From Trypanosoma brucei (Eukaryota): a DNA stretch of 64,000 nucleotides. The stretch is taken from positions 1,120,001 through 1,184,000 of the forward strand of contig CH464491.1 in assembly GCA_000002445.1 (NCBI GenBank), in the 5' to 3' direction. The position numbers and the translations under genes are program-made. Of the stretch, positions 1 through 64,000 are shown piece after piece; position 1 is the first letter of the stretch; every line of letters begins with the position of its first letter. The notes below the pieces were generated by a model, which was not told the origin of the DNA, did not search any database, and was given only the letters and a program-made list of their open reading frames with translations.

Positions 1-1489
1 CCTGTGCCTTGCTGCCACGCAAAACGGATCGTGTAAAGATGGCGTTGATACAGAGTCTGGTGAGGCGAGGGGTATCAGGCCCCTAATACAGCAAGAACTT
101 GTGGACGTCGTTGATCTTGACCCGTATGGTTCCGCTTCCCCCTTCCTTGAAGGTGCTGTGCGGTGCATTAGGGAAGGGGGACTATTGCTCGTGACGAGTA
201 CTGACAGCGCTATCTTGTGTGGGAATTACCCAGACACATGTCACGCAAAATACAACACTGTACCTACGAAAAATGCTGCGTGCCACGAGATGGCAGTGCG
301 CATCCTTCTCGCTGCCGTGGAGCGTGTGGCTAATAAACACCGCAAATACATTGTTCCGTTGCTTTCTCTGCATATCGATTTCTATGTTCGTTGCTTTGTT
401 CGTGTGTACACGCAGCCGGCAGAGGTGAAGCTCAGCCCATGTAAACTGGGTTATCTCATTCAGTGCAACCACTGCCCCGCGTTTTGGGTTAGACAAATAG
501 CCGTCTCACGTATGCGGGTGAAGAAGCGGTCTCGAAAACTAGGCAATGCGGGAGAAGACGTGACTGCCGGAAGTCAAGGCAATGTGGCGAAAAGTGAGGA
601 ACATCGCCTCTCAGATTCAGGAAATGCGAGAGGCACCAACGAGGGTGGGGAGGCGCACAAGGCTGATGAATGGGGGTGGGAACGATTCCCTGCAGCTCCA
701 TCCCGCCGTGAGAATCCCAAGATAGTTTCCCCTAGTCTCCAACAAATTTTTCCATCTTCACTGCGCGGTCACTGTTGTTGTGTTTGCGGAGCATCTGTGT
801 CGCTGTCTGGCCCCATCTACGCGGCCCCGACGCAGAGTGCGCCATTTCTCGGGCAGCTATTGGTAGAGATTGAGCGGCGCGCTTCTGCTAACCATATTAC
901 CGCTGTGGCGCGTATATCGGGCCTTGTTCGTGTTGCAATGGAAGAACTAGCCGATACCCCGCTCTTTTACCAGTTGCCAGACGTCGCCTCTTTTGTACGT
1001 GTCCGTTGTCCCCCCGCCCCGCTATTTATTGGAGCCCTAGGACGCAAGGGATACCGCTGCAGTCAAGTGCATTGTGCACCGTCAGGTATCAAGACTGATT
1101 GCCCCCCGGAAATTGTGGTCGGTGTGATGATGCAATGGAAGAAGTACGAAGAGGAAAATAATGAGAGAGTTGTTGAAGGAGGAAAAGAAGAGGATGCGGT
1201 GCTTGATATCCACTCTGATCGTGTGACCTCTCCTCCCGCCATGATTGAAGGCGGGGGTTGTGGAAGCGGTGACGGAAAGAGTAATGAGAGGGGAACCAGG
1301 AAGAAAGGGAGGGTAGATCAACGCGTGCCGCTAGTGAAACCTTTATCGGATGTTGACTTCTCCTACGACAAGCAATTTGATTTCCGTGGTGCTGTCACAG
1401 GCGTGGCGAAGTTTATTCCCAACGCCCCCAACTGGGGACCGAAGCGAAAACACCAAGGGGCCATGCATTCCGCTGTCGATGCTCCATGA
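1..1489 (+). CDS. TRM1: tRNA (guanine26-N2)-dimethyltransferase (TRM1), C-terminal part; 5' end lies upstream of the window
   Basis: The frame stays open from the window edge to the stop at 1487-1489. The translation contains DLDPYGS (the TRM1 SAM-MTase motif) and a C-terminal Cys/His cluster, QCNHCPAFW, typical of TRM1. The M at 101 in the ORF track is an alternative-start artefact. Confidence 0.75.
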   Translation, partial: LCLAATQNGSCKDGVDTESGEARGIRPLIQQELVDVVDLDPYGSASPFLEGAVRCIREGGLLLVTSTDSAILCGNYPDTCHAKYNTVPTKNAACHEMAVRILLAAVERVANKHRKYIVPLLSLHIDFYVRCFVRVYTQPAEVKLSPCKLGYLIQCNHCPAFWVRQIAVSRMRVKKRSRKLGNAGEDVTAGSQGNVAKSEEHRLSDSGNARGTNEGGEAHKADEWGWERFPAAPSRRENPKIVSPSLQQIFPSSLRGHCCCVCGASVSLSGPIYAAPTQSAPFLGQLLVEIERRASANHITAVARISGLVRVAMEELADTPLFYQLPDVASFVRVRCPPAPLFIGALGRKGYRCSQVHCAPSGIKTDCPPEIVVGVMMQWKKYEEENNERVVEGGKEEDAVLDIHSDRVTSPPAMIEGGGCGSGDGKSNERGTRKKGRVDQRVPLVKPLSDVDFSYDKQFDFRGAVTGVAKFIPNAPNWGPKRKHQGAMHSAVDAP

Positions 1490-1581
1490 GAAACACATAA
1501 AAAGGGTAGTGCTTCCTGCTACCACGTCCCCACGACCTCCCTGCGGTTAATCACTTAACGGGTTTTAATAACCATCAATTA

Positions 1582-2655
1582 ATGTGGGGGTTCTGTAAAA
1601 TTGACAAGCAACAAAGAGAAGCACATTATGCAAATAATTATCGTCGGCCACGTGAACTCGATTTCTCTGTTGTTTGTGGCTGTTGGTGCCCCGAAAAATT
1701 ACTCACATGCACTTTCTCTTCGATTTACTTCAATGTGAAGGACACCAGACCGCTCCTCGTTGTATATATAAACAAAGGAAAGGTGGGAGTGCCGTTCCTG
1801 GTGGCACAACACTTGTCCTCTCAGCAAATGTTTTGCCGTTCCGTGAAGTGGTTTAGTGTATTTGACGCTTGTTATGTTCTTAACCTTGACCGCCGCCAGG
1901 ACCGCTGGGCACACGTACAGCAGCAGCTGTCCCGGGCGAAGTTAGAGACGTTTCTTCGACCACCGGCGAAGGTTACCCGTGTGAGTGGTGTTGATGGGCA
2001 GGCGCTAGATGTGGAAGCGCTTCATCGAAACGGCCTTGTAACAGACGTTGGATACCAACGGTTCCTGTTGCCGCTTGAGGAAAAGTTGTTTGGTATGGAT
2101 TTAACTCCCGGTGCTATCGGTTGTGCGTTGGGCCACAGAAAGATATGGGAAACTGTTGTTGAGAAGCGTCATCAGTGTGCATTGATTCTGGAAGACGATG
2201 TTGAGTTCCACCACAAGTTTCCCCGACTTTTGAGAGAAGTTTGGCCGCGTGTTCCGAGCGATTGGGGAATCGTGCATCTTGGTGGACTCGACCTGCTCGC
2301 TAGTGGGAAACCGCCAAGACCCTTTGTTGATGTGGGCGTTCGGCATGCATACAGCGGACATCGTGAGCTGACAGCTTACGTTCTTCACCACGTCGCTGCA
2401 AAGAGGTGCCTTGAGCACACACTGCCGATGACGTGGCAAGTGGACACCCATATTTGTAGCGTCGTGACGGAAGATCCGGCGGCACAAGACAGTTACATTT
2501 CTGATCCCATGACGTATGTCTTTCAGCCATCATTGGCTATTCAGATCACATCGTTCGGAACTGATGTGCAGAAGAGGCCGTCAGACAACCCCCCACTCGA
2601 AGATGCAGCGCGGCGTATGCGAGAGTTTGTAGGAGGGGGGACGTCCGTTCGCTGA
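1582..2655 (+). CDS. Glycosyltransferase family 25 (LgtB / COLGALT-like) domain protein
   Basis: The translation contains CYVLNLDRRQDRW...VSGVDGQALD...GAIGCALGHRKIW...CALILEDDVEF, which matches the Glyco_transf_25 signature. The true start is probably the internal ATG at 1828 (MFCRSVKWF). No obvious signal or TM segment. Confidence 0.65.
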   Translation: MWGFCKIDKQQREAHYANNYRRPRELDFSVVCGCWCPEKLLTCTFSSIYFNVKDTRPLLVVYINKGKVGVPFLVAQHLSSQQMFCRSVKWFSVFDACYVLNLDRRQDRWAHVQQQLSRAKLETFLRPPAKVTRVSGVDGQALDVEALHRNGLVTDVGYQRFLLPLEEKLFGMDLTPGAIGCALGHRKIWETVVEKRHQCALILEDDVEFHHKFPRLLREVWPRVPSDWGIVHLGGLDLLASGKPPRPFVDVGVRHAYSGHRELTAYVLHHVAAKRCLEHTLPMTWQVDTHICSVVTEDPAAQDSYISDPMTYVFQPSLAIQITSFGTDVQKRPSDNPPLEDAARRMREFVGGGTSVR

Positions 2656-2940
2656 GGGTCCAGCGTGATACGTAATTACACGTGTAGGTGCTGAAAACCC
2701 CGCGTGTCCGCGTTCCTTCATGTTTGAATCAAGAAGGATGGGAACTCATTACGGCAATTGACGTAACGCATTGTGGTAGTGGTACACCTCCATTGTTCTA
2801 GCAACACTCTCGATTGGCGTTCGTTATTACTCTTGGTGTTTTCTCCCGAAACGTTTTATCTCTTCTGTTTCGATTGGGTCTTTACCCTACCCCCTAATGT
2901 TGTCGTGTCCTTTAGTCATGATTCCCGAGGCCGAAAGTTG

Positions 2941-2997
2941 CTTTTTCACTCAATTTTCTTTCTCTATTTTATTTTCTAACTGATTTTCCTTCTTCCC
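2941..2997 (+). promoter_or_regulatory. Polypyrimidine tract with downstream AG: candidate trans-splicing signal for the gene at 3221
   Basis: The tract reads ctttttcactcaattttctttctctattttattttctaactgattttccttcttccc. Confidence 0.4.
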
Positions 2998-3095
2998 GTG
3001 ACCGTAAAGGGCAGGTGCGCGACCTCTTCGAGATAGCAACAAACGCACCGCTTACAAGAATCAACTCATATATATATATATAAGTAAATTTCTTT

Positions 3096-3100
<5 letters not shown>

Positions 3101-3128
<28 letters not shown>
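3101..3128. repeat. (TA)n microsatellite
   Basis: Perfect TA dinucleotide run. A shorter (TA)n lies at about 3068-3082. Confidence 0.9.
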
Positions 3129-3181
3129 CGTATCTGTGTCTCTGTGTGTATCTTTGTATCTATCCTTAGAATAGTTCATCG

Positions 3182-6100
3182 GTGGGGAGGTGGTGCCGCA
3201 AGGTCCGTACACACTCAACGATGCCTAGTTCCAAGTCGGACAGTGGGGATCCAACGCCGGTGCAGCACCTAGCTAATGAATCGATGCAGTCCTCAGCAAC
3301 GTTAAGTGCCAGTGCCTGGGCTTCGGCGGTGAAACGTTTTGAAGGCCCAAAATCGAGTGGAAATAGTGCACCCACCGACGGCGGGAAACCCCGACACAAG
3401 GAATCTATGTTTGCTGTTAAACAGGCGACAGCACCTGAGACGATGGACCCAATAATGAGACGGCTCGAGCTCCGCTACGAACCGTTGCCGGCGGAGAGGC
3501 AGTATTCAGTTCAGTCGTCTTCACGAAAGCAACGCGGGGAACAACGATCCGATGTTGTTGACGTTTCGATGCAAGCAGTGCAGGATGAAACTGTAGCGCT
3601 GCTAACCAGGCACCTTCCCTGCATCCCGTCTACATTACCGGATGTGACAGAATGGAAAGAGGCAACCAAGTCGCAAAATGAACCTGTACTTGACGACCGC
3701 ATCACCGCACAGACGATCCACAGGTTGCTGTGCAAAGGTCATTTTCGCGACCGCAAACGACAGCTACTGAAATGCCGTTCCAAGCAAGCGATAGAGGAGT
3801 TCGACGAACTGTTACCTAGCAACGCAGTTAATGCGCTTTCCAAGCAAGTGAGTCGCTTAGAGCCGCCTTTTGTGGAAAAGATGATGGAAGCTAAGATGTA
3901 CTGTAAGCAGCAGAAAAACGATGAATCAACACCGCGGGAGGTGCACCCCGCTTCGTGCGAGGGTACCCCATTTTCGCGGGCCCCGCCGGGTTATTACCAC
4001 TCCCATCTTTCGGCACCACCACCCTCTCGATGTAGTTTTACGGCAAGCCCGAAGGGGGACTTGTCACCACTGCAAAAGCAGGCATTACCCGGGATACTCA
4101 CTGCATCGGAGGATAATTTTTCCGCGAAAATTCCTGCATCTGTGACACTAACGCTCTCCACCGCCGCAGGTGATGATCAGAGTATCGTTGACCAGGTGGT
4201 TGCTTACGCTGCGTCCAAACGTCGTCCCAGTGTTGCAGTGGTTGGTGGTGACCTTATTGAAACTAACACCCAAGGAGACCCGTATGGACACGGTTGTGAC
4301 CTTAAACTGCACCCGTCCCACAAACCCGTGTTCTCTGCACTAGATGCCGTGCTTTCCGTGAGCAAAGAATATGAGAAGGTTCAGCAGCAGTGGCCGGGGA
4401 GAAGCGCTTCCCGAATAAGTGCGGCGCGCCGCGGCATAACGGAGCGCATCACATCACTTCATTCGTCTCGCATTCCACCAGAGTTTTGGGTTTCTATTCA
4501 CCAACCAACACTTCCGGGTACTAGGCTTCTTCAGCACCCACACTTGGCAAAACGGGAACCAAGCAGCAGCGTGCCAGAGAAGACGCTGATGTTTCCTGCA
4601 GCCAATGCAACGGGCAGAGCGCAGGTTTATCTGCTTGCTGATACCCTGGACCGTATGCTTGAGGAAGGGTCGGGGGATCTTGAGGTGCTTGCAGACAAGG
4701 AACTTGCGCTCCTGCTGATCCCAGAAGAGCTAGACGACGGCAAACCTGCCGGCTTAGGGGCTGTTGGCTCCTCAGAGAAGTTCACCAATGTATGTCCACT
4801 TAAGTCTTCTGACGATGCACATGCGCAGTACATTCAGTCTGCGGAAAGGGTTATGAAAACAATCGATATAGGGCTCGCCGAATTATCTCGGCAAGTGGGA
4901 AGCTTCTGCATAGAGCGCGGTGCGCTTCTTGATTCCCTCCGAATTGTTATTAACGACCTTTCATCGAGCTGCTTCGCATTAGTGAGCTACTGTAAGGATC
5001 GCGCACGTCAAGAGCTTATGATGCGGCGTGAACTTGCTTCTGCCTCAAGCAAGGATGTGGAAATGGTCTTTGAGCTTCGGGAGCAGTTGAAAAAAGCTCA
5101 AAGTGAGGTACAAGCGTTGCGAGAAGTAAACAATGAATATGTAAAGAAGGCCCAAAAATATGATACATTGATTGAGCGGTTGATGCTAAAGGATAGCATG
5201 TTTTACAAGCACTCGGCGGACCTACATTTAAGCATGCTTATGGAACTAGAGGAAAGCTACACTGAGTCGACAAATAAAGGAATGGACGCGCTGTACCACC
5301 ACACTTCGACAAATGCAGCAGAACCCAAAGTAGCTGAGGCACCCATAATTCGCTTAGCGACTATGAAGCAGAAGGAACATCAGGAAGCGGAGAAAAAAGT
5401 ATATGAAGAGTCGTATCGTCTAATCAGCGTCTTGTCTAAAACCATGGATACCGTTGAGAAGGTCTGCCAACCGTTATACGACCACGTTGATTTGCCGAAA
5501 CACAGGTCCACTGTCAATGTTGCCTCGTCAAAGTGGGCGATGATAGCTTCCGCCGTTGGTTCTTACGAGGTAGAAAAGAAACATCGCCGGCGTGTTTTTG
5601 ATGTATTCGCCGAGTGGAATTCCTTACAGGAGCCCGTTCCTGCTTCAGCATTGCCTGACGATAAATTGAAAGATGATGAAGTGGAGAACAAAAGTCACGC
5701 CGTCGAATCCCATGCTTATTCATATTCCACCACCCCCAGAGGTTTGGAAAATACTCATAACGCTGACGCGCAAGAGGGGACCTTCACTACCGATGTGGTT
5801 ACGGCGTCGCAATGCACAGAAGTCGGACAACCTTCTTCAGCAGCGACCCGGCGGATGCGGCCCATCACTAAGGAGGATCTGGTTGCTATGGATGTGAAGG
5901 ACTGCACTGCTGAGGAAATAAATGCGCTTTACGCTGAAGATTTTGACATGGCCGCGTACCTGCACCCCGAATGGAACCCCCCAACCGACGTTGAACTGAC
6001 TCCGATGGTTCTGCGGGATATGATTCATGATGTTACGGAATCGCTTATGCATATTGCGCTTCGCATGCAAGCCCTTTCCACGAGCAGCTTCATCGAGCAG

Positions 6101-6547
6101 TGTTTGAAACCGCCGGCGATGCCACCCGCACACCCCGAAGAGCCATGTTCGCTGTGTGGGAGGAAGGACCGAAGTGCTATCGGCAAAAAGAACAGGGGCG
6201 AGGCATTACAGAAGGTGGCGAATGAGGTCCAGCGACGTTATGAAATGCTCGGGCAGAAGTGTCAACGAGCTGAGGCCGAGCGGGAGAGGCTTCGCAAAGA
6301 GCTTCAGATGCAGCAGGCACATGAGTGTAGATTAGCACGGGAGTTTGGTATGCGGGAGGAAGAACTAAAGAAGGCAAATGCAGAGCTTGCTGAGGAGAAT
6401 AATCGCAGGGGCCGGCGCAGGCGGTCGCAGATAAACACTCACGAGAGGCCACGAAGTTCTTTCATGCGTTCGTCGGTGTTGTCCGAGATGCTTAATTTAT
6501 CTGGCAGCATAGACGATGCCCCAGTGCCTGGGGAGGAAGAAAAGTAA
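3182..6547 (+). CDS. Large hypothetical protein with C-terminal coiled-coil and basic tail
   Basis: Uninterrupted 1121-codon ORF. The likely start is the ATG at 3221 (MPSSKSD), after a polyY tract at 2941-2997. There are heptad-like E/K/Q-rich stretches around 5030-5200 and 6190-6420. Confidence 0.6.
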   Translation: MGRWCRKVRTHSTMPSSKSDSGDPTPVQHLANESMQSSATLSASAWASAVKRFEGPKSSGNSAPTDGGKPRHKESMFAVKQATAPETMDPIMRRLELRYEPLPAERQYSVQSSSRKQRGEQRSDVVDVSMQAVQDETVALLTRHLPCIPSTLPDVTEWKEATKSQNEPVLDDRITAQTIHRLLCKGHFRDRKRQLLKCRSKQAIEEFDELLPSNAVNALSKQVSRLEPPFVEKMMEAKMYCKQQKNDESTPREVHPASCEGTPFSRAPPGYYHSHLSAPPPSRCSFTASPKGDLSPLQKQALPGILTASEDNFSAKIPASVTLTLSTAAGDDQSIVDQVVAYAASKRRPSVAVVGGDLIETNTQGDPYGHGCDLKLHPSHKPVFSALDAVLSVSKEYEKVQQQWPGRSASRISAARRGITERITSLHSSRIPPEFWVSIHQPTLPGTRLLQHPHLAKREPSSSVPEKTLMFPAANATGRAQVYLLADTLDRMLEEGSGDLEVLADKELALLLIPEELDDGKPAGLGAVGSSEKFTNVCPLKSSDDAHAQYIQSAERVMKTIDIGLAELSRQVGSFCIERGALLDSLRIVINDLSSSCFALVSYCKDRARQELMMRRELASASSKDVEMVFELREQLKKAQSEVQALREVNNEYVKKAQKYDTLIERLMLKDSMFYKHSADLHLSMLMELEESYTESTNKGMDALYHHTSTNAAEPKVAEAPIIRLATMKQKEHQEAEKKVYEESYRLISVLSKTMDTVEKVCQPLYDHVDLPKHRSTVNVASSKWAMIASAVGSYEVEKKHRRRVFDVFAEWNSLQEPVPASALPDDKLKDDEVENKSHAVESHAYSYSTTPRGLENTHNADAQEGTFTTDVVTASQCTEVGQPSSAATRRMRPITKEDLVAMDVKDCTAEEINALYAEDFDMAAYLHPEWNPPTDVELTPMVLRDMIHDVTESLMHIALRMQALSTSSFIEQCLKPPAMPPAHPEEPCSLCGRKDRSAIGKKNRGEALQKVANEVQRRYEMLGQKCQRAEAERERLRKELQMQQAHECRLAREFGMREEELKKANAELAEENNRRGRRRRSQINTHERPRSSFMRSSVLSEMLNLSGSIDDAPVPGEEEK

Positions 6548-6622
6548 CCGCAGGTGAGTGAAATCGTGCAGGGAGGTGCCTCTGTGTGTTACAAACTGTA
6601 GGTATACGGATAAATAAGTGAA

Positions 6623-6646
6623 TATATATATATATATATATATATA
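6623..6646. repeat. (TA)12 microsatellite
   Basis: The run reads atatatatatatatatatatatat. Confidence 0.9.
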
Positions 6647-7460
6647 TTGTGCGCGTGTTTTGGGAACGGGGGTGGGAGAGGGGGTGATGTACAGAAAGAA
6701 GGCAAGATTGTGCCATGCGTCATGAGCGAATCGAGGCTCCGCAACGAAACAGGGGGAAAAAAGGATTCCAGTGAAGTGGGGTAGGGAGAAATGTGGAGGA
6801 AGCGAAGGGCATGTGGAAACTGGAGGGGAAACTGAACGTAGAGACGTTGGGGTTTACTAATGGCGGAGGTTGGGAAGTAAAAAGAAATGCTCCAGGTCCA
6901 ACGTATTTCCGAGCCCTCTTTTTAGTTGTTTCATTCCTTCCTTTTTTGATACATATGCGTAATGCCTGTATGTTTGTGTTTGCGTATTGTTTAATTATTT
7001 TCTCACGTTGTGTATATGTACATACGTCCGATAGTGTGTAGCATGCGAGTGGATGAATGCTCGTAGTTGTGTTTCTTGTATGTGGTTATCAAAAAGTGCT
7101 GGGTGGTGTGGTCTGGAGCACATGAAACGCACTTGCTCACGATCGAGTGTGCTGGTCCCTTTTACTTGCTGTTTTTTTTCTTTTCTTCATAGCAATCGCA
7201 CAATGTCCGTTTCCGCAATAATTTCTTCGTTCTGCTGTGTGTGTGTTAGTGAACTTCAATTTGGATTGCAATAGGGTACTGATGTTAGTGCTTCTTCGTG
7301 TATTTGTGTTGGGACAAACGTGCCTTGTTGCATTTTGTTTTTTCTTTAGATTTTCTTCTAATATTTAGGTGGTGATGATATGATCGTCGTTTTTGCTTGT
7401 TTAAGGCGGAGTTCCGATTGTGGTGCTGGGCCACAAACATGTGTCACTGCGCTTTTTTGC

Positions 7461-7595
7461 ATTTCTTAAGTCCGTATTCGTTTCTTCATCATCACTCCTC
7501 CTGTCTTTGTCAATGTTGGCGAACTCATCAGTTCCTTCATCCCTTTGTGGTTATTACTGTTTGTTTTTCCTTTTTTTTTGCCTGAATTCAACGTC
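7461..7595 (+). promoter_or_regulatory. Extended polypyrimidine tract upstream of the gene at 8199
   Basis: A C/T-rich run (tttcttcatcatcactcctcctgtctttg...tttttcctttttttttgcc). A further tract lies at 7767-7828. Confidence 0.35.
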
Positions 7596-8156
7596 TTCCG
7601 CTGGCTTACACACCGGTGACTTGTAGCAATTCCGTGACTATATCTTCCTCCCTGCAATTTTAGCTCCTCGGCGTGGGAGGAGAAAGTGAAAAAGAGCGAA
7701 GAAAAAAACAACACATTTGTGTGTGCGTTCGGGTTGTTGTTGTTGTGTTTTGCAGTGTGGTAAAATCCCTCCCTCTTCTTTTATGTCCTTTTTCTTTTTA
7801 ATTTCACCTCACTCCACTTTCCCCCTTGCGTGTGTTTTGTGGATGACACAACGAGGTAAGGGAGCAAGTATTAGTGATAATTAAGAGACTGGTGGAGGGT
7901 CATTTACCCTCGGAGATACGACCAGACACGCACACAGCGAGAGGGAAGGGGGTTTTGTTTTCCGCCCTCGCGGGAGGTCTGAAGAAGAAAAGGAACTTAC
8001 GGGAACCAGCGTGGCGAAGTGGACTCACAGTGTGCTATTAAGGAGTGTATTTAGGACCGTGTTAGCGGCGGAGAAAAAGAAAGGGAGGAAAGGGAAGGAA
8101 GGAAGATTAGAAATCAGCGAGGAGCACACTTTAAAAGGTTTTGTTGTTTTGCTTGT

Positions 8157-10253
8157 GTGTCCCCCATCCTTTCTTTTTTAGAACGCTGTGTTTTTGAAAT
8201 GGGTGAATATCCAGACAACGCCACTGACACGTTATCCAGGGCGGAGCGCCTTGTGTCCAACATCAACGCCAAATTTGCCGCATTTCTACAGCAGTTGAAA
8301 CCAAACGAGCATCGCATCAATGGATATGGGGAGACGCTTGTAGATGGACGCACATCGGCATCTGGGTTTGTGAGAAATACCGAAATCATTGAATTGTACG
8401 GTCGAGAAGAAAGTACAAGTTCCACTCTCTTTGAAGATGCGTCCAACCCACATTATGTGCATCGCCGGAAGCGCTCATCCTCACTCTATTCGACATGTGG
8501 TCGAAGCAACCAAAGTGCCGAGCGGAATTTGTTTTTTGCTGCCAACGACTTGTGTATGTTTCTCAACGGTGGTGTGGACTACCGCAGTATTTGTTTGAAG
8601 TACCAGGAAACACTGGAGGTATTACTCGGCCTTATTCGCGATGACATTGGCATGCTGCACTCAGTTAGTATCTTCACCCCTGATATGGTATCGGATGCGG
8701 TGAAAACGCTTCGGAACCTCTACACGGAGGCAAAAATACTGCTTGAGCAACACGGTCTTGTCTCGGGTGCGCACTCACCGGAGAGACGTGCAAGTACTTC
8801 ACCTGGACGCTCACCCGACCACACGGCTACTCAAGTTGATCGCATCGGTTCCCAAGTTATGGGACAGAACAATAATGGTTTAGATAGTGGAAACGGTAGT
8901 GCACAGTCACGCAGCGGTGCTGAGGCACATGCTCACGCAATGTATGCGAATGGCGGCGGACACTCACCTCGGCCGGCTGCGCTTGTCGAGGGAATACTGA
9001 GTACGAGTAGCAACAAGCACCGTATTCCTTCCAGGCATACAGACACGGAGAGGTATTCCCCGTTGCATTTTTGCAGTAGCAAGTTGAAACCACAAACCAC
9101 AAAAGTGACACCTACTGAGGGTCCCGCGGCTCCCGATGAGGTGGACATAACCCAAGGTATTCATGGCTCCTCCACAAAAGAGCCTAAGATTTCAAATGAG
9201 GAGGCGTTTGGTCCCCATCCCAGGGAATGTAGGAATAACGCCCGTCGACTTGCGGTCCAGGAAGTGTATGAAAAAATTTTCCATAATGACGGCACTGATA
9301 TGCTTCGCGATGTAATGTGCCTCATAGCGGAGAAGGAGTACGGATTTACTGCTCCCGAGTTGAAGAAGTACGATGTTTGCTCCCAACTTGCAAGTCGCTT
9401 GCTCCACTGCTACGCAACCGCATCACAGCAACGCGACCAGGTACCAAATTCAGTTACAAGTGGCCCTACACTGCCTTTTGATTACATAGAGAATTGTTTC
9501 CACTGTAACGTTGAACCGAACGATCAAGTCTTAAACACGCTGAGTTGCATCGCAGTGGGGAAGCGAACCTTAAAGATCGTGCTGGCCAACATGCACATAA
9601 CCGACGATGATTTGCGACCCCTCGTGCCATTGCTATCGAAATTTGACCAAATGATCACCCTCGACATCAGTAATAACAGATTCGGTGACAATGGCGCACA
9701 GCTTCTTTGCAAATCGATGTTGGCCCACCCAGCGCTGAAGGAGCTCAATATTAGTGGAAATTTTGTAACAGATGCCAGTGCTGATGCACTTCTGCAGCTT
9801 GCGGCGTCAGCAACGCAATTGATGGTGGTGAGGAAGCAAGGCACCAATCTCAGTCCTGGTGTTTGTGAGGAACTCGAGAGGGCGCTCAGACGAGGACAAG
9901 GCTGTAGAAGCGCTCAGCGGTCCCTAGGAAGCGCATCGCACGTTTCCAGGCGCGCCCAATCCGAAGCAGATGCGTACAACTCTCCTTCTGCATTTTCTGG
10001 TGTTAGATCAACAAACCCACCTCCCGTTGTAGCTCTCAACAGTGTGGGTTATAAGTGGCAGCGACCCGCTGTTACGAGTAACTCAAATAGCCCCACGCCA
10101 ATTTCCCTAAGTCCTTCCCCTCTCAACTACGTTTTGCATGAGTGGGATAGGTTGGGTGCATGCATGGGTTCGTTGGATACAAACTGCGCACGGACACAAC
10201 AGGGTGTGCGACTGCCTTGTATCATAGCGAAGGGGAAAAAAGAGGGAATGTAA
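8157..10253 (+). CDS. Hypothetical protein with C-terminal RNI-like leucine-rich repeats
   Basis: 698-codon ORF. The likely start is the ATG at 8199 (MGEYPDN), directly after a polyY/AG. LRRs include LDISNNRFGDNGAQLLC...LKELNISGNFVTDASADALLQLA. Confidence 0.6.
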   Translation: MSPILSFLERCVFEMGEYPDNATDTLSRAERLVSNINAKFAAFLQQLKPNEHRINGYGETLVDGRTSASGFVRNTEIIELYGREESTSSTLFEDASNPHYVHRRKRSSSLYSTCGRSNQSAERNLFFAANDLCMFLNGGVDYRSICLKYQETLEVLLGLIRDDIGMLHSVSIFTPDMVSDAVKTLRNLYTEAKILLEQHGLVSGAHSPERRASTSPGRSPDHTATQVDRIGSQVMGQNNNGLDSGNGSAQSRSGAEAHAHAMYANGGGHSPRPAALVEGILSTSSNKHRIPSRHTDTERYSPLHFCSSKLKPQTTKVTPTEGPAAPDEVDITQGIHGSSTKEPKISNEEAFGPHPRECRNNARRLAVQEVYEKIFHNDGTDMLRDVMCLIAEKEYGFTAPELKKYDVCSQLASRLLHCYATASQQRDQVPNSVTSGPTLPFDYIENCFHCNVEPNDQVLNTLSCIAVGKRTLKIVLANMHITDDDLRPLVPLLSKFDQMITLDISNNRFGDNGAQLLCKSMLAHPALKELNISGNFVTDASADALLQLAASATQLMVVRKQGTNLSPGVCEELERALRRGQGCRSAQRSLGSASHVSRRAQSEADAYNSPSAFSGVRSTNPPPVVALNSVGYKWQRPAVTSNSNSPTPISLSPSPLNYVLHEWDRLGACMGSLDTNCARTQQGVRLPCIIAKGKKEGM

Positions 10254-10312
10254 ATGTGTATAAAGATTTTGCTGAACCCCGTGGGTTCGTGCAACCGGGG
10301 GAAGTATATGTG

Positions 10313-10350
10313 CATGTGTGTGTGTGTGTGTGTGTGTCGGGGGGGGGGGG
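10313..10350. repeat. (TG)n followed by G12 homopolymer
   Basis: The run reads tgtgtgtgtgtgtgtgtgtgtgtgtcgggggggggggg. Confidence 0.9.
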
Positions 10351-11778
10351 CGTAGTCATATATTTTCTTCTTTCACTGTATTCTTCTGTTTTTTTTTCTT
10401 CCCTTGTTGATTCTAAGTAGTACCACTTGGTATTTGCTCCCCCTTACAATCGACATTCCCCTTTGTCGTTCGTTCCGTCCAACTGTCCCTCGGTGTTACC
10501 TTCGCTATTAGTTCCTTACTTTTCCCGCCTCCTTTAATATGAGTTGGCGCACTTTCAATTAACTGCACATTTGAAACCCATGCATTTGGAGCTGGTGAGT
10601 TGTGGGTGAGTTTGTGAAGAAGAAAGTGAGAGGGAAAGAGTGGTGTGGCGAGGCCTCATTTTTATACTAACTCATTTTTCTTGTCTTTCTCTTACCTTTA
10701 TTTCAGTTTTTAGCGATTGCTTCCAAGCACATATATATAATTATTTGTTTATTTATAATTGTGTGTGTGTGTGCTCCCGCATCTCTCTACTGAGGCGTAA
10801 AGCCATGGAGAAGTTGGGAAGGAAAAATATATTTGATTGTGTGTATGTGCGTGGGTCCGGTAAGTGAAATAAATGGATGGAAGCGGCATATCATCTGTCG
10901 ACATGTCAGTATCAAAAAAAAAAAGAGAGAGAGGAAAGCAACGGCAACCGACAGATAACGGTGAAAGTAACGAAAATATGTTTCGGGAGGAGGTAAAATA
11001 AGAAGATATAAAGATACAGATGATTAGATTAGTTAGGTAAAGGTTGAACAAAAAGAGAAAACTACGGCAATAAAAAACAAATGAGAATGAGGAGAAAGTC
11101 GGTAGTCCGTGAGTGTGTTTTGAATTCCATAGTAAGAAAGGAGGGAGAGCGGCAATCACAATCACTGTTTCCAAATAGTTTTTTTGTTGCGTTGTTGCTT
11201 TTTGTTTTTTTAAAAAAGAGAAAGCCGGTAGTTGTAATAAACAGAAAAAGAGTATGTGTTTGTAGTCTTGTTTTTTTTTGCTTTTTTACTTGCCTGTCCG
11301 CGGTGGAAAAATGGAAATGGGGCTACTTTTTTTTGTGTTTTTTTCTCTTGCCCATATCTCTGAAGTCCAGCGGGTTTGTGTTTGGTTCCGTTGAGGCTTG
11401 TAGTTTTCTTTGTTTTTTTTTTGTAATGGCTTTCTAATATATAAATATAAAAATATATATAGATAATTTTTTGTTTCTTGTTATTTCTTATTTGTGACGG
11501 TACTTTACTCTGTCATGCACCGCAGAGGAATGTTCTTTAGCCATGAGTTTTTTTCTTGTTTATTTGCGGTCATGCGACAGGAAGAACGAGAAGTTGAGGC
11601 TCGAAGAAAAGCTGATGAAAAAGCATGTGAGAAGTTTGCGCGTGCTCTTTTTGTGTGCATTTTTGCTTCCACCTCGGTTGCCGAAATAAGTGAGGGGCCG
11701 AAACTTCTTTTTTTTTTTTTGTCGCATGTACATGCGGAGAAAAGTTCAATGTAGATGAAATACATGGTGGCGCGCGTT

Positions 11779-11855
11779 CCCTTTTCTCTTTCGTTTTTGT
11801 TTAAATTTGTTCACCTTTTCCTTTTTTTTCCCCCTTCTCTATGCTGCGTTTCCCA
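11779..11855 (+). promoter_or_regulatory. Polypyrimidine tract upstream of the gene at 12274
   Basis: The tract reads cccttttctctttcgtttttgtttaaatttgttcaccttttccttttttttcccccttctc. Confidence 0.35.
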
Positions 11856-12135
11856 AAGTTGTATGACAAGGGAATTCTCTCCCTTGCTCGAACCCGTATT
11901 CATCTTTCAATTCCTTTCCGACAACGCAGCCGTTGCGCGAAGTTCGGTTACCACGCGAATAAGCTGTAACAAGTAGGAAAGAGGGGGGAAACCTTTCACT
12001 TTATATTTTTGGAGTCGAGAAAAGTATAAAGTGAGACACAGAGTGCTACTTGTATTGGCACTGCGCCAAATCCGTTGGATTCTTACTTTTCTGCTTCACA
12101 GCTTACTAGCATGTTAGTTAGTTTGTTTTTTTTTT

Positions 12136-13461
12136 TTGCGTTTCGCTTCACATTTCTTTGAAAAGAAGCAAGAGAGGAAAGGGCCAACCAGCACCAGTCT
12201 TTGTACGCTTACGGTAGCGGAGAAAAGAACAAAGCTTGTTGTGTGTGGTGTGTGGTGTGTGGTTAGTTTCCTCATGGCGGGAACTTCTTTACCGTCGGCA
12301 ACTACCAGCCGTCGTTATGCCGCAAAAGTGGAGAAAGGTGAAAATGCTTGGCGTCGTGAGTGGTCCGGATTTATGTCAGGTGTGAGTCTGAAGGACCTGC
12401 GGAAGGGAGGTGGCGTTTCACTTCCCAAATCAGGTGACTTGGGAGCCATGGCCTCTGCTGGGAGTGGTGAAGGCTGCACATATTCGTACCTCTTTTCCTC
12501 AGCGGCAGATAAGAAAGCAGAGCGATTGGCTAAAAAGCAGGAGGAGGCGGAAAAGCGTAAGATGCGTGCGCAGCAGAGCCAGTGTGCGAATGACCCACTC
12601 GCCCATTTGAGCAAACACGAACGCACCTTGGAAGAGGCTAAACAGCGTGGTCTGAAGGTAGATGGCATGACACGAAAGGAGATTCGACAGTTTCTGAATT
12701 TAACCATATCGAAAGAGCAACAGGAAGCCGAAAAGAGGTTACAGGAAGAGGAGTTCAAACCTCACAAGTTGATGGATGAGAAACTGCAGTGGTATCAGCA
12801 GGGACCACACCCCATTGATATCATTGCAGAAAAGTTAGTTATGCGGAAGGCCATAAAAAAAGGTAAACAACTCGGGTTACGGTACAACTACTTGCTGCCT
12901 CACCCGTCCTGGGTAGCGCGGCGGGAGCGGCGGCGGCGGGAAACACCGTTGATTGGTTTAGGAAAGCGGTTCATATTTGACGATGAGGGAAACATGCTGG
13001 ACAATTTCGGCACATGCCACGAGGCACCAGAGGCGTTCCCGCAAACTGGAGAAGAGAATGAAACCACTCAGCATGGGGAAAGCGGTTCCCACGACCAAAA
13101 GAGTTTGTTAGCCTCCACCCAACAGAGGCAACGAGCTTCTGAACCTACCACGTTGTGTACGTCTACATTGGACGCGGTGGCAGTTCTTGTGGATCCACGG
13201 GAAGTTAGCCGTTCGTTTGTGAGGGCCGTGGTGCGGAATCGCGATGCGGCTATTGCGATTAAAAACGCAAATTTAACAACATCTTACATCAATAGCTCGC
13301 TCATAAAGGGCCCAAGCATTGGTGTAGAGGATGCCGAGAAGGAAGAAGGAGAGAAAAGGGGAGCAGCAAATAGTTTACTGAAGCGTCCAAGACTCAACTC
13401 GACGGATGGGCGTAAGGTTGTTCCTCACAAACGATCGAAGGCAGCATCGTTTGAGCCGTAA
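12136..13461 (+). CDS. Hypothetical basic protein (K/R/E-rich)
   Basis: 441-codon ORF on the same strand as its neighbours. The likely start is the ATG at 12274 (MAGTSLP). A polyY tract at 11779-11855 lies upstream. Confidence 0.5.
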   Translation: MRFASHFFEKKQERKGPTSTSLCTLTVAEKRTKLVVCGVWCVVSFLMAGTSLPSATTSRRYAAKVEKGENAWRREWSGFMSGVSLKDLRKGGGVSLPKSGDLGAMASAGSGEGCTYSYLFSSAADKKAERLAKKQEEAEKRKMRAQQSQCANDPLAHLSKHERTLEEAKQRGLKVDGMTRKEIRQFLNLTISKEQQEAEKRLQEEEFKPHKLMDEKLQWYQQGPHPIDIIAEKLVMRKAIKKGKQLGLRYNYLLPHPSWVARRERRRRETPLIGLGKRFIFDDEGNMLDNFGTCHEAPEAFPQTGEENETTQHGESGSHDQKSLLASTQQRQRASEPTTLCTSTLDAVAVLVDPREVSRSFVRAVVRNRDAAIAIKNANLTTSYINSSLIKGPSIGVEDAEKEEGEKRGAANSLLKRPRLNSTDGRKVVPHKRSKAASFEP

Positions 13462-13956
13462 GTGAAGGGGGTTGTGGGGATTGTAAGGGCGAAGAACACT
13501 GCTTGACAACAGAAATGAGCGGGCGGTTATAGGAACTCCGTGAAGCACTCTGCTGACGATTTTATCTGTACGGTGTACCTATACGACCAATGCTATCGAG
13601 CAGAGTAATGGTGGTATTAACGGTTTTCGTCAGTGACACACGCTCCAGTGTGTGCGAAAGCTTGTCACTTTCTTTCTGCACATGCTGTGCAGGCTTTGCC
13701 TTTTTGAAGCTTAATTTGTGTATGTTCAGCTGATCTTCGCTACTTTTTTTAACCTTACACTCCTTTCGTTTCCTTCCTCCGACGCAATGGCGGAACGTAC
13801 ACGCATGCATTGTAATGAGTACCGGAAAAACTCAAAGGCGCTTGCTATTGGAAACAAGGTCGAAGAAGAGGACAGGTGCCACCCCAGTGACGCGCGTCAG
13901 TTTATTGAGTTTATCAAAGGAAGGAGGAATTTTTAAAAAAAAAAAGAAGGGAAGAG

Positions 13957-14922
13957 ATGCCGCTCCCCACTGACCCGCGGGAGTGGGTGAAGAAAGTTAG
14001 GGCCAAAACACCGGTTCTGTTGGAAGTGGGGAAACCGGCCCCCAAGGCAGTATTAAGTTTTGGTGGTTGCGGTTTCCTTGTGACGTACTCGTTAGGAGTG
14101 GCCTTGTACCTCCAGCAGGAGAAGGCGGACTTATTAGCGCAGTCGTTTTTGCTAGGGGCGGGGGCGGGCGTCATTCCGGCTGTGGCGCTTGCTTGCGGTG
14201 CACGCGCCGTAAACATTGAGAAGGTGCGCGACGCCATCTTAGACAACCGCTTTATGGTAACAGATGAAGAAAGGCGGATTGAGGTACTGACCAAGTTCAT
14301 CAACCTGCTCCTTCCTCGCAATGCGGTGGAACTTGTTAGCGGGCGTCTAGCTCTTACCATTGGCTTTTCTAATCGTGACCCTGGTTACATGAAGCAGACG
14401 AAGGAGCAGATACACTTTGGGCATCATGTTGCCCAGTGGACAGATGTGAGTGACCTCGCGCAGTGTATTTTAGCCTCTATGGCGCCTAACACTGCTAAGC
14501 CTATGATATTTCGTGATGCGGATAATGTCATGCGAGGGACGATGATGTCCCTTAGCAGTGAACTCGACCAATACTGTAGACATATTTATATTCACGGATA
14601 CTGTGGTTACCCTTACAATAAACACCAAACGCGTCATAACATCTACTTTGGAAGACACGGCTTTCTCGCAAACACGTACTTTCCCTTTTGGAAGCAGGCG
14701 TTGCTGGCGTTCGCGCCGACTTTTGGTGGAGCAGCACGTCGTGAGGAACTGCTGGAGGCATACGACGCGGGATATAACGACGCAAGGCGCTATGAGCGTT
14801 GGGAGGAGGATCCTTACCATTTTTCGAAGGCAGATCGTTCACCAAGCGATGACTTTAGCTTCCGGCAGCTGCGGGCCAACCTGTTTGGTGGGAAGAAGGC
14901 AGCGGAAAGATTTGAACTGTAG
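13957..14922 (+). CDS. Patatin-like phospholipase (PNPLA) domain protein, with Gly in place of the nucleophile Ser (GAGAG)
   Basis: The N-terminus, LSFGGCGFLVTYSLGVALYL, aligns with the PNPLA oxyanion motif LSFAGCGFLGVY. The position corresponding to GASAG (GXSXG) reads LLGAGAGVIPAVALACG. A GRLALTIGF segment aligns with the PNPLA RLGISLTR block. Confidence 0.6.
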   Translation: MPLPTDPREWVKKVRAKTPVLLEVGKPAPKAVLSFGGCGFLVTYSLGVALYLQQEKADLLAQSFLLGAGAGVIPAVALACGARAVNIEKVRDAILDNRFMVTDEERRIEVLTKFINLLLPRNAVELVSGRLALTIGFSNRDPGYMKQTKEQIHFGHHVAQWTDVSDLAQCILASMAPNTAKPMIFRDADNVMRGTMMSLSSELDQYCRHIYIHGYCGYPYNKHQTRHNIYFGRHGFLANTYFPFWKQALLAFAPTFGGAARREELLEAYDAGYNDARRYERWEEDPYHFSKADRSPSDDFSFRQLRANLFGGKKAAERFEL

Positions 14923-15437
14923 GGTTAATAATGCAGAAATAAGCAAATAAAATAAGCGAGCGGCGCGTTGATCGCCTCGAAAACTTGGCGGTGCACTTTA
15001 TTGCGATTTGGTGCGTTGGATTACTTAATTCCCTGGTGGGAGGAAAAGAGCTGTGGAGGTAAATGTCAATCCAGGTCCAAGGATGAGGTTTACTCTTCTA
15101 CTGGCGGTCCCGTGACCGCAATGGCGGGTAGTTACCGTTGCTGGTACTGATTCCGTTTTTAGCGCGAAATCTTAATCTGTGGTAGCACTGTGATATCAGC
15201 ACTTTCCCTTTACGCTCGTGTCTCGTCGATCTGGACATCATTTCTTCACAAATACTTTGTACAATTGAATTCTTTTCCCTTTTCTCTGTGGCGTCTCATT
15301 CCTTGTCCGGCCGTGGTGGGAGTATACCGGACACGGCATTGACGACACCTCCACGAATTGAGGGACAATTTAGACGGTGAAAGCGGCGGAACTGTGAGAG
15401 GAGAAAATCATCTATCAACTACGAAACACAATCGTGG

Positions 15438-16388
15438 GTGAGACGCGAGGAACACAAGGAGCGGGTGGGGATGTTAAAGCATCGAGACAACATATCTTAT
15501 CCACCCTTCACTTTGGATCCAAATGGTGTTGGCGTGACAACATTGGGCCCAGGCGGGGCTGGGAAGGGAGGTCAACAGATCCAATCATTCGATGATGTTG
15601 CCCCCGATGGAGCGCCGGTGGCTGCGAAAAGGAAAAGAAACCGTGATATTCGTGGTATTGAACGGTTTAAACAAGTTGTGTACAGCGAGAAGGGTCTGTC
15701 ACGCTTCCACGCGATGATTTTACGTAACCCCATACTCATGTATCCACCGGAAGGAATAGACGACGCCAGAAAAATCGTGTTGGCGGAGCGTAGAGGCAGA
15801 GGCAGCGAGAAGCAACGGGAGTCAGGGTCAGTACCTCGGAATGGTGATGACGATGTGCTTGCCGCACTTGGCGAGATCACCCCATCAGGAGATGCACTGG
15901 CAGGCTCTACAATTCATCTGGAGGATGGGCTTCCACTGAGCACTGAAGGGCATAGAGAGGGCAATGGGACTAACACAGCAGAGCGTTGTCCCACCCTCAC
16001 CAATGGCATAGACGTTCAAAGCACAGAAGAAATTCAAAGATCAAATAATGAAGCACTGGCGAATTACCACCACCAACAACTAGATACGCTCGTCGGCCTC
16101 TACTATGAGTTCAATCACTTAACATTTTCGAAGCTGCCTATGAAAGACACACTTCAGATGCTGCGGCGCTGTGGACGCAGCTGCATGCCGCATGTTATGG
16201 AATTTGAGGAGAAGCAGCGTGCTTATAGGAGCTCCAAATTGGAGCAACTGCGAACTTTGGAAGCTGAGGAAAAGAGACTCAACCGTGTAACCCTAGAGTT
16301 GCAGGAGCAGAGGTTGCAGATGGAGTTACAAGAGGTTGAAGAGGAACAAACGATAATAAATGCGGTAGAGAGCAGTGATTCTTTTTAA
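15438..16388 (+). CDS. Hypothetical protein with C-terminal coiled-coil
   Basis: 316-codon ORF. An alternative start lies at 15471 (MLKHRDN). The C-terminus reads EKQRAYRSSKLEQLRTLEAEEKRLNRVTLELQEQRLQMELQEVEEE. Confidence 0.5.
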   Translation: MRREEHKERVGMLKHRDNISYPPFTLDPNGVGVTTLGPGGAGKGGQQIQSFDDVAPDGAPVAAKRKRNRDIRGIERFKQVVYSEKGLSRFHAMILRNPILMYPPEGIDDARKIVLAERRGRGSEKQRESGSVPRNGDDDVLAALGEITPSGDALAGSTIHLEDGLPLSTEGHREGNGTNTAERCPTLTNGIDVQSTEEIQRSNNEALANYHHQQLDTLVGLYYEFNHLTFSKLPMKDTLQMLRRCGRSCMPHVMEFEEKQRAYRSSKLEQLRTLEAEEKRLNRVTLELQEQRLQMELQEVEEEQTIINAVESSDSF

Positions 16389-16444
16389 CCCCAGCTGTTC
16401 ATGTGCCGTGGTAGCCGTATCGTTTTTTTCCCCCGTTCTGCAAA

Positions 16445-16463
16445 TATATATATATATATATAT
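16445..16463. repeat. (TA)n microsatellite
   Basis: The run reads atatatatatatatatata. Confidence 0.85.
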
Positions 16464-16715
16464 GCATCGCAGTTATGTTTGTGTATTGCTGCTCGGTCAC
16501 TATGACACCCTTAGATGGGTGGTAGAGATGTTTCCCATGGTGCCTCCTCATCTCCTTTAGGAGTCTTCATTGTTGAGTGGTTGAACACAACCTATTACTA
16601 ATGCTATCTGTTCTTGAGGATGAAAAACTGTGAAGGTGCCATTGCAGTACCTGAGAGGCCCTTAAATTCTTGTTGCCTTCAATGACATAGCGCACATCAC
16701 AAATTTTTCTTTTAC

Positions 16716-18944
16716 TTGGAGAGGGGGCTCTGCCCTCGGAAGGGGAAAAAAGTTATGAATGATCGGCCACATTTTTATGAAGCACCAGACTTGATGGACG
16801 AGCACGGTGCACCCATAGTGTTTGATGATGTATATTCCGATTTATTATCTGTCGCAGTTGAAGAGAGTGCCAACGACGGATCGCGGCCCGTCTGTGGGCT
16901 AGAAGCCGTGAGACCCGTTGACAATGAGATTCACTCAGTTGCTGACGAAGGAACCGAAAGTGAGGGGAGGCACGCTCTCGACGTATTACTTTATGAGTAC
17001 GAGCACATAAGGAATGCAATGAAACGTTGTGTTCGTGCGAGTCACGAGGTGCTTCGAAACTTACAGCAAAAGCGTCATCGCATCGAACAGCAGGAACGCA
17101 CCGTGCGGCGGCGCACAGAGCTCGCATCGTCGTCAACATCTTTCCCCATATTCAAACTTAACGTGGGTGGAATGCGATTTCATGTACAACGAGAAACGTT
17201 TCTTCAGTTTGACGTGACCCTCTTTCACGTGTTGTGTAATGAACAATTCGCTGTCCAGAAGGATGAATGTGGATATGTTTTCTTCGACCGTGACCCATGG
17301 TTATTCCGTGAACTACTGTTCCTTTTACGAGAGCGGAAGCAATGCTTAGTGGAAAACGAAGTAGCCTCCCCGCTGGTACCGCCACAAGATCAACAGGGAG
17401 ATATGCAACATCACCGGCATCAGCGGCGGCCACAAGAACTGTATTCGGTAGGACAACGTAGATTGGCTGAATTGCCCCCCATTGAGCGCCAACGGCTGTT
17501 GGAAGAAGCGCGTTACTATGGTTTAAACGAACTCGTTGCGGAGCTTCTCACCAGGCAGTACGAGTGGCGGCACTGCGTATTTGGTCCTTTACCTTCCTTA
17601 GATTTAGCGCATGGATGCGACCAAGTCCAACCTCCTCTGCTCGCCAGTCCCCGTGAGTTTGAGTCGCAGCGATTAGAAGAAGGCGGACACACTCCGTTGC
17701 CGCCGCCACGATGCTGCTTTGCCTCTTCTGTCTTCCTGAATGGGAGTATTTACTTGTTCGGTGGCTTTGGCTCCGAAGGGGAAGTTATTGGGACTCTTTA
17801 TCGGTTTCAGCTGAAGCCTGGTAGTATGTGCGAGGCTGGAGCGGAGATTGAAGGAAATGATAGTGGGAGCTGTAGGGAACCGCATGGTGCCAATTCGGAC
17901 GCGAAAGGAAGACATACAAGAGCCAATGCGTGTGTTCCTGGACGCCCATTCATGTGGTATGACCTGGTTGAGCCGCATAGGGAAGGGAGGCGAGGTGTTC
18001 CACCACCACGTACCGGTCACGCTGCTGCTTCGTGGGGTAACTGCTTTGTGCTGGTGTTTTACGGTAACAACCTTTACCACCACTTGCGGGATGTTTGGAT
18101 GTACCACACTATTCAAAATGCGTGGTATGAGGTGAAAGTATGTGGGGCGGATGTTCCAGCCCGATCTGGGCATACCGTAACGGTTATGCAGGGTCGTTTT
18201 TATCTCTTCGGGGGGAAGGACCTCTTCCAGCGGGATGCCAGGTGTTTTGCGGATGTATACGAAGGGTTGTTTGACGCCGAAGGGATGGAGCTGACATGGA
18301 GATTGGCCTCTTCTTCGGGGGAAGTGCAACAGGCGGATCGGCTGCGGCAACCACTCGCCGCTTGTGATGAGAACTGTGGAGAGCCGTGCGATGCTCCCTC
18401 TGCGGCGTACCATAGTGCGGTTGAGCACAAGGGACGCTACATTATCGTGTATGGCGGTTTGCGTGATTCAGAGGGTATAACCAATGGGGAAAACCCGGGC
18501 GGCCTTCGTGGAAATATGGGTGTAGGGACTGCACCCGCTGCATATGACACAAACCTACGCTTGTACGTCTTTGATACACTTGGAGGCACATGGCAGCGTG
18601 TGCAGACACGTTGTGCCGAATCTAAGGATCAAATGGGTTCAGATATTCCTCTCACTGGTCACGTTGCCGTGCTCTGTCATGATCATATGTACGTAATGGG
18701 GTCGTATGATTGCACGCACCACCAGCGTTTGGAAGTGTTTCGGCTTTCGCTGGTGACCCTCTTGTGGTGCCGAGTGCCAACAAGCGTGGCAGTAGGTCAC
18801 ATTCCTCCTTGTAGCCGTGCCCTGCCAAGCATTGTGCTACTTCCCCCGACTGTCGAGGCACCACGTTCAGTGATAATGGTCTTTGGAGGTTATAACACTA
18901 ACACCTGTCAATACCTCAATGACTCTTACCTTATCTCATTGTGA
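16716..18944 (+). CDS. BTB/T1 (K-channel tetramerisation-like) plus Kelch beta-propeller protein
   Basis: FKLNVGGMRFHVQRETFLQFDVTLFHVL is a T1/BTB_2-like motif. There are multiple Kelch-like blades: SIYLFGGFG, GHAAASWGNCFVLVFYG, RSGHTVTVMQGRFYLFGGK, YHSAVEHKGRYIIVYGG, HMYVMGSYD and IMVFGGY. Confidence 0.6.
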   Translation: MERGLCPRKGKKVMNDRPHFYEAPDLMDEHGAPIVFDDVYSDLLSVAVEESANDGSRPVCGLEAVRPVDNEIHSVADEGTESEGRHALDVLLYEYEHIRNAMKRCVRASHEVLRNLQQKRHRIEQQERTVRRRTELASSSTSFPIFKLNVGGMRFHVQRETFLQFDVTLFHVLCNEQFAVQKDECGYVFFDRDPWLFRELLFLLRERKQCLVENEVASPLVPPQDQQGDMQHHRHQRRPQELYSVGQRRLAELPPIERQRLLEEARYYGLNELVAELLTRQYEWRHCVFGPLPSLDLAHGCDQVQPPLLASPREFESQRLEEGGHTPLPPPRCCFASSVFLNGSIYLFGGFGSEGEVIGTLYRFQLKPGSMCEAGAEIEGNDSGSCREPHGANSDAKGRHTRANACVPGRPFMWYDLVEPHREGRRGVPPPRTGHAAASWGNCFVLVFYGNNLYHHLRDVWMYHTIQNAWYEVKVCGADVPARSGHTVTVMQGRFYLFGGKDLFQRDARCFADVYEGLFDAEGMELTWRLASSSGEVQQADRLRQPLAACDENCGEPCDAPSAAYHSAVEHKGRYIIVYGGLRDSEGITNGENPGGLRGNMGVGTAPAAYDTNLRLYVFDTLGGTWQRVQTRCAESKDQMGSDIPLTGHVAVLCHDHMYVMGSYDCTHHQRLEVFRLSLVTLLWCRVPTSVAVGHIPPCSRALPSIVLLPPTVEAPRSVIMVFGGYNTNTCQYLNDSYLISL

Positions 18945-19590
18945 TGTGATTGCCAACAACTTACCGTGGGTGGAGGCTGTAGTAGAGTGCTGATTTTGAC
19001 ATTCATTCTCATTTGTGGCATCTTGTTCATCGGTGGTGCTGCTATCATTCGAAAGGTTTGTTGTCCGTGCGTCATGTGTGAGGACCGGAGGCTGTTGTGG
19101 CGATTACTCTGCGATGGGAAAATCACAAAAGTGGAAGGGGATATTTCTTGATTTGTATCTCTCTTCATTTCCTACTGGCATGGATTTGTTCTTGCACTTG
19201 AGGGGGAGGGGGTGTTGGTCCTCTGCAGCCGTATTTCTTCCTTTTATTTTCTTCCTTTTGATGACCAAAACTGCGTCGGCCGTGCCCGACGTTACGCTTC
19301 CGCCCCTCCTTTCCTTTTCTATGTTTGTGAGGTGGCTATTTCCCCCCCCCTCCGTTGCGTAGCGCTTGTTAACCTCATTACCTTTTGCTTGGCGTGACGC
19401 CAACTAATCGTTCCACCTAATTTTTTTGTTATTGCGGAACTTGTTTTACTCTCCGCTCATTTCTTGCGGTATATTGTTATTTTGTTGGGGGCGTTGTTGC
19501 CCATTTATCGTCGTCTTTTATTTCCTTTCGTCGTTTACGTTATCCTCAGGAGCACCGAGTTTGTACCTTTGTACCGCTTAGATTTTAGAG

Positions 19591-21780
19591 ATGGCAGCTA
19601 ACCGAAGTATATTTCTTTTTGTAGCGGAGGGATGTACACTGTGGGTACCGACACATGTACCAAATGAGAATGAGAACCAACCGGTCCACATGCTCAACTA
19701 CGCAAGTCCACGCGAACTTTCACGCTCTTTTCGCCTGTTTGATGAACCCATTCAACTTGTCGACGATCCCGTTGCCGCCGCTCGCATTAGCGGTGCCATG
19801 ACGCCAGCTGACGTAATTAAAGCTGTTAATGAGTTCCGTCGTGCATGTGCGGAGGATCATGACCTTCTCATGAAGAAGTGTTACAATTCCAATAAGCAGG
19901 TATCATCCGAGGTGCAGTTAGCTCCGCAGGCTTCTACCGGCCCAGCTCCGCAACCGCTGCTGACCAACACCATGGGTACCACAGGATCATATGGTGCTAG
20001 TCCGAATACTGGTGTTAGTACTCCCACTCCACTTACCAACCAGGCACTGCTGCTGATGATTTTGCAACAACAACAGCAACAGCAACAGCAACATCAGGCG
20101 GCAATGCTTTCTCAACCGTCGCCACTACATCAACCTCCCCCGATGAGTTTTAACAACCCATCCCTGATGGGCAGCGTCCCGCCTCCGATGGGTACTGGCG
20201 TGAATATGCCCATGGACAACCGTGGAATGGTGGCTCCACCCGTCCCTATGCCGTACGGTACACCATATTACATGATGAACCAACCGGTTTGTGGAGCTGG
20301 ACTCATGCCACCACCAATACAGTATGGTGGCTCCGCGTACGGCAAAGGTGGCCGAGGTTTAGGCAGGGGTGCCAGAGGCGGTCGCGGTGGAAACGCTCAC
20401 TGGTCGTTGTCGCCGTATGCGCGCAGCGAACCGGATCCACTGCCGCCCCTTGCCAACATACCACCGGACGTGTACGAAAACTATGTGAGAGGGGGCAGAG
20501 AACTTGTTTGTGCCACGATGCCGGGGCCACGTTGCACTGCCTGGGCACGGGAGCACACGGTGCCTACGAATAGAAGAGACACGCGCTATGTACATTGCCG
20601 GGGTGGTGTAGTGCTCATATTGAAGGCAAAGGCTTCGGATATAGAAAATAGCAAACCAGTGGAGCTCATTGATCAGCAGGTGTGCGCACACTTTGTTATT
20701 CATGGTTACTGCTCCCGCAACAACTGCATGCACCGACACTATACTGAACAGCAGTTGCGCGAGTTGATCGCCTCAAAAATTACAGAATTACGGGCTCTCA
20801 CGAAATCCCAGCGGCAGAACCTTAGCCTGGCGTTGCTCGAAAAAGAAAGAAGATCCTCTGTGGCAGCCCACGACGCGCGAGGTCTTCGTTCGGGTGGACA
20901 CGGCGAGAACAGCGGGAAGAACGATGAGGTGGTGAGGGATGCGGAGCCGTCAGTCCGTTCTCCCACTTCACCCCCAACACCACACTTGCAGTCGTTTAGT
21001 GGACATGCGGTTGCTGCTGCTGGTGGCTCTACCCATTCTGGTGGTGGGAATAACAGCAAAGCGAGGATAAGTGGCAAGTTCCTCAGCGGCGGCGTGGAGT
21101 GCGAGAGTGGCGACAGGGGACGTGGGGTCTCGAACTCTTCCCCTTCTCGACTAGAACCGGAAAAACAAGGACGTAAGCCCATGCATACGGTAGAAATTGG
21201 TGTTACAGACAGCAATAGCGATAACGGTGGCGATGACAATGACCTATTTACCGGATCGAACCGTTCCTCAACTGCCTCTGCCATGTCGGAAGGAGGTTTG
21301 GATATCTCGGTCGATAACGTTACGGCCGAGTCAAAAACGGCTCCGGACGAAATATCGGAAGCGAGCAAGGCAGCGTCACCAGCGGAGTCAAATATCCCCC
21401 CTGAGATACCCTCCGAGCTACCACAGGTTCAAGTGAATGGTATGGAAGTACCACACAATGAGGAGGGTGAGAGCGAAAACAAAGAGAGTTGTGAGAGCGG
21501 CACTAAAGAGGAGGGTGAGAAATCAGACCCCGTTCCCTCAACGTGTGCGGAGGTGAACAAGGTGCAAACAAAGGCAAGGCGGGGCCGCCGTGTTAAGGAC
21601 AGTGAGGAAAACACTGGCGAGGTCGCCGAGAATGCAGCAGAGGCAGAGGAAGCGGCTCCTGTAGGAGAGGGGGAGGAGGATACCAAGAAAGGTAAGACCA
21701 AAGGAAGTACAGCGGCTGCGAAGCGGTCCCGCTCCACCCCCTCGAAACCCTCTGCAACGAAAAAGAGGGAACGAAAATAG
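19591..21780 (+). CDS. CCCH zinc-finger (ZC3H-type) protein with polyQ and M/P/G-rich low-complexity N-half
   Basis: CAHFVIHGYCSRNNCMHRH has C-x8-C-x4-C-x3-H spacing. There is a polyQ run (QQQQQQQQQQHQ) near 20061-20096, a GRG/RGG-like stretch GGRGLGRGARGGRGG, and a Lys-rich acidic C-tail. Confidence 0.55.
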   Translation: MAANRSIFLFVAEGCTLWVPTHVPNENENQPVHMLNYASPRELSRSFRLFDEPIQLVDDPVAAARISGAMTPADVIKAVNEFRRACAEDHDLLMKKCYNSNKQVSSEVQLAPQASTGPAPQPLLTNTMGTTGSYGASPNTGVSTPTPLTNQALLLMILQQQQQQQQQHQAAMLSQPSPLHQPPPMSFNNPSLMGSVPPPMGTGVNMPMDNRGMVAPPVPMPYGTPYYMMNQPVCGAGLMPPPIQYGGSAYGKGGRGLGRGARGGRGGNAHWSLSPYARSEPDPLPPLANIPPDVYENYVRGGRELVCATMPGPRCTAWAREHTVPTNRRDTRYVHCRGGVVLILKAKASDIENSKPVELIDQQVCAHFVIHGYCSRNNCMHRHYTEQQLRELIASKITELRALTKSQRQNLSLALLEKERRSSVAAHDARGLRSGGHGENSGKNDEVVRDAEPSVRSPTSPPTPHLQSFSGHAVAAAGGSTHSGGGNNSKARISGKFLSGGVECESGDRGRGVSNSSPSRLEPEKQGRKPMHTVEIGVTDSNSDNGGDDNDLFTGSNRSSTASAMSEGGLDISVDNVTAESKTAPDEISEASKAASPAESNIPPEIPSELPQVQVNGMEVPHNEEGESENKESCESGTKEEGEKSDPVPSTCAEVNKVQTKARRGRRVKDSEENTGEVAENAAEAEEAAPVGEGEEDTKKGKTKGSTAAAKRSRSTPSKPSATKKRERK

Positions 21781-23029
21781 AAGAGGAAGCAGTGTGTCTG
21801 GGCGAGCACAGTACTTAAGACGTATGTGAATCGGGAAAGGGGTAAATTAGGAGTCTGACAGAAGTGCACATGCGACTCCACCGGTTCTGTTTTTGCTTAC
21901 TTAATTGTTATTGTTATATACATATACATATATATATATATATGTATTCTGCATTTTCGTTTAACCAATAAGGTCAGAAGCACGTATGCATATATGTAAA
22001 TAAATATGATGATTTGTATTTTTCCGAATAAAATGTACCTAAACACAGGTGCATGCCTGACTGCGTCTATATATGCGTATCAACGTGCGGGGTGCAGCAT
22101 CATCCCTCTTTGTTTCTCCCACTCTTGAGCATATGTGTCCGTGCGCGAGGACAAAGAAGATGAGTGCAGGAGGAAGAGGACACGCAGAGGGTCGTGTGAT
22201 TGCCAGCTCACGAGGCGAGTTACCGGAGGGTGAACAAAATGGTCGAAATAAGCGTAGAATTCGGAAAGTTGTCGGGCATTGACGTAGGTATTTGGCTGGG
22301 TAATGTTTTATGTTTGTTTGTTCTGGATGGGGGAAGGGGAGAAATGGGAAGGGGGAGTGTGTCTTACTGTGCTTATGCTTCTCTGTTTCTTCGCGTGTGT
22401 GGCCCCTGTTTGTGAGCTTGTAGCTAGGAATAATGAATTGGGGCGCTGCGGGGTGAGGAAGTAGTGACGGGAAAAGGATGTGAAAGAAAAGGTGATCACA
22501 AGATGGTTGCCGCACCGCAGCGCCATCAGATGTACACGTGCAATAGCTGAAAATGGAATACAAGAGTATATGCTTAACTAAGAAAGTAAGCAGCACGTGT
22601 GACCCCGAAAGACATTTGCGCTGCCTTGCTCACCTTTTTTTTTTCGTAGTCGTGGGGTGCACCCCTATTGTTGCACCATTGTAAGAAATATTTTTTACGT
22701 GTATTTGTGCGTGTGTGTGTGAGAGAGAAAGTATGTGTGACGTGAGAGCGGAAGGTTAGTAAAGATGAGGTGGTGGTGGCAGGTTATGTTGGTCGTCGGT
22801 ACGGTTCAAAGTGAAATAAGCAGAAAAGCAAAATATCAACAGAAAAGAAGAGGGAAAATATAATGAAGTAACGGCGTGAGGTAAAGAAGGATAACAAGGT
22901 TTTGCGCTCGGTGGTTTGATTGTTTGTCTCCACCCGCCACCCATTCCTTTCTCTCCTTCTTTTCCCCTGGTTTTGAGTTGGTTATGTTGTGTGTGTGTGT
23001 GTGCCTCTTTGTTGTCTTTCTTATTACAA

Positions 23030-23150
23030 ATATTACCATTATCATTACTGTCGCCGGTACTATAAATGTGTTTATCGTTACTATAATTTTTATTACTATA
23101 ATTTAATATTTTACTACTATTGTCGTTTCGTTATTATAATTGTTGTGGTT
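23030..23150. repeat. Degenerate AT-rich tandem repeat (ttactata-like units)
   Basis: The segment reads attaccattatcattactgtcgccggtactataaatgtgtttatcgttactataatttttattactataattt. The periodicity is imperfect. Confidence 0.5.
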
Positions 23151-23618
23151 ACTCAAAACGATACTAATAACCGGGGCCATTCGCATATGCAAACATATGC
23201 ATCTACACATCAACAAGCGCCCCACGTTTTGCGAATGCAAGAAACGCAAAACGCAAGCAAACACACACACAGAAAAAACAAATGCATACCGAATCTGAAT
23301 CAAATCCACACGTATATGGGCTGTTGACAATAGAGAAGGCAAAAGGAAGGAAATGTTAAGAGAGGAAATACATGTGTCTCACTTGATACATAAGCGCAAG
23401 TGAAACTCAAAAATGGGGCGGACGTATGAGGACGTTGCCAGGCATCTACGCATTACTGTGCGTGGCGTCCCGATGAATATATATGTATATATATATACAT
23501 ATATATCGAACCTTTTTCATCGCGCGACTGAGAGGTGGAGCACGAAGGAAAGTCAATGTGGACCTGCATCAGTTGACTCATGAGGAAAATGCAGCCTAGA
23601 AGAAATGGCGTCCTTTTT

Positions 23619-23630
23619 GGGGGGGGGGGG
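23619..23630. repeat. G12 homopolymer
   Basis: The run reads gggggggggggg. Confidence 0.85.
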
Positions 23631-24000
23631 TTGTGGGAAGAGACGACGTGAGAGATAGTGAGGGAAAGGGGGATATGCAAGCATCGATGGTGTGGCACCA
23701 CAGACTTTTGATATGCTTCCACTGAACTACAAGCCGTGGTCATTTATTCTGCTCTGCTCGTTACCTTCTGCCTATTCCAACGCCTTGGGTTACTCATTGG
23801 TTTTGCTGTCGCTACGGTGGCTACCACGTGCACGTGCAAGCATTTATAGTGCCCACTTAAGCCCTTCTGCGGTAACAGAGAGAGGGAAGAAAAGGGAAAT
23901 TGGAGGTTGAAGCATGTGCTTGTGAACAAATTTCATTGATCCCGTACCCCGATATTGTTTGAAGTTTGTTTCAGTGTGGTTCCCTCAATATTTTTCATTG

Positions 24001-24024
24001 GTGTGTGTGTGTGGGGGGGGGGGG
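24001..24024. repeat. (GT)6 followed by G12
   Basis: The run reads gtgtgtgtgtgtgggggggggggg. Confidence 0.85.
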
Positions 24025-24140
24025 ATATGGCGCCGCTCAGATTAATTGGCGACATGAAGTAGCACATGTGCGAGTGGAAGATACGGGGTCACAACTTCCG
24101 TATGTTTGAAAAAAAGATGTCGTTATAAAGGTGTCACTGT

Positions 24141-24200
24141 TTGTTTTTCGGTCTTATTTTCTCTTTACTTCCAAATGGCAACCCTCTTTTTTTTTTGGAT
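24141..24200 (+). promoter_or_regulatory. Polypyrimidine tract upstream of the M16-like gene
   Basis: The tract reads tgtttgtttttcggtcttattttctctttacttcc...ctcttttttttttgg. Confidence 0.35.
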
Positions 24201-24334
24201 AGTTGCCCTATATCAATTTTAAAAGGCATCTATCGCGTAACACCCAGTTGTGGCGGTGTGCTCTTATCGAAACATAGTACAATCAGATACTACACGCTAG
24301 TAAACAAAAAAAAGAAATACAAAAGAGGAGGGAA

Positions 24335-25891
24335 ATGTACCGACGCGCCGTTGCTGCTGCCATACCCGCCGTCACTGCCAAGAATGCACGGTCAATCTCG
24401 CAGTACAACTTTGGTCAGAAACCCCTGACTGAGTCGTGGTCACCGACTGGCCGCTCAACTCCCGCGGCAGCCGGTTCTGCTGCGCAGTCAGCTGGCATTG
24501 GTGAGGCGAAGACGACGCTACTCCCTAATGGAACCCGAATCATCACGCAGCAGCGGGGTGGTCCTGTGGTGTCAATCGGTGCCTATATTCTTGCGGGTCC
24601 TGCTTACGATCCAGTTGGCTGTCCGGGCCTTCATCATCTGATGCATACCGCACTCACGACAAGCAACTACAATAACTCACTCTTCCAACTGGACCGCAGT
24701 ATTCGCAGTACTGGTGCTTCGTTCTCTCACTTTGAGAAAGATAAGTACTACATCGGGCTTCGACTTGATGCTCGTGTTGACATGTGGAAGAGTAATACAA
24801 GCGGTGCAACAAGCGATGCGAAGCGGTTTGATCTTAACCTCTTACAAGATACAATATTCACCGCGATTTCTGCTCCAAGATTCCACGAACCGGATTTGGA
24901 GCGCTTTCGGGACACAATTGATAACAACCTGAAGGAGTTACGTTGGCAGCGCCCAGCGCAGTATGCTATTCAACAACTTGAAACCGTTGCATTTTACAAG
25001 GAGCCGCTGGGTAACCCCCGCCACGTTCCAGAGTGGAGTAACGGGCGCATTACAAGCAAGGCTTTGCTCGATCAGTATGCCAGATATGTAACTCCAGATC
25101 GTGTCGTTGTTGCCGGTGTCAATATGGAGCACGATGAACTCGTCGCCGAGTATGAAAGCAACCCATATCCGCATTCTAGCAACGCCCCGCACCACGCCGC
25201 GTTTGCCAAGGGTCTGGGCAAACCTGCTTTTGACATCACGAATGAACACTCCCAGTACAGCGGCGGTGAACTCCACGAACACGAAGACCGGCCAAAGGAA
25301 ATGTGTACGAAACCAGATATGGACACCGAGACCGCCATTGCAGTCGGTTATCTTGCGTTTGGTCGCTCCAAAACGTCCTTGCAGCGCTATGTGGCCACTC
25401 TTGTTTACCAACAGCTGTTCAACATAGTCATCCACGACAGTTTACGCTACGAGCAAGATGTCGTGCTGGACGGTGTGCGATCGTTTTACCTACCGTATCA
25501 CTCTGCTGGACTTGTGGGATTCACCGCTATAACCTCGCCAGAAAATGCTGTGCCGCTGGTTAAAGCGACAATGAAGGGCATTCAGAACGTGAAATTTGAT
25601 AATGCAGCACTATTGGAAGCAGCCAAGCACCGCGCTGCGGTTGAACTAACAAGTCAGTGCTGGGATTCGTCTCGCGACATATGTGACTATCTGGGCACAA
25701 GTTTGTCTCTTGACGCCAAGGCTTCCAACTCAACACAATACTTAAATCCCTCAGAGGTGCTAGCGGCTGTTCGCAACGTCACAGCCAGTGAGTTGAAAGA
25801 AGTGAAAGAGTGCATGATGGGCTCAAAACCCTCACTGTTTGGGCACGGGGAGATGTTGGCCTTCCCTTCACTCCGTCAGTTGGGAGCGTAA
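24335..25891 (+). CDS. Peptidase M16-family protein without catalytic motif (MPP alpha-subunit-like), with a probable mitochondrial presequence
   Basis: TLLPNGTRIITQQ...SIGAYILAGPAYDPVGCPGLHHLMHTAL aligns with the M16 N-terminal block (LPNGLRV...GxAHFLEHM), but the HxxEH zinc motif is degenerate (HHLMH). The N-terminus MYRRAVAAAIPAVTAKNARS is R/A-rich. Confidence 0.55.
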   Translation: MYRRAVAAAIPAVTAKNARSISQYNFGQKPLTESWSPTGRSTPAAAGSAAQSAGIGEAKTTLLPNGTRIITQQRGGPVVSIGAYILAGPAYDPVGCPGLHHLMHTALTTSNYNNSLFQLDRSIRSTGASFSHFEKDKYYIGLRLDARVDMWKSNTSGATSDAKRFDLNLLQDTIFTAISAPRFHEPDLERFRDTIDNNLKELRWQRPAQYAIQQLETVAFYKEPLGNPRHVPEWSNGRITSKALLDQYARYVTPDRVVVAGVNMEHDELVAEYESNPYPHSSNAPHHAAFAKGLGKPAFDITNEHSQYSGGELHEHEDRPKEMCTKPDMDTETAIAVGYLAFGRSKTSLQRYVATLVYQQLFNIVIHDSLRYEQDVVLDGVRSFYLPYHSAGLVGFTAITSPENAVPLVKATMKGIQNVKFDNAALLEAAKHRAAVELTSQCWDSSRDICDYLGTSLSLDAKASNSTQYLNPSEVLAAVRNVTASELKEVKECMMGSKPSLFGHGEMLAFPSLRQLGA

Positions 25892-26829
25892 TTACTTTTA
25901 TTTGTTAGCTAACACATTATTTACCCTCTTTCATTATTATTATTATTTTTATTTACGAATACAGATAAACATGAATAATATATATATTTTTAGTTAACGC
26001 ACACTAGTTTGTGTTGCGTAGAGGTGTATGTGTAGCACCTGGCTGGTTGGGGTAATGGATTAGAAAAAATTGTGAGTTGCTCCATTTAAGTGTGATTAAG
26101 GAATAGGGGCGTGGAAAAAAACAAAAGAAAGTAAGTAGGACGGAGGGATGGTAGTTAGTAGATGTATAGATCTTCGACAGGTGAGGGAAAGGGTGCGGAA
26201 GTCATGTTTTAACTGGCCGCGTATGCCTGTTTAACTTAAACAGATGGTCTGTTGTTTTTTTTTTTTGCACGCCTACCCGCTCCAAGAGGCGAATGATTTT
26301 TTTTTCCGAAATAGTCTCACGAATGTGTGCGCGTGTGTTTGTGTGTGTGTAGGGAACTGATGTGGTATTCTGTGGGGTGCCCCAAGTCCTGATTAACGTC
26401 TGGGAAAGCAAAAGTGGATGAACGTATTGAACACCGTTCTTAGTGCACTACTTCCATGTACTCCCGCTTGTGGGCGTATGTATGGTGTGGAGGTGTGTGT
26501 GTGTGTATGCAGGGGTGTCTGTGGATACATATATATATATGTGGGATGTGCTGGATATGTTCCCCTCCTTGACATGAATATGTTATTTCTTGTTTAACCT
26601 TTGTTGCCCAATTTAATTTAACTTGCTTGATTGCATTACTTCCATGCTGTTTCCCACCCCTCCCCCCACACGCGCACTGCCTTTATCCACTTCTTTACTC
26701 GTCCTCTCCTTTCCTTTATCACCGTTATGATTAGTCCACCGCCTGTCTGCAACTCTGCAAAGTGGTCAGGAGCGCTGGAACGTGTAGGAAGCAGGCGCGC
26801 GAGAAGGGGACGATTAAAACCAACGTTTT

Positions 26830-27798
26830 TTGTGTGTCTCCCATCCTGAAGAGCAAATGTTGGATGGGAGGGAATTACGAGATAACATTTCGATTGCATT
26901 TCACAAGTCCGAATATGCAACCCCCTACGGAGACAACACCATTCCCGGCAACCACCCCGGTTACAGACACAAGCGACTCGGCCGTCAATACGCACCGGAC
27001 CCCGTTAATAGGGATTCACTGCGAGTAGACTTTTACGCTCCCGGAAATGGTGTACGCCTTGTCAACGCTCTTGCACCATCTGATTTTAACAGTATGCAAA
27101 ATTTACTGCTGGCACGTGATGCGCGCAACAATAATTATGTGCTAGACTCTGTGCGAGGCGGCAGGCGCCATTTTTGTGAGACCCGGGGAGCTGAAGAGCG
27201 ACACTTGCGTATGCGCCGCGCACTGAACTCACCCACATCAGGGCGAGCTGAACTCGTCCCCAGTTGTCGTGCCCCCGGGATGTACAATTACGAAAGGGGC
27301 GGTCCGTTAGTGCAAGCTATGCTGCAGAATCGCGAGCGGCAGAAAATGCTGCAGGAGGCGGGGAAGGCAATGGTAGCAGGACCACCCAATCATAACCCCT
27401 TGTACTTGGGGTTCATGTTCAGTCTGCCCAGCATCCAAGCGACCAACTCCCAGGTGGAACCATTAGCAGTCGAAACTACAGATCAAGTGGGGCCCACAGA
27501 CACGTGTGACTCGGCCACAGCCGTTGCCAAAGCAGAAGAAACGACAAAACTCCCGTCACCGACGCCGGGGCTTCCCCTGGAGCACTCGCCACCCGCTTAT
27601 CTCACGGGCATTGCTCCACAGCGACAACGACAGGCATACATGAGCACGCGCCGCGGTTGGTCCCCGATGCAGTTAATCACGAATGACAGCAAACCGTATA
27701 GGAAGAAACGGAAGGTAATGGAATCTGAGGCGAGTCGACTGGAGGATATCCGTCTTGTGGAACTGCTTCCAAAGATTAAGACAGAGGCCAAGAAATGA
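26830..27798 (+). CDS. Hypothetical protein
   Basis: 322-codon ORF, co-directional, with no recognisable motif. Confidence 0.45.
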   Translation: MCVSHPEEQMLDGRELRDNISIAFHKSEYATPYGDNTIPGNHPGYRHKRLGRQYAPDPVNRDSLRVDFYAPGNGVRLVNALAPSDFNSMQNLLLARDARNNNYVLDSVRGGRRHFCETRGAEERHLRMRRALNSPTSGRAELVPSCRAPGMYNYERGGPLVQAMLQNRERQKMLQEAGKAMVAGPPNHNPLYLGFMFSLPSIQATNSQVEPLAVETTDQVGPTDTCDSATAVAKAEETTKLPSPTPGLPLEHSPPAYLTGIAPQRQRQAYMSTRRGWSPMQLITNDSKPYRKKRKVMESEASRLEDIRLVELLPKIKTEAKK

Positions 27799-28622
27799 CG
27801 ATAGGGATGTGGTTGAATGAATAATGTCTTGATTATGGAGGAAAGGAATTGAGTAGTGGAGAGCGTAACGGTCCGAATGTAACTATGTAGTTAGACATGC
27901 GAAGAATGGGAAGAGGAAAGGAAAGATGCTATACCTTTTTTCTTTAACATTTGCCTTCTTTGGTATAGTACACATGCCCACACATGTGTAGCGGTCTGGA
28001 ATTTCTTTTCCCTTCAGTCCTTTGTAGCTTTACAACGTCGAATTATATGTTTATTGGAAACCTTCCCGTACCTTTGGTGCTATGATCTCTTGTCAGTATG
28101 TACATTTATGGTTAGTTTTGTTTCTACAGTTGTGGAACACCGGATGGTGAGTATATATGGGAAAGAGGGGCCCAGAGAAAGGCGAGAAAGGGAACAATAA
28201 GTCGATGGTGGCGAATCCTCAAATCCAACTACCGGAGATAACGTGGAGTTTGTGTATTGATGAGGGTCGCTAACCACTGTATCTGTATGTATTTCCCCAT
28301 ATCTATGTTTACCTATGTCACAAATGAGCTGCAGCAGAAAATAGTGATAGTAACCTGTGCTTCGGTATGCATGCCTTGTGCATGGCCAAAATATATGAAA
28401 GTCAAAAATGTTGTGTACTTAACTTTCCCCCTCTTTCTTTTCTTCCCCCTAACGGGCATTTCCACAACTGGTAGAGTGGCAGGTTCCCAGCAGTGTTGGC
28501 GACGACCGCTATCGTGTATAAGACATAAAGCAACGGATCATAAGGAGCGAAAAGCGACCTTGTGTTTTGTTTTTTAAAGGGGGAAAGAGGTACGGCAAGG
28601 GGAGTACAGAGGCAGATAGATC

Positions 28623-30410
28623 GTGACGTCGCATATCGTTAGGGGACATCAAAAGGAAACAAAAATGTTGGCGTCATGGGCCGTGCCGCACAAACCCAAA
28701 ACCGATCAGCCCGGAAACGGTCAAGTAAAGGAAACTATGATTGCAAACAGGTCGCTTCGGAAAGAAGGCCCAGCAGGGGCGGGCAATGTAAAGGGGGCTG
28801 CAAACAGTACCCACCATTTGGCGAATGCTGTCGGTGATGCCGACGGTGGTCAAGGCGGTGCTGGCTCCCCGAAGGCAGCACCATCAACAGCAACAACTGA
28901 GAGTTTGAGAGTACCTCCTACTCCAACGATAAGGTTGAGTACCATCGGAGGAGAAACTTTCGATAAGAACGACATGGGACCACGACAAGAGCCTTCCACC
29001 ACATCAAGCAGCTCACCCAAAACTCGATCGGCGCGTGTCGCAGCTCATCTGGTACCCGCTGCATCTATGTCTGGAACGCTACGTCGCGAAAAAGAAGTGA
29101 TGGACCCTTCACTGTATCACCAGCTGTGCTACGAGCGCCTCATACGGCGACAGGATCCCTCGAAGGGTGTCGACAAAGCCAGGCAGAGTTATGTATATTA
29201 CAACCACCGTAGCAAGGGGTGTTACATCCCGCATGAAAAGGATCCCTCTGAGTTGACACTCACATACAACCACATGTACGACTTTGGTGACGGCTCTCGC
29301 TTTCTTGCGGCTGATGGCGAACCGCCGCGCGTTAACCCCAATATCGGAAGTGTACTCGATTGTAACTACAATGCCGCATCCAAAAGCGGTGCAAGCAGGG
29401 ACTACGCTAGGCTGCGTCCCAGCACCACTTCAGAACGAAGAGCTGCTAATGAGGTGTGTCGAATCGGGCTATCCACCACAAATGGGAAAAGAACGGTGGC
29501 AGTGGACTTGGCTCGCAGTTTGCAACTAAGCGATATACGACCTCAACCATTCCAGATTCGCAAGACCGTTGAGGACGTCATATCCAGTGATCTGCGTTGC
29601 GTGGAACGGGCCCGTGAGGGTATCAGTTCGGTCGTTGGGAAGGGGAAAGTGTTGTGGGCGGAGGTTCCAGAGAAGCTACAGGCCACCTTTAGTGAGGTTC
29701 AGGGTCGTTTTATATCTCCTGGAGCTGAAAGTCGCAGGGAAGATCGAAATGCAGCAGCAGGCTACAGAGCAGGCTCAACAACCCTGGCACAGAATGCCAA
29801 TGCAGTTAGTTACCTCCCGGCAAGTTCGTTACCGGATAGAGCTGAGGGAGCAACTTTGCCTACTCATGCCCCCCGGTCTACGAACTCTAAGTGTGGTCAG
29901 AGTCCCATGTCGAAGCCGGTGGCACTCACCGATCTCCCCGACCATGTGCTTTTGGGATTTACAGCCAATGTGTGCATGCCGAAAATTAACCAACGGGATG
30001 GTGAGGCAACTCTACCTCACACGCCACTGCGGGAAGAGTCCACAGAAAGTGAGGATGGCAATAATCTGAGAGGCACTTATGAGTCGACGTTGCAAGGTAC
30101 GGATCCAACAGGACTGAGAGGAACGACGAACCGGGGGTCCAATACGGTTCCCGAGCATGCACGGGCAAATGGGGGAGAGAAACTGCTTCCACTTGTTGCC
30201 TTGGCGCAGCTGCGTGATGCTGATTACTTTTTAACAACCGGGCCCAAGCCAGTTTCTGAAATAGTGAAGTTACTTGGACCGAAATGGCTGCCGGAGCGAC
30301 CACTGCCTTACGAGACGTCACGGCTCAGCTACTGCCGGAAATATGACATGGGTGACGCGAATCCCCCGCCTAACATGATTCACTGGACTTTGTCTAAGAA
30401 ACTATATTAG
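28623..30410 (+). CDS. Hypothetical protein (Ser/Thr/Pro-rich N-half)
   Basis: 595-codon ORF. An alternative start lies at 28665 (MLASWAV). No recognisable motif. Confidence 0.5.
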   Translation: MTSHIVRGHQKETKMLASWAVPHKPKTDQPGNGQVKETMIANRSLRKEGPAGAGNVKGAANSTHHLANAVGDADGGQGGAGSPKAAPSTATTESLRVPPTPTIRLSTIGGETFDKNDMGPRQEPSTTSSSSPKTRSARVAAHLVPAASMSGTLRREKEVMDPSLYHQLCYERLIRRQDPSKGVDKARQSYVYYNHRSKGCYIPHEKDPSELTLTYNHMYDFGDGSRFLAADGEPPRVNPNIGSVLDCNYNAASKSGASRDYARLRPSTTSERRAANEVCRIGLSTTNGKRTVAVDLARSLQLSDIRPQPFQIRKTVEDVISSDLRCVERAREGISSVVGKGKVLWAEVPEKLQATFSEVQGRFISPGAESRREDRNAAAGYRAGSTTLAQNANAVSYLPASSLPDRAEGATLPTHAPRSTNSKCGQSPMSKPVALTDLPDHVLLGFTANVCMPKINQRDGEATLPHTPLREESTESEDGNNLRGTYESTLQGTDPTGLRGTTNRGSNTVPEHARANGGEKLLPLVALAQLRDADYFLTTGPKPVSEIVKLLGPKWLPERPLPYETSRLSYCRKYDMGDANPPPNMIHWTLSKKLY

Positions 30411-31033
30411 GTGACCAATTCGATTGAACCCTTGTGGTGATATCACCAATCCCCACCGCATTGTTTCATTGCACTCACACCTCGCAAGGGATGTACGTCG
30501 TATTGTGTATTCGGTCCCCCCTCCCCCCTTTTTTTAACCATATAGCAGTTGACGTTGGGTTGGAGGTGCTCTTTCCTCCGCAGCCCCTTATGCTCACCTT
30601 TTACCGTTCCATCCTTTCGATCACCTCATCGTCTCTACTAACTGCAGGGCTCCTGTAAATGTAGGCGGGGGGGGGAGGCACGCGGGGAAAAGAAACGCTT
30701 GTTGGTGAATTTGTACAAACATGGCGGAAGACGTTGTTTTGTTTCCTTTTTTTTTCCTCCTTGCCCTTGGTATTCATATATATATAAATGTGTGTATCTG
30801 TACTTTTTGGTTTCTGAGTGTGGCACCGGAAGAGTGTGTGGCACACCTATTTCATGATCACGGCAGGTAACAGTGACCGGCATTGCATGGGTTCGCTGTT
30901 GACTGTATATGTACCGATTAGAATTTAGGGGACAACATTTCCCCCAGAGGGCTAACATTCGTTACAAGCTGTTTTTGTTCTTTCCCCCCCCCCCTCAAGA
31001 CATACGTGCTCCATACGTGTCGGTGGCCTTTTC

Positions 31034-31060
<27 letters not shown>
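31034..31060. repeat. (GT)13 microsatellite
   Basis: The run reads gtgtgtgtgtgtgtgtgtgtgtgtgtg. A (TA)n at 31103-31128 and an A15 at 31226-31240 lie nearby. Confidence 0.9.
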
Positions 31061-31065
<5 letters not shown>

Positions 31066-32287
31066 GTGTTTTGCCATCGCCGCTAAACATTGTGCAGTGG
31101 ATATATAAATATATATATATATATATAAGCATTTGTGGTGCGCGCGGCCACATCGCGTACTTGCTTGGACGAAGAGGGAGGGGTATGAATGGGAGAGCGG
31201 TGCAGTTAAGACACAGTCAATGCGCAAAAAAAAAAAAAAAGAAAAAGCCTCGTTGCATCTGTGAAAAATGGACAGTCGGTGGTGCTACGCGTCGTTCTGT
31301 ATAAAGAAAATAACGGAGTCGTAGTTTGAATGCTGCTACCCCGTTCGCGCACCGGTATTTAGGGGACACATGGCAACCGTCACGGTTGTTGAGAGTTCTC
31401 TCCCTGTTTAATGTTATTATCCTCTCTCCTAACAACTGCGTGGGTCGGCTTGTCTTGATGTGTAGTTTATATGGCCGCTGCTGGGTAGTGAGCGGACTCA
31501 ACCACTTCAACTACTAAAGTCACGTTGAAGTTTGTCAAACTAGCGCCCTAGGGGGCTTTTGTATTGCATGTGAAGGTGGAATATACGGAATTATATCTCG
31601 TATTTGCTATTCTGCTCCTTGTTCGCTCTTAGTTTTGTTTTTTCTCTTTAGCATAATGGGTCTTCACCCGTAGCCGTGCAGAGGCAATGGGAGGTGAAGG
31701 AGGTGCTGCGTGCGCCTCATAGGGCGTGGGCCAGTAGTTACACAGGCAGACAAGTTTATTAAAACATGCATGCACATATAGTTACAGTCCTTGACTCTAC
31801 CGCTCCTGCCTGCAGTACGTGGAGTGCGTCTTTGATTTACATCGTGTCCCTTTCTAGTTTTTCCTTGTAAACACAGGTCCCCGGGAGGAAGAAAAATAAA
31901 AGTGTCGTGTAGCCGTGGCTCCCTGTATGTTTGGCTCGTGGTGTTTGGCAGCTGTAACTAAATTTTATAAGAGTTACGGGACTGCACCGTTACAACGCGT
32001 GCCAAAGAAGAGCTATGATCAAGGCCTTTTTAAACTTTATCTCAAGTTGGCGCTACCTTCCACCTACAGCAAGACACTGCTTGTAAAATGTGGTGGCGGT
32101 CGCACACACACACTATGATATCCATTGTTTTGTTGGCCGTGCCCCCATTACCCTGTCCGTGATCGATCTGGTTTTGTGTGCTATTCAGAGTTGCTTGCTA
32201 ATATAGGTATTCATACATAGAAATTGCATATATATATATATTGTTGAAAAACTCCCTTTCGCGATAGGGAATCTAGTTGAGGAAACC

Positions 32288-35200
32288 ATGGTCAACCAAA
32301 CAGCGGGCGAGGAGGCGCGTGTGTTTGTCAACAATCAGAACACACGCGTTGCTACCGTTACACTTCCGACGCTTACAAAGCGGTCGGGTGGACGAGCACT
32401 CGATGGGGCAACCGATAATTCGGATAGCGATGGAAGTCGAGAAGATATGAGGGATCTAAATGGCTATCAAACTCTTAAGAATGCGGGAAAGACATTGTCG
32501 TCGAAAGACGTACATCCGCGGTTGGAGGGTGTCTACCATCGGGTGATGCGACAATTACAATGGCGTGCAAATTACGGTAGTGTAGGAACCCCCCCGCTAG
32601 GCATTCGCTTGGGTGTAGAGAGTGATAAGGACTCTAAGGTACCTGAGAGAACTTTTGAACAAGAGGAGTTAATGAACTCCAACATGTCACTTACCTCCAC
32701 CTTGTTACCTGAAGCAACCCCAAGTTTGGTGAAGAAGCGGCCATCATCGCAGTCAGTAGGGAAAAACCTTATATTGTCCAGTCCAATGAAGGGTGACGAG
32801 GGTGACGAGGGTGCCTTACTCGCACAGCAGCCCTGCCCAAAGACGTTGCGTCTCATCGTGGAGGAGGTCACAAATACTATTGTGGAGAAGTTAAAAATAG
32901 CACAAATAGGTTCAATCAAATCATGTCTCTGCCAGGTTTTCGAGAGTCGTGCACTATTAGACCGGTTGTTGAAGGAGATACCGTCCTATTCGCAGTTCCA
33001 AGGTGATGGGGAACGATTACTGACCCCTATGAAACTTCAGGAACTCTATCAAGAGTTCCGTAAACAGCCAACCGTGTTGCCTAACGCATGTTACGTACGG
33101 GATCCAGTAAATGGGTCCGTACTTGCTTGCACAGGGGACATGTGTGCTGCGGCCAATGACCCTGAGGTACCACCTGTAGATGAGCAGCCAGTTCCTCAGC
33201 AACAAGAACAAGTGGCAGAACAACCGAAAACTCTTATGTCTTCCCAGTTTACACTTTGTCAACAGTCTGTTTCGCTCACAGGAACTTGGGTGGGTTCAGA
33301 AGCGAAGAAACCTCTTCAGATGAACTTCGCTGAAGCTGCCATTCCCGCAACTTATGGAAAAAGCAGCAGGATTCCGCAAAACGTTGAATCCCCTTCAAAA
33401 AACAAAGCCCCTGACATGAAGCTTAAGTTTGCACCCCGACCCGCAGCGATTGTGACGTCTGGAAGCATACAGCAGGACCTTAGCAGCGAGGTATCCACCG
33501 TAGGACGGGAGGGGGGTGACCTTACGAGGGAACACTCCGCTCCCACCTCTTCGTCAAGAAGCCACTGCACATCGAAACTTGACACGCAGTATGCTCCACT
33601 ATCTGGCGGTGGTAAACCAAAAGAGTTATCAGAAGTTGCGAAATGTCACCAGGAAACACGGTACGTATCTGTTGGGGTCGTCACAGATAGCAATAGCACA
33701 ACTACGGTGACATGCGAAAAGTATGACGAGCTTGTGAGATATGTAGAGAGTCTCCACGTTGATATTGAGGAGAAGAAGCGAGAAATAAAATTGCTAAAGG
33801 AGGAACTGAGTGAAGAACAACAGTACACCTCTCGCAAGAAGAAAGTGGTACAATACCTGCGCGAAACACTTTACAGGGAGTGCTCAGCCTTGCGTTCACA
33901 ACTTACCATAGTACAACAAAAACAAATACAATATCAGACTGCACTGAAGGATCAGCAGCGGTCCTTGACGGGGATGCAGGCGTCACCCATATATTTTCAG
34001 TCACCAGCGGGTGTGTGCGGCGGGGATCGAAAGCGGAACAATAGCTTCTCTCGGGGTGAGTTTTGGCGACCACCCTCCTCTGGGGTGTCAAGGCCGGGTG
34101 CATACGAGAGTTCTCGTGGGCTGAACAACAGCGCAAGTGATCTCACGCGTCGTCCGACCCCGGGTTCGGCACAAAGTCACAGGCGACATGGAACGCACAG
34201 CGATGAAAACGACGAAAATGCCTCAGTAGACGACCCGTCCACTGACATTGGAAGTAGTTACACAACTCGAAACATGAACGCCTACGATGGTCGCGGTGGT
34301 GGGCTGAACAGGTCTATGAGTATGACCCGTGACGTAATATCCATTGACTGCACAGCCGTTCAGAGTCTTCTCGACCTTGTCCTGCTGGCGGTGGAAAATG
34401 ATCAAGTACTTCCTGCTTCTGCATCAAAGGCAAGGAACGCGAACATGGAAATCATTGGGAAGGCAATGGTTACCGATCCGGAAACTTCTGAGAGAAGAGC
34501 ACGGAAGCATTTTGAGCTCGTGCAGCGGAAGATGAAGGAGAACTACGCGCGAAGTCGAGGGGAATTATTGGCTGCACTCAACACAAAGGAGAGGGAGATA
34601 ACGAAGATAAAAAATGCAACGGACAAGCAGTATTTGGAAAAGTTTCTGAGGGAACAAGTTGACGAACTGAGAAGTAGCTACCGCCGCATTCGCAGGGCCA
34701 CGGTTGAAAATTTGAGTGAACTATGGAATTCTGTGTATTTAATGATGGATGGTATCCTCAACAGGGCCACCGTTGTAGATGCCTCTCTACGGGACAATGA
34801 AAAGCTTTATACTTCCTTTACCGCTTTGCAAGATCTTGTCTCCGCTGGCACCAGCCTAATTGGTCCAATGCTCACCACTGAGTACGGTAGGGGTTATCAT
34901 CCATGGCCGCTGAAGTTGCGCAACACTAGCGAACCATTTCGCGTTATGCTTCGCGCGCGCTACGGTGAAACGCAACTACAGCCCATACATGAGGAAATGA
35001 GTGCGTTTAATGACCTCTATGTGAATGCGCATCAGTACGTCACGCGGAATCACGTGGTTCCGCAACTGAAGCGTCCGGCCGTTGGACCAACCTTACGGCA
35101 GCTCTGTGCACTACTGGTGTTGAACTCCGCGACAACAAATGAGGTATGGCAGCAAGTAAGCGAGAAGTATGGTCGTGAAAAGAATCTACAGCGCCATATT

Positions 35201-35722
35201 GCACTGCTTAACTTTTCACTCGTCTCTCTTATGTATCGCCAGCGTGTGCTGGCTGACCGATCCGCAGCTGCATTGCGGGAGGCGGGAATGGATATGAAGT
35301 TAATTGGTCTTCCTGTACAGCGTAGAGTCAACAGAATCGCAGAGGAGCTGCACAAAGTGATCGCCGAACGCTCAACGGTCAGACGGCAGCGAGTGGATAA
35401 TGCCCGTGACGTTTACCGCATATGGAAGGCAACCCAAATAAATATTTATGAAGGGTATGCCACTCCAGCGATGCCTCCGCGCCTCACTTTGGTTCGTTGC
35501 GACGCGCGAGGTGCAGCGGATTTAGGGCCATTCACTCCGCACTTGAGGGGGGAAAGCAATGCGGAACCCCATCTGCACATGACGACGGATTCGCGGAGAG
35601 CTATGCACGAATTGATCAACCGAGAGGGCGCGGATGACGTTTTGGGATCTGATGGAATCTCCCATGCCTCCACTAGTGCTATTTTATCCCCCACTGCCGC
35701 TGCTGCGGAGACTAACGAATAA
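32288..35722 (+). CDS. Large hypothetical protein with central coiled-coil
   Basis: 1144-codon ORF. A coiled-coil-like segment reads DIEEKKREIKLLKEELSEEQQYTSRKKKVVQYLRETLYRECSALRSQLTIVQQKQIQYQ. Confidence 0.6.
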   Translation: MVNQTAGEEARVFVNNQNTRVATVTLPTLTKRSGGRALDGATDNSDSDGSREDMRDLNGYQTLKNAGKTLSSKDVHPRLEGVYHRVMRQLQWRANYGSVGTPPLGIRLGVESDKDSKVPERTFEQEELMNSNMSLTSTLLPEATPSLVKKRPSSQSVGKNLILSSPMKGDEGDEGALLAQQPCPKTLRLIVEEVTNTIVEKLKIAQIGSIKSCLCQVFESRALLDRLLKEIPSYSQFQGDGERLLTPMKLQELYQEFRKQPTVLPNACYVRDPVNGSVLACTGDMCAAANDPEVPPVDEQPVPQQQEQVAEQPKTLMSSQFTLCQQSVSLTGTWVGSEAKKPLQMNFAEAAIPATYGKSSRIPQNVESPSKNKAPDMKLKFAPRPAAIVTSGSIQQDLSSEVSTVGREGGDLTREHSAPTSSSRSHCTSKLDTQYAPLSGGGKPKELSEVAKCHQETRYVSVGVVTDSNSTTTVTCEKYDELVRYVESLHVDIEEKKREIKLLKEELSEEQQYTSRKKKVVQYLRETLYRECSALRSQLTIVQQKQIQYQTALKDQQRSLTGMQASPIYFQSPAGVCGGDRKRNNSFSRGEFWRPPSSGVSRPGAYESSRGLNNSASDLTRRPTPGSAQSHRRHGTHSDENDENASVDDPSTDIGSSYTTRNMNAYDGRGGGLNRSMSMTRDVISIDCTAVQSLLDLVLLAVENDQVLPASASKARNANMEIIGKAMVTDPETSERRARKHFELVQRKMKENYARSRGELLAALNTKEREITKIKNATDKQYLEKFLREQVDELRSSYRRIRRATVENLSELWNSVYLMMDGILNRATVVDASLRDNEKLYTSFTALQDLVSAGTSLIGPMLTTEYGRGYHPWPLKLRNTSEPFRVMLRARYGETQLQPIHEEMSAFNDLYVNAHQYVTRNHVVPQLKRPAVGPTLRQLCALLVLNSATTNEVWQQVSEKYGREKNLQRHIALLNFSLVSLMYRQRVLADRSAAALREAGMDMKLIGLPVQRRVNRIAEELHKVIAERSTVRRQRVDNARDVYRIWKATQINIYEGYATPAMPPRLTLVRCDARGAADLGPFTPHLRGESNAEPHLHMTTDSRRAMHELINREGADDVLGSDGISHASTSAILSPTAAAAETNE

Positions 35723-35767
35723 GGGGGCCCAGAAAGTTTCTAGTTTCTTTTTAAGGTACTAAGGTCA

Positions 35768-35796
35768 CCCCCCCCCCCCCCACACACACACACACG
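35768..35796. repeat. C14 homopolymer followed by (CA)7
   Basis: The run reads ccccccccccccccacacacacacacacg. Confidence 0.85.
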
Positions 35797-36637
35797 CGCC
35801 CATGTTTACTGAACTCAGTATCCCAAAGATGAGACGAGTTTACCCTCCAAGTGCGGCTGTCAGTTAGCTGCATAAGTACAAGTATGCGTATGTGCACTTG
35901 TTTTCACCTGTGCTCACGTGTCAGCGTTGGCCACTGTAAATTAGCGGACGGGCCGCTCATGATTGTTTTTGCAACGAATGTATATCTATGGTCCGGTTTT
36001 TCCAGTGTATATCGTATGGGGGAGGTTCGGTACCTTTTCCTACATGCGTTGAATGTATTGCGTGCCACAGACGCACGTATGGAATCGTATCTTCCCCTTC
36101 TCCCGTGGAGTTGTGTAAATTTGGAGAGTGTGGGGCAAAACTTATATTCGTATGTGCGTTTGTGTTAAATCAAGATATAGATCCGCAACTGGGTAGTGGG
36201 TGGACGAAAAGTGGTTTGCCTTGTTAATCACTTTGCTGACTATTTTGGTTCTTCGCATTTCTTTCCCCCTCCTCCCTTATCTACTTTTTTTTTTCCATAC
36301 CGCTAAATATCTCATATTTGTATAGCGTGGGCCGTTGCTTTACCGCGTTGGCACGTAAACAGCACAACAACTGTCAAAATACGTCGGGCAAATAAGAAGG
36401 AACGAAGTGAGCTGCGCTCCCAGCATTGAGTGAAAAGGAAGGCTTGCCACAGTTGTAGTGGCAAGTAGTAGGTATTCAACGAAATAGTTAAAAAAAATTA
36501 TGCGAGCGAGGCCCTCTTGGCATTTACGCCTCAACAAAAATCGTGATGATGTAACCACCTTTCGTGGTTTCCCCGCTACTGCCCGTAGCTGCTGCAGCAT
36601 CGGTAGCATCAGTGGGCTCCAGGCCCTACCCCATCCA

Positions 36638-36991
36638 ATGGAGTTGAGTTCTGTAGAATACCGCAGCGAAGGATGGACACATGCCATATGCCGCCTTTAC
36701 CGCACTTTGTATAAGTTGCATGCAAAGCAGTTGCATCCAATTCAGCGTGAGTTTGGTGATCGGTTCGTGCAGACGGAGTTTCAGCGTCACATAGACGCAA
36801 GCGAGAAGCATGCGCGTATCTTTTATCAATCATGGTATTCGTATGCCGTACAGCTTTTAGTAGGGCAAACCTCTCGGGATATGACGGCCGAAGAGCAACA
36901 ACAACTGACACCAGAACAAAAAGAGACCATGCGGAGGCTTCGTAGCCACGTACTGCAAGCAAAACAAAGCGAACCGGGGTTTCACTTGTAA
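36638..36991 (+). CDS. Complex1_LYR-like (LYRM family) small protein
   Basis: The translation contains AICRLYRTLYKLHAK...FGDRFVQTEFQRH, an LYR motif followed by a downstream F. The ORF track extends to 36500, but MELSSVEY at 36638 is the likelier start. Confidence 0.5.
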   Translation: MELSSVEYRSEGWTHAICRLYRTLYKLHAKQLHPIQREFGDRFVQTEFQRHIDASEKHARIFYQSWYSYAVQLLVGQTSRDMTAEEQQQLTPEQKETMRRLRSHVLQAKQSEPGFHL

Positions 36992-37997
36992 AGGGATTTA
37001 TTCTGTGAGTCCTGAGATGTACACACGGTGCGACGTATTCGTATGGATAGTTTAGGCTTTGTCCGGCAAGTGGCGTCCTTTTTTTTTTTTTTTAATGCTT
37101 ATATTCTAGCAGGTGGTCCGATGCTTCCAGTAGTGTTAATCATATCGCCATCAGTTTAGAAAATCGTTATGTTGGTAATCATTGCATTTTTTTTTTTACG
37201 TTATTGTTGTTGTCACTGTATTACTACCTTATTTAGGCGTCTGCCTATTTACTTCTCTCGCTTCCTATTTTCACACATTCCCAGCGACAGAACTAACTAA
37301 ACAGAGGAGAGGTTGAATTTAAAAAGGGAAAGTAGAGGTGGTTCGGTGGGATCCACAATCCCTATAGCAGGTAAGGTGTGGGCACACGTAAGGGGTGAAG
37401 TGTAAAAATACACACGTGTATATATTACCAGAGGAAAGAAGCGAAAAGCAACAGTAACAGAGCAAAAAAAAAAAAGGAAACAACGAAATATAAAACTAAT
37501 TTTGAGTCGAACCAAAGGAACGGTGAGAAGAGAAAACGGAATCATCAGGAAAGTATCTTCCAACGCCAAATATTGCGGGTCCCAGAAAAGCAAGAGAACA
37601 CGCTTTGTTTCTCTATTGGCCTTATCCTTCGGTATTTCACTGAGGCGGCTCGCCAGTTCTTCGTGGATAGCAGAAAAAGTTCGGAGGGCAGTTTTAGGGG
37701 GGCACGCGAGCGAAGTTTCTCCCGAGGGCATTGTGTCACACAAACTGTCAGTGGGCAAGGGATCCACACGGGAACTGGTACGACCAACTGTGCTCATCCG
37801 TGTCATCGTTTCGTCTGTGGCAACACAAAAGGCAGAGGGTGGAAAACAAGTGTGTGAGCGAGTGGGGCAACAACAGAGTACAGGAAACTGTTGGAGCTAC
37901 CGAACATTATCTTGAGGTGTTGCGCGGTTGCCCATCAGGAGACACCTGCGTTGGTGCCTGTACAAAGGGCTGTGGAGCGCACGTTCGACCGATATAA

Positions 37998-38027
37998 CAT
38001 ATATAAATATATATATATATATATATA
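37998..38027. repeat. (AT)n microsatellite immediately upstream of the ATG at 38042
   Basis: The run reads catatataaatatatatatatatatatata. Confidence 0.9.
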
Positions 38028-38041
38028 GGGAGCCGAAGGTT

Positions 38042-41000
38042 ATGCGCCGTGCCTCTGTAGCAGTCACCCCCTCCACGTCGTCAGTGTTGGGGGGTGGTGC
38101 TTCGACGACGGGTACAGTTGATCCCACCACTGGAACGTCAGGCGCTTCGTGTCAGTCTGTTCCCCGTCTCGCTCATCGAAGTGTTATGGATACTGAAGAC
38201 GGACTAACTTCGCCAAAGCCTAGACCTCAAGACATTGTAGTGACGAAAAGTAATCCGACGCTGCGTGCATCAGCAGTGCGACCTACACTAGCCGCTTCCT
38301 CCGGAGCTCACATTCGTCGGCGGCCCCCGTCCGTTCCAGATCGGGCCGTTTCCCCTCACTTTGCCACCCCGGTCTTGTCAACACTCTGGCGAGATATGGT
38401 CGAGCACCGCACAGACCCGTCACCGGCACCGCGCTGTTCTCGAAAGCGTCGCTCCACTACATCGGCGACGGCACCACTGGCCCGTATGCCGTCAGCAGTA
38501 CTACGGGGGAGTGGGGAGCAGTCTCGGGGGAAGGCAGTTGGGCAAATAATAGAGGAGGTGGGGAGGGCTCGGTCACTCCGGCGTGTAACAAACGACAGGA
38601 AGGGGGGATCGCTACTCAGCATGCATGCTACAAACACATTCAACGGACAACGACATCTCCTGTCCCCGGTAAAGGGTTCTCTCGGGACTGCACGGCCGCC
38701 TATTGTGCTTGATGCAAAACAAAACACTCGGTCTCGCTCAATGCGGATGAAGCTGCAGGAGGTGACGCCCAGCAACAATGATGAAATGCGTAAGGAGGTC
38801 GTAAGCTGCTACAGGAAATTGTGCGAAGAGGTTGGACAGTCACCACAAGAATCGTGGATTGCCGCTGTTTTGGGCGAAAAGACCGATATTACCTCTGATT
38901 CGAATGTGGGCTTACCAATCGGTGATAGATCAACAGCGAATGACAGTGTTTGCGCTAGTGCTAGCGCCAGTGGTAGAAACATTGACCTTTCTCTGAAGCG
39001 AATGCCAAGCGGCCCAGCTCTTAGCGCGAAATCACAATCATCTGTGGAGGGGCGACAGAAAAGCAAAGGCACTTCGAAGATTCAGGGATGTTCCACTGTG
39101 AAGGCACCATCGATAGCCTCCACAACAAAGTTTACCAATCTAGCTTCTGGAGCGAACGTTTTGCGGGATGAGTCACTGCGACGAATGATAGCATATTGTG
39201 ATCACCTCCGCCCTTATAGCAGCAAGATGGAACAGTTGAAACAGCGGCGACAGGATGTGAGGGAGTCATTGAACAGATTCCTTGAGGTGTGCAACAAGAA
39301 GCAGGATGGTTTGCACGAGGATAGAGCACTTGATTCAGAGCAAGCGGCTGACAACGATAGCTCGAAATCTTTAACCATCAGTGCCCTCCAGTCGCGAGCA
39401 GATTCGTTAACTAGCGGTCTTAAGGAGTTACAGCGGTGCAACGTGAGACTACTGTTATGCCTGTCTAACTTGTCCTGTGAGGTTAGGAGGCCTTTGGGTT
39501 CCATTTCTGGTGATGCAGGGCCCGCGTCTAACGATCAGCAGCAGGAGATAGTGAAGGCTTGCAGTGTGCCAGCTGTGCCCCAGATTCAAAGTGTCCCAAA
39601 GGCATCGGCATCCCTGACATCGATTAACCTGCCTACGGCGATCCCTGCCGCTTATCTACACTTCCTTCGCTCGCAGGAGCGTATCATAGTGCAAGAACTC
39701 TCGGAGTTGTGTAACCGTGTCCGTTCAGCCTTGGCAGAGGGGACAAACATTTCTACAGCGGATGAAGGACTGCTGGAGACCCCACTGTTCCTTCCTTCGA
39801 CGTGGTCCGCATCGACCAATAGTGCTCGTGCAGTCAAAGATCGGAAACTGAGCGAACAAAAACTTCAACCGAAAACAGGGGGGAACCTAAGTGCTGCGGC
39901 GCGCCGGGCGGTTCATGCGTCGTCAGCCCCCGCCAGCAAACCCCTCACTCGCTTCGCGAGTAGTACGAAAGGTAGTGAACATAACTACAGCACGAGTAGG
40001 TGCGCCGATAGTCACAGGACTGTTGATTCTAGCAGCACCACGCATGCATCGGACGTACATTTGCCGTTTGTGGGGGTTGCGTTTGCTGACTGGGCGAATA
40101 CTAGTGATGACGAGAAGGAGAGCAGCTTGAACAGTACTTATCCTCAGCGAAATGACAGCACTGCCCGCAGTCCTAGACTTGTGATTGGGGGAGGAAAGCG
40201 GCGTTTGTCATTTGATACCGCTACCGAAAAGCATATTCGTTCCACCACCTCGGCTAACGGCGCCTTAGCTAACAAATTCTGCCGAGCGAGGTCTTCTGCA
40301 GCGGTACTCATGGGGTCGAAGAAGGTAACTCCAAAACTCAATGCGAGAAATGCCTCTCCTACGAGGACGGCAAAGCGGTCGAAGACGAAGCATTCGAAAA
40401 AGAGCAGCACGCCGGCCGTCGAAGGTGCTATCACCGCGGCGCAGATAAAGCAAGCCGAAGCTACCTGGGAAACAATCCAAGGACTAGCGCTGCGCAACTC
40501 TACGAGTGGGAATTTGGGTAGCCCCACTCAATCATTCTCCATACAGTTGGCGATGGTCCCTTCAGCGGTGGATGAGGCACGTGATGGCAACGATATGTCC
40601 ATAATTGGAGAGAGGGGTAGTCCCGCCGAAGCTGCAGGTGATTTCAGAGCCACTGGACCATCAAATCAAGAAATTTTGAGCACAAGGAAGGAGCAACTGC
40701 CATTGCTGGGGAAAGAGTACAACACTCCCGTGTGCCAAGGTGTAGAAGTAACATCCGTGGATGAAAACCACCGGCGGGTTCATGCGGCGCAGGTAATTGA
40801 ACGCTTTCTGCTCCGTTGTGTGAGGCAGAGGGCCCAACACACCGACAAGCAGAAGAAAAAGGGGAAGGAAGAGACGATGGTGGAGGAAACTGAGGCGGCA
40901 ACCGCGAAACCATTCTCCGCTCCTGTGGGTAGTGTATTTTTGTGTGACTCAGAGGCATGTAATCAAATGGCGGCACGCATAGTTCATTGCTGGCGACGAT

Positions 41001-43063
41001 ATAAGTCACGATTGGAGATAAAGCAGCTGCAGAAGCAGAGGTGGGAAGATGAACATCAGCAGCAGCGGCTGCAACACAGAAATGTTATGGCTGCTCGTCT
41101 ACAGAGTTTCTTCATTGTCAACTTAGCCGTGCGCCGCCGGCGCCGGCTTCTTCAACAGAAGCAAGAGGAAGCGCCAAAGCCTGTTGTGGCGAACTCTAAT
41201 GAAAAGTCCACAAAACCGTCCACACCAAACACTAAAACGAATAAAGAGAATGGCGGGTCCCCGGTACCGACCATGCGAGAGAGGTTTGACCGAACACGAG
41301 AGAAGCGAAAGAGTTTGTTGCGCGACCATCACGATAGGACCGAACTAAGCACAACGAGCAGTAGCGCGTCAACGAAGTCGCACACGGGTGCCCCCATGAA
41401 ATCTCTTAAAACTCGAACTCAGTCGGCAACATCTCTTGTAAAAAATAAAAGCGGCACTAGGGCAACAGTAGTTCCACCGTTACACCTGAAGTCTTCTGGT
41501 TTATCGACGCACGCTGCAGACAATTACCACCCCGATACAGTAACACTCAAGGTCGGTATGCTACACCGACTTCTTCGTGCACCGAAGCCCCTTGTGTACG
41601 CACTGCGTGTCATGTGCAGCCGTTACGAGTCACGGCCTTATTCCGCTTACGATGTCCTTGCCTCGTGCGATTGGCGTACAGTAAAGGATGATGTTGAGGA
41701 GGCTGCGGAGCACAACGAGGAGAACAGGGGTAAAGATGGCAACGCGGAGGAAATGGCTGAAACCGCTTCCATTATTAGTGGGAACAGCAGCGTGCATGCG
41801 TTCGAGAACATGATGCCAACTTCCAAACCCAGGTCTAGCGATGACTTGTACCTCCAGATCAAGTCGTATCGAGCTATATATAACTCCTCTTCACTTAAGG
41901 TGAAGGGAAATGTGAAAGATGGGAATGGCACACCTTCCTCATTTCTGAATATGTTCTCTACACACCCACCATCAGTTCGCGTGGATAGTTTTGTTGATAC
42001 GAATGAATTACGGTTTTTAGAACCCATACCCAAGTCGTTGCCGCGACCCTTCGAACACTGGAGTATTGCGCTTTCCCTTCAGCAGCGCGTGTTCACCGCG
42101 GCGGCTATCTACGCATGGAAATTAATATTCAGTCACACACCACATGACGACTATAAGCAGCGGATGCTTGACACTAGGGAAGAGCAGGAGGCCCGTCTCG
42201 ATCGCGTCGAGCAGCGGAATCGCATGATACTCGCGTGTTATTGCGTCCGCTCGGAATCTGAGTGGCTTCGGGAGGCTTCGGCAGATCTCAACTTCGTTGG
42301 TCGCATATGGAATCCGAAGCGGTCGCTCGATCCCAATGACCCTGACTTCGAACGGCATTGCCTTGAGACGTATGAGTTTGTGGAGAATTTCCTCTATCAA
42401 TGCTTTCCCACACTATCAACCCTCGAGGATGTGCCGACATTCCTAATGGGGGCGGGAATTTACTTTATGATGCAAGCAACACTCACCAAGTTGGGGGCTG
42501 GAGAGGGAGCGGAGTCATTTGTGGACGTTGGCCGGTTGGACGAAAATACGTCTTCTTTGAACGCACAGCAACGTGAATGTTTATTTGTGTACGAGTTTCT
42601 CAACCTAATCGACACGCTTTCCTTCTGGCACAGTCAGTCAAAGGGGAAGAGTAATGACGCATCCCCAACGGGGAAGTCGAGCAGCAAACAACCGGGCACC
42701 GCGGCGGCTGGGTCAACACAAACAGAGACTAGTGATGATGATTTCATTTCATGGAGGGCACACCTTGAGCGTTCCGTGAACGCTATTTTAGGCGCGTCAT
42801 CCACTGGAGTTGGCACATCAGCCACGACTGATTCCCTTACAAATTTAGACGGTAATATAACGGATTCATCTGATTGTCCACCAATTCGGTTGGTAAAGTG
42901 TCCATCTTCCAATGTTGTAGCGGGTGAAAAAGTTAGCATGGAGCGCTTTTCATTGGCTTACCCGAGTGGTTTCCTTGTGGGTCTCAGTGAGCGTTTGATG
43001 CGGTGTTTAGTGGGAGTAAAACTTGATTTGGATGTGTGTGAGGATCTTGATGTGGCCATGTGA
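38042..43063 (+). CDS. Very large hypothetical protein with IQ calmodulin-binding-like motifs
   Basis: About 1673 codons from MRRASVAVTP. The 37928 extension in the ORF track reads through a (TA)n microsatellite and is rejected. IQ-like motifs are AAQVIERFLLRCVRQRAQH, AARIVHCWRRYKSRLEIKQLQKQRW and AARLQSFFIVNLAVRRRRRLL. Confidence 0.6.
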   Translation: MRRASVAVTPSTSSVLGGGASTTGTVDPTTGTSGASCQSVPRLAHRSVMDTEDGLTSPKPRPQDIVVTKSNPTLRASAVRPTLAASSGAHIRRRPPSVPDRAVSPHFATPVLSTLWRDMVEHRTDPSPAPRCSRKRRSTTSATAPLARMPSAVLRGSGEQSRGKAVGQIIEEVGRARSLRRVTNDRKGGSLLSMHATNTFNGQRHLLSPVKGSLGTARPPIVLDAKQNTRSRSMRMKLQEVTPSNNDEMRKEVVSCYRKLCEEVGQSPQESWIAAVLGEKTDITSDSNVGLPIGDRSTANDSVCASASASGRNIDLSLKRMPSGPALSAKSQSSVEGRQKSKGTSKIQGCSTVKAPSIASTTKFTNLASGANVLRDESLRRMIAYCDHLRPYSSKMEQLKQRRQDVRESLNRFLEVCNKKQDGLHEDRALDSEQAADNDSSKSLTISALQSRADSLTSGLKELQRCNVRLLLCLSNLSCEVRRPLGSISGDAGPASNDQQQEIVKACSVPAVPQIQSVPKASASLTSINLPTAIPAAYLHFLRSQERIIVQELSELCNRVRSALAEGTNISTADEGLLETPLFLPSTWSASTNSARAVKDRKLSEQKLQPKTGGNLSAAARRAVHASSAPASKPLTRFASSTKGSEHNYSTSRCADSHRTVDSSSTTHASDVHLPFVGVAFADWANTSDDEKESSLNSTYPQRNDSTARSPRLVIGGGKRRLSFDTATEKHIRSTTSANGALANKFCRARSSAAVLMGSKKVTPKLNARNASPTRTAKRSKTKHSKKSSTPAVEGAITAAQIKQAEATWETIQGLALRNSTSGNLGSPTQSFSIQLAMVPSAVDEARDGNDMSIIGERGSPAEAAGDFRATGPSNQEILSTRKEQLPLLGKEYNTPVCQGVEVTSVDENHRRVHAAQVIERFLLRCVRQRAQHTDKQKKKGKEETMVEETEAATAKPFSAPVGSVFLCDSEACNQMAARIVHCWRRYKSRLEIKQLQKQRWEDEHQQQRLQHRNVMAARLQSFFIVNLAVRRRRRLLQQKQEEAPKPVVANSNEKSTKPSTPNTKTNKENGGSPVPTMRERFDRTREKRKSLLRDHHDRTELSTTSSSASTKSHTGAPMKSLKTRTQSATSLVKNKSGTRATVVPPLHLKSSGLSTHAADNYHPDTVTLKVGMLHRLLRAPKPLVYALRVMCSRYESRPYSAYDVLASCDWRTVKDDVEEAAEHNEENRGKDGNAEEMAETASIISGNSSVHAFENMMPTSKPRSSDDLYLQIKSYRAIYNSSSLKVKGNVKDGNGTPSSFLNMFSTHPPSVRVDSFVDTNELRFLEPIPKSLPRPFEHWSIALSLQQRVFTAAAIYAWKLIFSHTPHDDYKQRMLDTREEQEARLDRVEQRNRMILACYCVRSESEWLREASADLNFVGRIWNPKRSLDPNDPDFERHCLETYEFVENFLYQCFPTLSTLEDVPTFLMGAGIYFMMQATLTKLGAGEGAESFVDVGRLDENTSSLNAQQRECLFVYEFLNLIDTLSFWHSQSKGKSNDASPTGKSSSKQPGTAAAGSTQTETSDDDFISWRAHLERSVNAILGASSTGVGTSATTDSLTNLDGNITDSSDCPPIRLVKCPSSNVVAGEKVSMERFSLAYPSGFLVGLSERLMRCLVGVKLDLDVCEDLDVAM

Positions 43064-43621
43064 TGAGGAATCTTGTGTGAGGTGCTTGCATTTTTGTTTA
43101 TTATGTGTGGTGAGCTCCATGCAACCACCGTGAGGAAATTGAGGGAGATAATGCTGTTAAATGTGCTCAAACTCCGGTGGCCTCCATGGGTCAGTTTCCA
43201 GTTGTGAAGAGGGTATTTTTCCTTCCTTTCCTCTACCGCGCTCCGATGGATAAAAAGTTTTTTGTCTGACAACAACAACAACAATGACAATTAAAAAAAG
43301 TTTTAGTGGGACCATCAAAGGCACCCCACATACATGCACACAACTGCTTTGTGAAGGGCACGCAAAGGCAGTCGGCGTAAATGGAGAGTGAACGGAAAGG
43401 AGAGGAGAATAATATACAATAAAAACAAATATAAGGGCGTGAGCAGAAACGATAGCAAGCTGTTGAATGAAACAATAAAGTGGCGTGCATGTATGTACAT
43501 TTCGCACGCACGTAAATATTCATACACATACATAGTGGGGAGGGGAGTTATGATGCTGGAGTTGGGGTGACGAGGCTATAGGGAGTGAAGAAAATAAGGA
43601 GAGAGAATGAAGAATATATAG

Positions 43622-43625
<4 letters not shown>

Positions 43626-43657
<32 letters not shown>
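43626..43657. repeat. (TA)16 microsatellite
   Basis: The longest perfect TA run in the window. Confidence 0.9.
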
Positions 43658-43660
<3 letters not shown>

Positions 43661-43935
43661 GGGGGAAATGGTGAGGAGTCTGTGCTTGAGGAAAAGAAAT
43701 TAAAACGGTTACCGATGGTGGTGCTCTGTTTTCTTTTTTGTGTTTGTTGTTTTCTTGTGCGTATATGTATTTGTATGCGAATCTCACCGACTCTCAAAGT
43801 TTTGCATCACGATGATTCTATTTACTGCAATGCATAATGTTTATGCCGGCGGTTTGTAATTGGATAGGGGCACCTGCGGTTTGAAGAGAGGGGAGAAAAA
43901 GACATTTCTCAGAGAATAGTAACGTTTACTTCCAC

Positions 43936-44880
43936 TTGTATGTAGATGCTTCTCATTTTCGTCCGGCATTGTTTTCAATTCGCTTTTCTCCGTGGAGGTC
44001 CTTTTTTTTTTGCTGGGATTACTTCCGGTATCCTTTGCTTACTTCTCCTTTATATCTAGCAGGTGCTTCTCATTTCGATGCGTTTGTTTTCCGTGTTAGA
44101 CTCTCTTCTTTGATTGATTGATTGATTGTTTTTTTCTTCTCTTTTCCTCTTTGCGCCTCTGGCATGTATTATCCACTTGTGATTGGACTGTGTTCGTGGG
44201 ATTGTTATTGTTGTGGTGTCGACTGCTTAGTTTCATGTAGTGGAACTTTGCTTTTAGGAGGAATTTGAATATTATTTACACCGTTTTCTTGCTGCACATT
44301 AGCCGCTACTTAGGCACCTCGTAAATAAGGTGCTCACATACATGATAGGCAATGTGGAGATCAACGTTTCACCCGGTATGTTTTCGCATTTTTTTTTCCT
44401 TTCGCATCCTCTTTTATTCGTTTTTTCTTGCTACCCCCTATCCCTTTTCATTCATTCATTCATCCATCCATCCATTCAACTTCCTTCTTTCTTGTGCTCT
44501 TATATTTGTCCACTTTACGTCCTCTTTACGCGCTTTATTTTTCTTTTATGTTTCTTTTGCTGATGATTCCCAGCCCCATTTGTTCTATTTTCCCTCAAAT
44601 CCGGCTTTACTCCTCTGTGAAGGCAATGTTGGTTTGAAGGATGTGAAAATATATGCAGTTGGGAGGAAAGTTTTTCATTTATCTTCCTCTAAGTTGTTTG
44701 GTACGCTTTCCTCAACCGCTGCTGCCATTGATATTTACTCTCTTTTTTTTCCCCCTCCTTCATTTTTTCCCCATGCCTTGTTCTAAATTTATATTTCTGT
44801 GTATTTATAACGCGTAACATCTTTTCTCTTTTCTATAATCTTTTTCCTTTTCTTTTTTTGCTTCACCCCTACTTTACTAG
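43936..44880 (+). repeat. About 0.9-kb strand-asymmetric C/T-rich tract with embedded short tandem repeats
   Basis: The plus strand is almost purine-free over long stretches. It contains (GATT)4 at 44111-44128 and a (CATT/CATC)n block at 44450-44480. Confidence 0.6.
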
Positions 44881-45346
44881 AGGTTGATAGAACCTTCGTA
44901 ACCTCCTCCTCCCTAAGCGCAGCTTCACTCACTCGCACAAAATATTAGAGAGGAGACTAACGTATTGCAAAGGCTTCCAGTGGTGCTGAAGCTTACGGAA
45001 CATTATTCCAGCGAAGAATTGGAGTTATACACATAACTGAAACGAAACAAAGAATTAAAAAAGCAACGAAGGAAGAAAGGGTGTCTTGATTTGCGCCCGT
45101 AATTCATCCAGCGATCGCTCAATAAATCACGTATTGAATTGTTTCCCCTCTTTCTTTGTTTGCAGGCTGTGACGAGTCGTGGGCGGGCCGTCTAACCGGC
45201 TTCTCTAATCACAAGTGTAAACGCCGCATAGTACGATACGAATTGTAGCCGAGTAGCCAAAAAAAAAAAGAAAAAAAGAACAGCAAAAAGGAGCACGTCT
45301 CAAAGTTTCAGTCGCGTAAAAAAGTGTAAGCGAGTTCTACAGCGTA

Positions 45347-46177
45347 ATGCTTCGAGCTTCTGTGTTGCTGCTTAAGTCAAGCATACGAACATCAGGATTG
45401 CTTTTACCATGGAAAATACGACCAGTGGCGGATACAATGGAGCGAAGAGATGCGTGGAAAGAGTTGGAGCAACTTCTCACTAGCATTACACGACTGAGTA
45501 ACGAGGAAGCGATAGAGAAGATGACCGAATTTTGTCCACGGCTTGCGATTTGTGACATTGAATACCCCGTCGAGACGCTACAACGCAAACGGCGGCTGGA
45601 GGAGCGGCGGATGTTGAGGCAACACCACGAAAATCGTAGTCGCAATGGTAAGAAGAAGGGGGAGCGTGAGCAGGTGACAGAAACCGTTACGTTAGCAGAC
45701 GATGAAGCCACTCGGAAATTGATGAAGAGCACCTTACGTATATTGGTTGCAAGGGCTCAAAAAAACTCTGGAACCAGCGACCGGGAGGTGGTGCGGGACA
45801 AAATGAAGAAATCCTCCTCAAAGATTATCGTTTCTTCATCCAGTGCCACACCTGCTCCCCTTCCGAGTAAAAGCGACGAGGGGAAGCGTAGCGGGGCCGA
45901 CAAAAAGGCGAACAGAGGCGAGGTTGATGGAACCCAAAACTCCAAACGAAAAGGAGAAGTTGAAAAATCAAGTGATTTGGTGAGTTCCCCCACAACCACA
46001 ACCACTGGAGCGACAGCAGCAGCAGCAGCAGCAGCAATGAATGTTTCTTCCTCTTCTACTTTTCCTTCTGGGGAAACTCCGTTTAGGGCTTCATCAACTG
46101 CATCCACTGCAGGAGTAAAAGGTGCGGATACATCGAGTGGTGGTGGTAGCGCATGCAAAACGGGGAAAGGTAAGTAG
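45347..46177 (+). CDS. Hypothetical protein, basic with Ser/Thr/Ala-rich tail
   Basis: 276-codon ORF. An alternative start lies at 45437 (MERRDAWKEL). The C-terminus is low-complexity. Confidence 0.45.
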   Translation: MLRASVLLLKSSIRTSGLLLPWKIRPVADTMERRDAWKELEQLLTSITRLSNEEAIEKMTEFCPRLAICDIEYPVETLQRKRRLEERRMLRQHHENRSRNGKKKGEREQVTETVTLADDEATRKLMKSTLRILVARAQKNSGTSDREVVRDKMKKSSSKIIVSSSSATPAPLPSKSDEGKRSGADKKANRGEVDGTQNSKRKGEVEKSSDLVSSPTTTTTGATAAAAAAAMNVSSSSTFPSGETPFRASSTASTAGVKGADTSSGGGSACKTGKGK

Positions 46178-47451
46178 ATAAAAGGTTGGGATTGTTTCGG
46201 TGTGTTAACAATCAGTTGAACACTAGACTGCAAAAAAAAAAAAAAGAAGAGCTTGAAAGATATGGAGGGATGGAGAGAGAAAAATGGGGCTGGAAACGGG
46301 GGAATGAAAATGCAGATCATGGTGTGATGACACAAGAGAGGAAAAAAAAAAAGAAGAAAGTGGAAAAGGGCGACGCTGTGCGAAACCCAGGTGTTAGGGT
46401 TGGTTAACTGTTGGAACTTTCACAAGTTTTTGAAAATGAGGAAAGGTGTAAATTGTAACTCCTTCCGTCTCCGTATGGTTCCCACTAGTGTGCATATGTA
46501 TACGCCTTTGTGGTGCGTCTCTCTGTCATGAACCGAAAGTAAAAGGGGGGTGAGGCCGTGTTGGAGTTATTCACTTTCAGTGTGTGCTCTAACTTAAATA
46601 TATAACGCCTCTTTTTCTCATCATTCTTCCCCTTTCCACACATGTACGGATGAGTGAAAAAAAAAAGGGGGAGTTTGTTTGTTTGCCTTTGTGAGTGGTG
46701 ACCAGAGGGGACAGTTAGAAACCCTGCGCAGTGTTGCTTTCAGTTCCTCTTTGCATCTCCTCCATCTCTCCACTGTGATTATGTTTCAAGGAGGCATTCT
46801 GTTTGGAGGGAACAAAACCGATGGTTTCATTTTCAATATGGGATGAAACGTTTAAACAATTATGAAACCTCAAAGATCGAAAGTATATACATACACACCT
46901 TTGCGCTTGGGGTGGAAAGATAGAAGGAAATGAAGGCCGTGCATTGAGCCGTTGTGTCACCGCCTAACTTTCCCCCCTCACTCCAATATTTGAGGTGGTG
47001 TAAATGACTTCTCCCTTCTTCCCTCATCCATGGTGATGTGTTTTACCATACTTCAGCCGTGTATTTTTGTTTTGTTTTACCTCAATTAATTCTCAAAACC
47101 AAAAGAAGAAAAGAAAGACGAGACGGTGAAAAGGCGACCGAGACACGTGTGTTCAGTTAACGCATTGGCTTCTCACGATATGAAGAATCGTTTACGTTCT
47201 CTTAGATAAGGCTTCACGTACACGCAGAACGCCACCATCGAAGAAAAGGCGGTAAAAAAAAAAAGAGAAGGGAAGAGAAGAGAAATTGGGAGAAACTACT
47301 CTACCACTTTGTTCGTGAATCGATTGCTCAGCTTCTTTATCACTACTTTTCTTCCCTCCTTTATTTCGCCATTTACTCATGTACACTCTTTTTTTACAGC
47401 CACCGCTGAAGGAAAGGATAGAGGGGCAGAGCTGGCGAGTCATATAGTTAG

Positions 47452-49116
47452 TTGCCAAACAAATATAACATGACCGTCTGCTTCAAATGCAAGTCAGCGT
47501 CAGCGGTGGTATGTAGCCGTGACGGGCCCACTAAAAGTTACTGTTCTTCATGCTTCACAGATTTTTGCACCCGCCTCACGCGGGACTCGCTTTTCCGCAA
47601 TTGCGGACTACCGTGCGATGAGCCGGTGGTAGTTGCCGTATCGGGAGGTTTTAGTTCCATGATGCTATTGCACCAACTCGGGATACTGCGGACGCAAAAT
47701 CGCATAAGACAAGGTGAAGGGCGTGTGACATTTGAACTCATTCCGCTGCACTTACGTGAAGAAGAACTTATGGCGCCAACCCAGCAGGGCCCCGTTAATG
47801 CGTTTGCGGATGAAGGTGATGATGCCCGTCAGGAAAACGGGAGGTATTGTCATACATTTTCTGAGGTGAAGGAACAGTTTGAAGAACTGGAGTGCCTGGT
47901 GCGCACGCAATGCGAACAGTGGGAATTTGCAAGCACCCCGCTATTCACAGCGGATGAAGTACAGATCGTGCAGTACAGTGATTATTTATCGCCTGATGAA
48001 CTACGTGGACTCCGGGAGGTGTTGCACCACCCGCGTATTCCGCTTTCGCACCGTGAACTTCTCTACAGGCGATTGCGTGGACGCATTCTGACCGTTGCAG
48101 CGGTTGAAAGTATTAACAAATGGAGGGACATCCGTCAAGTTTCGGGTCAGTGGTATCACATGTTGACGGGCGAGAACGCTCTCCGTTGTTGTGTGGCAAC
48201 GCTACGAGAGGTAATGAGCAATAGCAACAGCAATCGCATTGTCCATTTTGGTGGACATCGTGGTTTTCTGGGACAGTGCATGGTGATGCGGCCGTTACGA
48301 AGCCTTATTCCTCGCGAAGCTGTCATATACTGCCGCCTGCACGGCATCCAAGCAGGGTTTACACCTTCACTCAGTACCTTGACGGCTCTGCGCTCCTTCG
48401 ATCGTACCCTCGAAGTTTTTATTAATATCATGCTGGGTTCCTACCGCACATCCATTTTCAATGTACTGAACACGGTGACGAGACTAGACGTGGGTGCCGA
48501 TGCTGAAATACTGAATGTTGATTTGCGCACTGAACAAAGTGGGGGACCGTGTGGGGAAAATACAAAACAGGCAAAGCGTGTTATTGCCGGAAAAGCAGCA
48601 CAACACCACCGCGAGCAGTTAAAGATGAGGCGACCCATTTGTTGCCTATGGGAAGGCGCCGACATCAAAGGAGAGGAGGAGGCAGAGGAAAATGGCGAAG
48701 AAGGGAAATTGAGTAACCAGTCGCGGCGATTATGTCTTGTTTGTGGATGTTTCATCATTTGTGCGGATGAACACCCGGTAACGTTGCGATTTGGTCGGCG
48801 ATTTGTGTGTGAAAGCTGTCTCCAATTAATGAATGATTTCGCCAACACACGCCGCGCCGAAGCGGGAACTGAGAGTGAGCGAATATTAACGGATCCTGCC
48901 GTTCACTCCGCTGTTACCACCGGTCCCGGAACTATGCTTAGTGCTTTCGAGTCACTTACCACCACAATGCAAATGTTGGTTGCAGTAACAGGTAATTCGC
49001 CTTCTCTCGCTGGGAATGACGGTACTGGTGAGGATCGATGCGTGCGACGGCGCCTCAGTGCTCACGGCGCAGAAGAGTACATCTTACAGACAGATGATGG
49101 TGAGAAAGACAGTTAA
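47452..49116 (+). CDS. Cytoplasmic tRNA 2-thiolation protein 2 (CTU2/NCS2)-like
   Basis: An N-terminal CxxC...CxxC (CFKCKSASAVVCSRDGPTKSYCSSCF) is followed by a degenerate PP-loop, VVVAVSGGFSSMMLLHQL, as in CTU2 (CVKCK...CRDCF...LAWSGGPSSS). A C-terminal CLVCGC...CESC Cys cluster is present. The likely start is 47470. Confidence 0.55.
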   Translation: MPNKYNMTVCFKCKSASAVVCSRDGPTKSYCSSCFTDFCTRLTRDSLFRNCGLPCDEPVVVAVSGGFSSMMLLHQLGILRTQNRIRQGEGRVTFELIPLHLREEELMAPTQQGPVNAFADEGDDARQENGRYCHTFSEVKEQFEELECLVRTQCEQWEFASTPLFTADEVQIVQYSDYLSPDELRGLREVLHHPRIPLSHRELLYRRLRGRILTVAAVESINKWRDIRQVSGQWYHMLTGENALRCCVATLREVMSNSNSNRIVHFGGHRGFLGQCMVMRPLRSLIPREAVIYCRLHGIQAGFTPSLSTLTALRSFDRTLEVFINIMLGSYRTSIFNVLNTVTRLDVGADAEILNVDLRTEQSGGPCGENTKQAKRVIAGKAAQHHREQLKMRRPICCLWEGADIKGEEEAEENGEEGKLSNQSRRLCLVCGCFIICADEHPVTLRFGRRFVCESCLQLMNDFANTRRAEAGTESERILTDPAVHSAVTTGPGTMLSAFESLTTTMQMLVAVTGNSPSLAGNDGTGEDRCVRRRLSAHGAEEYILQTDDGEKDS

Positions 49117-52100
49117 CTGCTTCTTCAGAGTTGTAGGCTTTTGAACATGAGTTTCTATGGATATGTCGATCCTAAATTTTCGTTGTGTTTCCGCATGGTC
49201 GGCAATCGGTTGGATATGGTGCCGCACGACGTTAACTTTCCTTCCTCAGTTGATCTTGTAACAATGCGGGCCCAGATTTATGCATATACACGCGAGTGCT
49301 GAATGCATGATCCTTTCTAATACTTATCCATCCTCCTTCACTATTATCATAAGCTTTCTCGTGAAGATGTTAGAGGCGTCAGCCATATCTCTAAGAGTTG
49401 AGAGGCGAGACCTTTTAGTGCTCATCGTGCGTGCTAAAGAGGCAAGTTAGACGGCAACTCACAAGTGCGATGGGGGCTCATTCTTTTGGATTTGAGTCCG
49501 TACGAGCCTCAAAGAGTGGAACAATGGAATGTGCGAGAGGATGCCAATAAATAAGATTGAAAGGCACCATTCCGTCAACATCCTTAAGAGTTTGAACAGG
49601 TGGAGGTTCGACAAAATGTACGATCTGGTGAACGACCGAACCCGGCAGGTTTTGTGATACCCCTCGGAGGTGTGCGTGTGTCTGTGGCTTAACATATCGA
49701 AAAAAAAATGAAGCAGCGTTGCTTAAGTGGGTACTTATCGCGATTGTGCGGGAAGTAGGGAGAGGGGATATCTGTTTCAAAAAGAAATTATGAGGTAACG
49801 GCGGAAGGTTTCCCTCTTTACCTTTAGTAGATTGTTTTAAGCATTTATGTGAAACCTTTGTGTCGAACGCGTCCCGTATTTAATTAAGTGTGTGTTGGTG
49901 TGAAGAGGGGGAAACGCCGGGTTGTTTTGAGGAAAATCAGCAGTGAACAGTTGTGCGGTGGGGGGAGGGGGATAAAAGGGAAGTTAATCAAGCGGTTTTG
50001 CTCATCCCGTCTGTAGAACTGCCGCTCTTTTCACTCAACAGCGTTCCAGTTGTTGTGCGATCGGCATAAGTCTCACGAATCAAAAAATATACATATCGCA
50101 TGTAAAACTCGACGTATGAATTGATTCGCAAAAAGAAAGTATTCCACACTAATTATTTTGGGGACATGGGAGGTGAGAAAAGGGAGGGAATAAAATGGGC
50201 CTCAGGAAATGAGGATAATGTCTCGGTATATATACGACAGTGACGAAGGATAAGTTTTGCACTTTTGATAAAGGAAGTCCAAAGAGAAGGAACAAAAAGG
50301 TAGGAAGATACGCTAAAGACATCAACAGGAACCATTTGCCAAATGGATGTGAACGAACTTAAGGACCTAAGCCAGGACAATAAATATTAACTATTAAAAA
50401 AACATCAATAAGAGTGGCGCGACTTACATAAAAATAAACCTAACAGGATAATACAGATACCTTAACCATCAGCGGAAGATGGGCTTATGCGAGGAAATTG
50501 GTGAGGTTAGCTAAGTAGCTTGATATTGTCTCTCGATGGCACGTAAGCTTATTGGGTTAAACAACAAATTGTGGATTAACACCATACGCACCGGTTGTTC
50601 CTCAATATTCCAAGTGGTAGGAAACGTTGTCGTTACATCAAGAAGACAGTTTTCCAGTTACATTTGGTACCAGCGGTGCCATCGTTCTGAGATGGTGCTA
50701 CTGAAAAGACATTTTCACTTGTAGTATAATAACTCTGGTCTCAGCAACAGTGGGGTCGTTACATATTTGCTTTCTTTTTGCTTTTGCCATAATCCTAACA
50801 AACAGCACATGATGCATCCAATATTATAATTTTATTATGTTTACATGATTCTCAATACTTTTTACTTGGTTGTGGAAGATGTGGAGAAGGATGTGCACCT
50901 ATCGTGGAAATTAAATGCTGTGTCGCTGAAAAGGCGTTCAACGTATCCATTTTCCCTGTCGGAACTACCTCCTCCTCCCGCTGTTGTAGCAGCGAACACC
51001 AAATACGTGTCTTGTTACATTGTTTGGGACGTGGTCCTGGTGTGTGGAATGCGCCAGTGGTGTTCACTCATCAACCAAAAGATTAGTGTCGTTGTCTGTA
51101 TCCATAGGAAGCAAGTGTGTTGCGGAAGTTCCGTTTTAAGGGATCCTTGAGTGGATGAAGGTGTGGAAGAAATGGAAAGTGCGCACTGCGTGGCTGTTTC
51201 GGTGGCGCTGGACATAATGCAGGTTAGTGTCCCTCCAAATCTTACACAGTGCTCATCAGAATCAGAAAATAAGGAGGTTTTCAGTGCACCGTTCCCCGTG
51301 GTAAATTTAGTAAATTCATGACTTCCGGAAATTTATATTAAAAAATACGGAACCGCTGCCATCTTCAAAGATGGGAGCAACAAGTGGCGGCACCTGTGGA
51401 CCCGTAGGTGTGGGAGGAAATGATGCAGAGTGATAATTCCAGCGCGTGCAAGGATTTGAGAACCTTAGTTGGCGCACGGTATTTTACAAGGTGCTGACCA
51501 TTTGGGGAACGAGCACAAAAGAAGTTGAATTGAGATAAGGGGAAGAGACACAAAGAGTGGTGAGGTGTCAGTTTGCTACAGATGTTAAGAAAAAGTATAG
51601 AAGAGATGAATGAATAGGTATAAAAAAATAGGAGGCTTTAAGCTTCTCGAAAGACCTTGAAGTTCCGCCAAACAGGGGCAACTTCATGAAAGCGCCATAC
51701 GGCTGGGAAGCGGACACTGGAGAGCCCCTGTTGTGGCTCATAACGCAACGCGCATTGTGAAGGCGTGCTATCTGGGCCGCCAAACACGAAGTTGGGGAGT
51801 CCTCCAGAAGAGATTCCATATTCTCATGCAGGTAGCGCAACAAGCGGTAAAGAAAGGCAGTGCTCGGCTGCGTGGTCTGTGGCGAAGATAAAAAATACCA
51901 GAAGGTGGGATCCACAGACCGATGCAGCGGGAACGTTTGGTACTGCCAAACGAAATGGGCAAAATATACGGCAGCCGTGCAAGGTCAGCGTCCAGTGGAA
52001 CCCATAGGGCCACGTAGAGCTCTCTCGACTGTTGCCCAGACGCCAGAAACCTCCTTGGAGCAGACACACTTGCTTAGAGGAGGGCAGCATGCTGACCAGT

Positions 52101-53266
52101 CAGGTGCTGGCGGGGATCACAATAAGAAAGGAAATCACGCACGCGCAGTATATGGTTCCGAACCCGCAAAAAAAAAAAGTCTAGCAGCACCGTGGTTAGC
52201 GAACTTGGTAAAAATAACATCGAAAAAATGCAGAACTTAAAAAAAAAAGCGAACCACGAGTTAAACGGGTAGAGGTGAAGACGTTGTACGACGACACTGA
52301 AATGTTTCTTCGAGGGAGCTCGAGTAAACCAAGCGCTCTATATCGGATGGTAGCGGACAACCACCGAAAGTTAGAAATAAACTCAATACCTCACTGGAAA
52401 CCGAATCAACTGTCTATAGAATAAATGGTGAATCAGCGTCTCCAAGGAATGATGCAATCAAAAGCATTAGTAGAAGCGCTAGCAGTAGTCCCTCTTTATT
52501 GAAACGTGAGGATTATAAGCACGGGCAAACGTTCGCCGACCCGAGAGCTGAAACAAAATGCGAGTGTACAGATGGTAGATGCATTGTTTCTACGGGTAGA
52601 GCGGCTATTCCAATTTCAATGCGGCGATCAGCCGTCTCAGCGGACACGAAAACCCTTCAGGTGGCGTTGAATGTATCTTTAGCTCTTGCATAAGTAATTC
52701 AAGACAAGCCCCTGACTGGTTTCGAAATCGATTGAACTGGTAATATGTTTTATATTATTATTATTATTTCTTTTTGATCAAGCATCAACGAGTGTCACAT
52801 TTTTCAAATTCATTCAACGGATCTGTTGCGGTGAGTCAGAACGATTGTTCAGAACTTTCTCTGCTGTTCTCATGGTACCTATGCAGCAGCGCAAGCACAG
52901 AGTTTGTTTTAGTATTTTTTCGGAGAAGCATTCAATACGCAGGGGGTTAGTTTGCTGTTATGGCGGGAGAATGGGTCCGCTTTTTTGTAAGGGTGCCCCA
53001 GAGGGACACAAGGGTTGTCTTCCTTACATGGGGGCAGAAGTCACTGTCGTGAGAAAGCGACTCACTATTCGACTGGGGAAAAAACGGCAGTGATGTGGGC
53101 TGGGTAGTAACGGTAGTTTCTCATTAGAATAATCATGGTTGTGGGCGTGCCTTGCACACTTAACGAAATATTAATGTTGTGTAGTAAGTGTAGAGGGTTT
53201 GTTGAACCCGAAACAGCGGGTCTGTTTGAGTGATAGTCATTTGCGTTACATGCCAATCGTACTCAC
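49117..53266. other. 4.1-kb non-coding spacer inside the polycistron (contains repeat copy 1)
   Basis: No ORF longer than 130 aa on either strand. Too long for an ordinary trypanosomatid intergenic region. Confidence 0.5.
50815..51292. repeat. 478-bp direct repeat, copy 1
   Basis: Base-by-base identical to 58614-59091 except for 6 mismatches. Contains the ORFs 50845-51150 (+) and 50852-51067 (-), which recur in copy 2. Confidence 0.9.
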
Positions 53267-54379
53267 ATGATATGTCGTTTCCCTGTTGATATAAGTAAGG
53301 TGTGGGGCAACAAACGTTTTCAAGGGCAGTTATATCTTAATATGACTTCCGCAGGTCGTCCGCAGGTAACTCTTGACGAAAATTACACTGGAGAGGATGT
53401 GGGCAATTTGAGCCGCAGTGCCACTTTGGAATGCCTCACAGCCAAAAAGTGCGGAAAATTGAAGAGCGTGAAATTCGAAAAGGCAAAGAACCTCGTTTGC
53501 TTGCACGCCGAGAGTTGTGGAAAACTGAAAGTTATCGACGTGAGCTCTTGCTGCAAATTAGAGTCACTAACGGTCACGAAATGCAAAAATCTTAAAGAAG
53601 TGCATGGTCTTCCAGACGCATGTGAGTTGCTTGCTTTGAATTTATCTGGATGTGGAAAACTGGAACAGGTAGAGGGGTTATGTGCAACAAATATTAAGGT
53701 AAAGAAACTTAACTTGAGTGGCTGTAAGCTGTTGGAGCCTCTGGGAGTTTTGGGATGCTGCAAGAATGTGACAGAGTTGGATCTAAGTGGATGCAAAAAT
53801 ATCAACCAGAGCTCCATGGAGATAGCATGCAAAGAGCTCAACGGTCTGGAGACTCTGAAACTGAGCGGAGTTCCTACAGTATCAGATAATTGGGTTTGGT
53901 CCCTTGGGGTAAGCAACAGGTCTAACGCCAACCTGCTGTATTTGGACCTTTCTCGGTGCTTGGATATAGAAAATGCGGGGCCGTTGTCGATGATACGCTC
54001 CTTAAAGGAATTGTCTCTTGACGGCTGCACCAGCATTTCTAAGGGTTTGGAAGCGGTATGCGGTCTCCCCAACTTGAAGAAACTGTTATTGAGCAAAACG
54101 AAGGTAACAGATGAATGCCTCGAGAATATCAAAGGGAACAGAAACCTAGTGGTGCTTGGTTGCAGCGGGTGTCTAGGCATCAGCAGCATTTCGTGTATTG
54201 GGGAGGTAAAATCACTTGAAGAATTGTCCTTGGAGGGCTGCACTAACATTAAAAAAGGACTGGACATACTGCCTCGCCTTCCGAAACTTCAAAAATTGTG
54301 GATATGTGGCTTAAATGTTCCTGAAACAATAAAGCAAAAGCTAAAAACCCAGGGTGTCAAGACGAACCCACTCCGGTAG
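53267..54379 (+). CDS. ESAG8-like leucine-rich repeat protein (LRRP), lacking the N-terminal RING finger
   Basis: Tandem 23-25-aa LRRs in ESAG8 style: LNLSGCKLLEPLGVLGCCKNVTELDLSGCKNI, LEELSLEGCTNIKKGLDIL and LDLSRCLDIENAGPLSMIRSLKELSLDGC. The C-terminus resembles the ESAG8 tail. Confidence 0.65.
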   Translation: MICRFPVDISKVWGNKRFQGQLYLNMTSAGRPQVTLDENYTGEDVGNLSRSATLECLTAKKCGKLKSVKFEKAKNLVCLHAESCGKLKVIDVSSCCKLESLTVTKCKNLKEVHGLPDACELLALNLSGCGKLEQVEGLCATNIKVKKLNLSGCKLLEPLGVLGCCKNVTELDLSGCKNINQSSMEIACKELNGLETLKLSGVPTVSDNWVWSLGVSNRSNANLLYLDLSRCLDIENAGPLSMIRSLKELSLDGCTSISKGLEAVCGLPNLKKLLLSKTKVTDECLENIKGNRNLVVLGCSGCLGISSISCIGEVKSLEELSLEGCTNIKKGLDILPRLPKLQKLWICGLNVPETIKQKLKTQGVKTNPLR

Positions 54380-55212
54380 CCATACTGAAACATCATAATG
54401 AGACTTCATCTTCCCTCCCGCAACAACTTCCAGCAAGTGAGGTACATATACATAACATGTGTATATAGACGTATGTCCCCTAAAGGAAAAAAAAATGTGA
54501 TGCCTTTCAGAAGGCGCCGCGGCTATTTCTTTTTTCTCTTTATCTGGAGGCCAGCAGTGGTCTCCGTTATAGGTGAGTGGCACCTTCCCAATTGAACATT
54601 TATCCCGTAAAAAAAAAAAACAGTACTCTCACATACTGAAGTACATTCCAGTTCAGCGTATAAAGCTGTGGCACTACATGGCTTTCACTTTTAACGGAAA
54701 GCATTACTTACACTCTTATGTTTTGTTGGTTTTGGGTGTTGGAAAAAAACATGAACGTCGGGAAAGGATGATACATCGGTAATGGTTGTTAGTGTGAATG
54801 TGATTGTGTATTTCTCCCCACTTGTGCACTTGTTGCCACTACGGGGAGAAAATAATTTTGCTATGGGGGTATATAATACATACTTCGAACTAGTAAGTGG
54901 CGTGCGCTGCCCCTTGATTGATGCAGCTCTGTGAAGAGTGCTAACAGATACCTGACTTGACACTCCGTTTTGGGGTTCGGTATGTTGTACTTAAAGGTTT
55001 ACTGGAGGTTGGTGACTAAATAATTTATGCTTGGCTTCCTGTGTACGCACAGAAAGAACTAAACCTTTGTGGATGTGAATAATTGAAATGTTGGTGAAAT
55101 GCCACGTGCACTGTTCTGGAATGTAAATTATCGCGACGAGTGTGTTGAAGAAGTAACAGAGAAATTCTCTATCGTGATGATCTCCCTTCATTAGAGTTTT
55201 AGGTGAAAGAAA

Positions 55213-55887
55213 ATGCTGTCGGAAATGTTGTTGCTTTTGTGTATATTGTCTGTCGCATCGGTGCTCAGTTTTGAAGACATGGTAACGATGACAGTTTCGT
55301 GGCCTCACAACGCAAGTTGTAAGGGAATACAAGGTGACCCGCGTGTTTGTCGGGCCCTAGCGGTTCTTGTGAAAGACGCATTTTCGAGTCGCTGCAAAAC
55401 AGTTACAGGGGACGTACGCGCAACTACCGCCGAAGCGTCTTGTCACTTGCAGTTTAAAATTAATGAAGAAACTCCTCTTTATTACCTGTGTAATGGCGAT
55501 ACCGTGAGGGAGATTATGCAGAAGCAAGAGGACCTGCACCTACCTGCGCATACCAATGGAGAGCCCGACTGTAGCAAACTCCCTGCGCGTATTGAGCTCA
55601 GTTCCGACAAGGACAGCAAAAACGCTGCTACCGTGTCAGCACCAGCAAATACTGAGAAGGAATCCAAAGGGAAACCTGAAGAGAGTCCCGCGACCGAAAC
55701 ATCGGATAACGTGACCGAAAAAACTGTCCCAGAGAAGCCGACCATTAAGGGGCCACAGACTAAAAATGAAAAAACAGTGGATGTAAAGTCTACCGAGCCG
55801 CAGAGTAAACAAAACAGTGGATCCATGCGGTCCTTATTCGGTGACCGTTGTTTTTTTATTCCTCTTTTATACAGCATGTTACTTTGA
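55213..55887 (+). CDS. Small predicted surface protein with N-terminal signal peptide and C-terminal GPI-anchor-like hydrophobic tail
   Basis: The N-terminus is MLSEMLLLLCILSVASVLS. There are 6 Cys in the N-half and an acidic, K/T/E-rich spacer. The tail, GSMRSLFGDRCFFIPLLYSMLL, ends the protein. Confidence 0.5.
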   Translation: MLSEMLLLLCILSVASVLSFEDMVTMTVSWPHNASCKGIQGDPRVCRALAVLVKDAFSSRCKTVTGDVRATTAEASCHLQFKINEETPLYYLCNGDTVREIMQKQEDLHLPAHTNGEPDCSKLPARIELSSDKDSKNAATVSAPANTEKESKGKPEESPATETSDNVTEKTVPEKPTIKGPQTKNEKTVDVKSTEPQSKQNSGSMRSLFGDRCFFIPLLYSMLL

Positions 55888-56904
55888 ATGAACACTGGGC
55901 TCTAAAACCCATGACTCTTTGCTTTATTCCGAAGTCATACTTTATTAAGGCTTATACGCGATAACATCTTTTTGCTTGTACGTCCATTTACCCTCCTGTA
56001 ATACGCACGCACATATATCCCCTCATAATATTCGTAGAATCATGCAAACACAAACTGCTCATGAGATAACCGATACTATTTCCGTAGAGAGTATGTGTTG
56101 GTGTTGGCATAACTGTCTTGTCACATTGAGCGTATTTTGTGTGGAGTAATATTCGCTGACTGTTAAGAAGTTTAGGATAATAGGTTCCACTTCGTAGTGG
56201 CTTGCGTGTAGCGTGCATATCTTTGTGGAAAGGAAAACTAATCAATTGTTTGTTTGACACTTATTATAGTTTGTGGTAAACGAAAGCAGTGAATATTCCC
56301 ACTGCAAAGGGAGGGAATTCCTTATGTGTGTGAGTTTGAGGAAGCTTTTCCATCTCGTAGAGAGGTAATTCTCAACGAGCTAGGAAGTTGTCGAGTATGC
56401 GTAACCCAGGGCGAAGCAGTTTGGGGAGACCACATACGTGCGCACGTATCTGTACTTTCACGTATGTATATCCCATTTGTACCTATAGCATTCTATAAGC
56501 GTTTCTCGCCATTTAATTAAACAGTGTGCGCAGGCTACAACGACAACAAAAAAGGTTTCTGTTAAAATATATGGTGTCTCCACATTAAAACATGAGAAAA
56601 TGAGTTTACTTTCGGCTGGGGCTTCTCACATAGACACCGGGACTGCGTTTAACAGAGTTTTGTCGGGAACTCCTTGGGATGTAATTGGTAAAAGCTATAA
56701 CTCTATTTCGTTTTTTGTTGCATCGGTTCCCTATTTCCGGGACCCGGTTACACTTATCCAATATGTTGTTGGAATGTTAATGCTATATATTTGTGGTGTC
56801 AGGAAATGTTAATAATAGAACGTGCAGATTGTGCTACCTTTATAGTTCCTTTTCTGTGTATCTTCAAGAGGTGAATATATTGAGCAAAGTGGAAAGCAGG
56901 AAAA

Positions 56905-57975
56905 ATGTGTGGTATTAAATATTGCGTCGTTTTGTTTGCCTTGGTGCTCCGAACAAGTATCTCCGGGGAGGGAAAAATTGTCAATGAAGATGAATTTGGA
57001 GCCCTATGTGGTATGATAAATCTGGCTCAGGCTGGATTGAGGAAGATAAAGGAGGTCCGAGAAACCATTAAAGGTACGATAAGAATTGGATCAAGATGCC
57101 TCGAGCTTACTGGGGGTAGGGTATTGGACACGATTTGTGAGGGAGAAAATAGTAGAAACTGCGAAAATCGCAGAACGTTTTGGAAGAAAGCGGAAAGTTC
57201 ATCGAACAAAAAAATAGCCGGAGACGGTCTTCTAGATCGACAAACGGAGGAAATGATTAGGAAGATAGGAGGTGAAGCCGCAGACCTATATGAGGATGTC
57301 ACGAGGAAGCAATGGGTACCATTTGCAAATGCACTGGAAGAAAAAATCAACGAAGCCCTCTATGGTGTGCCTTGGAGACCAGAAGAGATTAAGGAAAACA
57401 CTACAGACAGAAAGCAACTATGTCAGCAGGAGATTTCACGGAACGCGGTGCATTACCCACCAGCGTCGTTGAGCAGGGATTTATTATGTGTCTGCGCGAT
57501 GGACCTGGAGTCAGTGAGGAAGCACAGACTTTGCTGCGAATTTTGCGGTTACGAAGATAATCGGGAGGTTTGGAAACCAAACAAGGATTCGTGGGAAAGA
57601 TGGAACTTTCTTCGAGCACACTGTGCATTTCTTGGAGAACCTAAGGAAGATTTCGAGAAACTTGCGAGCACGTTCAGGCGCCTGATAAATCAGCAACACA
57701 ACACGCCTATCGGGGTTATGTACATCTTGGGATACCAGAAGAGAAACAGCTTCTGGTCCCTTGGGCTCTCGTCAAGGGGACCTATGGGTCCGGGTGTGCA
57801 TTATGTTTTAATGGGAAAAGAGAAAACGACTGACGATATACCATGGTTGAAACTGTTGCGAGAGGTGACAATGGAGATGGGACAACCGGCTCAAGACAAT
57901 GTCCAAGAAGGTGAGTTCACAGAGGCCCTTGAGAAGTTGGAACAAGACCTCGAAAAATTGATTCAGACAAAGTGA
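56905..57975 (+). CDS. Cys-rich predicted secreted protein (signal peptide, no TM or GPI tail); possibly ESAG-like
   Basis: The N-terminus, MCGIKYCVVLFALVLRTSISGEG, is a signal peptide. There are about 14 Cys, including CEGENSRNC and CCEFC, and a hydrophilic C-terminus (EKLIQTK). Confidence 0.5.
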   Translation: MCGIKYCVVLFALVLRTSISGEGKIVNEDEFGALCGMINLAQAGLRKIKEVRETIKGTIRIGSRCLELTGGRVLDTICEGENSRNCENRRTFWKKAESSSNKKIAGDGLLDRQTEEMIRKIGGEAADLYEDVTRKQWVPFANALEEKINEALYGVPWRPEEIKENTTDRKQLCQQEISRNAVHYPPASLSRDLLCVCAMDLESVRKHRLCCEFCGYEDNREVWKPNKDSWERWNFLRAHCAFLGEPKEDFEKLASTFRRLINQQHNTPIGVMYILGYQKRNSFWSLGLSSRGPMGPGVHYVLMGKEKTTDDIPWLKLLREVTMEMGQPAQDNVQEGEFTEALEKLEQDLEKLIQTK

Positions 57976-58613
57976 GTTGGAGGTGGTTAGGAATCCTCCT
58001 ACGTATATATCCATTCCAATCAACCGGAATTTGGCAGGGGAAAATAGGTAACGAATAAGAGCAGTAAAGTAACGTGAGGAAAATGGTTTCAGAAAAAATA
58101 TTTTTTTAAAGGTCATGTCGGAAAGGGGGGATATATTGCCATAGAGAGATATTCATCCAACATGGCGGGGTAAGTCTCCGCCAGTAAAATTACTGTGATA
58201 TTTCTTAATTAAAGCGCATTGGGAGTGTTTCAATAATATGCGGTTGAGTTACCAGATTCTATACTCATATCCATTGTGCCTTCGCTTCGTAGGAAGGAGT
58301 TAATCTTCGAGAAACAATTCGTATCCATGGATCCCATCATATGGGAGGATAACTATGGAGTCGTCTTTTTTCAAGGGCATCCTGCTGCCGCAGCAACAGC
58401 AGCAGGAGGGCGGTGGAAAGTACAACTTTACTTAGGGACGCCTCCACTGCATGAATACCAGCGGAGCAAATAGTATGACCAACCATACTAGCATGTATAC
58501 TGTTTCAATGTCAGAATAAAAGGGGCACTAGCTACGGTAAAGCTCATTTCCCCTCTTTGCTTTAACTCTACCCCCAAAGGCGTGCGTACGATGCGCATTT
58601 ATCGTTTTGTCTT

Positions 58614-59091
58614 CATCCAATATTATAATTTTATTATGTTTACATGATTTTCAATACTTTTTACTTGGTTGTGGAAGATGTGGAGGAGGATGTGCACCTA
58701 TCGTGGAAATTAAATGCTGTGTCGCTGAAAAGGCGTTCAACGTATCCATTTTCCCTGTCGGAACTACCTCCTCCTCCCGCTGTTGTAGCAGCGAACACCA
58801 AATACGTGTCTTGTTACATTGTTTGGGACGTGGTCCTGGTGTGTGGAATGCGCCAGTGGTGTTCACTCATCAACCAAAAGATTAGTGTCGTTGTCTGTAT
58901 CCATAGGAAGCAAGTGTGTTGCGGAAGTTCCGTTTTAAGGGATCCTTGAGTGGATGAAGGTGTGGAAGAAATGGAAAGTGCGCACTGTGTGGCTGTTTCG
59001 GTGGCGCCGGACATAATGCAGGTTAGTGTCCCTCCAAATCTTACACAGTGCTCATCAGAACCAGAAAATAAGGAGGTTTTCATTGCACCGT
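58614..59091. repeat. 478-bp direct repeat, copy 2
   Basis: Constant offset of 7799 bp from copy 1. Flanks diverge immediately outside both ends. Confidence 0.9.
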
Positions 59092-60158
59092 GCGGTGTTG
59101 CATCTTCAATACCCGCTTCATATTGGGATACATTCAATAAGATACGTCGGGCCACCATTTTACACTTTGTGCTATAGCATACGTGTGTGCAACCAACTTC
59201 GTTGTTCAGTCGAATACGTGGACCCATATATCCCCTCGATAGAAAACACGCGAAGTAGTGTTTACGGCATTTAATGATTTCACTTGACCTAACTTCTTGT
59301 AGGATGGTATGCGCGTGTGGTCACGCTGCTGCTTTTCTTTCGTCTCGGAGGCGGTGTGGGAGTCAGGTGACAGGTTGTTGCGGTATACTAGCGTTGCGAT
59401 ATGCATGGTACTGGTTTTATCACAGTTGTGGTAGAGACGCTTTTCTTTGGCGCCGTGGTACGCAAAATAAAAAAGAAAAAAACATTAATATAACCTGATG
59501 CGAATGTCTCGGGAAGTTAAGGAACCGTGCGGAAGCGGCGGGGGTGTGGAGCCCAGACTCAAGGGTTGCGTGCACCTGGGCGATTTAACATTTTTTTTTT
59601 TACAAAACTGCTGATGGTCAAGGGAGATTGTAATTGCTGTTAACTCTATGGGAAGGGAGCCGACGGACCAGACGCTAAGTGGTAGGGGATCAATTCGTGA
59701 CATTGATTATGATATATGAACGCTTTACACAAAAGATGCAAAGGGTGTAATTATATCCCCCTTGGTTGGAAGTGCTTCATTCACTTGTATCCGCTCTCAG
59801 AAGCCGGTTACACCATCGGGGGTGTGTGCATACTGGGGCACATGCCTCCATTTTGTTCTGTTTGTTGCGACCACCGTCAGCGTAGTAATACATATCACAT
59901 CTTTTGTTTCTTCGCTGCTGTTGCCAAGAGGATATCGGAGGGAAAGTGTGCCACAGAGCACGCGAACTGCCTGCCGTATGTAGTTTTACGTGTGGCGGAA
60001 TGCTGGGAGAGAGGATACGATGCGCCGAAAAGGGAAAAGTACGCACACTGTGGTGCCCTGAAAGGCTTGAGAGAAGTGGCTGTTACTGTTTATTAGTGAG
60101 GCATCATGCTCTCTGTTGTTGTTCGCTTTGAGGATTTGCTTGCGTCCGCTCTCTGGTT

Positions 60159-61466
60159 TTGACGTTATTTTTTTTTTCTTACGATCAGGATGTCTGTAAC
60201 AGCAAGGGCAGCAAAGGAAGAGAAGTTTTAGCGATGCTAATGAACACCCCGCTAAAGAGGGTAGAAGACATACCACCACTTCTTCGTGAACGGCTTACGA
60301 AAGCAGAGGAGAGCGGGTGGAAAATTCTTGACCTCTCGGGTTGTAAAGAAACTTTGGATGTCACGGCGCTCACTGAGGTCGGCATGCTGGAACAACTATC
60401 CCTGGAGGGTTGCACAAACTTGAGAAGAGGGCTGCGGGAAATATGCAACGGGGAAAGAACGCGCAATCTGAGGACGCTGCACTTAAGCAACCTACCCATG
60501 CTTGATGACACATGCATTAAGATATTGGGGGGAACACACCTACGGCTCGAACTGTTCACCTGCGCACACTGTAAGAACGTAACGAACGTTAGGCCCCTAG
60601 CGGAAATCAAGGCCCTGAAGAGCCTTTCGCTCGGACACTGCGTGAATATCAAGCATGGTCTGAAGGAAATTTGCGGAGGTCTGACGAATATGAGGGCTCT
60701 CTGGATCAACCACATACCGGCTGTCGACGATGCGTGCATTGCGGAGCTCGGCGCAAAAGGCGACGGTTACGAAGGCCATCTGATTTGGTTAATTTGCGAT
60801 GGATGTCTTGGGATAACGGATGTTACGGCCATTTCGGAGATCAAGACATTAAAGAGACTTTCGCTGACGGGATGCGAGAACATAACGAAGGGGCTAGAGG
60901 AGATGTGCGCCAGTGAGAAACTGCAGGACCTGCAAGACCTATGGGTGAATAACGTGAAGGCGTTCAGTGATAAGTGCCTTTTGAATCTGGAGGAAAGTCA
61001 CAGGAAGGGCGGATGGAAACTGCAGGTGCTCAGCACCAAAGACTGCTGCAGCATAACAGACGTGTCACCCCTGGGGAAGCTGGTAACGTTGAGGGTGCTA
61101 TGCCTTGACGGGTGCGTGAACATTAAACAAGGTCTGGATCATGTCATACTGTCGCTGGTCGATTTGAGGGAAGCGTACTTGGGAGGCATTGGCATAACCG
61201 ATAGGCATATTGAGCTGCTTGGTCGCCACAAAAAAATTGAACGATTACACCTCCCTTTTTCAGGGAACATTACAGATATTACTCCCTTAACGAATGTCTG
61301 GACACTGGAGGCTTTGTGCTTGTGCGGGTGTCTAAAGGCTACAAGGGGATTTGAAAAGTTTTCTACACTCTTCAGACTCAAAAAGTTGTGTGTGTGTGGT
61401 GTTTACGTCGATGCGGACACAGTCATGGCCCTAAAGGGTAAAGGAGTGGCTGTGAAGCTGTGGTAG
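60159..61466 (+). CDS. ESAG8-like leucine-rich repeat protein (LRRP), second copy
   Basis: LRRs include LEQLSLEGCTNLRRGLREI, LKSLSLGHCVNIKHGLKEICGG, LKRLSLTGCENITKGLEEMC and LRVLCLDGCVNIKQGLDH. The likely start is MLMNTP at about 60233, after a polyY tract at 60165-60180. Confidence 0.65.
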   Translation: MTLFFFSYDQDVCNSKGSKGREVLAMLMNTPLKRVEDIPPLLRERLTKAEESGWKILDLSGCKETLDVTALTEVGMLEQLSLEGCTNLRRGLREICNGERTRNLRTLHLSNLPMLDDTCIKILGGTHLRLELFTCAHCKNVTNVRPLAEIKALKSLSLGHCVNIKHGLKEICGGLTNMRALWINHIPAVDDACIAELGAKGDGYEGHLIWLICDGCLGITDVTAISEIKTLKRLSLTGCENITKGLEEMCASEKLQDLQDLWVNNVKAFSDKCLLNLEESHRKGGWKLQVLSTKDCCSITDVSPLGKLVTLRVLCLDGCVNIKQGLDHVILSLVDLREAYLGGIGITDRHIELLGRHKKIERLHLPFSGNITDITPLTNVWTLEALCLCGCLKATRGFEKFSTLFRLKKLCVCGVYVDADTVMALKGKGVAVKLW

Positions 61467-63243
61467 TGCAACGCTACGACTCACGACGTGCTGCCAAACA
61501 GGCGCAGCGCCATGTTCGCTGTGATTGTCGTCGCAATGGATGAAATTGGGAAGGTAAAAGAGCAACTGGTGATGACCATTTTAGCGCGGTTGTGCTTGGC
61601 AGTATTTCTCCCTATAAATCCCTTCTTTTTGATTTTAGAGCTAAAGGTAGTGGCGGTGGTATTCGCATATACTTCTGTGTAGTGGCATTCGGGTTGTATG
61701 TGTTTTCCGAAGACTTGCCACACATACATATATATATATATAGAAACAGTGGGGGTTGGAAACCACGTGTCGCAAGCGGGTGCGTCACTGACAACATATA
61801 ACACCTCATGAGGCGGCGAGCATTTGGCTTCGTCCGGGGGCTCAACATTCGGGTTAGAAACGGTATTACATGCAAGAAAATGTGGGTAGCCAAAGGAGGA
61901 AATACGCCGGCATGCTTTCTGTCCACGATGTCGTTTTTAAGCCCCGTGATCATGGCCTCTTCAGGTCCGGCAGCCTGATAAGGATAAGCTTTGGAAGGCT
62001 TCAGCTGTCGGTTTGCGGCCCGCGCACCACAATTCCCCCCCCGCCCGCCTCCATGGCAGGGGCTGTTTGAGCGAGTAAGCAGAGCGCTCTCAGCACCCCA
62101 ATCGCAAATGGCTGTGGGTTTCCTTTCGTTTCTCTGCCGCGCCCCGTACGTAGTGTCTGGTCAAGCTGTTTTCCAAAGGCACCGCTCTTAATGGCACCGA
62201 GTATGCGCGGCACTCCAGGAGTGTGTTCCACTTGATTCCTCCGTTACTGCGGTCGTATCATTGTAATAACGGCGCTACCAAAAAAACGACAGCGCCTGTT
62301 GTGCACTGTAAGGCCAACCGCGCCTACCATACGTCAAAGGTTTCGAAGTTGGGTTGCTTAGGCATGGTTTTGCTTTGTTCCGCATTTTCCTCACCCTTTC
62401 ATCACTCATTCCACCCGGGTTTCTCCCGACAATTCGCCTCAAGTTGAGCTTCGCTGCGCTGTGGTCCATTTGCTGCTAGACAAATGTTCCGCCCGCAAAC
62501 GACCATCCAACACTTGCCGGCGCGTGCCCATCTTTCTAAACGCGGGACGCCATACAACAACGTGGCGCCTTGCATCCATTCCGGCGGCTGGTGGTGGTCC
62601 GTATCCCTCCAGTCCCCTCAAGTGTACCAAATTTAAGTGCATTGGTTACAAGTCAGCGTTACTCAAGTTTCCAAGTGGTTGTCAAGGCCATTTCCCCCGC
62701 ACCCACGATGGATCAACCAGTTTCAGCCACTTATGGCTGCCAGTTGTGCGACTTAACTGCTCCGCACCCCTTCCCGCTTTGCGGCGGTGTGAGTGATGAC
62801 GGAAGCGCCACAACACATTTAGTGGAAGGCGGCCTCGCGCTCGCCACTGTCGATTGAGTTGCCGGCATGGTGGCGTTAGGGCGGAAATGGGCCCGGGACC
62901 GCCCCCTCCCTCATGCCCTTGGGCGTGAAGACCCCTAATGTATGATTTGCTAAAGGACGTAAAGGGAAGAGAAGGGAAGAATCACCTCTTCGCAGCATCG
63001 GATAAGTTGGTGAAATCCACTGGACGCAAGGCGCCACATACCGCCGGTGCTCCTGCGCATAATGGAAAAGTGAAAAAAAAGATACCCATTTCTGACCCTC
63101 CCTAGAGTGCACACGCTTTTCCCCCGGAAAGCGCTATGGTGAAGGAAACGCGATTAACCGGGCATCACTCCCAGCACCCAGAAAGCATGTGTTAATAATA
63201 TGTGGCTCTGTAAGGCCCATCTCCGCGCGCTTCCGCACTCGCT
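61467..63243. other. Convergent strand-switch region, GC-rich and ORF-poor
   Basis: The last plus-strand gene ends at 61466 and a minus-strand gene ends at 63244. Composition shifts to GC-rich (a run of 8 C, 62033-62040). Only short overlapping ORFs are present. Confidence 0.6.
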
Positions 63244-64000
63244 TCACCTCCTCTCCAGTTGCTTCCACATGGATGATCTTTCACCCGTTCGGCCGGTGGG
63301 GGCCTCGTGGCAAAAGCGCTGAGCGCGGTTCATCATGTCTTCGGCAGCGTCATCGGGGAGTGTTCCGAGGGCCCGCAGAGCCCCTTCCAGTTCTCCGGCA
63401 TAACCATCTGGCGGAACGTCAGGGACCGCTTGTGAGGAGTCATCCGGTCCCCCTTCACAGAACTCCTCCAAGCAAATGTCCAGAAGTTCGTTTGCATTGG
63501 CACCCTCGGATGTTGTGGTTACGGATGCAGTCTCGTTAAAAATGCCCGGCTCACCCTCTGGCCGAGGTAAGGACTGGTATTCTTGCTGAAGTTCAAGGAG
63601 AGTAGTGGGAAGTGTTCCATCAATTATTGCGGCAAGCTGCTCCGCGGTGCTTTGGTCAAGTGAAGTGAATTGCTGGACGGCCGCGCTGGCAACCAGGCCG
63701 GCAAGCCGAGTCAAACTCTCAGCCCCCCGCGTAAACCACGTGGAGGCGCGATCCATGGCGATACCACCTGCGAAAACAAGAGCCGTTCGGACGCCTTGGG
63801 CCCACGCACTTCCGGACACATGTGGATTGACGATCGCTCCTATAACCGTTTCATGAGCATAGATAACAAACCTTCGCAACTCAGCCGCTACATCGATATT
63901 AGGTCGACGTTCCTGTTCAAAAGCCCGCACTAGCTCCAGATTTTCCGCAACGAGACGAGCAAGCCTGTCAGCCTCCTGCTCAATGCGTCGCTGGCGCTCC
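63244..64000 (-). CDS. Hypothetical Ala-rich acidic protein, 3' part; N-terminus lies beyond the window
   Basis: The minus-strand frame stays open from 64000 down to the stop at 63244. The GTG or M at 63930 in the ORF track is not the real start. It is the only minus-strand gene and is GC-rich. Confidence 0.5.
   Translation of the reverse strand, partial: ERQRRIEQEADRLARLVAENLELVRAFEQERRPNIDVAAELRRFVIYAHETVIGAIVNPHVSGSAWAQGVRTALVFAGGIAMDRASTWFTRGAESLTRLAGLVASAAVQQFTSLDQSTAEQLAAIIDGTLPTTLLELQQEYQSLPRPEGEPGIFNETASVTTTSEGANANELLDICLEEFCEGGPDDSSQAVPDVPPDGYAGELEGALRALGTLPDDAAEDMMNRAQRFCHEAPTGRTGERSSMWKQLERR

Follow-up and report, generated by a model that had tools for sequence, protein, structure and literature searches.

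The Trypanosoma brucei gene Tb927.11.3900 encodes a GT25-family glycosyltransferase that is almost certainly the mitochondrial protein TbGTX

What does a glycosyltransferase of family GT25 without a membrane anchor do in Trypanosoma brucei, in which compartment does it reside, and from where did its gene come? These questions were raised by an open reading frame (ORF) of 357 amino acids with an ATG start at positions 1582 to 2655 (+ strand) of the window, the stretch of 64,000 nucleotides of contig CH464491.1 that was analyzed. All coordinates refer to the window, and features are on the + strand unless noted otherwise. The ORF product is identical to Tb11.02.1400 (XP_828469.1) of T. brucei TREU927, which is Tb927.11.3900 (Q386C4). 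The locus encodes Tb927.11.3900, a nuclear-encoded, single-domain GT25 glycosyltransferase. The product is almost certainly 275 amino acids long, starting at Met83 of the ORF (position 1828), and residues are numbered accordingly below.

The assignment to GT25, made in a preliminary description from the sequence, was confirmed by Pfam: PF01755 (Glyco_transf_25) matched with an E value of 6.4e-19 and a score of 69 bits, the gathering cutoff being 24. This was the sole Pfam family detected in the ORF at E ≤ 0.1. The alignment covers only positions 3–112 of the 199 in the profile, which indicates that the C-terminal half diverges from the Pfam seed. The AlphaFold2 model (pLDDT 92.7, pTM 0.91) shows a predicted GT-A (Rossmann-like) fold similar to that of solved GT25 structures. 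In a Foldseek search of the PDB with this model, the top 18 matches were all GT25 proteins, the best being mimivirus R655, the GT25 domain of human COLGALT1 (also named GLT25D1), and a bacterial GT25 β-1,4-galactosyltransferase (E 3e-14 to 1e-8). The absence of a membrane anchor also held: no transmembrane segment was detected, the highest 19-residue Kyte-Doolittle mean being 1.31 for the whole ORF and 0.85 for the 275-residue core, and the 275-residue protein has neither a signal peptide nor an xDEL signal.

A full-text literature search on the gene and on kinetoplastid GT25 proteins found only one review, published in 2022 (Duncan and Ferguson 2022, PMC9472816). It describes two mitochondrial GT25 enzymes of T. 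brucei, TbGTX and TbGTZ, as biochemically uncharacterized. Both were mitochondrial by C-terminal tagging and essential by RNAi (cited as unpublished); TbGTX was listed in the ATOM40 importome, and Bodo saltans was stated to have an ortholog of GTX and none of GTZ. Tb927.11.3900 shares with TbGTX the organism, the CAZy family, the place in the ATOM40 importome, and the B. saltans ortholog; the latter (P0022, annotated as a ‘glycosyltransferase family-like protein’) is 67% identical and lies inside a GTX clade with 100% support. Since the text of the review gives no gene identifiers, we infer from the importome listing and the B. saltans ortholog that Tb927.11.3900 is almost certainly TbGTX. The gene is already known, and the mitochondrial GT25 enzymes have already been flagged by the trypanosome glycobiology community. 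The preliminary description, whose author was aware of no characterized member in trypanosomatids, was correct in the biochemical sense, but the family had not gone unnoticed (PMC9472816; Peikert et al. 2017). Overall, we consider it likely that Tb927.11.3900 is TbGTX, a soluble mitochondrial GT25 protein of 275 residues and a probable Mn2+-dependent inverting UDP-hexose transferase that acts on a non-collagen acceptor.

Regarding the origin of the gene, orthologs were found across Kinetoplastea, with Bodo, Neobodo, Perkinsela, and a sequence labeled PhM_4 among them. The Trypanosoma and Leishmania proteins are 70% identical, and identity to the Perkinsela protein is 45%, which indicates strong purifying selection. 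The codon composition is native, with a GC3 of 0.51 against 0.46–0.59 in neighboring genes. The preliminary description had proposed horizontal acquisition as one option, and suggested GC3 and phylogeny as checks; as a recent event, it was not supported by the GC3 value, the Kinetoplastea-wide orthologs, or the nearest outside relatives, which are eukaryotic.

GT25 proteins are abundant in bacteria as enzymes of LOS and LPS synthesis, and the eukaryotic distribution that we found was patchy (kinetoplastids, dinoflagellates, and one chlorarachniophyte). These features favor acquisition from bacteria by horizontal transfer, and PMC9472816 also refers to ‘mitochondrial GTs of bacterial origin’. 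However, when scored by phmmer on one common scale, relatives from protists obtained 116–166 bits, giant-virus proteins 42–88, and human COLGALT1 46, whereas the best bacterial or archaeal matches in a scan of 185,579 species genomes with one seed pattern reached at most 41 bits. These were mostly confined to the N-terminal half, and the best matches from bacterial genomes mostly aligned over residues ~16–152 only. A profile of the clade gave 121 bits for COLGALT1, 81 for R655, and 50 for a bacterial GT25 structure, the weakest of the GT25 matches in the PDB. In a neighbor-joining tree with Kimura distances, GTX fell inside a eukaryotic group with 98% bootstrap support; the deep nodes of this tree had 8–19% bootstrap support, which would allow for an ancient bacterial source. 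Taken with the GC3 value and the orthologs throughout Kinetoplastea, these results led us to regard a bacterial origin as unlikely. By sequence comparison, the closest relatives appear to be proteins of other protists (dinoflagellates) and of giant viruses, not of bacteria. This affinity to dinoflagellate-type and giant-virus proteins rather than to bacterial LOS enzymes is an addition of the present study.

A broader reading, which we offer tentatively and with more doubt than confidence, is that the protein comes from a GT25 lineage of protists and giant viruses, not from a bacterial one, and was re-targeted to the mitochondrion in kinetoplastids. Its ancestors would have been membrane-anchored proteins of a secretory or viral type; loss of the anchor and gain of a presequence of ~10 residues would have relocated the enzyme to the mitochondrion. 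Inside the organelle, GTX may start or extend a glycan that is specific to kinetoplastids. The acceptor would be other than collagen, perhaps a protein that is O-glycosylated directly, and the glycan may subsequently be fucosylated by TbFUT1. If so, Tb927.11.3900 would be the entry point to an essential mitochondrial glycoconjugate.

We then considered whether the product is expected to be active. Residues were mapped onto COLGALT1 by sequence alignment. Because the top 150 representatives included no metazoan COLGALT sequence, the C-terminal 105 residues of the human protein were supplied separately; we accepted them only on the ground that they reproduce all 20 residue numbers given in PMC12987934 and the length of 622 residues. 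The 12 GTX orthologs sampled cover the span between Trypanosoma and the deep-branching lineages Perkinsela and PhM_4, and an alignment of 80 sequences was used for invariance.

The three motifs quoted in the preliminary description, NLDRRQDRW, GAIGCALGH, and ILEDD, are all present. NLDRRQDRW (residues 19–27, positions 1882–1908) contains L20, R23, and R26, which align to L348, R351, and R354 of COLGALT1, residues responsible for uracil stacking and pyrophosphate contacts (PMC12987934). L20 and R23 were kept in all 12 orthologs, and R26 was arginine in 11 and lysine in one. GAIGCALGH (residues 95–103, positions 2110–2136) provides C99, the equivalent of C412 (uracil stacking), and ILEDD (residues 120–124, positions 2185–2199) provides D123 and D124, the equivalents of D436 (ribose) and D437 (Mn2+ ligand). 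G95, G98, and H103 were invariant among the 80 sequences, as was E122-D123-D124 in all groups, viral and bacterial included. Invariance extended to D206 in WQVDTH (residues 203–208, positions 2434–2451), which corresponds to the catalytic base D522. FGTDVQK (residues 243–249, positions 2554–2574) corresponds to the pyrophosphate-clamping lid loop S569-D570-T571; it is common to GTX, GTZ, dinoflagellate-type, and giant-virus proteins, and T245 aligns to S569 in 12/12 GTX. Together, the UDP-contacting residues L20, R23, R26, G57, C99, and T245 and the base D206 are conserved or conservatively replaced in the 12 GTX proteins.

In contrast, the residues with which COLGALT1 binds collagen are replaced: K470 by L154, W495 by E180, E523 by T207, and Y561 by S242, while Y494 and T562 align to gaps. 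E523 is the anchor of the hydroxylysine amine. Where COLGALT1 carries the collagen-binding ‘YW’ motif (Y494/W495), the T. brucei protein has GHRELTAY (residues 177–184, positions 2356–2379) with an invariant R179-E180. W495 aligns to glutamate (E180) in 12/12 GTX and to threonine in 12/12 GTZ, which suggests an acceptor site that is unlike that of the collagen enzyme and differs between the paralogs.

From the conserved donor and catalytic residues and the replaced acceptor residues, we predict that the protein is an active, inverting UDP-hexose transferase whose acceptor is other than collagen-type hydroxylysine. In the mitochondrion, the enzyme would be Mn2+-dependent: D123 and D124 would bind the ribose of UDP and the metal ion, the pyrophosphate would be held by R23, R26, and T245 of the lid loop, and D206 would deprotonate the acceptor hydroxyl. 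A hexose, galactose or glucose by family precedent, would thus be moved from a UDP-sugar in β linkage. This residue-level prediction, of a catalytically competent enzyme whose acceptor is not collagen and is not the same for GTX and GTZ, is also an addition of the present analysis.

A pseudoenzyme would be compatible with the literature searched, in which no enzymatic activity, donor, or acceptor is reported for the protein or its orthologs, and with the valine (V247) at the position of T571 in the lid loop. Furthermore, CERCAM is among the human homologs, and a conserved C-terminal tail specific to GTX, LEDAARRMREFVGGGTSVR (residues 257–275, positions 2596–2652), could serve protein interaction. 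This tail is highly conserved, from Perkinsela through to Trypanosoma, and was absent from the GTZ, dinoflagellate, viral, bacterial, and human proteins compared; a helix is predicted at residues 255–268 in the AlphaFold2 model. However, the residues of GLT25D1 that mutagenesis identified as essential for catalysis or UDP-Mn2+ binding (R354, D436, D437, S569, and D522; PMC12987934) have equivalents (R26, D123, D124, T245, and D206) that are retained or conservatively replaced in 12/12 orthologs. This pattern is expected only when catalysis is under selection, and we consider a pseudoenzyme very unlikely.

The mitochondrial location is based on import data and tagging. The product was identified with 46.5% coverage in gradient-purified mitochondria, and its abundance in purified mitochondria decreased to 0.515-fold upon ATOM40 RNAi (p = 0.018, 4/4 replicates), with Tb927.11.3900 being the sole ‘glycosyltransferase’ entry of that table (Peikert et al. 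2017, Supplementary Data 6). The N-terminal leader MFCRSVKWFSV (residues 1–11, positions 1828–1860) is a putative short mitochondrial presequence. The leaders of the orthologs are 10–26 residues long, rich in arginine, and almost devoid of acidic residues; they begin with M-[LF]-R and lie directly before the first β-strand. TargetP was positive for Tb927.11.3900 in Supplementary Data 6, whereas MitoFates did not predict a presequence. We infer that the leader functions as a presequence, and it would bring the protein into the single mitochondrion by way of the ATOM40 pore.

The main site of the protein might instead be the cytosol, the nucleus, or the secretory pathway, with the mitochondrial signal reflecting a minor pool or an artefact. 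The modest effect of ATOM40 depletion relative to the strongest entries of the same table (below 0.1-fold), the ratio of ~0.92 in organelle-enriched fractions, which was not significant (Peikert et al. 2017), the very short leader, and the MitoFates result are in line with this. However, the coverage, the significant ATOM40-dependent decrease in every replicate, the conserved M-[LF]-R leader, the absence of a signal peptide or transmembrane anchor, and the mitochondrial localization reported in PMC9472816, both from GFP tagging on a genome-wide scale and from epitope tagging by its authors, make it highly improbable. The preliminary description had suggested a cytosolic or mitochondrial glycosylation activity; the cytosolic option conflicts with the import data, and the mitochondrial option is supported with regard to location, while the glycosylation activity is a prediction from the residues described above.

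The ORF itself exists as the preliminary description had it. However, its start is off by 82 codons and the coding sequence probably spans positions 1828–2655 (275 codons and the stop). Three lines of evidence point to this model. Kinetoplastid orthologs are mostly ~275 amino acids long, and every one sampled begins with M-[LF]-R where T. brucei has Met83. The gene is annotated with 275 amino acids in T. equiperdum. The TriTrypDB 8.1 model underlying TriTrypDB-based proteomics tables has a mass of 31.198 kDa for Tb927.11.3900, and we computed 31,198.4 Da for the 275-residue form against 40,753 Da for 357 residues. The in-frame extension of the GenBank model (82 codons, positions 1582–1827) is very probably untranslated and probably 5' UTR or intergenic sequence. 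A pyrimidine-rich tract at ~1711–1731 is followed by an AG inside the extension, with no ATG between this AG and 1828, an arrangement that is only suggestive of an untranslated extension. That all 357 residues are the genuine product, with a T. brucei-specific targeting or regulatory domain of 82 residues, agrees with the open frame from 1582, the GenBank records of T. b. brucei and T. b. gambiense (357 amino acids each), and the weakly positive in-frame codon-usage log-odds of the extension (0.042, at the low end of the 0.023–0.218 in 82-codon windows of the core), but is barely credible given the T. equiperdum annotation, the TriTrypDB mass, and an extension that is rich in cysteine and tryptophan, lacks a recognizable Pfam domain, and has no counterpart in any ortholog sequence sampled. 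The corrected start codon for the GenBank model is an addition of the present analysis. A tblastn search did not find a second GT25 copy in the window. An antisense ORF at positions 2101–2487 (128 amino acids, TTG start) was disregarded as unsupported, since it lies inside the coding sequence of a + strand polycistron.

Glycosylation inside mitochondria is very rare. TbFUT1 of T. brucei and LmjFUT1 are essential mitochondrial fucosyltransferases, and the GT25 enzymes are obvious candidates for building their substrate. According to a hypothesis in the literature, TbGTX and TbGTZ build a Gal-β-1,3-GlcNAc-type structure that is then capped by mitochondrial TbFUT1 (PMC9472816). Even Perkinsela, a reduced endosymbiont, has kept the kinetoplastid GT25 enzymes. 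This conservation, together with acceptor-site residues that are unlike those of the human GT25 enzyme, may make them of interest as drug targets.

Among known systems, human COLGALT1 is a collagen hydroxylysine β-galactosyltransferase with a C-terminal GT25 domain (PDB 9evj, 8zgc, and 9u7h). Of the solved structures, it matched best by sequence (phmmer E 2.4e-11; clade profile E 4e-34), and it was one of the top Foldseek matches (TM about 0.6); L348, R351, R354, G377, C412, D436, D437, and D522 are identical in the T. brucei protein, and the same inverting Mn2+/UDP-sugar mechanism is expected. However, the T. brucei protein does not have the N-terminal GT2-like domain, the signal peptide, or the RDEL of this ER enzyme, and it is mitochondrial. 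It has neither the two-lobe architecture and ER signals nor the acceptor cleft residues of the collagen galactosyltransferases COLGALT1/2.

The giant-virus GT25 proteins (mimivirus R655, PDB 9crz, and hundreds of GVMAG homologs) are similar in size, single-domain, and often alignable almost end to end, with the TD[IV]Q lid motif included, and R655 was the top Foldseek match (E 3e-14). They differ in having 25–32% identity and, in nearly all cases, an N- or C-terminal transmembrane anchor. The bacterial LOS/LPS enzymes of the LgtB/Lic2A type (β-1,4-galactosyltransferase structures 8xc8 and 8xlz) belong to the same Pfam family and are soluble single domains with EDD and GCxxSH motifs. However, they were the most distant group compared, with 50 bits to the clade profile and TM values of 0.43–0.48, and the one-seed-pattern scan (at most 41 bits against 116–166 for protists) did not show this type to be the closest to Tb927.11.3900.

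The TbGTZ-type paralog, a ‘glycosyl transferase-like protein’ of 34.3 kDa, is presumably Tb927.11.9990. Like GTX, it is a single-domain GT25 protein that lacks a transmembrane segment, has a basic leader at the N-terminus, and shares the donor and catalytic residues, and it falls in the same eukaryotic clade (98% support). In contrast to GTX, to which it is ~36–40% identical, it has threonine instead of glutamate at the W495 equivalent and its own conserved C-terminal tail, EE..RC.AAGW. PMC9472816 proposed that GTZ arose from GTX by duplication in parasitic kinetoplastids. However, GTX paired with dinoflagellate-type proteins (neighbor-joining, 80% bootstrap) and not with GTZ, and a GTZ-type protein was present in a sequence labeled Tbor, which we read as Trypanoplasma borreli. 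None of the GTZ-type members among the sequences compared came from B. saltans. The view that the intermediate tier of similarity consists entirely of non-kinetoplastid protists was rejected, as part of it is this second kinetoplastid paralog.

TbFUT1 and LmjFUT1 (PMC8439653; bioRxiv 10.1101/2021.05.10.443387), the papers on which do not mention GT25, differ from Tb927.11.3900 in belonging to the unrelated family GT11, in using GDP-fucose as the donor, and in having an activity shown in vitro. As mitochondrial glycosyltransferases that are essential, lack an anchor, and carry an N-terminal targeting peptide, they set a precedent in the same organelle, and their step has been proposed to come after that of the GT25 enzymes.

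The open frame at 1582-2655 (+ strand, 357 codons) contains NLDRRQDRW, GAIGCALGH, and ILEDD, the motifs from which the preliminary description recognized a GT25 glycosyltransferase. It matched PF01755 (Glyco_transf_25) at 69 bits (E 6.4e-19; Pfam gathering cutoff 24), and no second Pfam family was found in it at E <= 0.1. The GT25 assignment is real and far above chance. By sequence, the closest solved structures are the GT25 domain of the human collagen galactosyltransferase COLGALT1 (GLT25D1; E 2.4e-11), mimivirus R655, and a bacterial GT25 protein. The translation matches XP_828469.1 (Tb11.02.1400; Trypanosoma brucei brucei TREU927) residue for residue and has 99% identity to its T. b. gambiense counterpart. 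According to supplementary tables in Peikert et al. 2017 (PMC5436138), Tb11.02.1400 is the same gene as Tb927.11.3900 (UniProt Q386C4, 'glycosyltransferase family-like protein, putative'); therefore, the window comes from T. brucei chromosome 11.

The gene belongs to a + strand polycistron and lies downstream of a TRM1-type N2,N2-dimethylguanosine tRNA methyltransferase gene (101-1489, +; PF02005, E 7.6e-71), which, judging from a match that begins at profile position 122, is cut by the window start. Further downstream, the same polycistron encodes a patatin-like phospholipase (13957-14919, +), a BTB/Kelch-repeat protein (16755-18941, +), and an M16-family (insulinase/MPP-like) peptidase homologue (24335-25888, +). 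The large ORFs 3182-6547, 19591-21777, and 32288-35719 had no Pfam match. An AT-rich stretch between + strand genes (10501-11500; GC 0.33-0.40, strongly positive GC skew of 0.23-0.35) is probably intergenic or UTR. An antisense ORF within the GT25 coding sequence (2101-2487, - strand, 128 aa, TTG start) lacks support and is most likely spurious.

We concluded that the true coding sequence is almost certainly 1828-2655, encoding 275 aa. Kinetoplastid orthologues (hereafter GTX) are mostly approximately 275 aa long (265-313 aa where the sequence appears full-length), and all those sampled start with M-[LF]-R at the place of T. brucei Met83. The T. equiperdum annotation is also 275 aa. The mass given for Tb927.11.3900 in the proteomics tables, 31.198 kDa (PMC5436138), agrees with that computed for the 275-aa form (31,198.4 Da) and not with that of the 357-aa form (40,753 Da). 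Moreover, the 82-codon 5' extension has no homologue among the sampled orthologues. Its codon usage gives a weak coding score. Within it, an AG follows a pyrimidine tract, and between this AG and 1828 there is no ATG, an arrangement that is suggestive only. At the other end, residues 257-275 (2596-2652, +) form a tail, DA.RR[MIL]REF..G.TS[VL]R, that is strongly conserved in GTX (P0002-P0073) and absent from the GTZ (second paralogue), dinoflagellate, viral, bacterial, and human GT25 proteins compared. GTZ-type proteins have a separate conserved tail, EE..RC.AAGW.

The preliminary description noted no membrane anchor and proposed a cytosolic or mitochondrial activity. The first point holds for both forms: neither has a hydrophobic segment of transmembrane strength (Kyte-Doolittle 19-mer maxima: extension 1.31, core 0.85). 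The mitochondrial reading is also borne out. Tb927.11.3900 was detected in gradient-purified mitochondria (coverage 46.5%) and decreased to 0.515-fold upon ATOM40 knock-down (4/4 replicates, p = 0.018); it was TargetP positive and MitoFates negative (Supplementary Data 6, PMC5436138). In the predicted structure, the GT-A fold opens with a beta-strand from residue 14, behind an 11-residue basic leader; orthologue leaders are likewise Arg-rich and nearly devoid of acidic residues. Since nearly all giant-virus relatives have an N- or C-terminal transmembrane segment and several dinoflagellate-type proteins an N-terminal one, whereas no GTX or GTZ sequence compared has any, the short basic leader without an anchor looks like a derived, kinetoplastid-specific re-targeting.

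Regarding origin, the suggestion of a horizontally acquired gene appears untenable as a recent event because GC3 (0.51) is within the range of the neighbours (0.46-0.59) and orthologues with 45-79% identity occur throughout the kinetoplastids Trypanosoma, Leishmania, Leptomonas, Phytomonas, Bodo, Neobodo, Perkinsela, and a sequence labelled PhM_4. An exhaustive phmmer search yielded 27 representatives below E 1e-30. Those outside GTX were of two kinds. The first is a 'glycosyl transferase-like protein' paralogue of approximately 285-300 aa in T. rangeli, Leishmania, and a sequence read as Trypanoplasma borreli (P0276, P0282, P0285-P0288). It agrees in name and size with Tb927.11.9990 (34.3 kDa) and is presumably TbGTZ. 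Upon ATOM40 RNAi, the whole-cell level of Tb927.11.9990 fell to 0.57-fold (Supplementary Data 3, PMC5436138). The second comprises proteins from Symbiodiniaceae dinoflagellates, a chlorarachniophyte, and protist transcriptomes. Seven dinoflagellate-type proteins (P0076, P0077, P0133, P0135, P0136, P0129, and P0271; 530-1210 aa) carry extra fused domains, with N-terminal transmembrane segments or long extensions; P0076 and P0077 share a conserved C-terminal module ending in EGIRVWYT.

On one phmmer scale with the 275-aa query, GTX scored 230-500 bits, the intermediate tier of GTZ-type and other protist proteins 116-166, giant-virus MAG proteins 42-88 (often aligned near full length), and human COLGALT1 46. 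Bacterial and archaeal best matches across 185,579 species genomes reached <= 41 bits, mostly over the N-terminal half only, in a scan from a single seed pattern that gives a lower bound. Neighbour joining of 75 sequences over 235 columns, with 100 bootstrap replicates, gave support of 100% for GTX, 80% for GTX with dinoflagellate-type proteins, 98% when GTZ was added, and 91% for these (with Amorphochlora) plus one giant-virus protein (L021); deeper nodes joining COLGALT1, other viruses, and bacteria had 8-19% and no resolution. At the neighbour-joining level, these groupings support neither a specifically bacterial origin nor a simple GTX to GTZ duplication inside parasitic kinetoplastids. 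IMG/VR holds > 350 GT25 relatives, many on GVMAG contigs. P0079 (29-31% identity, C-terminal transmembrane segment), one of the nearest homologues beyond the kinetoplastid/dinoflagellate-type clade, is encoded at 4714-5634 on a compact contig (L001, JGI Ga0671487_0000392) beside genes for a mitochondrial carrier, asparagine synthase, DnaJ, dCMP deaminase, and an M20 peptidase, a mix typical of giant viruses (Imitervirales-like).

An AlphaFold2 model from an 80-sequence alignment was confident (pLDDT 92.7, pTM 0.91). The best PDB matches of the model were all GT25 proteins (R655, E 3e-14; COLGALT1, ~1e-13, TM ~0.6; a bacterial beta-1,4-GalT, ~1e-8), followed by the GT13 enzyme GnT-I. Residues were mapped by a sequence alignment of 12 GTX orthologues with the human GLT25D1 domain, for which we assumed a C-terminal 105-residue sequence consistent with 20 quoted residue numbers and a length of 622. 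Functional residues of GLT25D1 have been defined experimentally (PMC12987934). Its donor-side and catalytic residues L348, R351, R354, G377, C412, D436, D437 (Mn2+), D522 (catalytic base), and S569 (lid loop) align with L20, R23, R26, G57, C99, D123, D124, D206, and T245 of Tb927.11.3900, and are kept or conservatively replaced in all 12 orthologues (R26 is K in one). The collagen hydroxylysine cleft is replaced: K470, W495, E523, and Y561 align with L154, E180, T207, and S242, and Y494 and T562 with gaps. Since the former are kept and the latter replaced, Tb927.11.3900 is predicted to be an active, Mn2+-dependent, inverting UDP-hexose transferase with an acceptor that is not collagen-like. 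At the W495 position, every GTX sequence has Glu and every GTZ sequence Thr, suggesting that the acceptors of the two paralogues differ.

The preliminary description knew of no characterized trypanosomatid member, but the gene had already been annotated, experimentally detected and localized, and put forward in a review as a possible contributor to mitochondrial glycan synthesis. We found no papers on TbGTX or TbGTZ later than the review of Duncan & Ferguson 2022, which described these two GT25 enzymes of T. brucei (PMC9472816). Since its text prints no gene IDs, we infer that Tb927.11.3900 is almost certainly TbGTX: TbGTX belongs to the ATOM40 importome of Peikert et al. and has a Bodo saltans orthologue, which GTZ lacks (PMC9472816), while the importome candidate table (PMC5436138) has no 'glycosyltransferase' entry other than Tb927.11.3900, for which there is a Bodo orthologue with 67% identity. 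Both enzymes were mitochondrial by genome-wide GFP tagging and the authors' own tagging, and essential in bloodstream forms by RNAi (cited as unpublished). They were proposed to supply TbFUT1, an essential mitochondrial fucosyltransferase, with Gal-beta-1,3-GlcNAc made on mitochondrial acceptors (PMC9472816).

What the first reader, a model, noticed from the sequence alone, without database searches (positions are those of the whole stretch)
14140..14190. Patatin-like protein whose GXSXG nucleophile serine is replaced by glycine (GAGAG)
The domain aligns well with PNPLA-type patatin lipases (LSFGGCGFL oxyanion block and a GRLALTIGF block). At the nucleophile elbow the sequence is LLGAGAGVIPAVALACG, encoded by ggggcgggggcgggc, instead of G-x-S-x-G. 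Without the Ser of the Ser-Asp dyad the protein should be catalytically dead. That suggests a pseudo-lipase with a scaffolding or regulatory role.
Basis: partly seen in the sequence, partly recalled or inferred. Interest (0 to 1): 0.55.

Follow-up and report, generated by a model that had tools for sequence, protein, structure and literature searches.

The report
Conserved dead patatin-like lipase homologue
This Trypanosoma brucei gene encodes a lipase-shaped (patatin-fold) protein that has lost both catalytic residues, yet it is kept almost unchanged across kinetoplastids, so it most likely works by binding something rather than by cutting lipids.

Summary

This is not a sequencing error. Gly69 is present in 68/68 family members and is encoded by different Gly codons in three Trypanosoma species. 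The T. brucei codon is GGG, which needs two changes to become Ser.

A deep profile-profile alignment (99.9 %, E 1e-33) places canonical "FRGxxYIDGG" on "FRDADNVMRGT". Asp is therefore Arg193, present in 68/70 members. The only T. brucei-specific change is Thr70 to Ala.

The gene is under strong constraint. It is 83-86 % identical to T. vivax and T. melophagium, against 27-60 % for its syntenic neighbours, and about 69 % identical to Bodo saltans. The oxyanion loop, a His-rich segment (aa 208-239) and an RWEEDPY motif are almost invariant.

Best reading: an ancient ATGL-type pseudo-lipase retained as a binding or regulatory module. Its function is untested. Ser-less patatins are already known (plant pPLAIII, Toxoplasma TgPL1), so interest is moderate.

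The parts
13957..14922 (+). Complete CDS (321 aa plus stop) of the patatin-fold protein. It is identical to T. brucei TREU927 Q386C0/XP_828473 and to T. equiperdum TEOVI_000780200.
14053..14079 (+). LSFGGCGFL (aa 33-41): the retained Gly-rich oxyanion-hole loop, of the PNPLA1-5/ATGL type (SFxGxGF). S34, G36, G37 and G39 are conserved in 65-66 of the 66 sequences that cover this region.
14155..14169 (+). Former nucleophile elbow G67-A68-G69-A70-G71. G69 (GGG, 14161-14163) occupies the catalytic Ser column. A70 (GCG, 14164-14166) is Ser or Thr in all relatives outside the T. brucei group.
14341..14367 (+). GRLALTIGF (aa 129-137): homologous to the canonical 'SGRLxVSVT' strand of ATGL-type patatins.
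14509..14541 (+). FRDADNVMRGT (aa 185-195): counterpart of the canonical 'FRGxxYIDGG' D-segment. R193 (CGA, 14533-14535) occupies the catalytic Asp column.
   Evidence: R in 68/70; well-supported stretch of the hhalign alignment; AF2 places a strand at 188-193
14578..14673 (+). Family-specific His-rich segment RHIYIHGYCGYPYNKHQTRHNIYFGRHGFLAN (aa 208-239). It aligns with the canonical 'RTITVSPFSGxxDIxP' block and what follows it. R208, H209 and H227 are in 70/70 members, H213 in 69/70, H234 in 67/70.
14770..14817 (+). GYNDARRYERWEEDPY (aa 272-287): the PNPLA 'GYxDA' C-terminal helix, extended by a nearly invariant family-specific RYERWEEDPY motif.
14818..14919 (+). Tail predicted to be disordered (pLDDT below 50 for most of it). 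It carries a conserved DRSP motif and a frequent C-terminal [FY]-[ED]-L end (ERFEL here).

Best explanation
The gene encodes an ancient, strongly conserved pseudo-lipase of the ATGL/PNPLA1-5 branch of the patatin fold. It keeps the fold, the Gly-rich oxyanion loop, the tight strand-turn-helix elbow and the C-terminal GYxDA helix. Both residues of the Ser-Asp dyad have been replaced in essentially the whole family: Ser to Gly69 and Asp to Arg193. It therefore cannot carry out patatin-type acyl hydrolysis. That much is shown, apart from the inference from residues to activity. The rest is inferred. The remodelled pocket now has backbone amides of two Gly-rich loops and a helix N-terminus, plus an Arg where the Asp was. 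It is probably kept as a binding site for an anionic or lipid ligand. The family-specific invariant surfaces are the His-rich segment at aa 208-239 and the acidic RWEEDPY motif. By alignment with an ATGL-like sequence, the His-rich segment corresponds to the region after 'VSPFSGE', which in PNPLA2 is the regulatory segment contacted by ABHD5. These surfaces probably dock partner proteins. The protein would then act as a non-catalytic regulator or adaptor in lipid metabolism. The most specific candidate role is modulation of the one canonical patatin lipase of T. brucei, TbPat (Tb927.4.1780). That would parallel the nucleophile-less ABHD5 co-activating ATGL, and the dead-paralogue 'prozymes' of trypanosomatids.
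Against: There are no experimental data on activity, localisation, partners or phenotype, and no paper in the searched library mentions the protein. Plant GxGxG patatins are reported to retain lipase activity, so inferring inactivity from sequence has failed to convince before, although those proteins keep the Asp. Strict invariance of the oxyanion loop and of four His residues could equally point to a new catalytic centre. I could not inspect model coordinates, so the position of R193 and the His residues relative to the pocket is inferred from homology and was not measured. The link to TbPat is by analogy only. The two proteins are distant: identity to canonical ATGL-type sequences is about 22-28 %.
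Confidence: 0.62

Rival explanations
1. Neo-functionalised enzyme. The patatin scaffold has acquired a different catalytic centre, built from the invariant His209, His213, His227 and His234, Glu202, Asp204 and Arg193. This could be a metal site or a His-based site acting on a phosphate- or carboxylate-bearing substrate.
Against: No known metal-binding or catalytic signature is detected. Pfam gives only Patatin plus a sub-threshold zf-CCCH_PAN3 hit at E 0.09, and the Cys residues that hit relies on are not conserved. No nucleophile candidate is invariant near the pocket: position 70 is Ala in T. brucei, and S200 is Ala in P0037. AF2 confidence is lowest inside this segment, at residues 228-231, which suggests a flexible loop rather than a rigid active site.
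Confidence: 0.15
2. The protein is still an acyl hydrolase that uses non-canonical residues, as claimed for plant pPLAIII (GxGxG). Ser/Thr70 next to the elbow might serve as the nucleophile.
For: pPLAIII proteins with GxGxG are reported to show lipase activity. Position 70 is Ser or Thr in 64/68 family members.
Against: T. brucei, T. b. gambiense and T. equiperdum have Ala70, while the rest of the protein stays under the same constraint. The dyad Asp is also replaced, by Arg, unlike in pPLAIII, which keeps DGG. S/T70 sits at the start of the predicted helix 69-80. That fits a helix-capping role, and the same position is variable in canonical enzymes.
Confidence: 0.06
3. The protein is a purely structural subunit or assembly factor of a large complex, with no ligand pocket function. 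Precedent: FabD-like acyltransferase-fold proteins are found in mitoribosome assembly intermediates.
Against: A sequence search of all PDB chains found no match (best E 0.03, to unrelated RadA). The protein is therefore absent from every structure held in that PDB copy, which includes T. brucei ribosome and mitoribosome entries. No N-terminal targeting peptide is obvious; this comes from my reading of the sequence and was not tested.
Confidence: 0.12
4. Artefact: a sequencing error at the Ser codon, or a decaying pseudogene.
For: None, beyond the G+C-rich repetitive codon run GGGGCGGGGGCGGGC.
Against: The identical protein occurs in independent assemblies: TREU927, T. equiperdum OVI, and near-identical forms in gambiense and other equiperdum assemblies. 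Gly69 is in 68/68 homologues with different codons. The ORF is intact, synteny is kept, and pN is far below pS.
Confidence: 0.01

Closest known systems
ATGL/PNPLA2-type patatin lipases (PNPLA1-5 branch), including T. brucei TbPat Tb927.4.1780
   Same: They share the patatin fold and the SFxGCGFL oxyanion loop. They also share the elbow geometry, the 'GRLxxxxT' strand, the conserved Pro, the 'FRGxxxx[D]GG' D-segment frame, the 'RxIxVxxFxG' strand and the C-terminal 'GYxDA' helix. The profile-profile alignment covers 233 columns at 99.9 % probability.
   Different: The catalytic Ser is Gly69 and the catalytic Asp is Arg193. 'VSPFSGE' has become 'IHGYCGY', followed by a His-rich segment. An RWEEDPY motif is added. 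There is no long hydrophobic lipid-droplet-targeting C-terminal half such as the one described for TbPat and ATGL. Identity is only about 22-28 %.
Plant patatin-related phospholipase AIII (pPLAIII) subfamily
   Same: It has the non-canonical GxGxG esterase box in place of GxSxG, conserved across a whole subfamily.
   Different: pPLAIII keeps the Asp of the DGG motif and is reported to hydrolyse lipids. Here the Asp is also lost. The nearest sequence relatives inspected here are ATGL-type, so the Ser-to-Gly change probably arose independently (inference).
Toxoplasma gondii TgPL1
   Same: [quoted passage not shown]
   Different: According to that review, TgPL1 keeps the other catalytic residues. 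It belongs to a different lineage, and no specific sequence relationship was found or tested here.
ABHD5/CGI-58, and trypanosomatid 'prozymes' such as the dead deoxyhypusine synthase paralogue
   Same: These are functional analogies. Each is a hydrolase-like or enzyme-like protein without a catalytic nucleophile that regulates an active lipase or enzyme by protein-protein contact.
   Different: ABHD5 has a different fold (alpha/beta hydrolase). The prozymes are closer paralogues of their partners. No interaction has been shown for this protein.

Membership tests
Patatin / PNPLA domain superfamily (PF01734), structural membership | Significant match to the family HMM | tested here: met
   PF01734 scores 31.5 bits against the gathering cut-off of 27.7, E 2.5e-7, over aa 33-176. 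Profile-profile alignment to canonical members gives E 1e-33.
Patatin / PNPLA domain superfamily (PF01734), structural membership | Three-layer alpha/beta/alpha patatin fold | tested here: met
   [not shown]
Patatin / PNPLA domain superfamily (PF01734), structural membership | Gly-rich oxyanion-hole loop after strand 1 | tested here: met
   SFGGCGFL aligns with the canonical SFxGCGFL. G36, G37 and G39 are conserved in at least 65 of the 66 sequences that cover the region.
Patatin-like (phospho)lipase, catalytic membership | Nucleophile Ser in a GxSxG elbow | tested here: not met
   G69 occupies the Ser column and is Gly in 68/68 family members.
Patatin-like (phospho)lipase, catalytic membership | Asp of the DG[GA] motif completing the Ser-Asp dyad | tested here: not met
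   R193-G-T aligns with D-G-G. It is Arg in 68/70, Ser in 1 and Thr in 1. A shallower profile put H213 there. Neither alignment places an Asp there.
Patatin-like (phospho)lipase, catalytic membership | Measurable acyl-hydrolase activity | not testable with these tools
   This needs recombinant protein assays or activity-based probe labelling.
Plant-type pPLAIII (GxGxG patatins) | GxGxG esterase box | tested here: met
   GAGAG here, and GxG[S/T]G in relatives.
Plant-type pPLAIII (GxGxG patatins) | Retained DGG Asp and lipase activity | tested here: not met
   The Asp is replaced by Arg193. Activity was not testable.
Trypanosomatid prozyme-type dead paralogue | A catalytically dead homologue co-exists with an active homologue in the same genome | tested here: met
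   This protein has a dead dyad. TbPat Tb927.4.1780 is reported as the active ATGL orthologue with Ser68/Asp194.
Trypanosomatid prozyme-type dead paralogue | Physical complex with the active enzyme, and activation of it | not testable with these tools
   This needs co-purification and activity assays. It is only an analogy.

The most novel reading that the evidence does not exclude
The former Ser-Asp pocket of a patatin fold has been rebuilt into something new, lined by an Arg and invariant His residues. It would be either a new enzyme chemistry on the patatin scaffold, or a dedicated lipid or anion sensor that controls the sole ATGL-type lipase (TbPat) in a prozyme-like way. On this reading the protein is essential, and specific to kinetoplastids and their close relatives.
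Probability: 0.2. Interest if true: 0.65.

Novelty: new variant of a known kind. Interest (0 to 1): 0.4.

Why it matters
Trypanosomatids depend on lipid scavenging and mobilisation, and they are known to control enzymes through catalytically dead paralogues. This protein is 83-86 % identical among trypanosomes and about 69 % identical to free-living Bodo, which makes it far better conserved than its genomic neighbours. Despite having no dyad, it almost certainly does something important. If it regulates the recently described lipid-droplet lipase TbPat, or binds a specific lipid, it would be a parasite-lineage-specific control point. No close counterpart was found outside this family in the protein libraries searched. 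It would also be a clean example of a doubly inactivated patatin fold. If it is only a passive scaffold, it is one more entry in the long list of pseudoenzymes.

Tried and rejected
- **PDB sequence search:** it gave only E 0.03 matches to archaeal RadA and weaker noise. I rejected these as chance, because the fold searches say patatin.
- **zf-CCCH_PAN3 hit:** this sub-threshold Pfam hit (aa 204-218, E 0.09) was rejected. C207 and C216 are not conserved in the family.
- **First hhalign run:** with shallow profiles (24 against 11 sequences) it placed canonical DGG on H213-G214 in a weakly supported stretch. A deeper run (65 against 69 sequences) and MAFFT both place it on R193-G194, with matching flanks (FRG...DGG and RTITVSPFSG). 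I adopted the latter.
- **dN/dS:** it could not be computed because synonymous sites are saturated (pS above 0.75). I report pN and pS instead.
- **Structure library:** the AFDB50 library was unavailable.
- **TriTrypDB gene ID and literature:** attempts to find the gene ID, and any localisation or phenotype data linked to it, found nothing.
- **T. cruzi serine-hydrolase profiling preprint:** it mentions patatin-like enzymes but nothing that can be assigned to this orthologue.
- **Model coordinates:** they cannot be read with these tools, so the distances from R193 and the His residues to the pocket were not measured.
- **Taxonomy of the most distant homologues:** this was addressed only indirectly. 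The eL13 protein on the same contig as P0055 is closest to Euglena and then to kinetoplastid eL13.

Full report
**1. What is in the sequence**

Window 13957-14922 (+) is an intact ORF of 321 codons. LLGAGAGVIPAVALACG is aa 65-81. G67-A-G-A-G71 is nt 14155-14169, GGGGCGGGGGCGGGC. The two other blocks are also present: LSFGGCGFL (aa 33-41) and GRLALTIGF (aa 129-137).

The protein is 100 % identical to T. brucei brucei TREU927 XP_828473/EAN79361 (UniProt Q386C0, "hypothetical protein, conserved; PNPLA domain-containing") and to T. equiperdum TEOVI_000780200. All large ORFs around it lie on the + strand, as expected for a trypanosomatid polycistronic unit.

**2. It is a patatin-fold protein**

- Pfam Patatin (PF01734) matches above the curated threshold: 31.5 against 27.7 bits, aa 33-176. 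Only profile positions 1-161 of 191 are matched, so the end of the profile is not.
- An AlphaFold2 model built on a 24-sequence alignment is confident: mean pLDDT 84, pTM 0.83. Confidence is low only at residues 228-231 and in the C-terminal tail.
- Foldseek against the PDB returns only patatin-type phospholipases at the top: CapE, CapV, PlpD, ExoU, VipD, iPLA2-beta and patatin.

**3. The nucleophile is gone, in the whole family**

I aligned the protein with the canonical relatives found by an exhaustive profile search. The canonical G-A-S-A-G falls on G67-A-G69-A-G71 in three alignments:
- MAFFT;
- hhalign with shallow profiles (99.7 %);
- hhalign with deeper profiles, 65 family sequences against 69 canonical ones (99.9 %, E 1.2e-33, 233 aligned columns).

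In 68 of 68 family sequences that cover this region, positions 67, 69 and 71 are Gly. Position 70 is Ser in 41, Thr in 23 and Ala in 4. Those four are all from the T. brucei group. T. congolense, T. vivax, T. cruzi and T. melophagium have Thr. The ancestral motif is therefore GAG[S/T]G, and the only T. brucei-specific event is Thr70 to Ala (ACN to GCG).

Gly69 is encoded by GGG in T. brucei, GGA in T. vivax and GGC in T. melophagium. The codon has turned over while the residue stayed, which excludes a sequencing error. The relevant codon is GGG and needs two substitutions.

**4. The Asp is gone too**

The canonical "F-R-G-x-x-Y-I-D-G-G" aligns with "F-R-D-A-D-N-V-M-R193-G-T". In more distant members the match is even more literal, for example YRGVKVVRGS. 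The next canonical block, "R-T-I-T-V-S-P-F-S-G", aligns with "R208-H-I-Y-I-H-G-Y-C-G217".

The spacing between the two blocks also agrees: 14 residues in the canonical protein P0098 and 15 in this protein. The AF2 model has a strand at 188-193 ending at R193-G194. Arg193 is present in 68 of 70 sequences, and the two most divergent members have Ser or Thr.

The shallow hhalign run had placed DGG on H213-G214 in a weakly supported stretch. The deeper run resolves this in favour of R193. In neither alignment is there an Asp. Both residues of the Ser-Asp dyad are therefore missing.

**5. It is nevertheless under very strong constraint**

- The syntenic block LRR protein, ~400-aa protein, this gene, ~350-aa protein, BTB/Kelch protein is conserved in T. 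vivax and T. melophagium.
- Across these species the protein is 85.8 % and 83.0 % identical. The four neighbours range from 27 % to 60 %.
- Non-synonymous differences are 8-11 % of sites. Synonymous sites are saturated (pS 0.83-0.88), so no numerical dN/dS can be given.
- Identity is about 75 % to Strigomonas, 70-72 % to Phytomonas, about 69 % to the cluster that contains Bodo saltans CUF00435, and 55 % to Trypanoplasma borreli.
- Environmental sequences go down to about 35 % identity. The contig carrying the most distant one (P0055) also carries an eL13 gene. Its best PDB matches are the Euglena gracilis protein and then the kinetoplastid proteins. This is consistent with a euglenozoan origin but does not prove it.
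- A search of 1.84 billion representative proteins shows a discrete family. Six 50 %-identity representatives score E <= 1e-75. Then there is a gap to E ~1e-10. Of 140 non-family hits held, 69 carry both GxSxG and a downstream DG[GA], and the ones I inspected are ATGL/PNPLA1-5-like.

**6. What is conserved**

Nearly invariant positions fall into four groups:
- the oxyanion loop, S34-F-G-G-x-G39;
- the elbow, G67, G69 and G71, plus A75 and A77;
- a family-specific His-rich segment: R208, H209 and H227 in 70/70, H213 in 69/70, H234 in 67/70, with G214, G217, G232, G235 and N239 invariant in the 24-sequence alignment;
- the C-terminal helix G272-Y-x-D-A, extended by R-R-Y-E-R-W-E-E-D-P-Y.

The disordered tail carries a conserved D-R-S-P motif and often ends in [F/Y]-[E/D]-L.

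**7. Mechanism**

Shown: the fold is patatin, the dyad is absent, and selection is strong.

Inferred from established knowledge of the fold: without Ser and Asp, the patatin acyl-enzyme mechanism cannot operate. Gly is the residue best tolerated at the strained elbow position, which explains why it is fixed. Ser/Thr70 lies at the start of the predicted helix 69-80 and probably caps it. Ala in T. brucei shows the hydroxyl is dispensable.

The pocket keeps its two Gly-rich loops and gains an Arg where the Asp was. This is the make-up of an anion-binding site (phosphate or carboxylate). I therefore favour retention of ligand binding without turnover.

By alignment with ATGL-like sequences, the His-rich segment corresponds to the region after 'VSPFSGE'. 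In human PNPLA2 this is described as the regulatory segment involved in co-activation by ABHD5. Together with the acidic WEEDPY motif, it is the best candidate for a protein-protein interface.

There are three relevant precedents:
- Trypanosomatids use dead paralogues as activators, for example of deoxyhypusine synthase.
- ABHD5, a hydrolase-fold protein without a nucleophile, co-activates ATGL.
- T. brucei has one canonical ATGL orthologue, TbPat Tb927.4.1780, on lipid droplets.

Regulation of TbPat is therefore the most specific testable hypothesis. It rests on analogy only.

My estimates are:
- about 0.85 that the protein has no patatin-type hydrolase activity;
- about 0.6 that it acts through binding or regulation;
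- about 0.15 that the partner is TbPat.

**8. Rivals**

- A new catalytic centre built from the His cluster and Arg cannot be excluded (about 0.15).
- Residual hydrolase activity, as claimed for plant GxGxG patatins, is unlikely. Those proteins keep the Asp, and T. brucei lacks even the neighbouring hydroxyl.
- A purely structural role in a large complex is possible. The protein matches no chain of any solved structure by sequence.
- An artefact or pseudogene is refuted.

**9. Comparison with known families and novelty**

Structurally this is a member of the patatin/PNPLA superfamily, closest to the ATGL-type branch. It fails both catalytic membership criteria.

Ser-less patatins are known. 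The plant pPLAIII subfamily has GxGxG but keeps DGG. Toxoplasma TgPL1 lacks the Ser, while its other catalytic residues are said to be present.

This family differs in three ways. It has lost both dyad residues. It has its own invariant His-rich and WEEDPY motifs. Among named organisms it is confined to kinetoplastids, and the unnamed environmental relatives are possibly other euglenozoans.

No paper in the searched library mentions it. The recent TbPat study found only Tb927.4.1780 because it searched for GxSxG. I rate it a new variant of a known kind and of moderate interest.

Noticed in passing
window 13935-13945: An A11 homopolymer lies just upstream of the start codon. One public assembly (P0061, 372 aa) reads through from an upstream ATG near 13806, adding 51 residues. 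In this window that frame carries stop codons, and all orthologues start at MP(L)PTDP. The long form is probably an artefact of homopolymer length.
   Followed up: partly
window 56905-57975 (+), flanked by 53267-54379 and 60159-61466: An ORF with a full-length trypanosomal VSG_B domain (235 bits) sits between two leucine-rich-repeat ORFs, on the same strand as the housekeeping genes. This may be a chromosome-internal cluster of VSG-related and LRR-protein genes.
   Followed up: no
window 24335-25891 (+): This is an M16 peptidase-like protein. Its 'inactive' C-terminal domain scores above threshold. Its N-terminal catalytic domain is just below the Pfam cut-off (21.4 against 22.3 bits). It may be another non-catalytic enzyme homologue, such as an MPP-alpha or core-protein type.
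   Followed up: no
window 101-1489, 1582-2655, 8157-10253, 16716-18944 (+): Neighbouring genes: a TRM1-type N2,N2-dimethylguanosine tRNA methyltransferase (its 5' end is probably outside the ORF call), a glycosyltransferase family 25 protein, an LRR protein and a BTB/Kelch protein. The LRR to BTB/Kelch order around the patatin-like gene is conserved in T. vivax and T. melophagium.
   Followed up: partly
window 14905-14919 (aa 317-321) and family alignment: The extreme C-terminus ends in ERFEL. Roughly 45 of the 70 family sequences end in an aromatic residue, an acidic residue (occasionally Ser or Thr), then Leu, although the tail is predicted to be disordered. The D-R-S-P motif at aa 293-296 is also nearly invariant. 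These could be a docking motif and a proline-directed phosphosite.
   Followed up: no
L005 1-391 (contig ctg4015l, about 10 kb upstream of the distant homologue P0055): A lipin/LNS2 (phosphatidate phosphatase) gene lies about 10 kb from the most divergent family member, on a eukaryotic metagenome contig. This is probably coincidental, since eukaryotic gene order carries little functional signal.
   Followed up: no
[not shown]
   Followed up: no

What the first reader, a model, noticed from the sequence alone, without database searches (positions are those of the whole stretch)
50815..59091. Near-identical 478-bp direct repeats bracket a 7.3-kb segment of surface/LRR genes
Copy 1 (50815-51292) and copy 2 (58614-59091) differ at only 6 positions, and both boundaries are sharp. 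Such high identity for a 0.5-kb non-coding or pseudo-coding element implies a recent duplication, a mobile-element remnant, or ongoing gene conversion. Repeats in this orientation can mediate deletion or amplification of the intervening LRRP, GPI-protein and secreted-protein genes. Each copy carries the same 100-codon ORF (50845-51150 and 58644-58949, VVEDVE.DVHLSWKLNAVSLKRRSTYPFSL...), which may be a fragment of a larger dispersed family (RHS, ingi/RIME or an ESAG pseudogene).
Basis: seen in the sequence. Interest (0 to 1): 0.7.

Follow-up and report, generated by a model that had tools for sequence, protein, structure and literature searches.

The report
Direct repeats that delete a surface-gene island
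Two near-identical 478-bp non-coding repeats flank a 7.3-kb island of bloodstream-stage surface genes on Trypanosoma brucei chromosome 11, and the sequenced T. b. gambiense strain carries exactly the deletion that recombination between them predicts, which makes this a clear natural example of an already known kind of genome instability.

Summary
Window 50815-51292 and 58614-59091 are gap-free 478-bp direct repeats with 6 mismatches and sharp edges, and no third copy lies in the window. The window is T. brucei brucei TREU927 chromosome 11. The repeats (R1, R2) lie in intergenic DNA around Tb11.02.1564 (LRRP), Tb11.02.1565 (GPI-type hypothetical) and Tb11.02.1566 (VSG-related), between CTU2 and LRRP Tb11.02.1580, next to a convergent strand-switch region.

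T. b. gambiense DAL972 has one R. Its left flank is R1's and its right flank is R2's, so 7,799 bp are missing. The IVM-t1 assembly has both copies and the island without gaps. DAL972 and IVM-t1 flanks differ by 0.08-0.21%, yet both differ about 1-1.4% from 927, and the islands of IVM-t1 and 927 differ by 1.9%. The island is therefore older than the haplotype split, and DAL972 most likely lost it by R1xR2 homologous recombination.

The IVM-t1 copies differ from each other at 2 sites but from 927 R2 at 12-14, which indicates gene conversion. The 101-codon ORF has no homologue and no Pfam match, and its changes are mostly non-synonymous. I found no retroposon, RHS or ESAG features.

This is a new instance of a known class: low-copy intergenic repeats, and VSG/ESAG island indels.

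The parts
50815..51292 (+). R1, the upstream 478-bp direct repeat. It is intergenic, 1,699 bp downstream of the CTU2 stop codon and 1,974 bp upstream of LRRP Tb11.02.1564.
   Evidence: Orthologous copies: IVM-t1 (L002 584-1061) and, for the first 73 bp, OVI (L003 6670-6742).
58614..59091 (+). R2, the downstream 478-bp direct repeat. It is intergenic, 638 bp downstream of the VSG-related gene's stop codon and 1,142 bp upstream of LRRP Tb11.02.1580.
   Evidence: Orthologous copies: IVM-t1 (L002 8390-8867) and OVI (L003 8381-8858).
51293..58613 (+). The 7,321-bp island between the repeats. Island plus one repeat makes 7,799 bp, the unit missing from T. b. gambiense DAL972.
   Evidence: L001 1-8866 aligns to window 42424-51292, and L001 8389-11494 aligns to window 58614-61728. 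There are no N runs in L001.
53267..54379 (+). Tb11.02.1564, a leucine-rich repeat protein (LRRP) of 370 aa, reported as up-regulated in bloodstream forms.
   Evidence: PMC2771046; PMC2837033. It is intact and identical at protein level in IVM-t1, where it is not annotated.
55213..55887 (+). Tb11.02.1565, a hypothetical 224-aa protein with an N-terminal signal-like and a C-terminal hydrophobic (GPI-signal-like) segment.
56905..57975 (+). Tb11.02.1566, a VSG-related (VR) protein of 356 aa with a full-length Pfam VSG_B match, reported 8-fold up in bloodstream forms.
   Evidence: (E = 1.7e-69), PMC2771046.
50845..51150 (+). The 101-codon ORF inside R1 (twin at 58644-58949 in R2). It is most likely a chance ORF.
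   Evidence: No exact or homologous protein is on record, there is no Pfam match, and the varying codons are 7 non-synonymous to 1 synonymous.
50944..50987 (+). Pyrimidine-rich tract inside R followed by AG at 50988 (twin at 58743-58786, AG at 58787). It is a candidate trans-splicing/polyadenylation signal. This is inference only.
   Evidence: simple scan; no transcript data were available.
47470..49116 (+). Left anchor gene: cytoplasmic tRNA 2-thiolation protein 2 (CTU2; EAN79372), conserved across trypanosomatids.
60234..61466 (+). Right anchor gene: LRRP Tb11.02.1580 (410 aa; EAN79377). It is the last gene on the + strand here. The genes called beyond it in the orthologous loci are on the minus strand, so a convergent strand-switch region follows.

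Best explanation
R1 and R2 are a local pair of non-coding, intergenic, low-copy direct repeats. They border a T. brucei-specific island of bloodstream-stage surface-type genes (LRRP, a GPI-type hypothetical and a VSG-related gene). The island sits at a lineage-specific synteny breakpoint next to a convergent strand-switch region on chromosome 11. At 478 bp and about 99% identity, the repeats are good substrates for the parasite's homologous-recombination machinery, and two outcomes are visible. (1) Non-reciprocal exchange (gene conversion, possibly with short-patch mismatch repair) keeps the two copies alike within a genome, so paralogues resemble each other more than orthologues do. (2) Crossing-over or single-strand annealing between R1 and R2 removes one repeat plus the island as a 7,799-bp unit. 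The T. b. gambiense DAL972 chromosome carries this product, derived recently from an island-bearing haplotype like that of IVM-t1. Shown here: the repeat, the exact deletion junction, the haplotype relationships and the homogenisation pattern. Inferred: the molecular route (intrachromatid pop-out, unequal sister-chromatid exchange or annealing after a break), how the 478-bp duplication first arose, and any role of R in RNA processing.
For: Repeat geometry. Organism and genes. DAL972 junction: L001 has a single R (8389-8866), with R1's left flank and R2's right flank, and no gaps. The DAL972 accessions CBH17350 (CTU2) and CBH17351 (LRRP2) are consecutive, and no DAL972 protein falls in the 90% clusters of the three island genes. 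Polarity: DAL972 and IVM-t1 flanks differ by 12/5594 on the left and 4/4921 on the right, and every difference is a singleton. Each differs about 1.0-1.4% from 927. The 927 and IVM-t1 islands differ by 1.87%, and intergenic divergence is 1-2% both inside and outside the island with no step at R. The island was therefore present before these haplotypes split, and DAL972 is nested in the island-bearing IVM-like group. Conversion: pairwise differences are 2 within IVM-t1 and 6 within 927, against 14 for R2 of 927 versus R2 of IVM-t1 and 8 for R1 versus R1. At six sites both 927 copies share one base and both IVM-t1 copies share the other, and 927 R1 is a patchwork of the two types. Substrate competence: T. 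brucei recombination efficiency rises with length and plateaus near 200 bp, and mismatches can be fixed by short-patch repair (PMC1904282). Class precedent: 773 intergenic direct or inverted repeats of >=200 bp and >=85% identity were catalogued in T. brucei, with PCR-confirmed rearrangements (PMC4028189). VSG/ESAG islands are a stated cause of brucei/gambiense indels (PMC2854126).
Against: The deletion rests on one Sanger-era DAL972 assembly. Jackson et al. state that only Tb09.211.4990 is absent from the DAL972 read library. The island may therefore exist in DAL972 reads, either as a heterozygous deletion or as a collapsed assembly. It is unclear whether that statement covered VR/LRRP genes. 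DAL972's single R is uniformly of the R1/IVM type, so it is not a visible R1/R2 chimera. That fits a parent with homogenised copies but does not prove crossing-over. In a sexual species an ancestral empty allele could persist, and two nearby crossovers could place the island on the IVM-like background. The IVM-t1 copies were polished with short reads, which can artificially homogenise repeats. However, every position of a 478-bp repeat lies within 239 bp of unique flank and the MiSeq reads were 300 bp. The genome-wide copy number of R is unknown.
Confidence: 0.75

Rival explanations
1. Insertion rather than deletion. The DAL972 arrangement (single R) is the ancestral empty site. The island entered by homologous integration of a circular or linear DNA that carried its own copy of R, which creates the flanking direct repeats. 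The IVM-like haplotype later obtained the island by allelic recombination.
For: Single-crossover integration of a circle carrying R gives exactly an R-island-R structure with sharp edges (inference). T. vivax and T. cruzi have no LRR or VSG genes downstream of CTU2, so the island was acquired at some time in the T. brucei lineage. The two R archetypes differ at 12 of 478 sites (2.5%), slightly more than allelic divergence.
Against: DAL972 flanks are almost identical to those of island-bearing IVM-t1 right up to R. The nearest differences lie 793 bp to the left and 161 bp to the right. The IVM-t1 island is as diverged from 927's as the flanks are. LRRP1 has no close paralogue anywhere in the protein collection, the next best hit being 30-35% identical, so no recent donor is visible. 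This reading explains the origin of the structure but not the DAL972 allele.
Confidence: 0.1
2. The DAL972 'deletion' is an assembly artefact or only one of two alleles. The repeats are a passive local duplication with no demonstrated consequence.
For: Two reads overlapping only within a 478-bp repeat of 99% identity could be wrongly joined. Jackson et al. report only one 927 gene missing from the DAL972 read library.
Against: L001 is gap-free across the junction. No DAL972 protein clusters with any of the three island genes, even though the DAL972 neighbours CTU2 and LRRP2 are in the collection. The same paper says 6 of 17 VSG/ESAG islands are unique to one subspecies. The evidence for conversion between copies does not depend on DAL972.
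Confidence: 0.1
3. R is a remnant of a dispersed mobile or multigene element (RIME/ingi, RHS, ESAG pseudogene).
For: Its size (478 bp) is close to that of RIME (about 500 bp, from my own knowledge). Transposable elements are a known cause of indels between the subspecies.
Against: R has no poly(A) tail and no target-site duplication, and the four flanks are unrelated. The empty allele retains one R bounded by R1's left and R2's right flank, which is the signature of recombination rather than transposition. No frame matches any Pfam family at threshold, including RHSP, reverse transcriptase and VSG/ESAG domains. The ORF has no homologue in 5.8 billion proteins, a collection that includes T. brucei annotations. 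Nothing in Rfam matches.
Confidence: 0.03
4. R is kept nearly identical because it is functional. It could be a shared RNA-processing or regulatory module (polypyrimidine tract plus AG, or a UTR element) or a non-coding RNA, and its recombination effects would be a by-product.
For: R contains a 44-nt pyrimidine-rich tract followed by AG. LRRP1, the VR gene and LRRP2 are all up-regulated in bloodstream forms. The single R is retained in DAL972.
Against: Between haplotypes R diverges as fast as or faster than neighbouring intergenic DNA (1.67% for R1 and 2.93% for R2, against 1-1.8%), so purifying selection is not evident. There is no Rfam match. No transcript evidence could be consulted.
Confidence: 0.1

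Closest known systems
Low-copy intergenic direct/inverted repeats ('repeat alignment groups') of Leishmania, also catalogued in T. brucei (Ubeda et al. 2014, PMC4028189)
   Same: R is a non-coding intergenic repeat of >=200 bp and >=85% identity, with both copies on one chromosome in direct orientation and 1-100 kb apart. Recombination between the copies rearranges the genes in between. That paper reports 773 such repeats in T. brucei with PCR-confirmed junctions.
   Different: In Leishmania the product is a replicating extrachromosomal circle that is amplified under selection, and many of the repeats are SIDER retroposon relics. Here the visible product is a fixed chromosomal deletion in a natural lineage. 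No circle or amplification is shown, and R shows no retroposon features. I could not check whether this pair is in their list.
Core-chromosome VSG/ESAG 'islands' of T. brucei (Jackson et al. 2010, PMC2854126; Jackson et al. 2013, PMC3605285)
   Same: This is a non-telomeric cluster holding a VSG-related gene and an ESAG8-like LRRP next to a strand-switch region. Its genes are T. brucei-specific and bloodstream-expressed, and it is present in one subspecies genome and absent in the other.
   Different: Those papers attribute such indels to segmental duplication or insertion and do not describe flanking 478-bp repeats for this locus. This island lies on the same strand as its neighbours, not the opposing one.
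Non-allelic homologous recombination between low-copy repeats or segmental duplications, as in human genomic disorders (own knowledge)
   Same: Direct repeats of high identity cause recurrent deletion of the interval and show gene conversion between the copies.
   Different: The human repeats are typically 10-400 kb. Here 478 bp suffices, in line with the roughly 200-bp plateau for T. brucei recombination.
Other variable VR-gene loci, e.g. Tb927.8.7300-7330, a VR plus hypothetical tandem repeat absent from T. evansi STIB805 and DAL972 (Carnes et al. 2015, PMC4288722)
   Same: It is a VSG-related gene plus a hypothetical gene whose presence varies among Trypanozoon strains, DAL972 included.
   Different: That locus is a tandem duplication of the genes themselves. 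Here the genes are single-copy and only a non-coding 478-bp unit is duplicated.
RIME/ingi retroposons
   Same: RIME is of similar length, and these elements are known to cause indels between T. brucei subspecies.
   Different: R has no poly(A) tail, no target-site duplication and no protein similarity, and the empty site keeps one copy.

Membership tests
Low-copy intergenic recombinogenic repeats (Ubeda 2014 criteria) | Non-coding, intergenic sequence | tested here: met
   None of the 927, DAL972, OVI or IVM-t1 annotations has a gene in R. The ORF has no homologue and no Pfam match.
Low-copy intergenic recombinogenic repeats (Ubeda 2014 criteria) | Length 200-2,500 bp, identity >=85%, both copies on the same chromosome | tested here: met
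   478 bp, 98.7% identity, 7,799 bp apart, direct orientation. Criteria are from PMC4028189.
Low-copy intergenic recombinogenic repeats (Ubeda 2014 criteria) | The predicted rearrangement junction is actually found | tested here: met
   The DAL972 chromosome has left flank-R-right flank with 7,799 bp missing. This is a natural allele, not a PCR product.
Low-copy intergenic recombinogenic repeats (Ubeda 2014 criteria) | Extrachromosomal circular product or amplification | not testable with these tools
   It needs outward-facing PCR or read-depth data.
Core-chromosome VSG/ESAG island (Jackson 2010) | Non-telomeric cluster containing VSG, VR or ESAG-like genes | tested here: met
   VSG_B domain protein named 'VSG-related' and an LRRP. 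The locus lies about 1.18 Mb into a 4.5-Mb chromosome in DAL972.
Core-chromosome VSG/ESAG island (Jackson 2010) | Often on the strand opposite to neighbouring genes | tested here: not met
   All island genes are on the + strand, like CTU2 and LRRP2. The paper says 'often', so this feature is not obligatory.
Core-chromosome VSG/ESAG island (Jackson 2010) | Lineage-specific, absent from outgroup synteny | tested here: met
   In T. vivax and T. cruzi, CTU2 is followed by kinase/DSP/C2CD5 genes with no LRR or VSG gene. T. congolense could not be fetched.
RIME/ingi retroposon | 3' poly(A) tail and short target-site duplications | tested here: not met
   R ends ...GTGCACCGT with no A run, and the four flanks share nothing.
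RIME/ingi retroposon | An empty site lacks the element entirely | tested here: not met
   The DAL972 empty allele retains one full R.
RIME/ingi retroposon | Sequence similarity to the ingi/RIME consensus, including the conserved 5' signature | not tested
   No reference RIME/ingi DNA was available. Only protein-level searches were possible, and they were negative.
RHS / ESAG / VSG pseudogene fragment | Recognisable protein domain in some reading frame | tested here: not met
   Seven stop-free segments from the reading frames of R gave no Pfam hit at or near a gathering score.
Recent tandem segmental duplication of a gene unit | DNA homology extends over the duplicated genes | tested here: not met
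   Only the 478 bp match. LRRP1 and LRRP2 share 26-35% protein identity and no detectable DNA similarity.

The most novel reading that the evidence does not exclude
The island behaves as a reversible cassette. R would act like an attachment site for homologous recombination, so the 7.8-kb unit can pop out as a circle and re-integrate at any R. That would make presence or absence of these bloodstream-stage surface genes a switchable, selectable trait, with the loss in human-infective group-1 T. b. gambiense being adaptive rather than incidental.
Probability: 0.07. Interest if true: 0.6.

Novelty: new member of a known kind. Interest (0 to 1): 0.35.

Why it matters
The locus is a clean, base-pair-resolved natural example of a short non-coding repeat pair removing a block of stage-specific surface genes in an African trypanosome. 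It also shows homogenisation of the repeats. The example links three things: the laboratory rules for T. brucei recombination (length dependence, short-patch repair), the bioinformatic catalogue of recombinogenic repeats, and the observed variability of VSG/ESAG islands between subspecies. In practice the locus offers a simple PCR marker (empty versus occupied) for strain typing. It is also a tractable place to measure spontaneous repeat-mediated deletion or circle formation. It further shows that Tb11.02.1564-1566 are dispensable, at least on one DAL972 chromosome. It does not reveal a new mechanism.

Tried and rejected
- **Exact-protein look-ups of window genes** returned nothing. The TREU927 record seems not to be indexed, so orthologous loci were reached through cluster members from other strains.
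- **Rfam** found nothing at gathering thresholds on the whole window or at E<=1 on R. The only row was a 17.7-bit match to a human lncRNA model, far below its 60-bit cut-off.
- **Pfam on seven stop-free segments from the reading frames of R** gave only sub-threshold noise, for example APOBEC-like and TSP1 hits of 14-19 bits on a cysteine-rich 49-mer. I rejected these.
- **R as a relic of the genes that follow CTU2 in outgroups** (kinase, dual-specificity phosphatase): tblastn of the T. cruzi and T. vivax proteins against the window gave no hit in or near R.
- **70-bp-type or other tandem repeats at the island edges**: none found.
- **The T. congolense orthologous locus** could not be fetched.
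- **Supplementary files of the gambiense genome paper** held as text do not mention these genes.
- **Genome-wide copy number of R** could not be measured. The DNA collections offered hold bacteria, archaea, viruses, metagenomes, phages, plasmids and E. coli, so I ran no scan of them.
- **The first 73 bp of OVI R1** carry three private differences next to an assembly gap. I treated them as unreliable.

Full report
**Observation.** MAFFT of both copies with 100-bp flanks, the repeat finder and blastn with word size 9 all give 50815-51292 against 58614-59091. The match is 478 bp with 6 mismatches, no gaps and 98.745% identity, and start-to-start spacing is 7,799 bp. Similarity ends abruptly on both sides. 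There is no other self-similarity between 44-64 kb and the rest of the window. An nhmmer profile built from six copies finds nothing else, even weakly, in the window or the fetched loci.

**Where we are.** The LRR protein at 53267-54379 is 100% identical to Tb11.02.1564 of T. brucei brucei TREU927, on a 5.26-Mb record that is chromosome 11. Exact look-ups give the annotated order EAN79371 to EAN79377:
- a 276-aa hypothetical;
- CTU2, cytoplasmic tRNA 2-thiolation protein 2 (47470-49116);
- LRRP Tb11.02.1564;
- Tb11.02.1565, a 224-aa protein with signal-like and GPI-signal-like ends (55213-55887);
- a VSG-related protein, listed as Tb11.02.1566 in PMC2771046, with a full-length VSG_B domain (56905-57975; Pfam E = 1.7e-69);
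- a 126-aa 'hypothetical, unlikely' ORF (59716-60096);
- LRRP Tb11.02.1580 (60234-61466).

R1 lies between CTU2 and the first LRRP, and R2 between the VR gene and the second LRRP. No annotation places a gene in R. The two LRRPs share only 26-35% protein identity and no DNA similarity, so this is not a recent tandem duplication of a gene unit. Published microarray data list Tb11.02.1564 (5.1-fold), Tb11.02.1566 (8-fold) and Tb11.02.1580 (2.2-fold) as up in bloodstream forms (PMC2771046; see also PMC2837033).

**Is R coding or a known element?** The 101-codon ORF is present in all five full copies examined. However, 7 of the 8 codons that vary among them change the amino acid. The ORF has no exact entry and no homologue among 5.8 billion proteins. 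Neither it nor six other stop-free segments from the reading frames of R reach any Pfam threshold. Rfam finds nothing. R has no poly(A) tail and no target-site duplication, and its four flanks are unrelated. It is not a detectable relic of the genes that follow CTU2 in outgroups. R does contain a 44-nt pyrimidine-rich tract followed by AG, the kind of signal used for trans-splicing and coupled polyadenylation. That is only a lead.

**Comparative evidence.**
- *T. b. gambiense DAL972* (L001, FN554974.1). L001 1-8866 aligns to window 42424-51292, and L001 8389-11494 aligns to window 58614-61728. DAL972 therefore has a single R bounded by R1's left flank and R2's right flank, and lacks exactly one repeat plus the island (7,799 bp). 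The region has no gaps. CTU2 and LRRP2 have consecutive accessions, and none of the three island proteins has a DAL972 member in its 90% cluster.
- *IVM-t1* (L002/L005, GCA_003543875.1; 45 contigs assembled from PacBio and MiSeq reads, PMC6395869). It has both copies 7,806 bp apart and the whole island, gap-free, with an intact LRRP1.
- *T. equiperdum OVI* (L003). It has R2, part of the island and the first 73 bp of R1 before a 10-N scaffold gap.

**Deletion or insertion?** Over 5.6 kb to the left and 4.9 kb to the right of the repeats, DAL972 and IVM-t1 differ at 12/5594 and 4/4921 sites, and every difference is a singleton. Each differs from 927 by about 1.0-1.4%. The island of IVM-t1 differs from that of 927 by 1.87%. 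Segment by segment, intergenic divergence is 1-2% both inside and outside the island, with no step at R. The island was therefore already present when the 927-like and IVM-like haplotypes separated. DAL972 sits inside the IVM-like group, so it most simply lost the island recently by recombination between R1 and R2. This fits geography: IVM-t1 groups with a lineage of West/Central African origin, and OVI with East African ones (PMC8549356). Further back, the island and LRRP2 are lineage-specific. In T. vivax and T. cruzi, CTU2 is followed on the same strand by kinase/phosphatase genes and a C2CD5-like gene. In T. brucei the C2CD5 block is inverted, and the LRRP/VR genes occupy the breakpoint next to the resulting convergent strand-switch region.

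**Concerted evolution.** Pairwise differences over 478 bp are as follows:

| Comparison | Differences |
|---|---|
| 927 R1 vs 927 R2 | 6 |
| IVM-t1 R1 vs IVM-t1 R2 | 2 |
| 927 R2 vs IVM-t1 R2 | 14 |
| 927 R1 vs IVM-t1 R1 | 8 |
| 927 R2 vs OVI R2 | 1 |
| DAL972 R vs IVM-t1 R1 | 2 |

The duplication predates the haplotype split, so without exchange paralogues should differ at least as much as orthologues. They differ less. At six sites (repeat positions 9, 13, 115, 116, 220, 291) both 927 copies carry one base and both IVM-t1 copies the other. 927 R1 is a patchwork of the 'R2 type' (927 R2, OVI R2) and the 'R1 type' (DAL972, IVM-t1). This is the signature of gene conversion between the copies. 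The patchiness is compatible with the short-patch mismatch repair described for T. brucei recombination (PMC1904282). One caveat is that short-read polishing can homogenise repeats. Here, though, every position of R is within 239 bp of unique sequence and the MiSeq reads were 300 bp.

**Mechanism.** T. brucei recombination efficiency rises linearly from 50 to 200 bp and then plateaus (PMC1904282), so 478 bp at 99% identity is a fully competent substrate. Crossing-over within one chromatid, unequal sister exchange, or single-strand annealing after a break in the island would each leave one R and remove 7,799 bp. These routes cannot be told apart from the sequence. How the 478-bp duplication first arose is also unresolved. 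The sharp edges argue for a single event that accompanied island acquisition, for example integration through homology at R, rather than an ancient tandem duplication with a conversion-maintained patch.

**Relation to what is known.** Ubeda et al. screened T. brucei for intergenic repeats of >=200 bp and >=85% identity. They found 773 and confirmed predicted rearrangements by PCR (PMC4028189), and R1/R2 meets all their criteria. Jackson et al. reported that core-chromosome VSG/ESAG islands are a principal cause of brucei/gambiense indels, with 6 of 17 islands unique to one subspecies (PMC2854126). They also reported that VR genes and other T. brucei-specific bloodstream surface families sit by strand-switch regions (PMC3605285). 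A similar VR locus on chromosome 8 is absent from DAL972 and T. evansi (PMC4288722). I found no paper that describes the flanking repeats or the junction at this particular locus.

**Caveats.** The same gambiense paper says only one 927 gene is absent from the DAL972 read library. The deletion may therefore be heterozygous or, less likely, an assembly collapse. Read mapping would settle this. The copy number of R elsewhere in the genome could not be measured with the collections available.

**Verdict.** The 'dispersed element or coding fragment' reading is not. This is a well-resolved new instance of a known class, of moderate interest.

Noticed in passing
window 55213-56904: Tb11.02.1565 (GPI-type hypothetical) and the spacer after it are a divergence hot spot between TREU927 and IVM-t1, at 4.3% against about 1% background. 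In the coding part 19 codons changed non-synonymously and 7 synonymously, concentrated in the C-terminal half. This may reflect diversifying selection or old allelic lineages of a surface protein.
   Followed up: partly
window 49116-62500; L004 (T. vivax) and L006 (T. cruzi): This is a synteny breakpoint. In T. vivax and T. cruzi, CTU2 is followed on the same strand by kinase/DSP genes, a C2CD5-like gene and a gene of roughly 640 aa. In T. brucei the C2CD5 block is inverted, and the LRRP/VR genes fill the junction beside a convergent strand-switch region.
   Followed up: partly
L002 3038-4150 (= window 53267-54379): LRRP Tb11.02.1564 is intact and identical at protein level in IVM-t1 (3 synonymous changes) but is not annotated in that assembly. 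That is why its protein cluster has a single member.
   Followed up: yes
L003 6743-6752: The T. equiperdum OVI scaffold has a 10-N gap that replaces window 50888-56985. It starts 73 bp into R1, so the repeat probably broke that short-read assembly. The 73 bp next to the gap carry three private differences.
   Followed up: partly
window 61724-61742: A dinucleotide microsatellite in the strand-switch region is length-polymorphic. DAL972 carries 16 extra bases of (AC)n relative to 927, IVM-t1 and OVI.
   Followed up: no
window 47470-49116: The TREU927 record names this gene 'hypothetical protein, conserved'. UniRef and several other trypanosomatid records name the orthologues cytoplasmic tRNA 2-thiolation protein 2. 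Pfam gave no hit.
   Followed up: no
window 59716-60096: A 126-aa ORF annotated 'hypothetical protein, unlikely' (EAN79376) lies between R2 and LRRP2. It is also called in OVI but not in DAL972 or IVM-t1.
   Followed up: no
window 3106-3168 and 43595-43657: The repeat finder reports a 63-nt inverted pair, 75% complementary and 40 kb apart. This is probably chance.
   Followed up: no

What the first reader, a model, noticed from the sequence alone, without database searches (positions are those of the whole stretch)
49117..61466. Accessory island of ESAG-like genes at the distal end of a housekeeping polycistron
The first 49 kb carry conserved-function genes (TRM1, M16-like, CTU2-like, LYR and others). 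The last about 12 kb of the same transcription unit instead carry two RING-less ESAG8-type LRR proteins, a small signal-peptide plus GPI-tail protein, and a Cys-rich secreted protein. The spacers there are unusually long. A 478-bp repeat pair is present, and a strand-switch region abuts the island. This architecture is typical of lineage-specific, rapidly evolving surface or secretome loci in African trypanosomes. The two small proteins have no motif I can assign, so they are candidates for undescribed stage-specific surface or secreted factors.
Basis: partly seen in the sequence, partly recalled or inferred. Interest (0 to 1): 0.65.

Follow-up and report, generated by a model that had tools for sequence, protein, structure and literature searches.

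The report
Strain-variable VSG-related gene island, T. brucei
This is an already annotated, Trypanosoma brucei-specific cluster of surface-protein-type genes at the end of a transcription unit on chromosome 11; its inner 7.8 kb is flanked by 478-bp direct repeats and is missing from T. b. gambiense, making it a clean example of a known kind of variable locus, not a new one.

Summary
The window is T. brucei brucei TREU927 chromosome 11, and all four ORFs are annotated genes: LRRP Tb11.02.1564, hypothetical Tb11.02.1565, "VSG-related" Tb11.02.1566 and LRRP Tb11.02.1580.

The "Cys-rich protein with no motif" is a full b-type VSG N-terminal domain (Pfam VSG_B, 1.7e-69). It has no C-terminal domain and no hydrophobic tail. 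The small protein belongs to a family found only in the T. brucei group, with two chr 8 paralogues that also sit beside VSG-related genes.

The accessory reading is supported:
- In T. vivax and T. cruzi, CTU2 is followed on the same strand by kinase, phosphatase and C2 genes, so the island lies at an inversion breakpoint.
- T. b. gambiense DAL972 has one copy of the 478-bp repeat and lacks exactly the 7,799 bp carrying three of the genes.
- The two repeat copies evolve in concert within strains.
- The gambiense haplotype matches an island-bearing T. b. equiperdum haplotype, which points to deletion by repeat recombination.

Chromosome-internal VSG/ESAG islands at strand-switch regions, some unique to one subspecies, are already described (Jackson 2010, 2013). 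Interest is low. The untested novel idea is a receptor made of one GPI-anchored and one unanchored subunit.

The parts
47470..49116 (+). CTU2 (cytoplasmic tRNA 2-thiolation protein 2, EAN79372). This is the last gene that is syntenic with T. vivax and T. cruzi, so it marks the left boundary of the island.
   Evidence: Exact match. Orthologues at 51% (T. vivax) and 47% (T. cruzi) identity in collinear loci.
49117..61466 (+). The whole T. brucei-specific island between CTU2 and the convergent strand switch.
   Evidence: No T. vivax or T. cruzi counterpart for any part of it. Gene content.
50815..51292 (+). 478-bp direct repeat, copy A.
   Evidence: 98.7% identical to copy B. It ends exactly where the T. 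b. gambiense alignment breaks.
51293..59091 (+). 7,799-bp cassette (unique part plus repeat copy B). Present in TREU927 and T. b. equiperdum GCA_003543875.1, absent from T. b. gambiense DAL972.
   Evidence: L001 1-13825 = window 37474-51292, and L001 13348-16453 = window 58614-61728, with one shared 478-bp copy. L005 is collinear through the whole region.
53267..54379 (+). LRRP Tb11.02.1564. A 370-aa leucine-rich repeat protein with no RING and no signal peptide-like segment. It is intact (99.7% nt identity) but not annotated in two T. equiperdum-type assemblies.
   Evidence: Reported 5.1-fold up in cultured bloodstream forms (PMC2771046) and detected only in bloodstream libraries (PMC2837033).
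55213..55887 (+). Tb11.02.1565. A 224-aa protein with a hydrophobic N-terminus, a roughly 100-aa domain with 6 conserved Cys, a disordered Ser/Thr/Glu/Lys/Pro-rich stalk, and a GPI-signal-like hydrophobic C-terminus. It is a family found only in T. brucei-group trypanosomes.
   Evidence: Inter-strain mosaicism with the chr 8 paralogues.
56905..57975 (+). VSG-related (VR) gene Tb11.02.1566. A 356-aa protein with a signal peptide-like N-terminus and a complete b-type VSG N-terminal domain. It has no VSG C-terminal domain and no hydrophobic tail.
   Evidence: Pfam VSG_B E = 1.7e-69 covering profile positions 1-352.. Reported 8-fold up in bloodstream forms (PMC2771046).
58614..59091 (+). 478-bp direct repeat, copy B.
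   Evidence: Concerted evolution with copy A shown.
59716..60096 (+). 126-aa ORF, called as a gene in T. equiperdum OVI and probably the missing accession EAN79376. It is doubtful as a real gene.
   Evidence: The L006 gene at 16158-16538 is the counterpart. No Pfam match above threshold.
60234..61466 (+). LRRP Tb11.02.1580. A 410-aa protein, the last gene of the transcription unit. It is retained in T. b. gambiense, T. b. equiperdum and T. equiperdum OVI, and is only 31-35% identical to LRRP 1564.
   Evidence: Low inter-strain divergence.
61467..63243 (.). Convergent strand-switch region. GC rises to 0.52-0.56 and GC skew changes sign.
   Evidence: No tRNA or Rfam hit.
63244..64000 (-). 3' end of the first gene of the opposing transcription unit (620-aa ubiquitin-domain protein). 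The genes beyond it are orthologues of T. vivax genes that lie on the same strand as CTU2.
   Evidence: the T. b. gambiense 213-aa and 641-aa minus-strand genes match the T. vivax 208-aa and 643-aa plus-strand genes.

Best explanation
The region is a chromosome-internal 'VSG/ESAG-type island' of T. brucei chromosome 11, which is a known class. A conserved housekeeping transcription unit ends at CTU2. In the T. brucei lineage an inversion breakpoint lies directly after CTU2, and the new transcription-unit end has been filled with T. brucei-specific genes. These are two RING-less LRR proteins that are probably intracellular, plus a two-gene module. The module consists of a small protein that is probably GPI-anchored and Cys-rich (Tb11.02.1565), followed by an anchorless b-type VSG N-terminal-domain protein (VR, Tb11.02.1566).

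The inner 7.8 kb (LRRP 1564 plus the module) is bracketed by 478-bp direct repeats. The two copies are homogenised by gene conversion within strains, and recombination between them deletes the cassette. This most likely happened in the T. b. gambiense DAL972 lineage, on a haplotype like that of T. b. equiperdum. The module itself exchanges sequence patches with its chr 8 paralogues.

Shown here: gene identities, domain content, loss of synteny, the exact indel, concerted evolution of the repeats, and mosaicism. Inferred: the polarity of the indel (deletion), the GPI anchoring, and the function. I take the module proteins to be dispensable invariant surface or flagellar-pocket proteins of bloodstream forms, and I take mRNA levels to be set post-transcriptionally, possibly with attenuation near the termination site.
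For: Identity and annotation. Domains: VSG_B 1.7e-69; LRR families only; paralogues.

Synteny break and inversion.

Indel with exact repeat boundaries. The island is present and collinear in T. b. equiperdum. T. equiperdum OVI has an assembly gap there, but the rest of the island is assembled.

Concerted evolution of the repeats: the A and B copies differ at 6 sites in TREU927 and at 2 sites in T. b. equiperdum, while orthologous copies differ at 8 and 14 sites. The DAL972 copy differs from the T. b. equiperdum A copy at only 2 sites. The flanks agree: CTU2 and LRRP1580 pS between T. b. equiperdum and gambiense is 0.004-0.005, against 0.017-0.023 between TREU927 and gambiense.

Age of the module: the chr 11 and chr 8 copies are only 47-54% identical. 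The module therefore predates the split of the strains, which makes its absence from DAL972 a loss.

Restriction to the T. brucei group: (a profile search of 1.84 billion representatives returned only the query's own cluster).

Mosaicism: the first 39 aa of VR1566 are identical to the chr 8 VR. Patchy sharing of stalk and tail residues is seen, and there are divergence peaks of 5.6-6.8% at 55501-56000 and 56501-57000 against a background mostly of 0-2.8%.

Literature: VR genes lie at internal strand-switch regions (PMC2771046). Of 17 VSG/ESAG islands, 6 are unique to one subspecies (PMC2854126). T. brucei-specific GPI proteins at strand-switch regions are expressed in bloodstream forms (PMC3605285). 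The chr 8 VR+hypothetical tandem is absent from T. evansi STIB805 and DAL972 (PMC4288722). VR proteins as a family are enriched in surface preparations (PMC4587319). Genes 1564, 1566 and 1580 are 5.1-, 8.0- and 2.2-fold up in bloodstream forms (PMC2771046).
Against: The polarity of the indel is inferred, not observed. The same structure would arise if a circle carrying one repeat copy had integrated. The DAL972 absence rests on a single assembly; no reads were examined. T. congolense, the closest outgroup, could not be fetched, so the age of the inversion and of LRRP 1580 is unknown. The signal peptide and GPI anchor rest on hydropathy only. There is no protein-level evidence for these particular genes; the surface-proteome statement concerns the VR family as a whole. 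pN/pS of the small protein is 0.4-0.6, so it is elevated but does not demonstrate positive selection. Whether transcription runs continuously from CTU2 across the 4.1-kb spacer is untested.
Confidence: 0.85

Rival explanations
1. The cassette was inserted in the T. b. brucei / equiperdum lineage. One route would be homologous integration of an excised circle carrying one repeat copy. Under this reading the single-repeat T. b. gambiense state is ancestral.
For: The structure (insert flanked by direct repeats, empty site with one copy) is symmetrical for insertion and deletion. Against the TREU927 copies, the DAL972 copy looks A-like at all six diagnostic sites.
Against: The DAL972 repeat and both flanks are nearly identical to an island-bearing T. 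b. equiperdum haplotype. The module is 47-54% diverged from its only paralogues, so it is old. The island is present in four sampled genomes or strain data sets, although for the '1125.1421' VSG entry only the VR gene is evidenced. DAL972 also lacks the chr 8 copies (PMC4288722), which means repeated loss on that lineage.
Confidence: 0.1
2. The absence from DAL972 is an assembly artefact: the two 478-bp repeats were collapsed and the intervening reads were left unplaced.
For: Repeat-flanked segments are a classic site of collapse. Jackson 2010 notes that many indels coincide with gaps (PMC2854126). T. equiperdum OVI shows an assembly gap at exactly this locus.
Against: No T. b. gambiense protein related to Tb11.02.1565 or Tb11.02.1566 appears among the hits, although DAL972 proteins are in the database. 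The DAL972 junction is gap-free.
Confidence: 0.07
3. The small ORF 55213-55887 is not a functional gene but a chance or decaying ORF, like the many 'hypothetical, unlikely' ORFs of the T. brucei annotation.
For: No Pfam match, no solved-structure sequence match and no fold relative. It is restricted to one species complex. The locus is dispensable in T. b. gambiense.
Against: The ORF is intact in three assemblies and in two 50-54% diverged paralogues, with six invariant Cys and a conserved tail. AlphaFold gives a confident compact domain for residues 21-130 from only four sequences. pN/pS is below 1.
Confidence: 0.05

Closest known systems
Chromosome-internal VSG/ESAG 'islands' of T. brucei (Jackson et al. 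2010, PMC2854126; location of VR genes at strand-switch regions as summarised in PMC2771046)
   Same: It lies in the chromosome core next to a strand-switch region and contains a VR gene plus ESAG8-related LRRP genes. It differs between T. b. brucei and T. b. gambiense. Where both have it, the genes are orthologous.
   Different: It is on the same strand as the upstream unit, whereas the paper says such islands are 'often on the opposing strand'. The exact boundaries, the 478-bp flanking repeats and their concerted evolution are not described in the texts I could read.
Tb927.8.7300-7330 tandem of two VR and two hypothetical genes on chromosome 8 (Carnes et al. 2015, PMC4288722)
   Same: It is the same two-gene module: the small protein is 50-54% identical and the VR 47% identical. 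The chr 8-type VR is likewise followed by minus-strand genes in L002. It is also absent from DAL972.
   Different: There is one module here instead of two, and it is accompanied by LRRPs. The sequences are diverged except for converted patches: the VR signal peptide and the stalk and tail of the small protein.
ESAG6/ESAG7 transferrin receptor genes
   Same: They form a tandem pair of one protein with a GPI signal and one without. Both pairs involve a protein of VSG ancestry and both are expressed in bloodstream forms.
   Different: ESAG6 and ESAG7 are close paralogues derived from a-type VSG. Here the anchored partner is a small protein unrelated to VSG, and the VSG-like partner is b-type. No interaction has been shown.
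Fam1 (Tb927.6.1310 array) and Fam4-7 of the cell-surface phylome (Jackson et al. 2013, PMC3605285)
   Same: These are T. brucei-specific genes at strand-switch regions with copy number that varies between strains and a bloodstream-form expression bias. Fam1 is a b-type VSG N-terminal domain without the C-terminal domain.
   Different: Fam1 proteins carry a predicted GPI anchor; VR1566 does not. I could not check whether Tb11.02.1565 is listed in Fam4-7 because the supplementary table is not held.
ESAG8
   Same: Both are built from leucine-rich repeats. Published phylogeny places ESAG8 within the LRRP family (PMC3605285).
   Different: There is no RING domain and the genes are not in an expression site. 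The published closest ESAG8 relatives are other genes (Tb927.1.3670 and Tb927.3.580).

Membership tests
VSG-related (VR) genes | Homology to the VSG N-terminal domain | tested here: met
   Pfam PF13206 VSG_B, E = 1.7e-69, protein residues 9-344 on profile positions 1-352 of 352. Annotated as VSG-related.
VSG-related (VR) genes | Chromosome-internal position at a strand-switch region, not in a telomeric expression site or a subtelomeric array | tested here: met
   Flanked by core housekeeping genes on one side and a convergent strand switch on the other. Definition taken from PMC2771046.
VSG-related (VR) genes | No upstream 70-bp repeats | tested here: inconclusive
   Tandem Repeats Finder found no array anywhere in 49000-64000. 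A single degenerate 70-bp unit was not searched for.
Canonical VSG | C-terminal domain and GPI-anchor signal | tested here: not met
   The protein ends 12 residues after the N-terminal domain. There is no Pfam C-terminal domain hit at E <= 1. Maximum hydropathy in the C-terminal region is -0.55.
Canonical VSG | Conserved 16-mer TGATATATTTTAACAC in the 3' UTR (the motif is from my own knowledge) | tested here: not met
   Only one match at 3 mismatches in the window. It is on the minus strand upstream of the gene and is at chance level: 43 of 100 shuffles had at least one match.
ESAG8 | Leucine-rich repeats | tested here: met
   LRR_4 E = 1.3e-15 and 1.3e-12 for the two LRRPs.
ESAG8 | RING finger (and nuclear localisation signal), stated to be diagnostic in PMC3605285 | tested here: not met
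   No RING or zinc-finger Pfam family at E <= 1 in either LRRP. The nuclear localisation signal was not tested.
Chromosome-internal VSG/ESAG island (Jackson 2010) | Non-telomeric cluster of VR, atypical VSG or ESAG-related genes that may differ between subspecies | tested here: met
   Gene content. Difference from DAL972.
ESAG6/7-type heterodimeric receptor with one GPI-anchored and one unanchored subunit | Tandem pair of one protein with and one without a GPI signal | tested here: inconclusive
   Hydropathy shows a C-terminal hydrophobic tail in Tb11.02.1565 and none in Tb11.02.1566. The same holds for the chr 8 paralogues. No GPI predictor was available.
ESAG6/7-type heterodimeric receptor with one GPI-anchored and one unanchored subunit | The two subunits are paralogues of each other | tested here: not met
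ESAG6/7-type heterodimeric receptor with one GPI-anchored and one unanchored subunit | Physical heterodimer that binds a host ligand | not testable with these tools
   Needs complex prediction or co-immunoprecipitation.
Fam4-7 (T. brucei-specific GPI glycoproteins at strand-switch regions) | Signal peptide, T. brucei-specific, adjacent to a strand-switch region | tested here: met
   The description of the families is from PMC3605285.
Fam4-7 (T. brucei-specific GPI glycoproteins at strand-switch regions) | Listed as a member in the phylome tables | not testable with these tools
   The supplementary table is not held as text.

The most novel reading that the evidence does not exclude
The conserved two-gene module encodes the two subunits of a bloodstream-form surface receptor: a small Cys-rich protein carrying a GPI signal, followed by an anchorless b-type VSG N-terminal domain. 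The small protein would tether the VSG-like ligand-binding subunit to the membrane. This would be a second, independently evolved receptor of ESAG6/7 design, and its presence or absence across T. brucei subspecies (it is lost in T. b. gambiense and, for chr 8, in T. evansi) would affect host interaction. The 478-bp repeats would act as a built-in excision device.
Probability: 0.1. Interest if true: 0.6.

Novelty: already known. Interest (0 to 1): 0.2.

Why it matters
The locus gives a base-pair-resolved example of how T. brucei gains and loses surface-type genes in the chromosome core. The genes sit at a synteny breakpoint, are bracketed by recombining direct repeats, and are patched by ectopic gene conversion from a paralogous locus. 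It also flags a gene pair that no paper I could find has studied as a pair: Tb11.02.1565 with a VR gene, and likewise on chr 8. For genome annotation the lesson is smaller. Both LRRP 1564 and the module are real and intact in T. equiperdum-type assemblies where they are missing, split or unannotated. None of this changes current understanding of trypanosome biology.

Tried and rejected
- **AlphaFold model of VR1566.** Built from five sequences, it was poor (mean pLDDT 51), and the Foldseek PDB search on it gave only meaningless matches (best E = 0.68). The VSG assignment therefore rests on Pfam alone.
- **Sequence search of solved structures.** Nothing for VR1566 and only noise for Tb11.02.1565.
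- **Profile search of the small-protein family** against 1.84 billion representatives. It returned only its own cluster.
- **Fetching more loci.** The chr 8 and chr 3 TREU927 loci and the T. congolense CTU2 locus all failed because those proteins are not in the gene-position index.
- **Degenerate copies in the spacers.** I looked for decayed LRRP, VR or small-protein copies, and for remnants of the T. vivax or T. cruzi downstream genes. There were none.
- **Tandem duplication of a repeat+LRRP unit.** Tested and rejected: the two LRRPs are only 31-35% identical and nothing but the 478 bp is shared.
- **RNA genes and repeats.** No tRNA, Rfam or tandem repeat hit.
- **Modern gene IDs.** My guess at the Tb927.11 IDs was wrong: Tb927.11.4700 is an aldo-keto reductase. 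Literature indexed only under the new IDs was therefore not searched.
- **Supplementary tables.** Those of the surface-proteome and phylome papers did not contain the genes or were not held.
- **Diagnostic sites in the repeat.** My first reading suggested an unlikely crossover in the last 8 bp. It was superseded once the T. b. equiperdum copies showed concerted evolution.

Full report
**Identity of the window.** Exact-sequence look-up places the window on chromosome 11 of Trypanosoma brucei brucei TREU927.
- 47470-49116 is CTU2 (EAN79372).
- 53267-54379 is the leucine-rich repeat protein (LRRP) Tb11.02.1564.
- 55213-55887 is the hypothetical protein Tb11.02.1565.
- 56905-57975 is "variant surface glycoprotein (VSG)-related, putative" Tb11.02.1566.
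- 60234-61466 is LRRP Tb11.02.1580. The mechanical ORF list starts this one at a TTG at 60159.

Every gene in the finding is therefore already annotated in the reference genome.

**Check of the observation.**
- Both LRR proteins hit only LRR Pfam families and no RING domain. Neither has a hydrophobic N- or C-terminus.
- The 478-bp direct repeat is real: 50815-51292 and 58614-59091, 6 mismatches, 7,799 bp apart. It is the only long repeat in the window.
- Tb11.02.1565 has hydrophobic N- and C-termini. Tb11.02.1566 has only the N-terminal one.
- A convergent strand switch follows at about 61.5-63.2 kb. The next gene, a 620-aa ubiquitin-domain protein, is on the minus strand in the T. b. gambiense and T. 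b. equiperdum gene calls, and GC skew changes sign there.
- Only one of the four spacers (4.15 kb) is longer than any spacer in the upstream 49 kb, and a second (2.26 kb) is near the top of that range. The other two are ordinary.

**What the two "motif-less" proteins are.** Tb11.02.1566 matches the whole Pfam VSG_B model (E = 1.7e-69, residues 9-344 on profile positions 1-352). It is a complete b-type VSG N-terminal domain behind a signal peptide-like segment. It lacks three features of a canonical VSG:
- a C-terminal domain;
- a hydrophobic tail;
- the VSG 3'-UTR 16-mer (the motif is from my own knowledge).

It also has no upstream tandem repeats. This is the published definition of a VR gene (PMC2771046, which cites Marcello and Barry).

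Tb11.02.1565 has no Pfam hit, no sequence match among solved structures and no fold relative. A four-sequence AlphaFold model gives a confident alpha/beta domain for residues 21-130 and a disordered stalk for 133-224. Its only relatives are Tb927.8.7330 (54%), Tb927.8.7310 (50%) and a T. equiperdum copy. A profile search of 1.84 billion representative proteins finds nothing else. The family shares six invariant Cys, a nearly invariant stalk and a GPI-signal-like tail.

**A conserved two-gene module.** The closest paralogue of VR1566 (47%) is also on chr 8. [quoted passage not shown] That tandem is absent from T. evansi STIB805 and from DAL972 (PMC4288722). So "small protein with a tail, then anchorless VR" is a repeated module.

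The modules exchange sequence:
- The first 39 residues of VR1566 and the chr 8 VR are identical, although the rest of the two proteins is about 40% identical.
- Between TREU927 and T. b. equiperdum, stalk and tail residues of the small protein switch patchwise between chr 11-type and chr 8-type states.
- Nucleotide divergence between those two strains peaks at 6.8% and 5.6% in 55501-56000 and 56501-57000, against a background mostly of 0-2.8%.
- Inter-strain pS and pN of Tb11.02.1565 are 0.06-0.11 and 0.04-0.06, against at most 0.03 and 0.006 for CTU2 and LRRP 1580. pN/pS is 0.4-0.6, so positive selection is not shown.

A T. equiperdum OVI contig joins the chr 11-type small gene to the chr 8-type VR and then to chr 8-type downstream genes. 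This is either a true recombinant or a chimeric assembly across the shared patch.

**Is the island accessory?** Yes.
- In T. vivax and T. cruzi the upstream genes (LYR protein, the roughly 1,700-aa protein, the roughly 275-aa protein, CTU2) are collinear with the window.
- In those species CTU2 is followed on the same strand by a kinase (or a 265-aa gene), a dual-specificity phosphatase and a C2-domain protein.
- None of the four island proteins, and no remnant of those downstream genes, is found at the reciprocal loci.
- The T. vivax 643-aa and 208-aa genes lie further down the same strand. [quoted passage not shown]

The island therefore occupies an inversion breakpoint. T. congolense could not be examined.

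**The strain-variable cassette.** In T. b. gambiense DAL972, CTU2 and the Tb11.02.1580 orthologue are neighbouring genes. The alignment shows L001 1-13825 = window 37474-51292 and L001 13348-16453 = window 58614-61728. DAL972 thus has one repeat copy and lacks exactly 7,799 bp, which carry LRRP 1564, Tb11.02.1565 and VR1566.

The other sampled genomes carry the island:
- T. b. equiperdum (GCA_003543875.1) has the whole island with both repeats.
- T. equiperdum OVI has a 10-N assembly gap over 50888-56985, but the remaining parts are present.
- A T. brucei VSG entry named "1125.1421" is 98% identical to VR1566. From its name it is probably from strain EATRO 1125, which is my inference.
- LRRP 1564 is intact (99.7% nt identity) though unannotated in both T. 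equiperdum-type assemblies.

**Polarity and mechanism of the indel.**
- The two repeat copies differ at 6 sites in TREU927 but only 2 in T. b. equiperdum.
- Orthologous copies differ at 8 sites (A) and 14 sites (B) between those strains.
- The DAL972 copy differs from the T. b. equiperdum A copy at 2 sites.

The copies therefore evolve in concert, which means they recombine with each other. DAL972 carries a T. b. equiperdum-like haplotype, and the flanking genes confirm this. The module is 47-54% diverged from its paralogues, so it is far older than the split of the strains. DAL972 has also lost the chr 8 copies. Deletion by recombination between the direct repeats is therefore the most economical reading. 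Insertion of a circle through the repeat, or an assembly collapse, cannot be excluded without reads.

**Function.** Published arrays report Tb11.02.1564, 1566 and 1580 as 5.1-, 8.0- and 2.2-fold higher in cultured bloodstream than procyclic forms (PMC2771046). Digital expression data detect 1564 only in bloodstream forms (PMC2837033). A surface-labelling proteome found VR proteins, as a family, enriched at the bloodstream-form surface (PMC4587319). Jackson et al. describe T. brucei-specific GPI proteins at strand-switch regions as expressed mainly in bloodstream forms (PMC3605285).

I therefore take the module to encode dispensable, invariant surface or flagellar-pocket proteins of bloodstream forms. 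I take the LRRPs to be intracellular LRR scaffolds. Position just upstream of a termination region may add base J/H3.V-dependent attenuation (general mechanism in PMC4721609). This is inference; nothing locus-specific was found.

**Comparison with what is known, and verdict.** Chromosome-internal VSG/ESAG islands are a described class. [quoted passage not shown] This locus belongs to that class and is fully annotated, so I rate it as already known and of low interest.

Details that I did not find in the texts available:
- the 478-bp flanking repeats and their concerted evolution;
- the exact deletion in DAL972;
- the position at an inversion breakpoint;
- the pairing of a tail-bearing small protein with an anchorless VR.

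The last detail allows a speculative reading: a receptor of ESAG6/7 design with one anchored and one unanchored subunit. I give it about 10%.

Noticed in passing
L002 (T. equiperdum OVI contig CZPT02000251.1) 1-6511: The contig joins chr 11-type sequence (window 51252-56235 at 98.6%) to a VR gene 99% identical to the chr 8 paralogue. Minus-strand RCC1, EMP24 and ERGIC genes follow. It is either a real chr 11/chr 8 recombinant or an assembly chimera across the shared patch at the 5' end of the VR gene.
   Followed up: partly
L006 (T. equiperdum OVI scaffold) 13418-13427: A run of 10 N replaces window 50888-56985, so the scaffold misrepresents the island. LRRP 1564 is also intact but unannotated in L005 and L002.
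   Followed up: yes
window 53383-54267 (-) and 60185-60739 (-): Long antisense ORFs (294 and 184 aa) lie opposite both LRRP genes. They are most likely a by-product of LRR codon composition and not genes.
   Followed up: no
window 50845-51150 and 58644-58949 (+): Each 478-bp repeat copy contains a 101-aa ORF with no Pfam match. What the repeat is, and whether further copies exist elsewhere in the T. brucei genome, could not be checked because no T. brucei genome collection is searchable.
   Followed up: partly
window 61728-61745 and 62035-62052: The strand-switch region contains a short (TA)n run and a C-rich run (ccccccccgcccgcc). GC rises to 0.52-0.56 towards the opposing unit. No tRNA or Rfam family was found there.
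   Followed up: partly
window 3106-3168 and 43595-43657: A 63-nt inverted repeat pair, 75% complementary, with arms 40 kb apart. Probably chance or low complexity.
   Followed up: no
L003 (T. vivax) 12275-13072 versus L004 (T. cruzi) 12103-13629: The gene directly after CTU2 is a 508-aa protein kinase in T. cruzi but a 265-aa gene with no Pfam hit in T. vivax. This position may be unstable in other trypanosomes as well.
   Followed up: no
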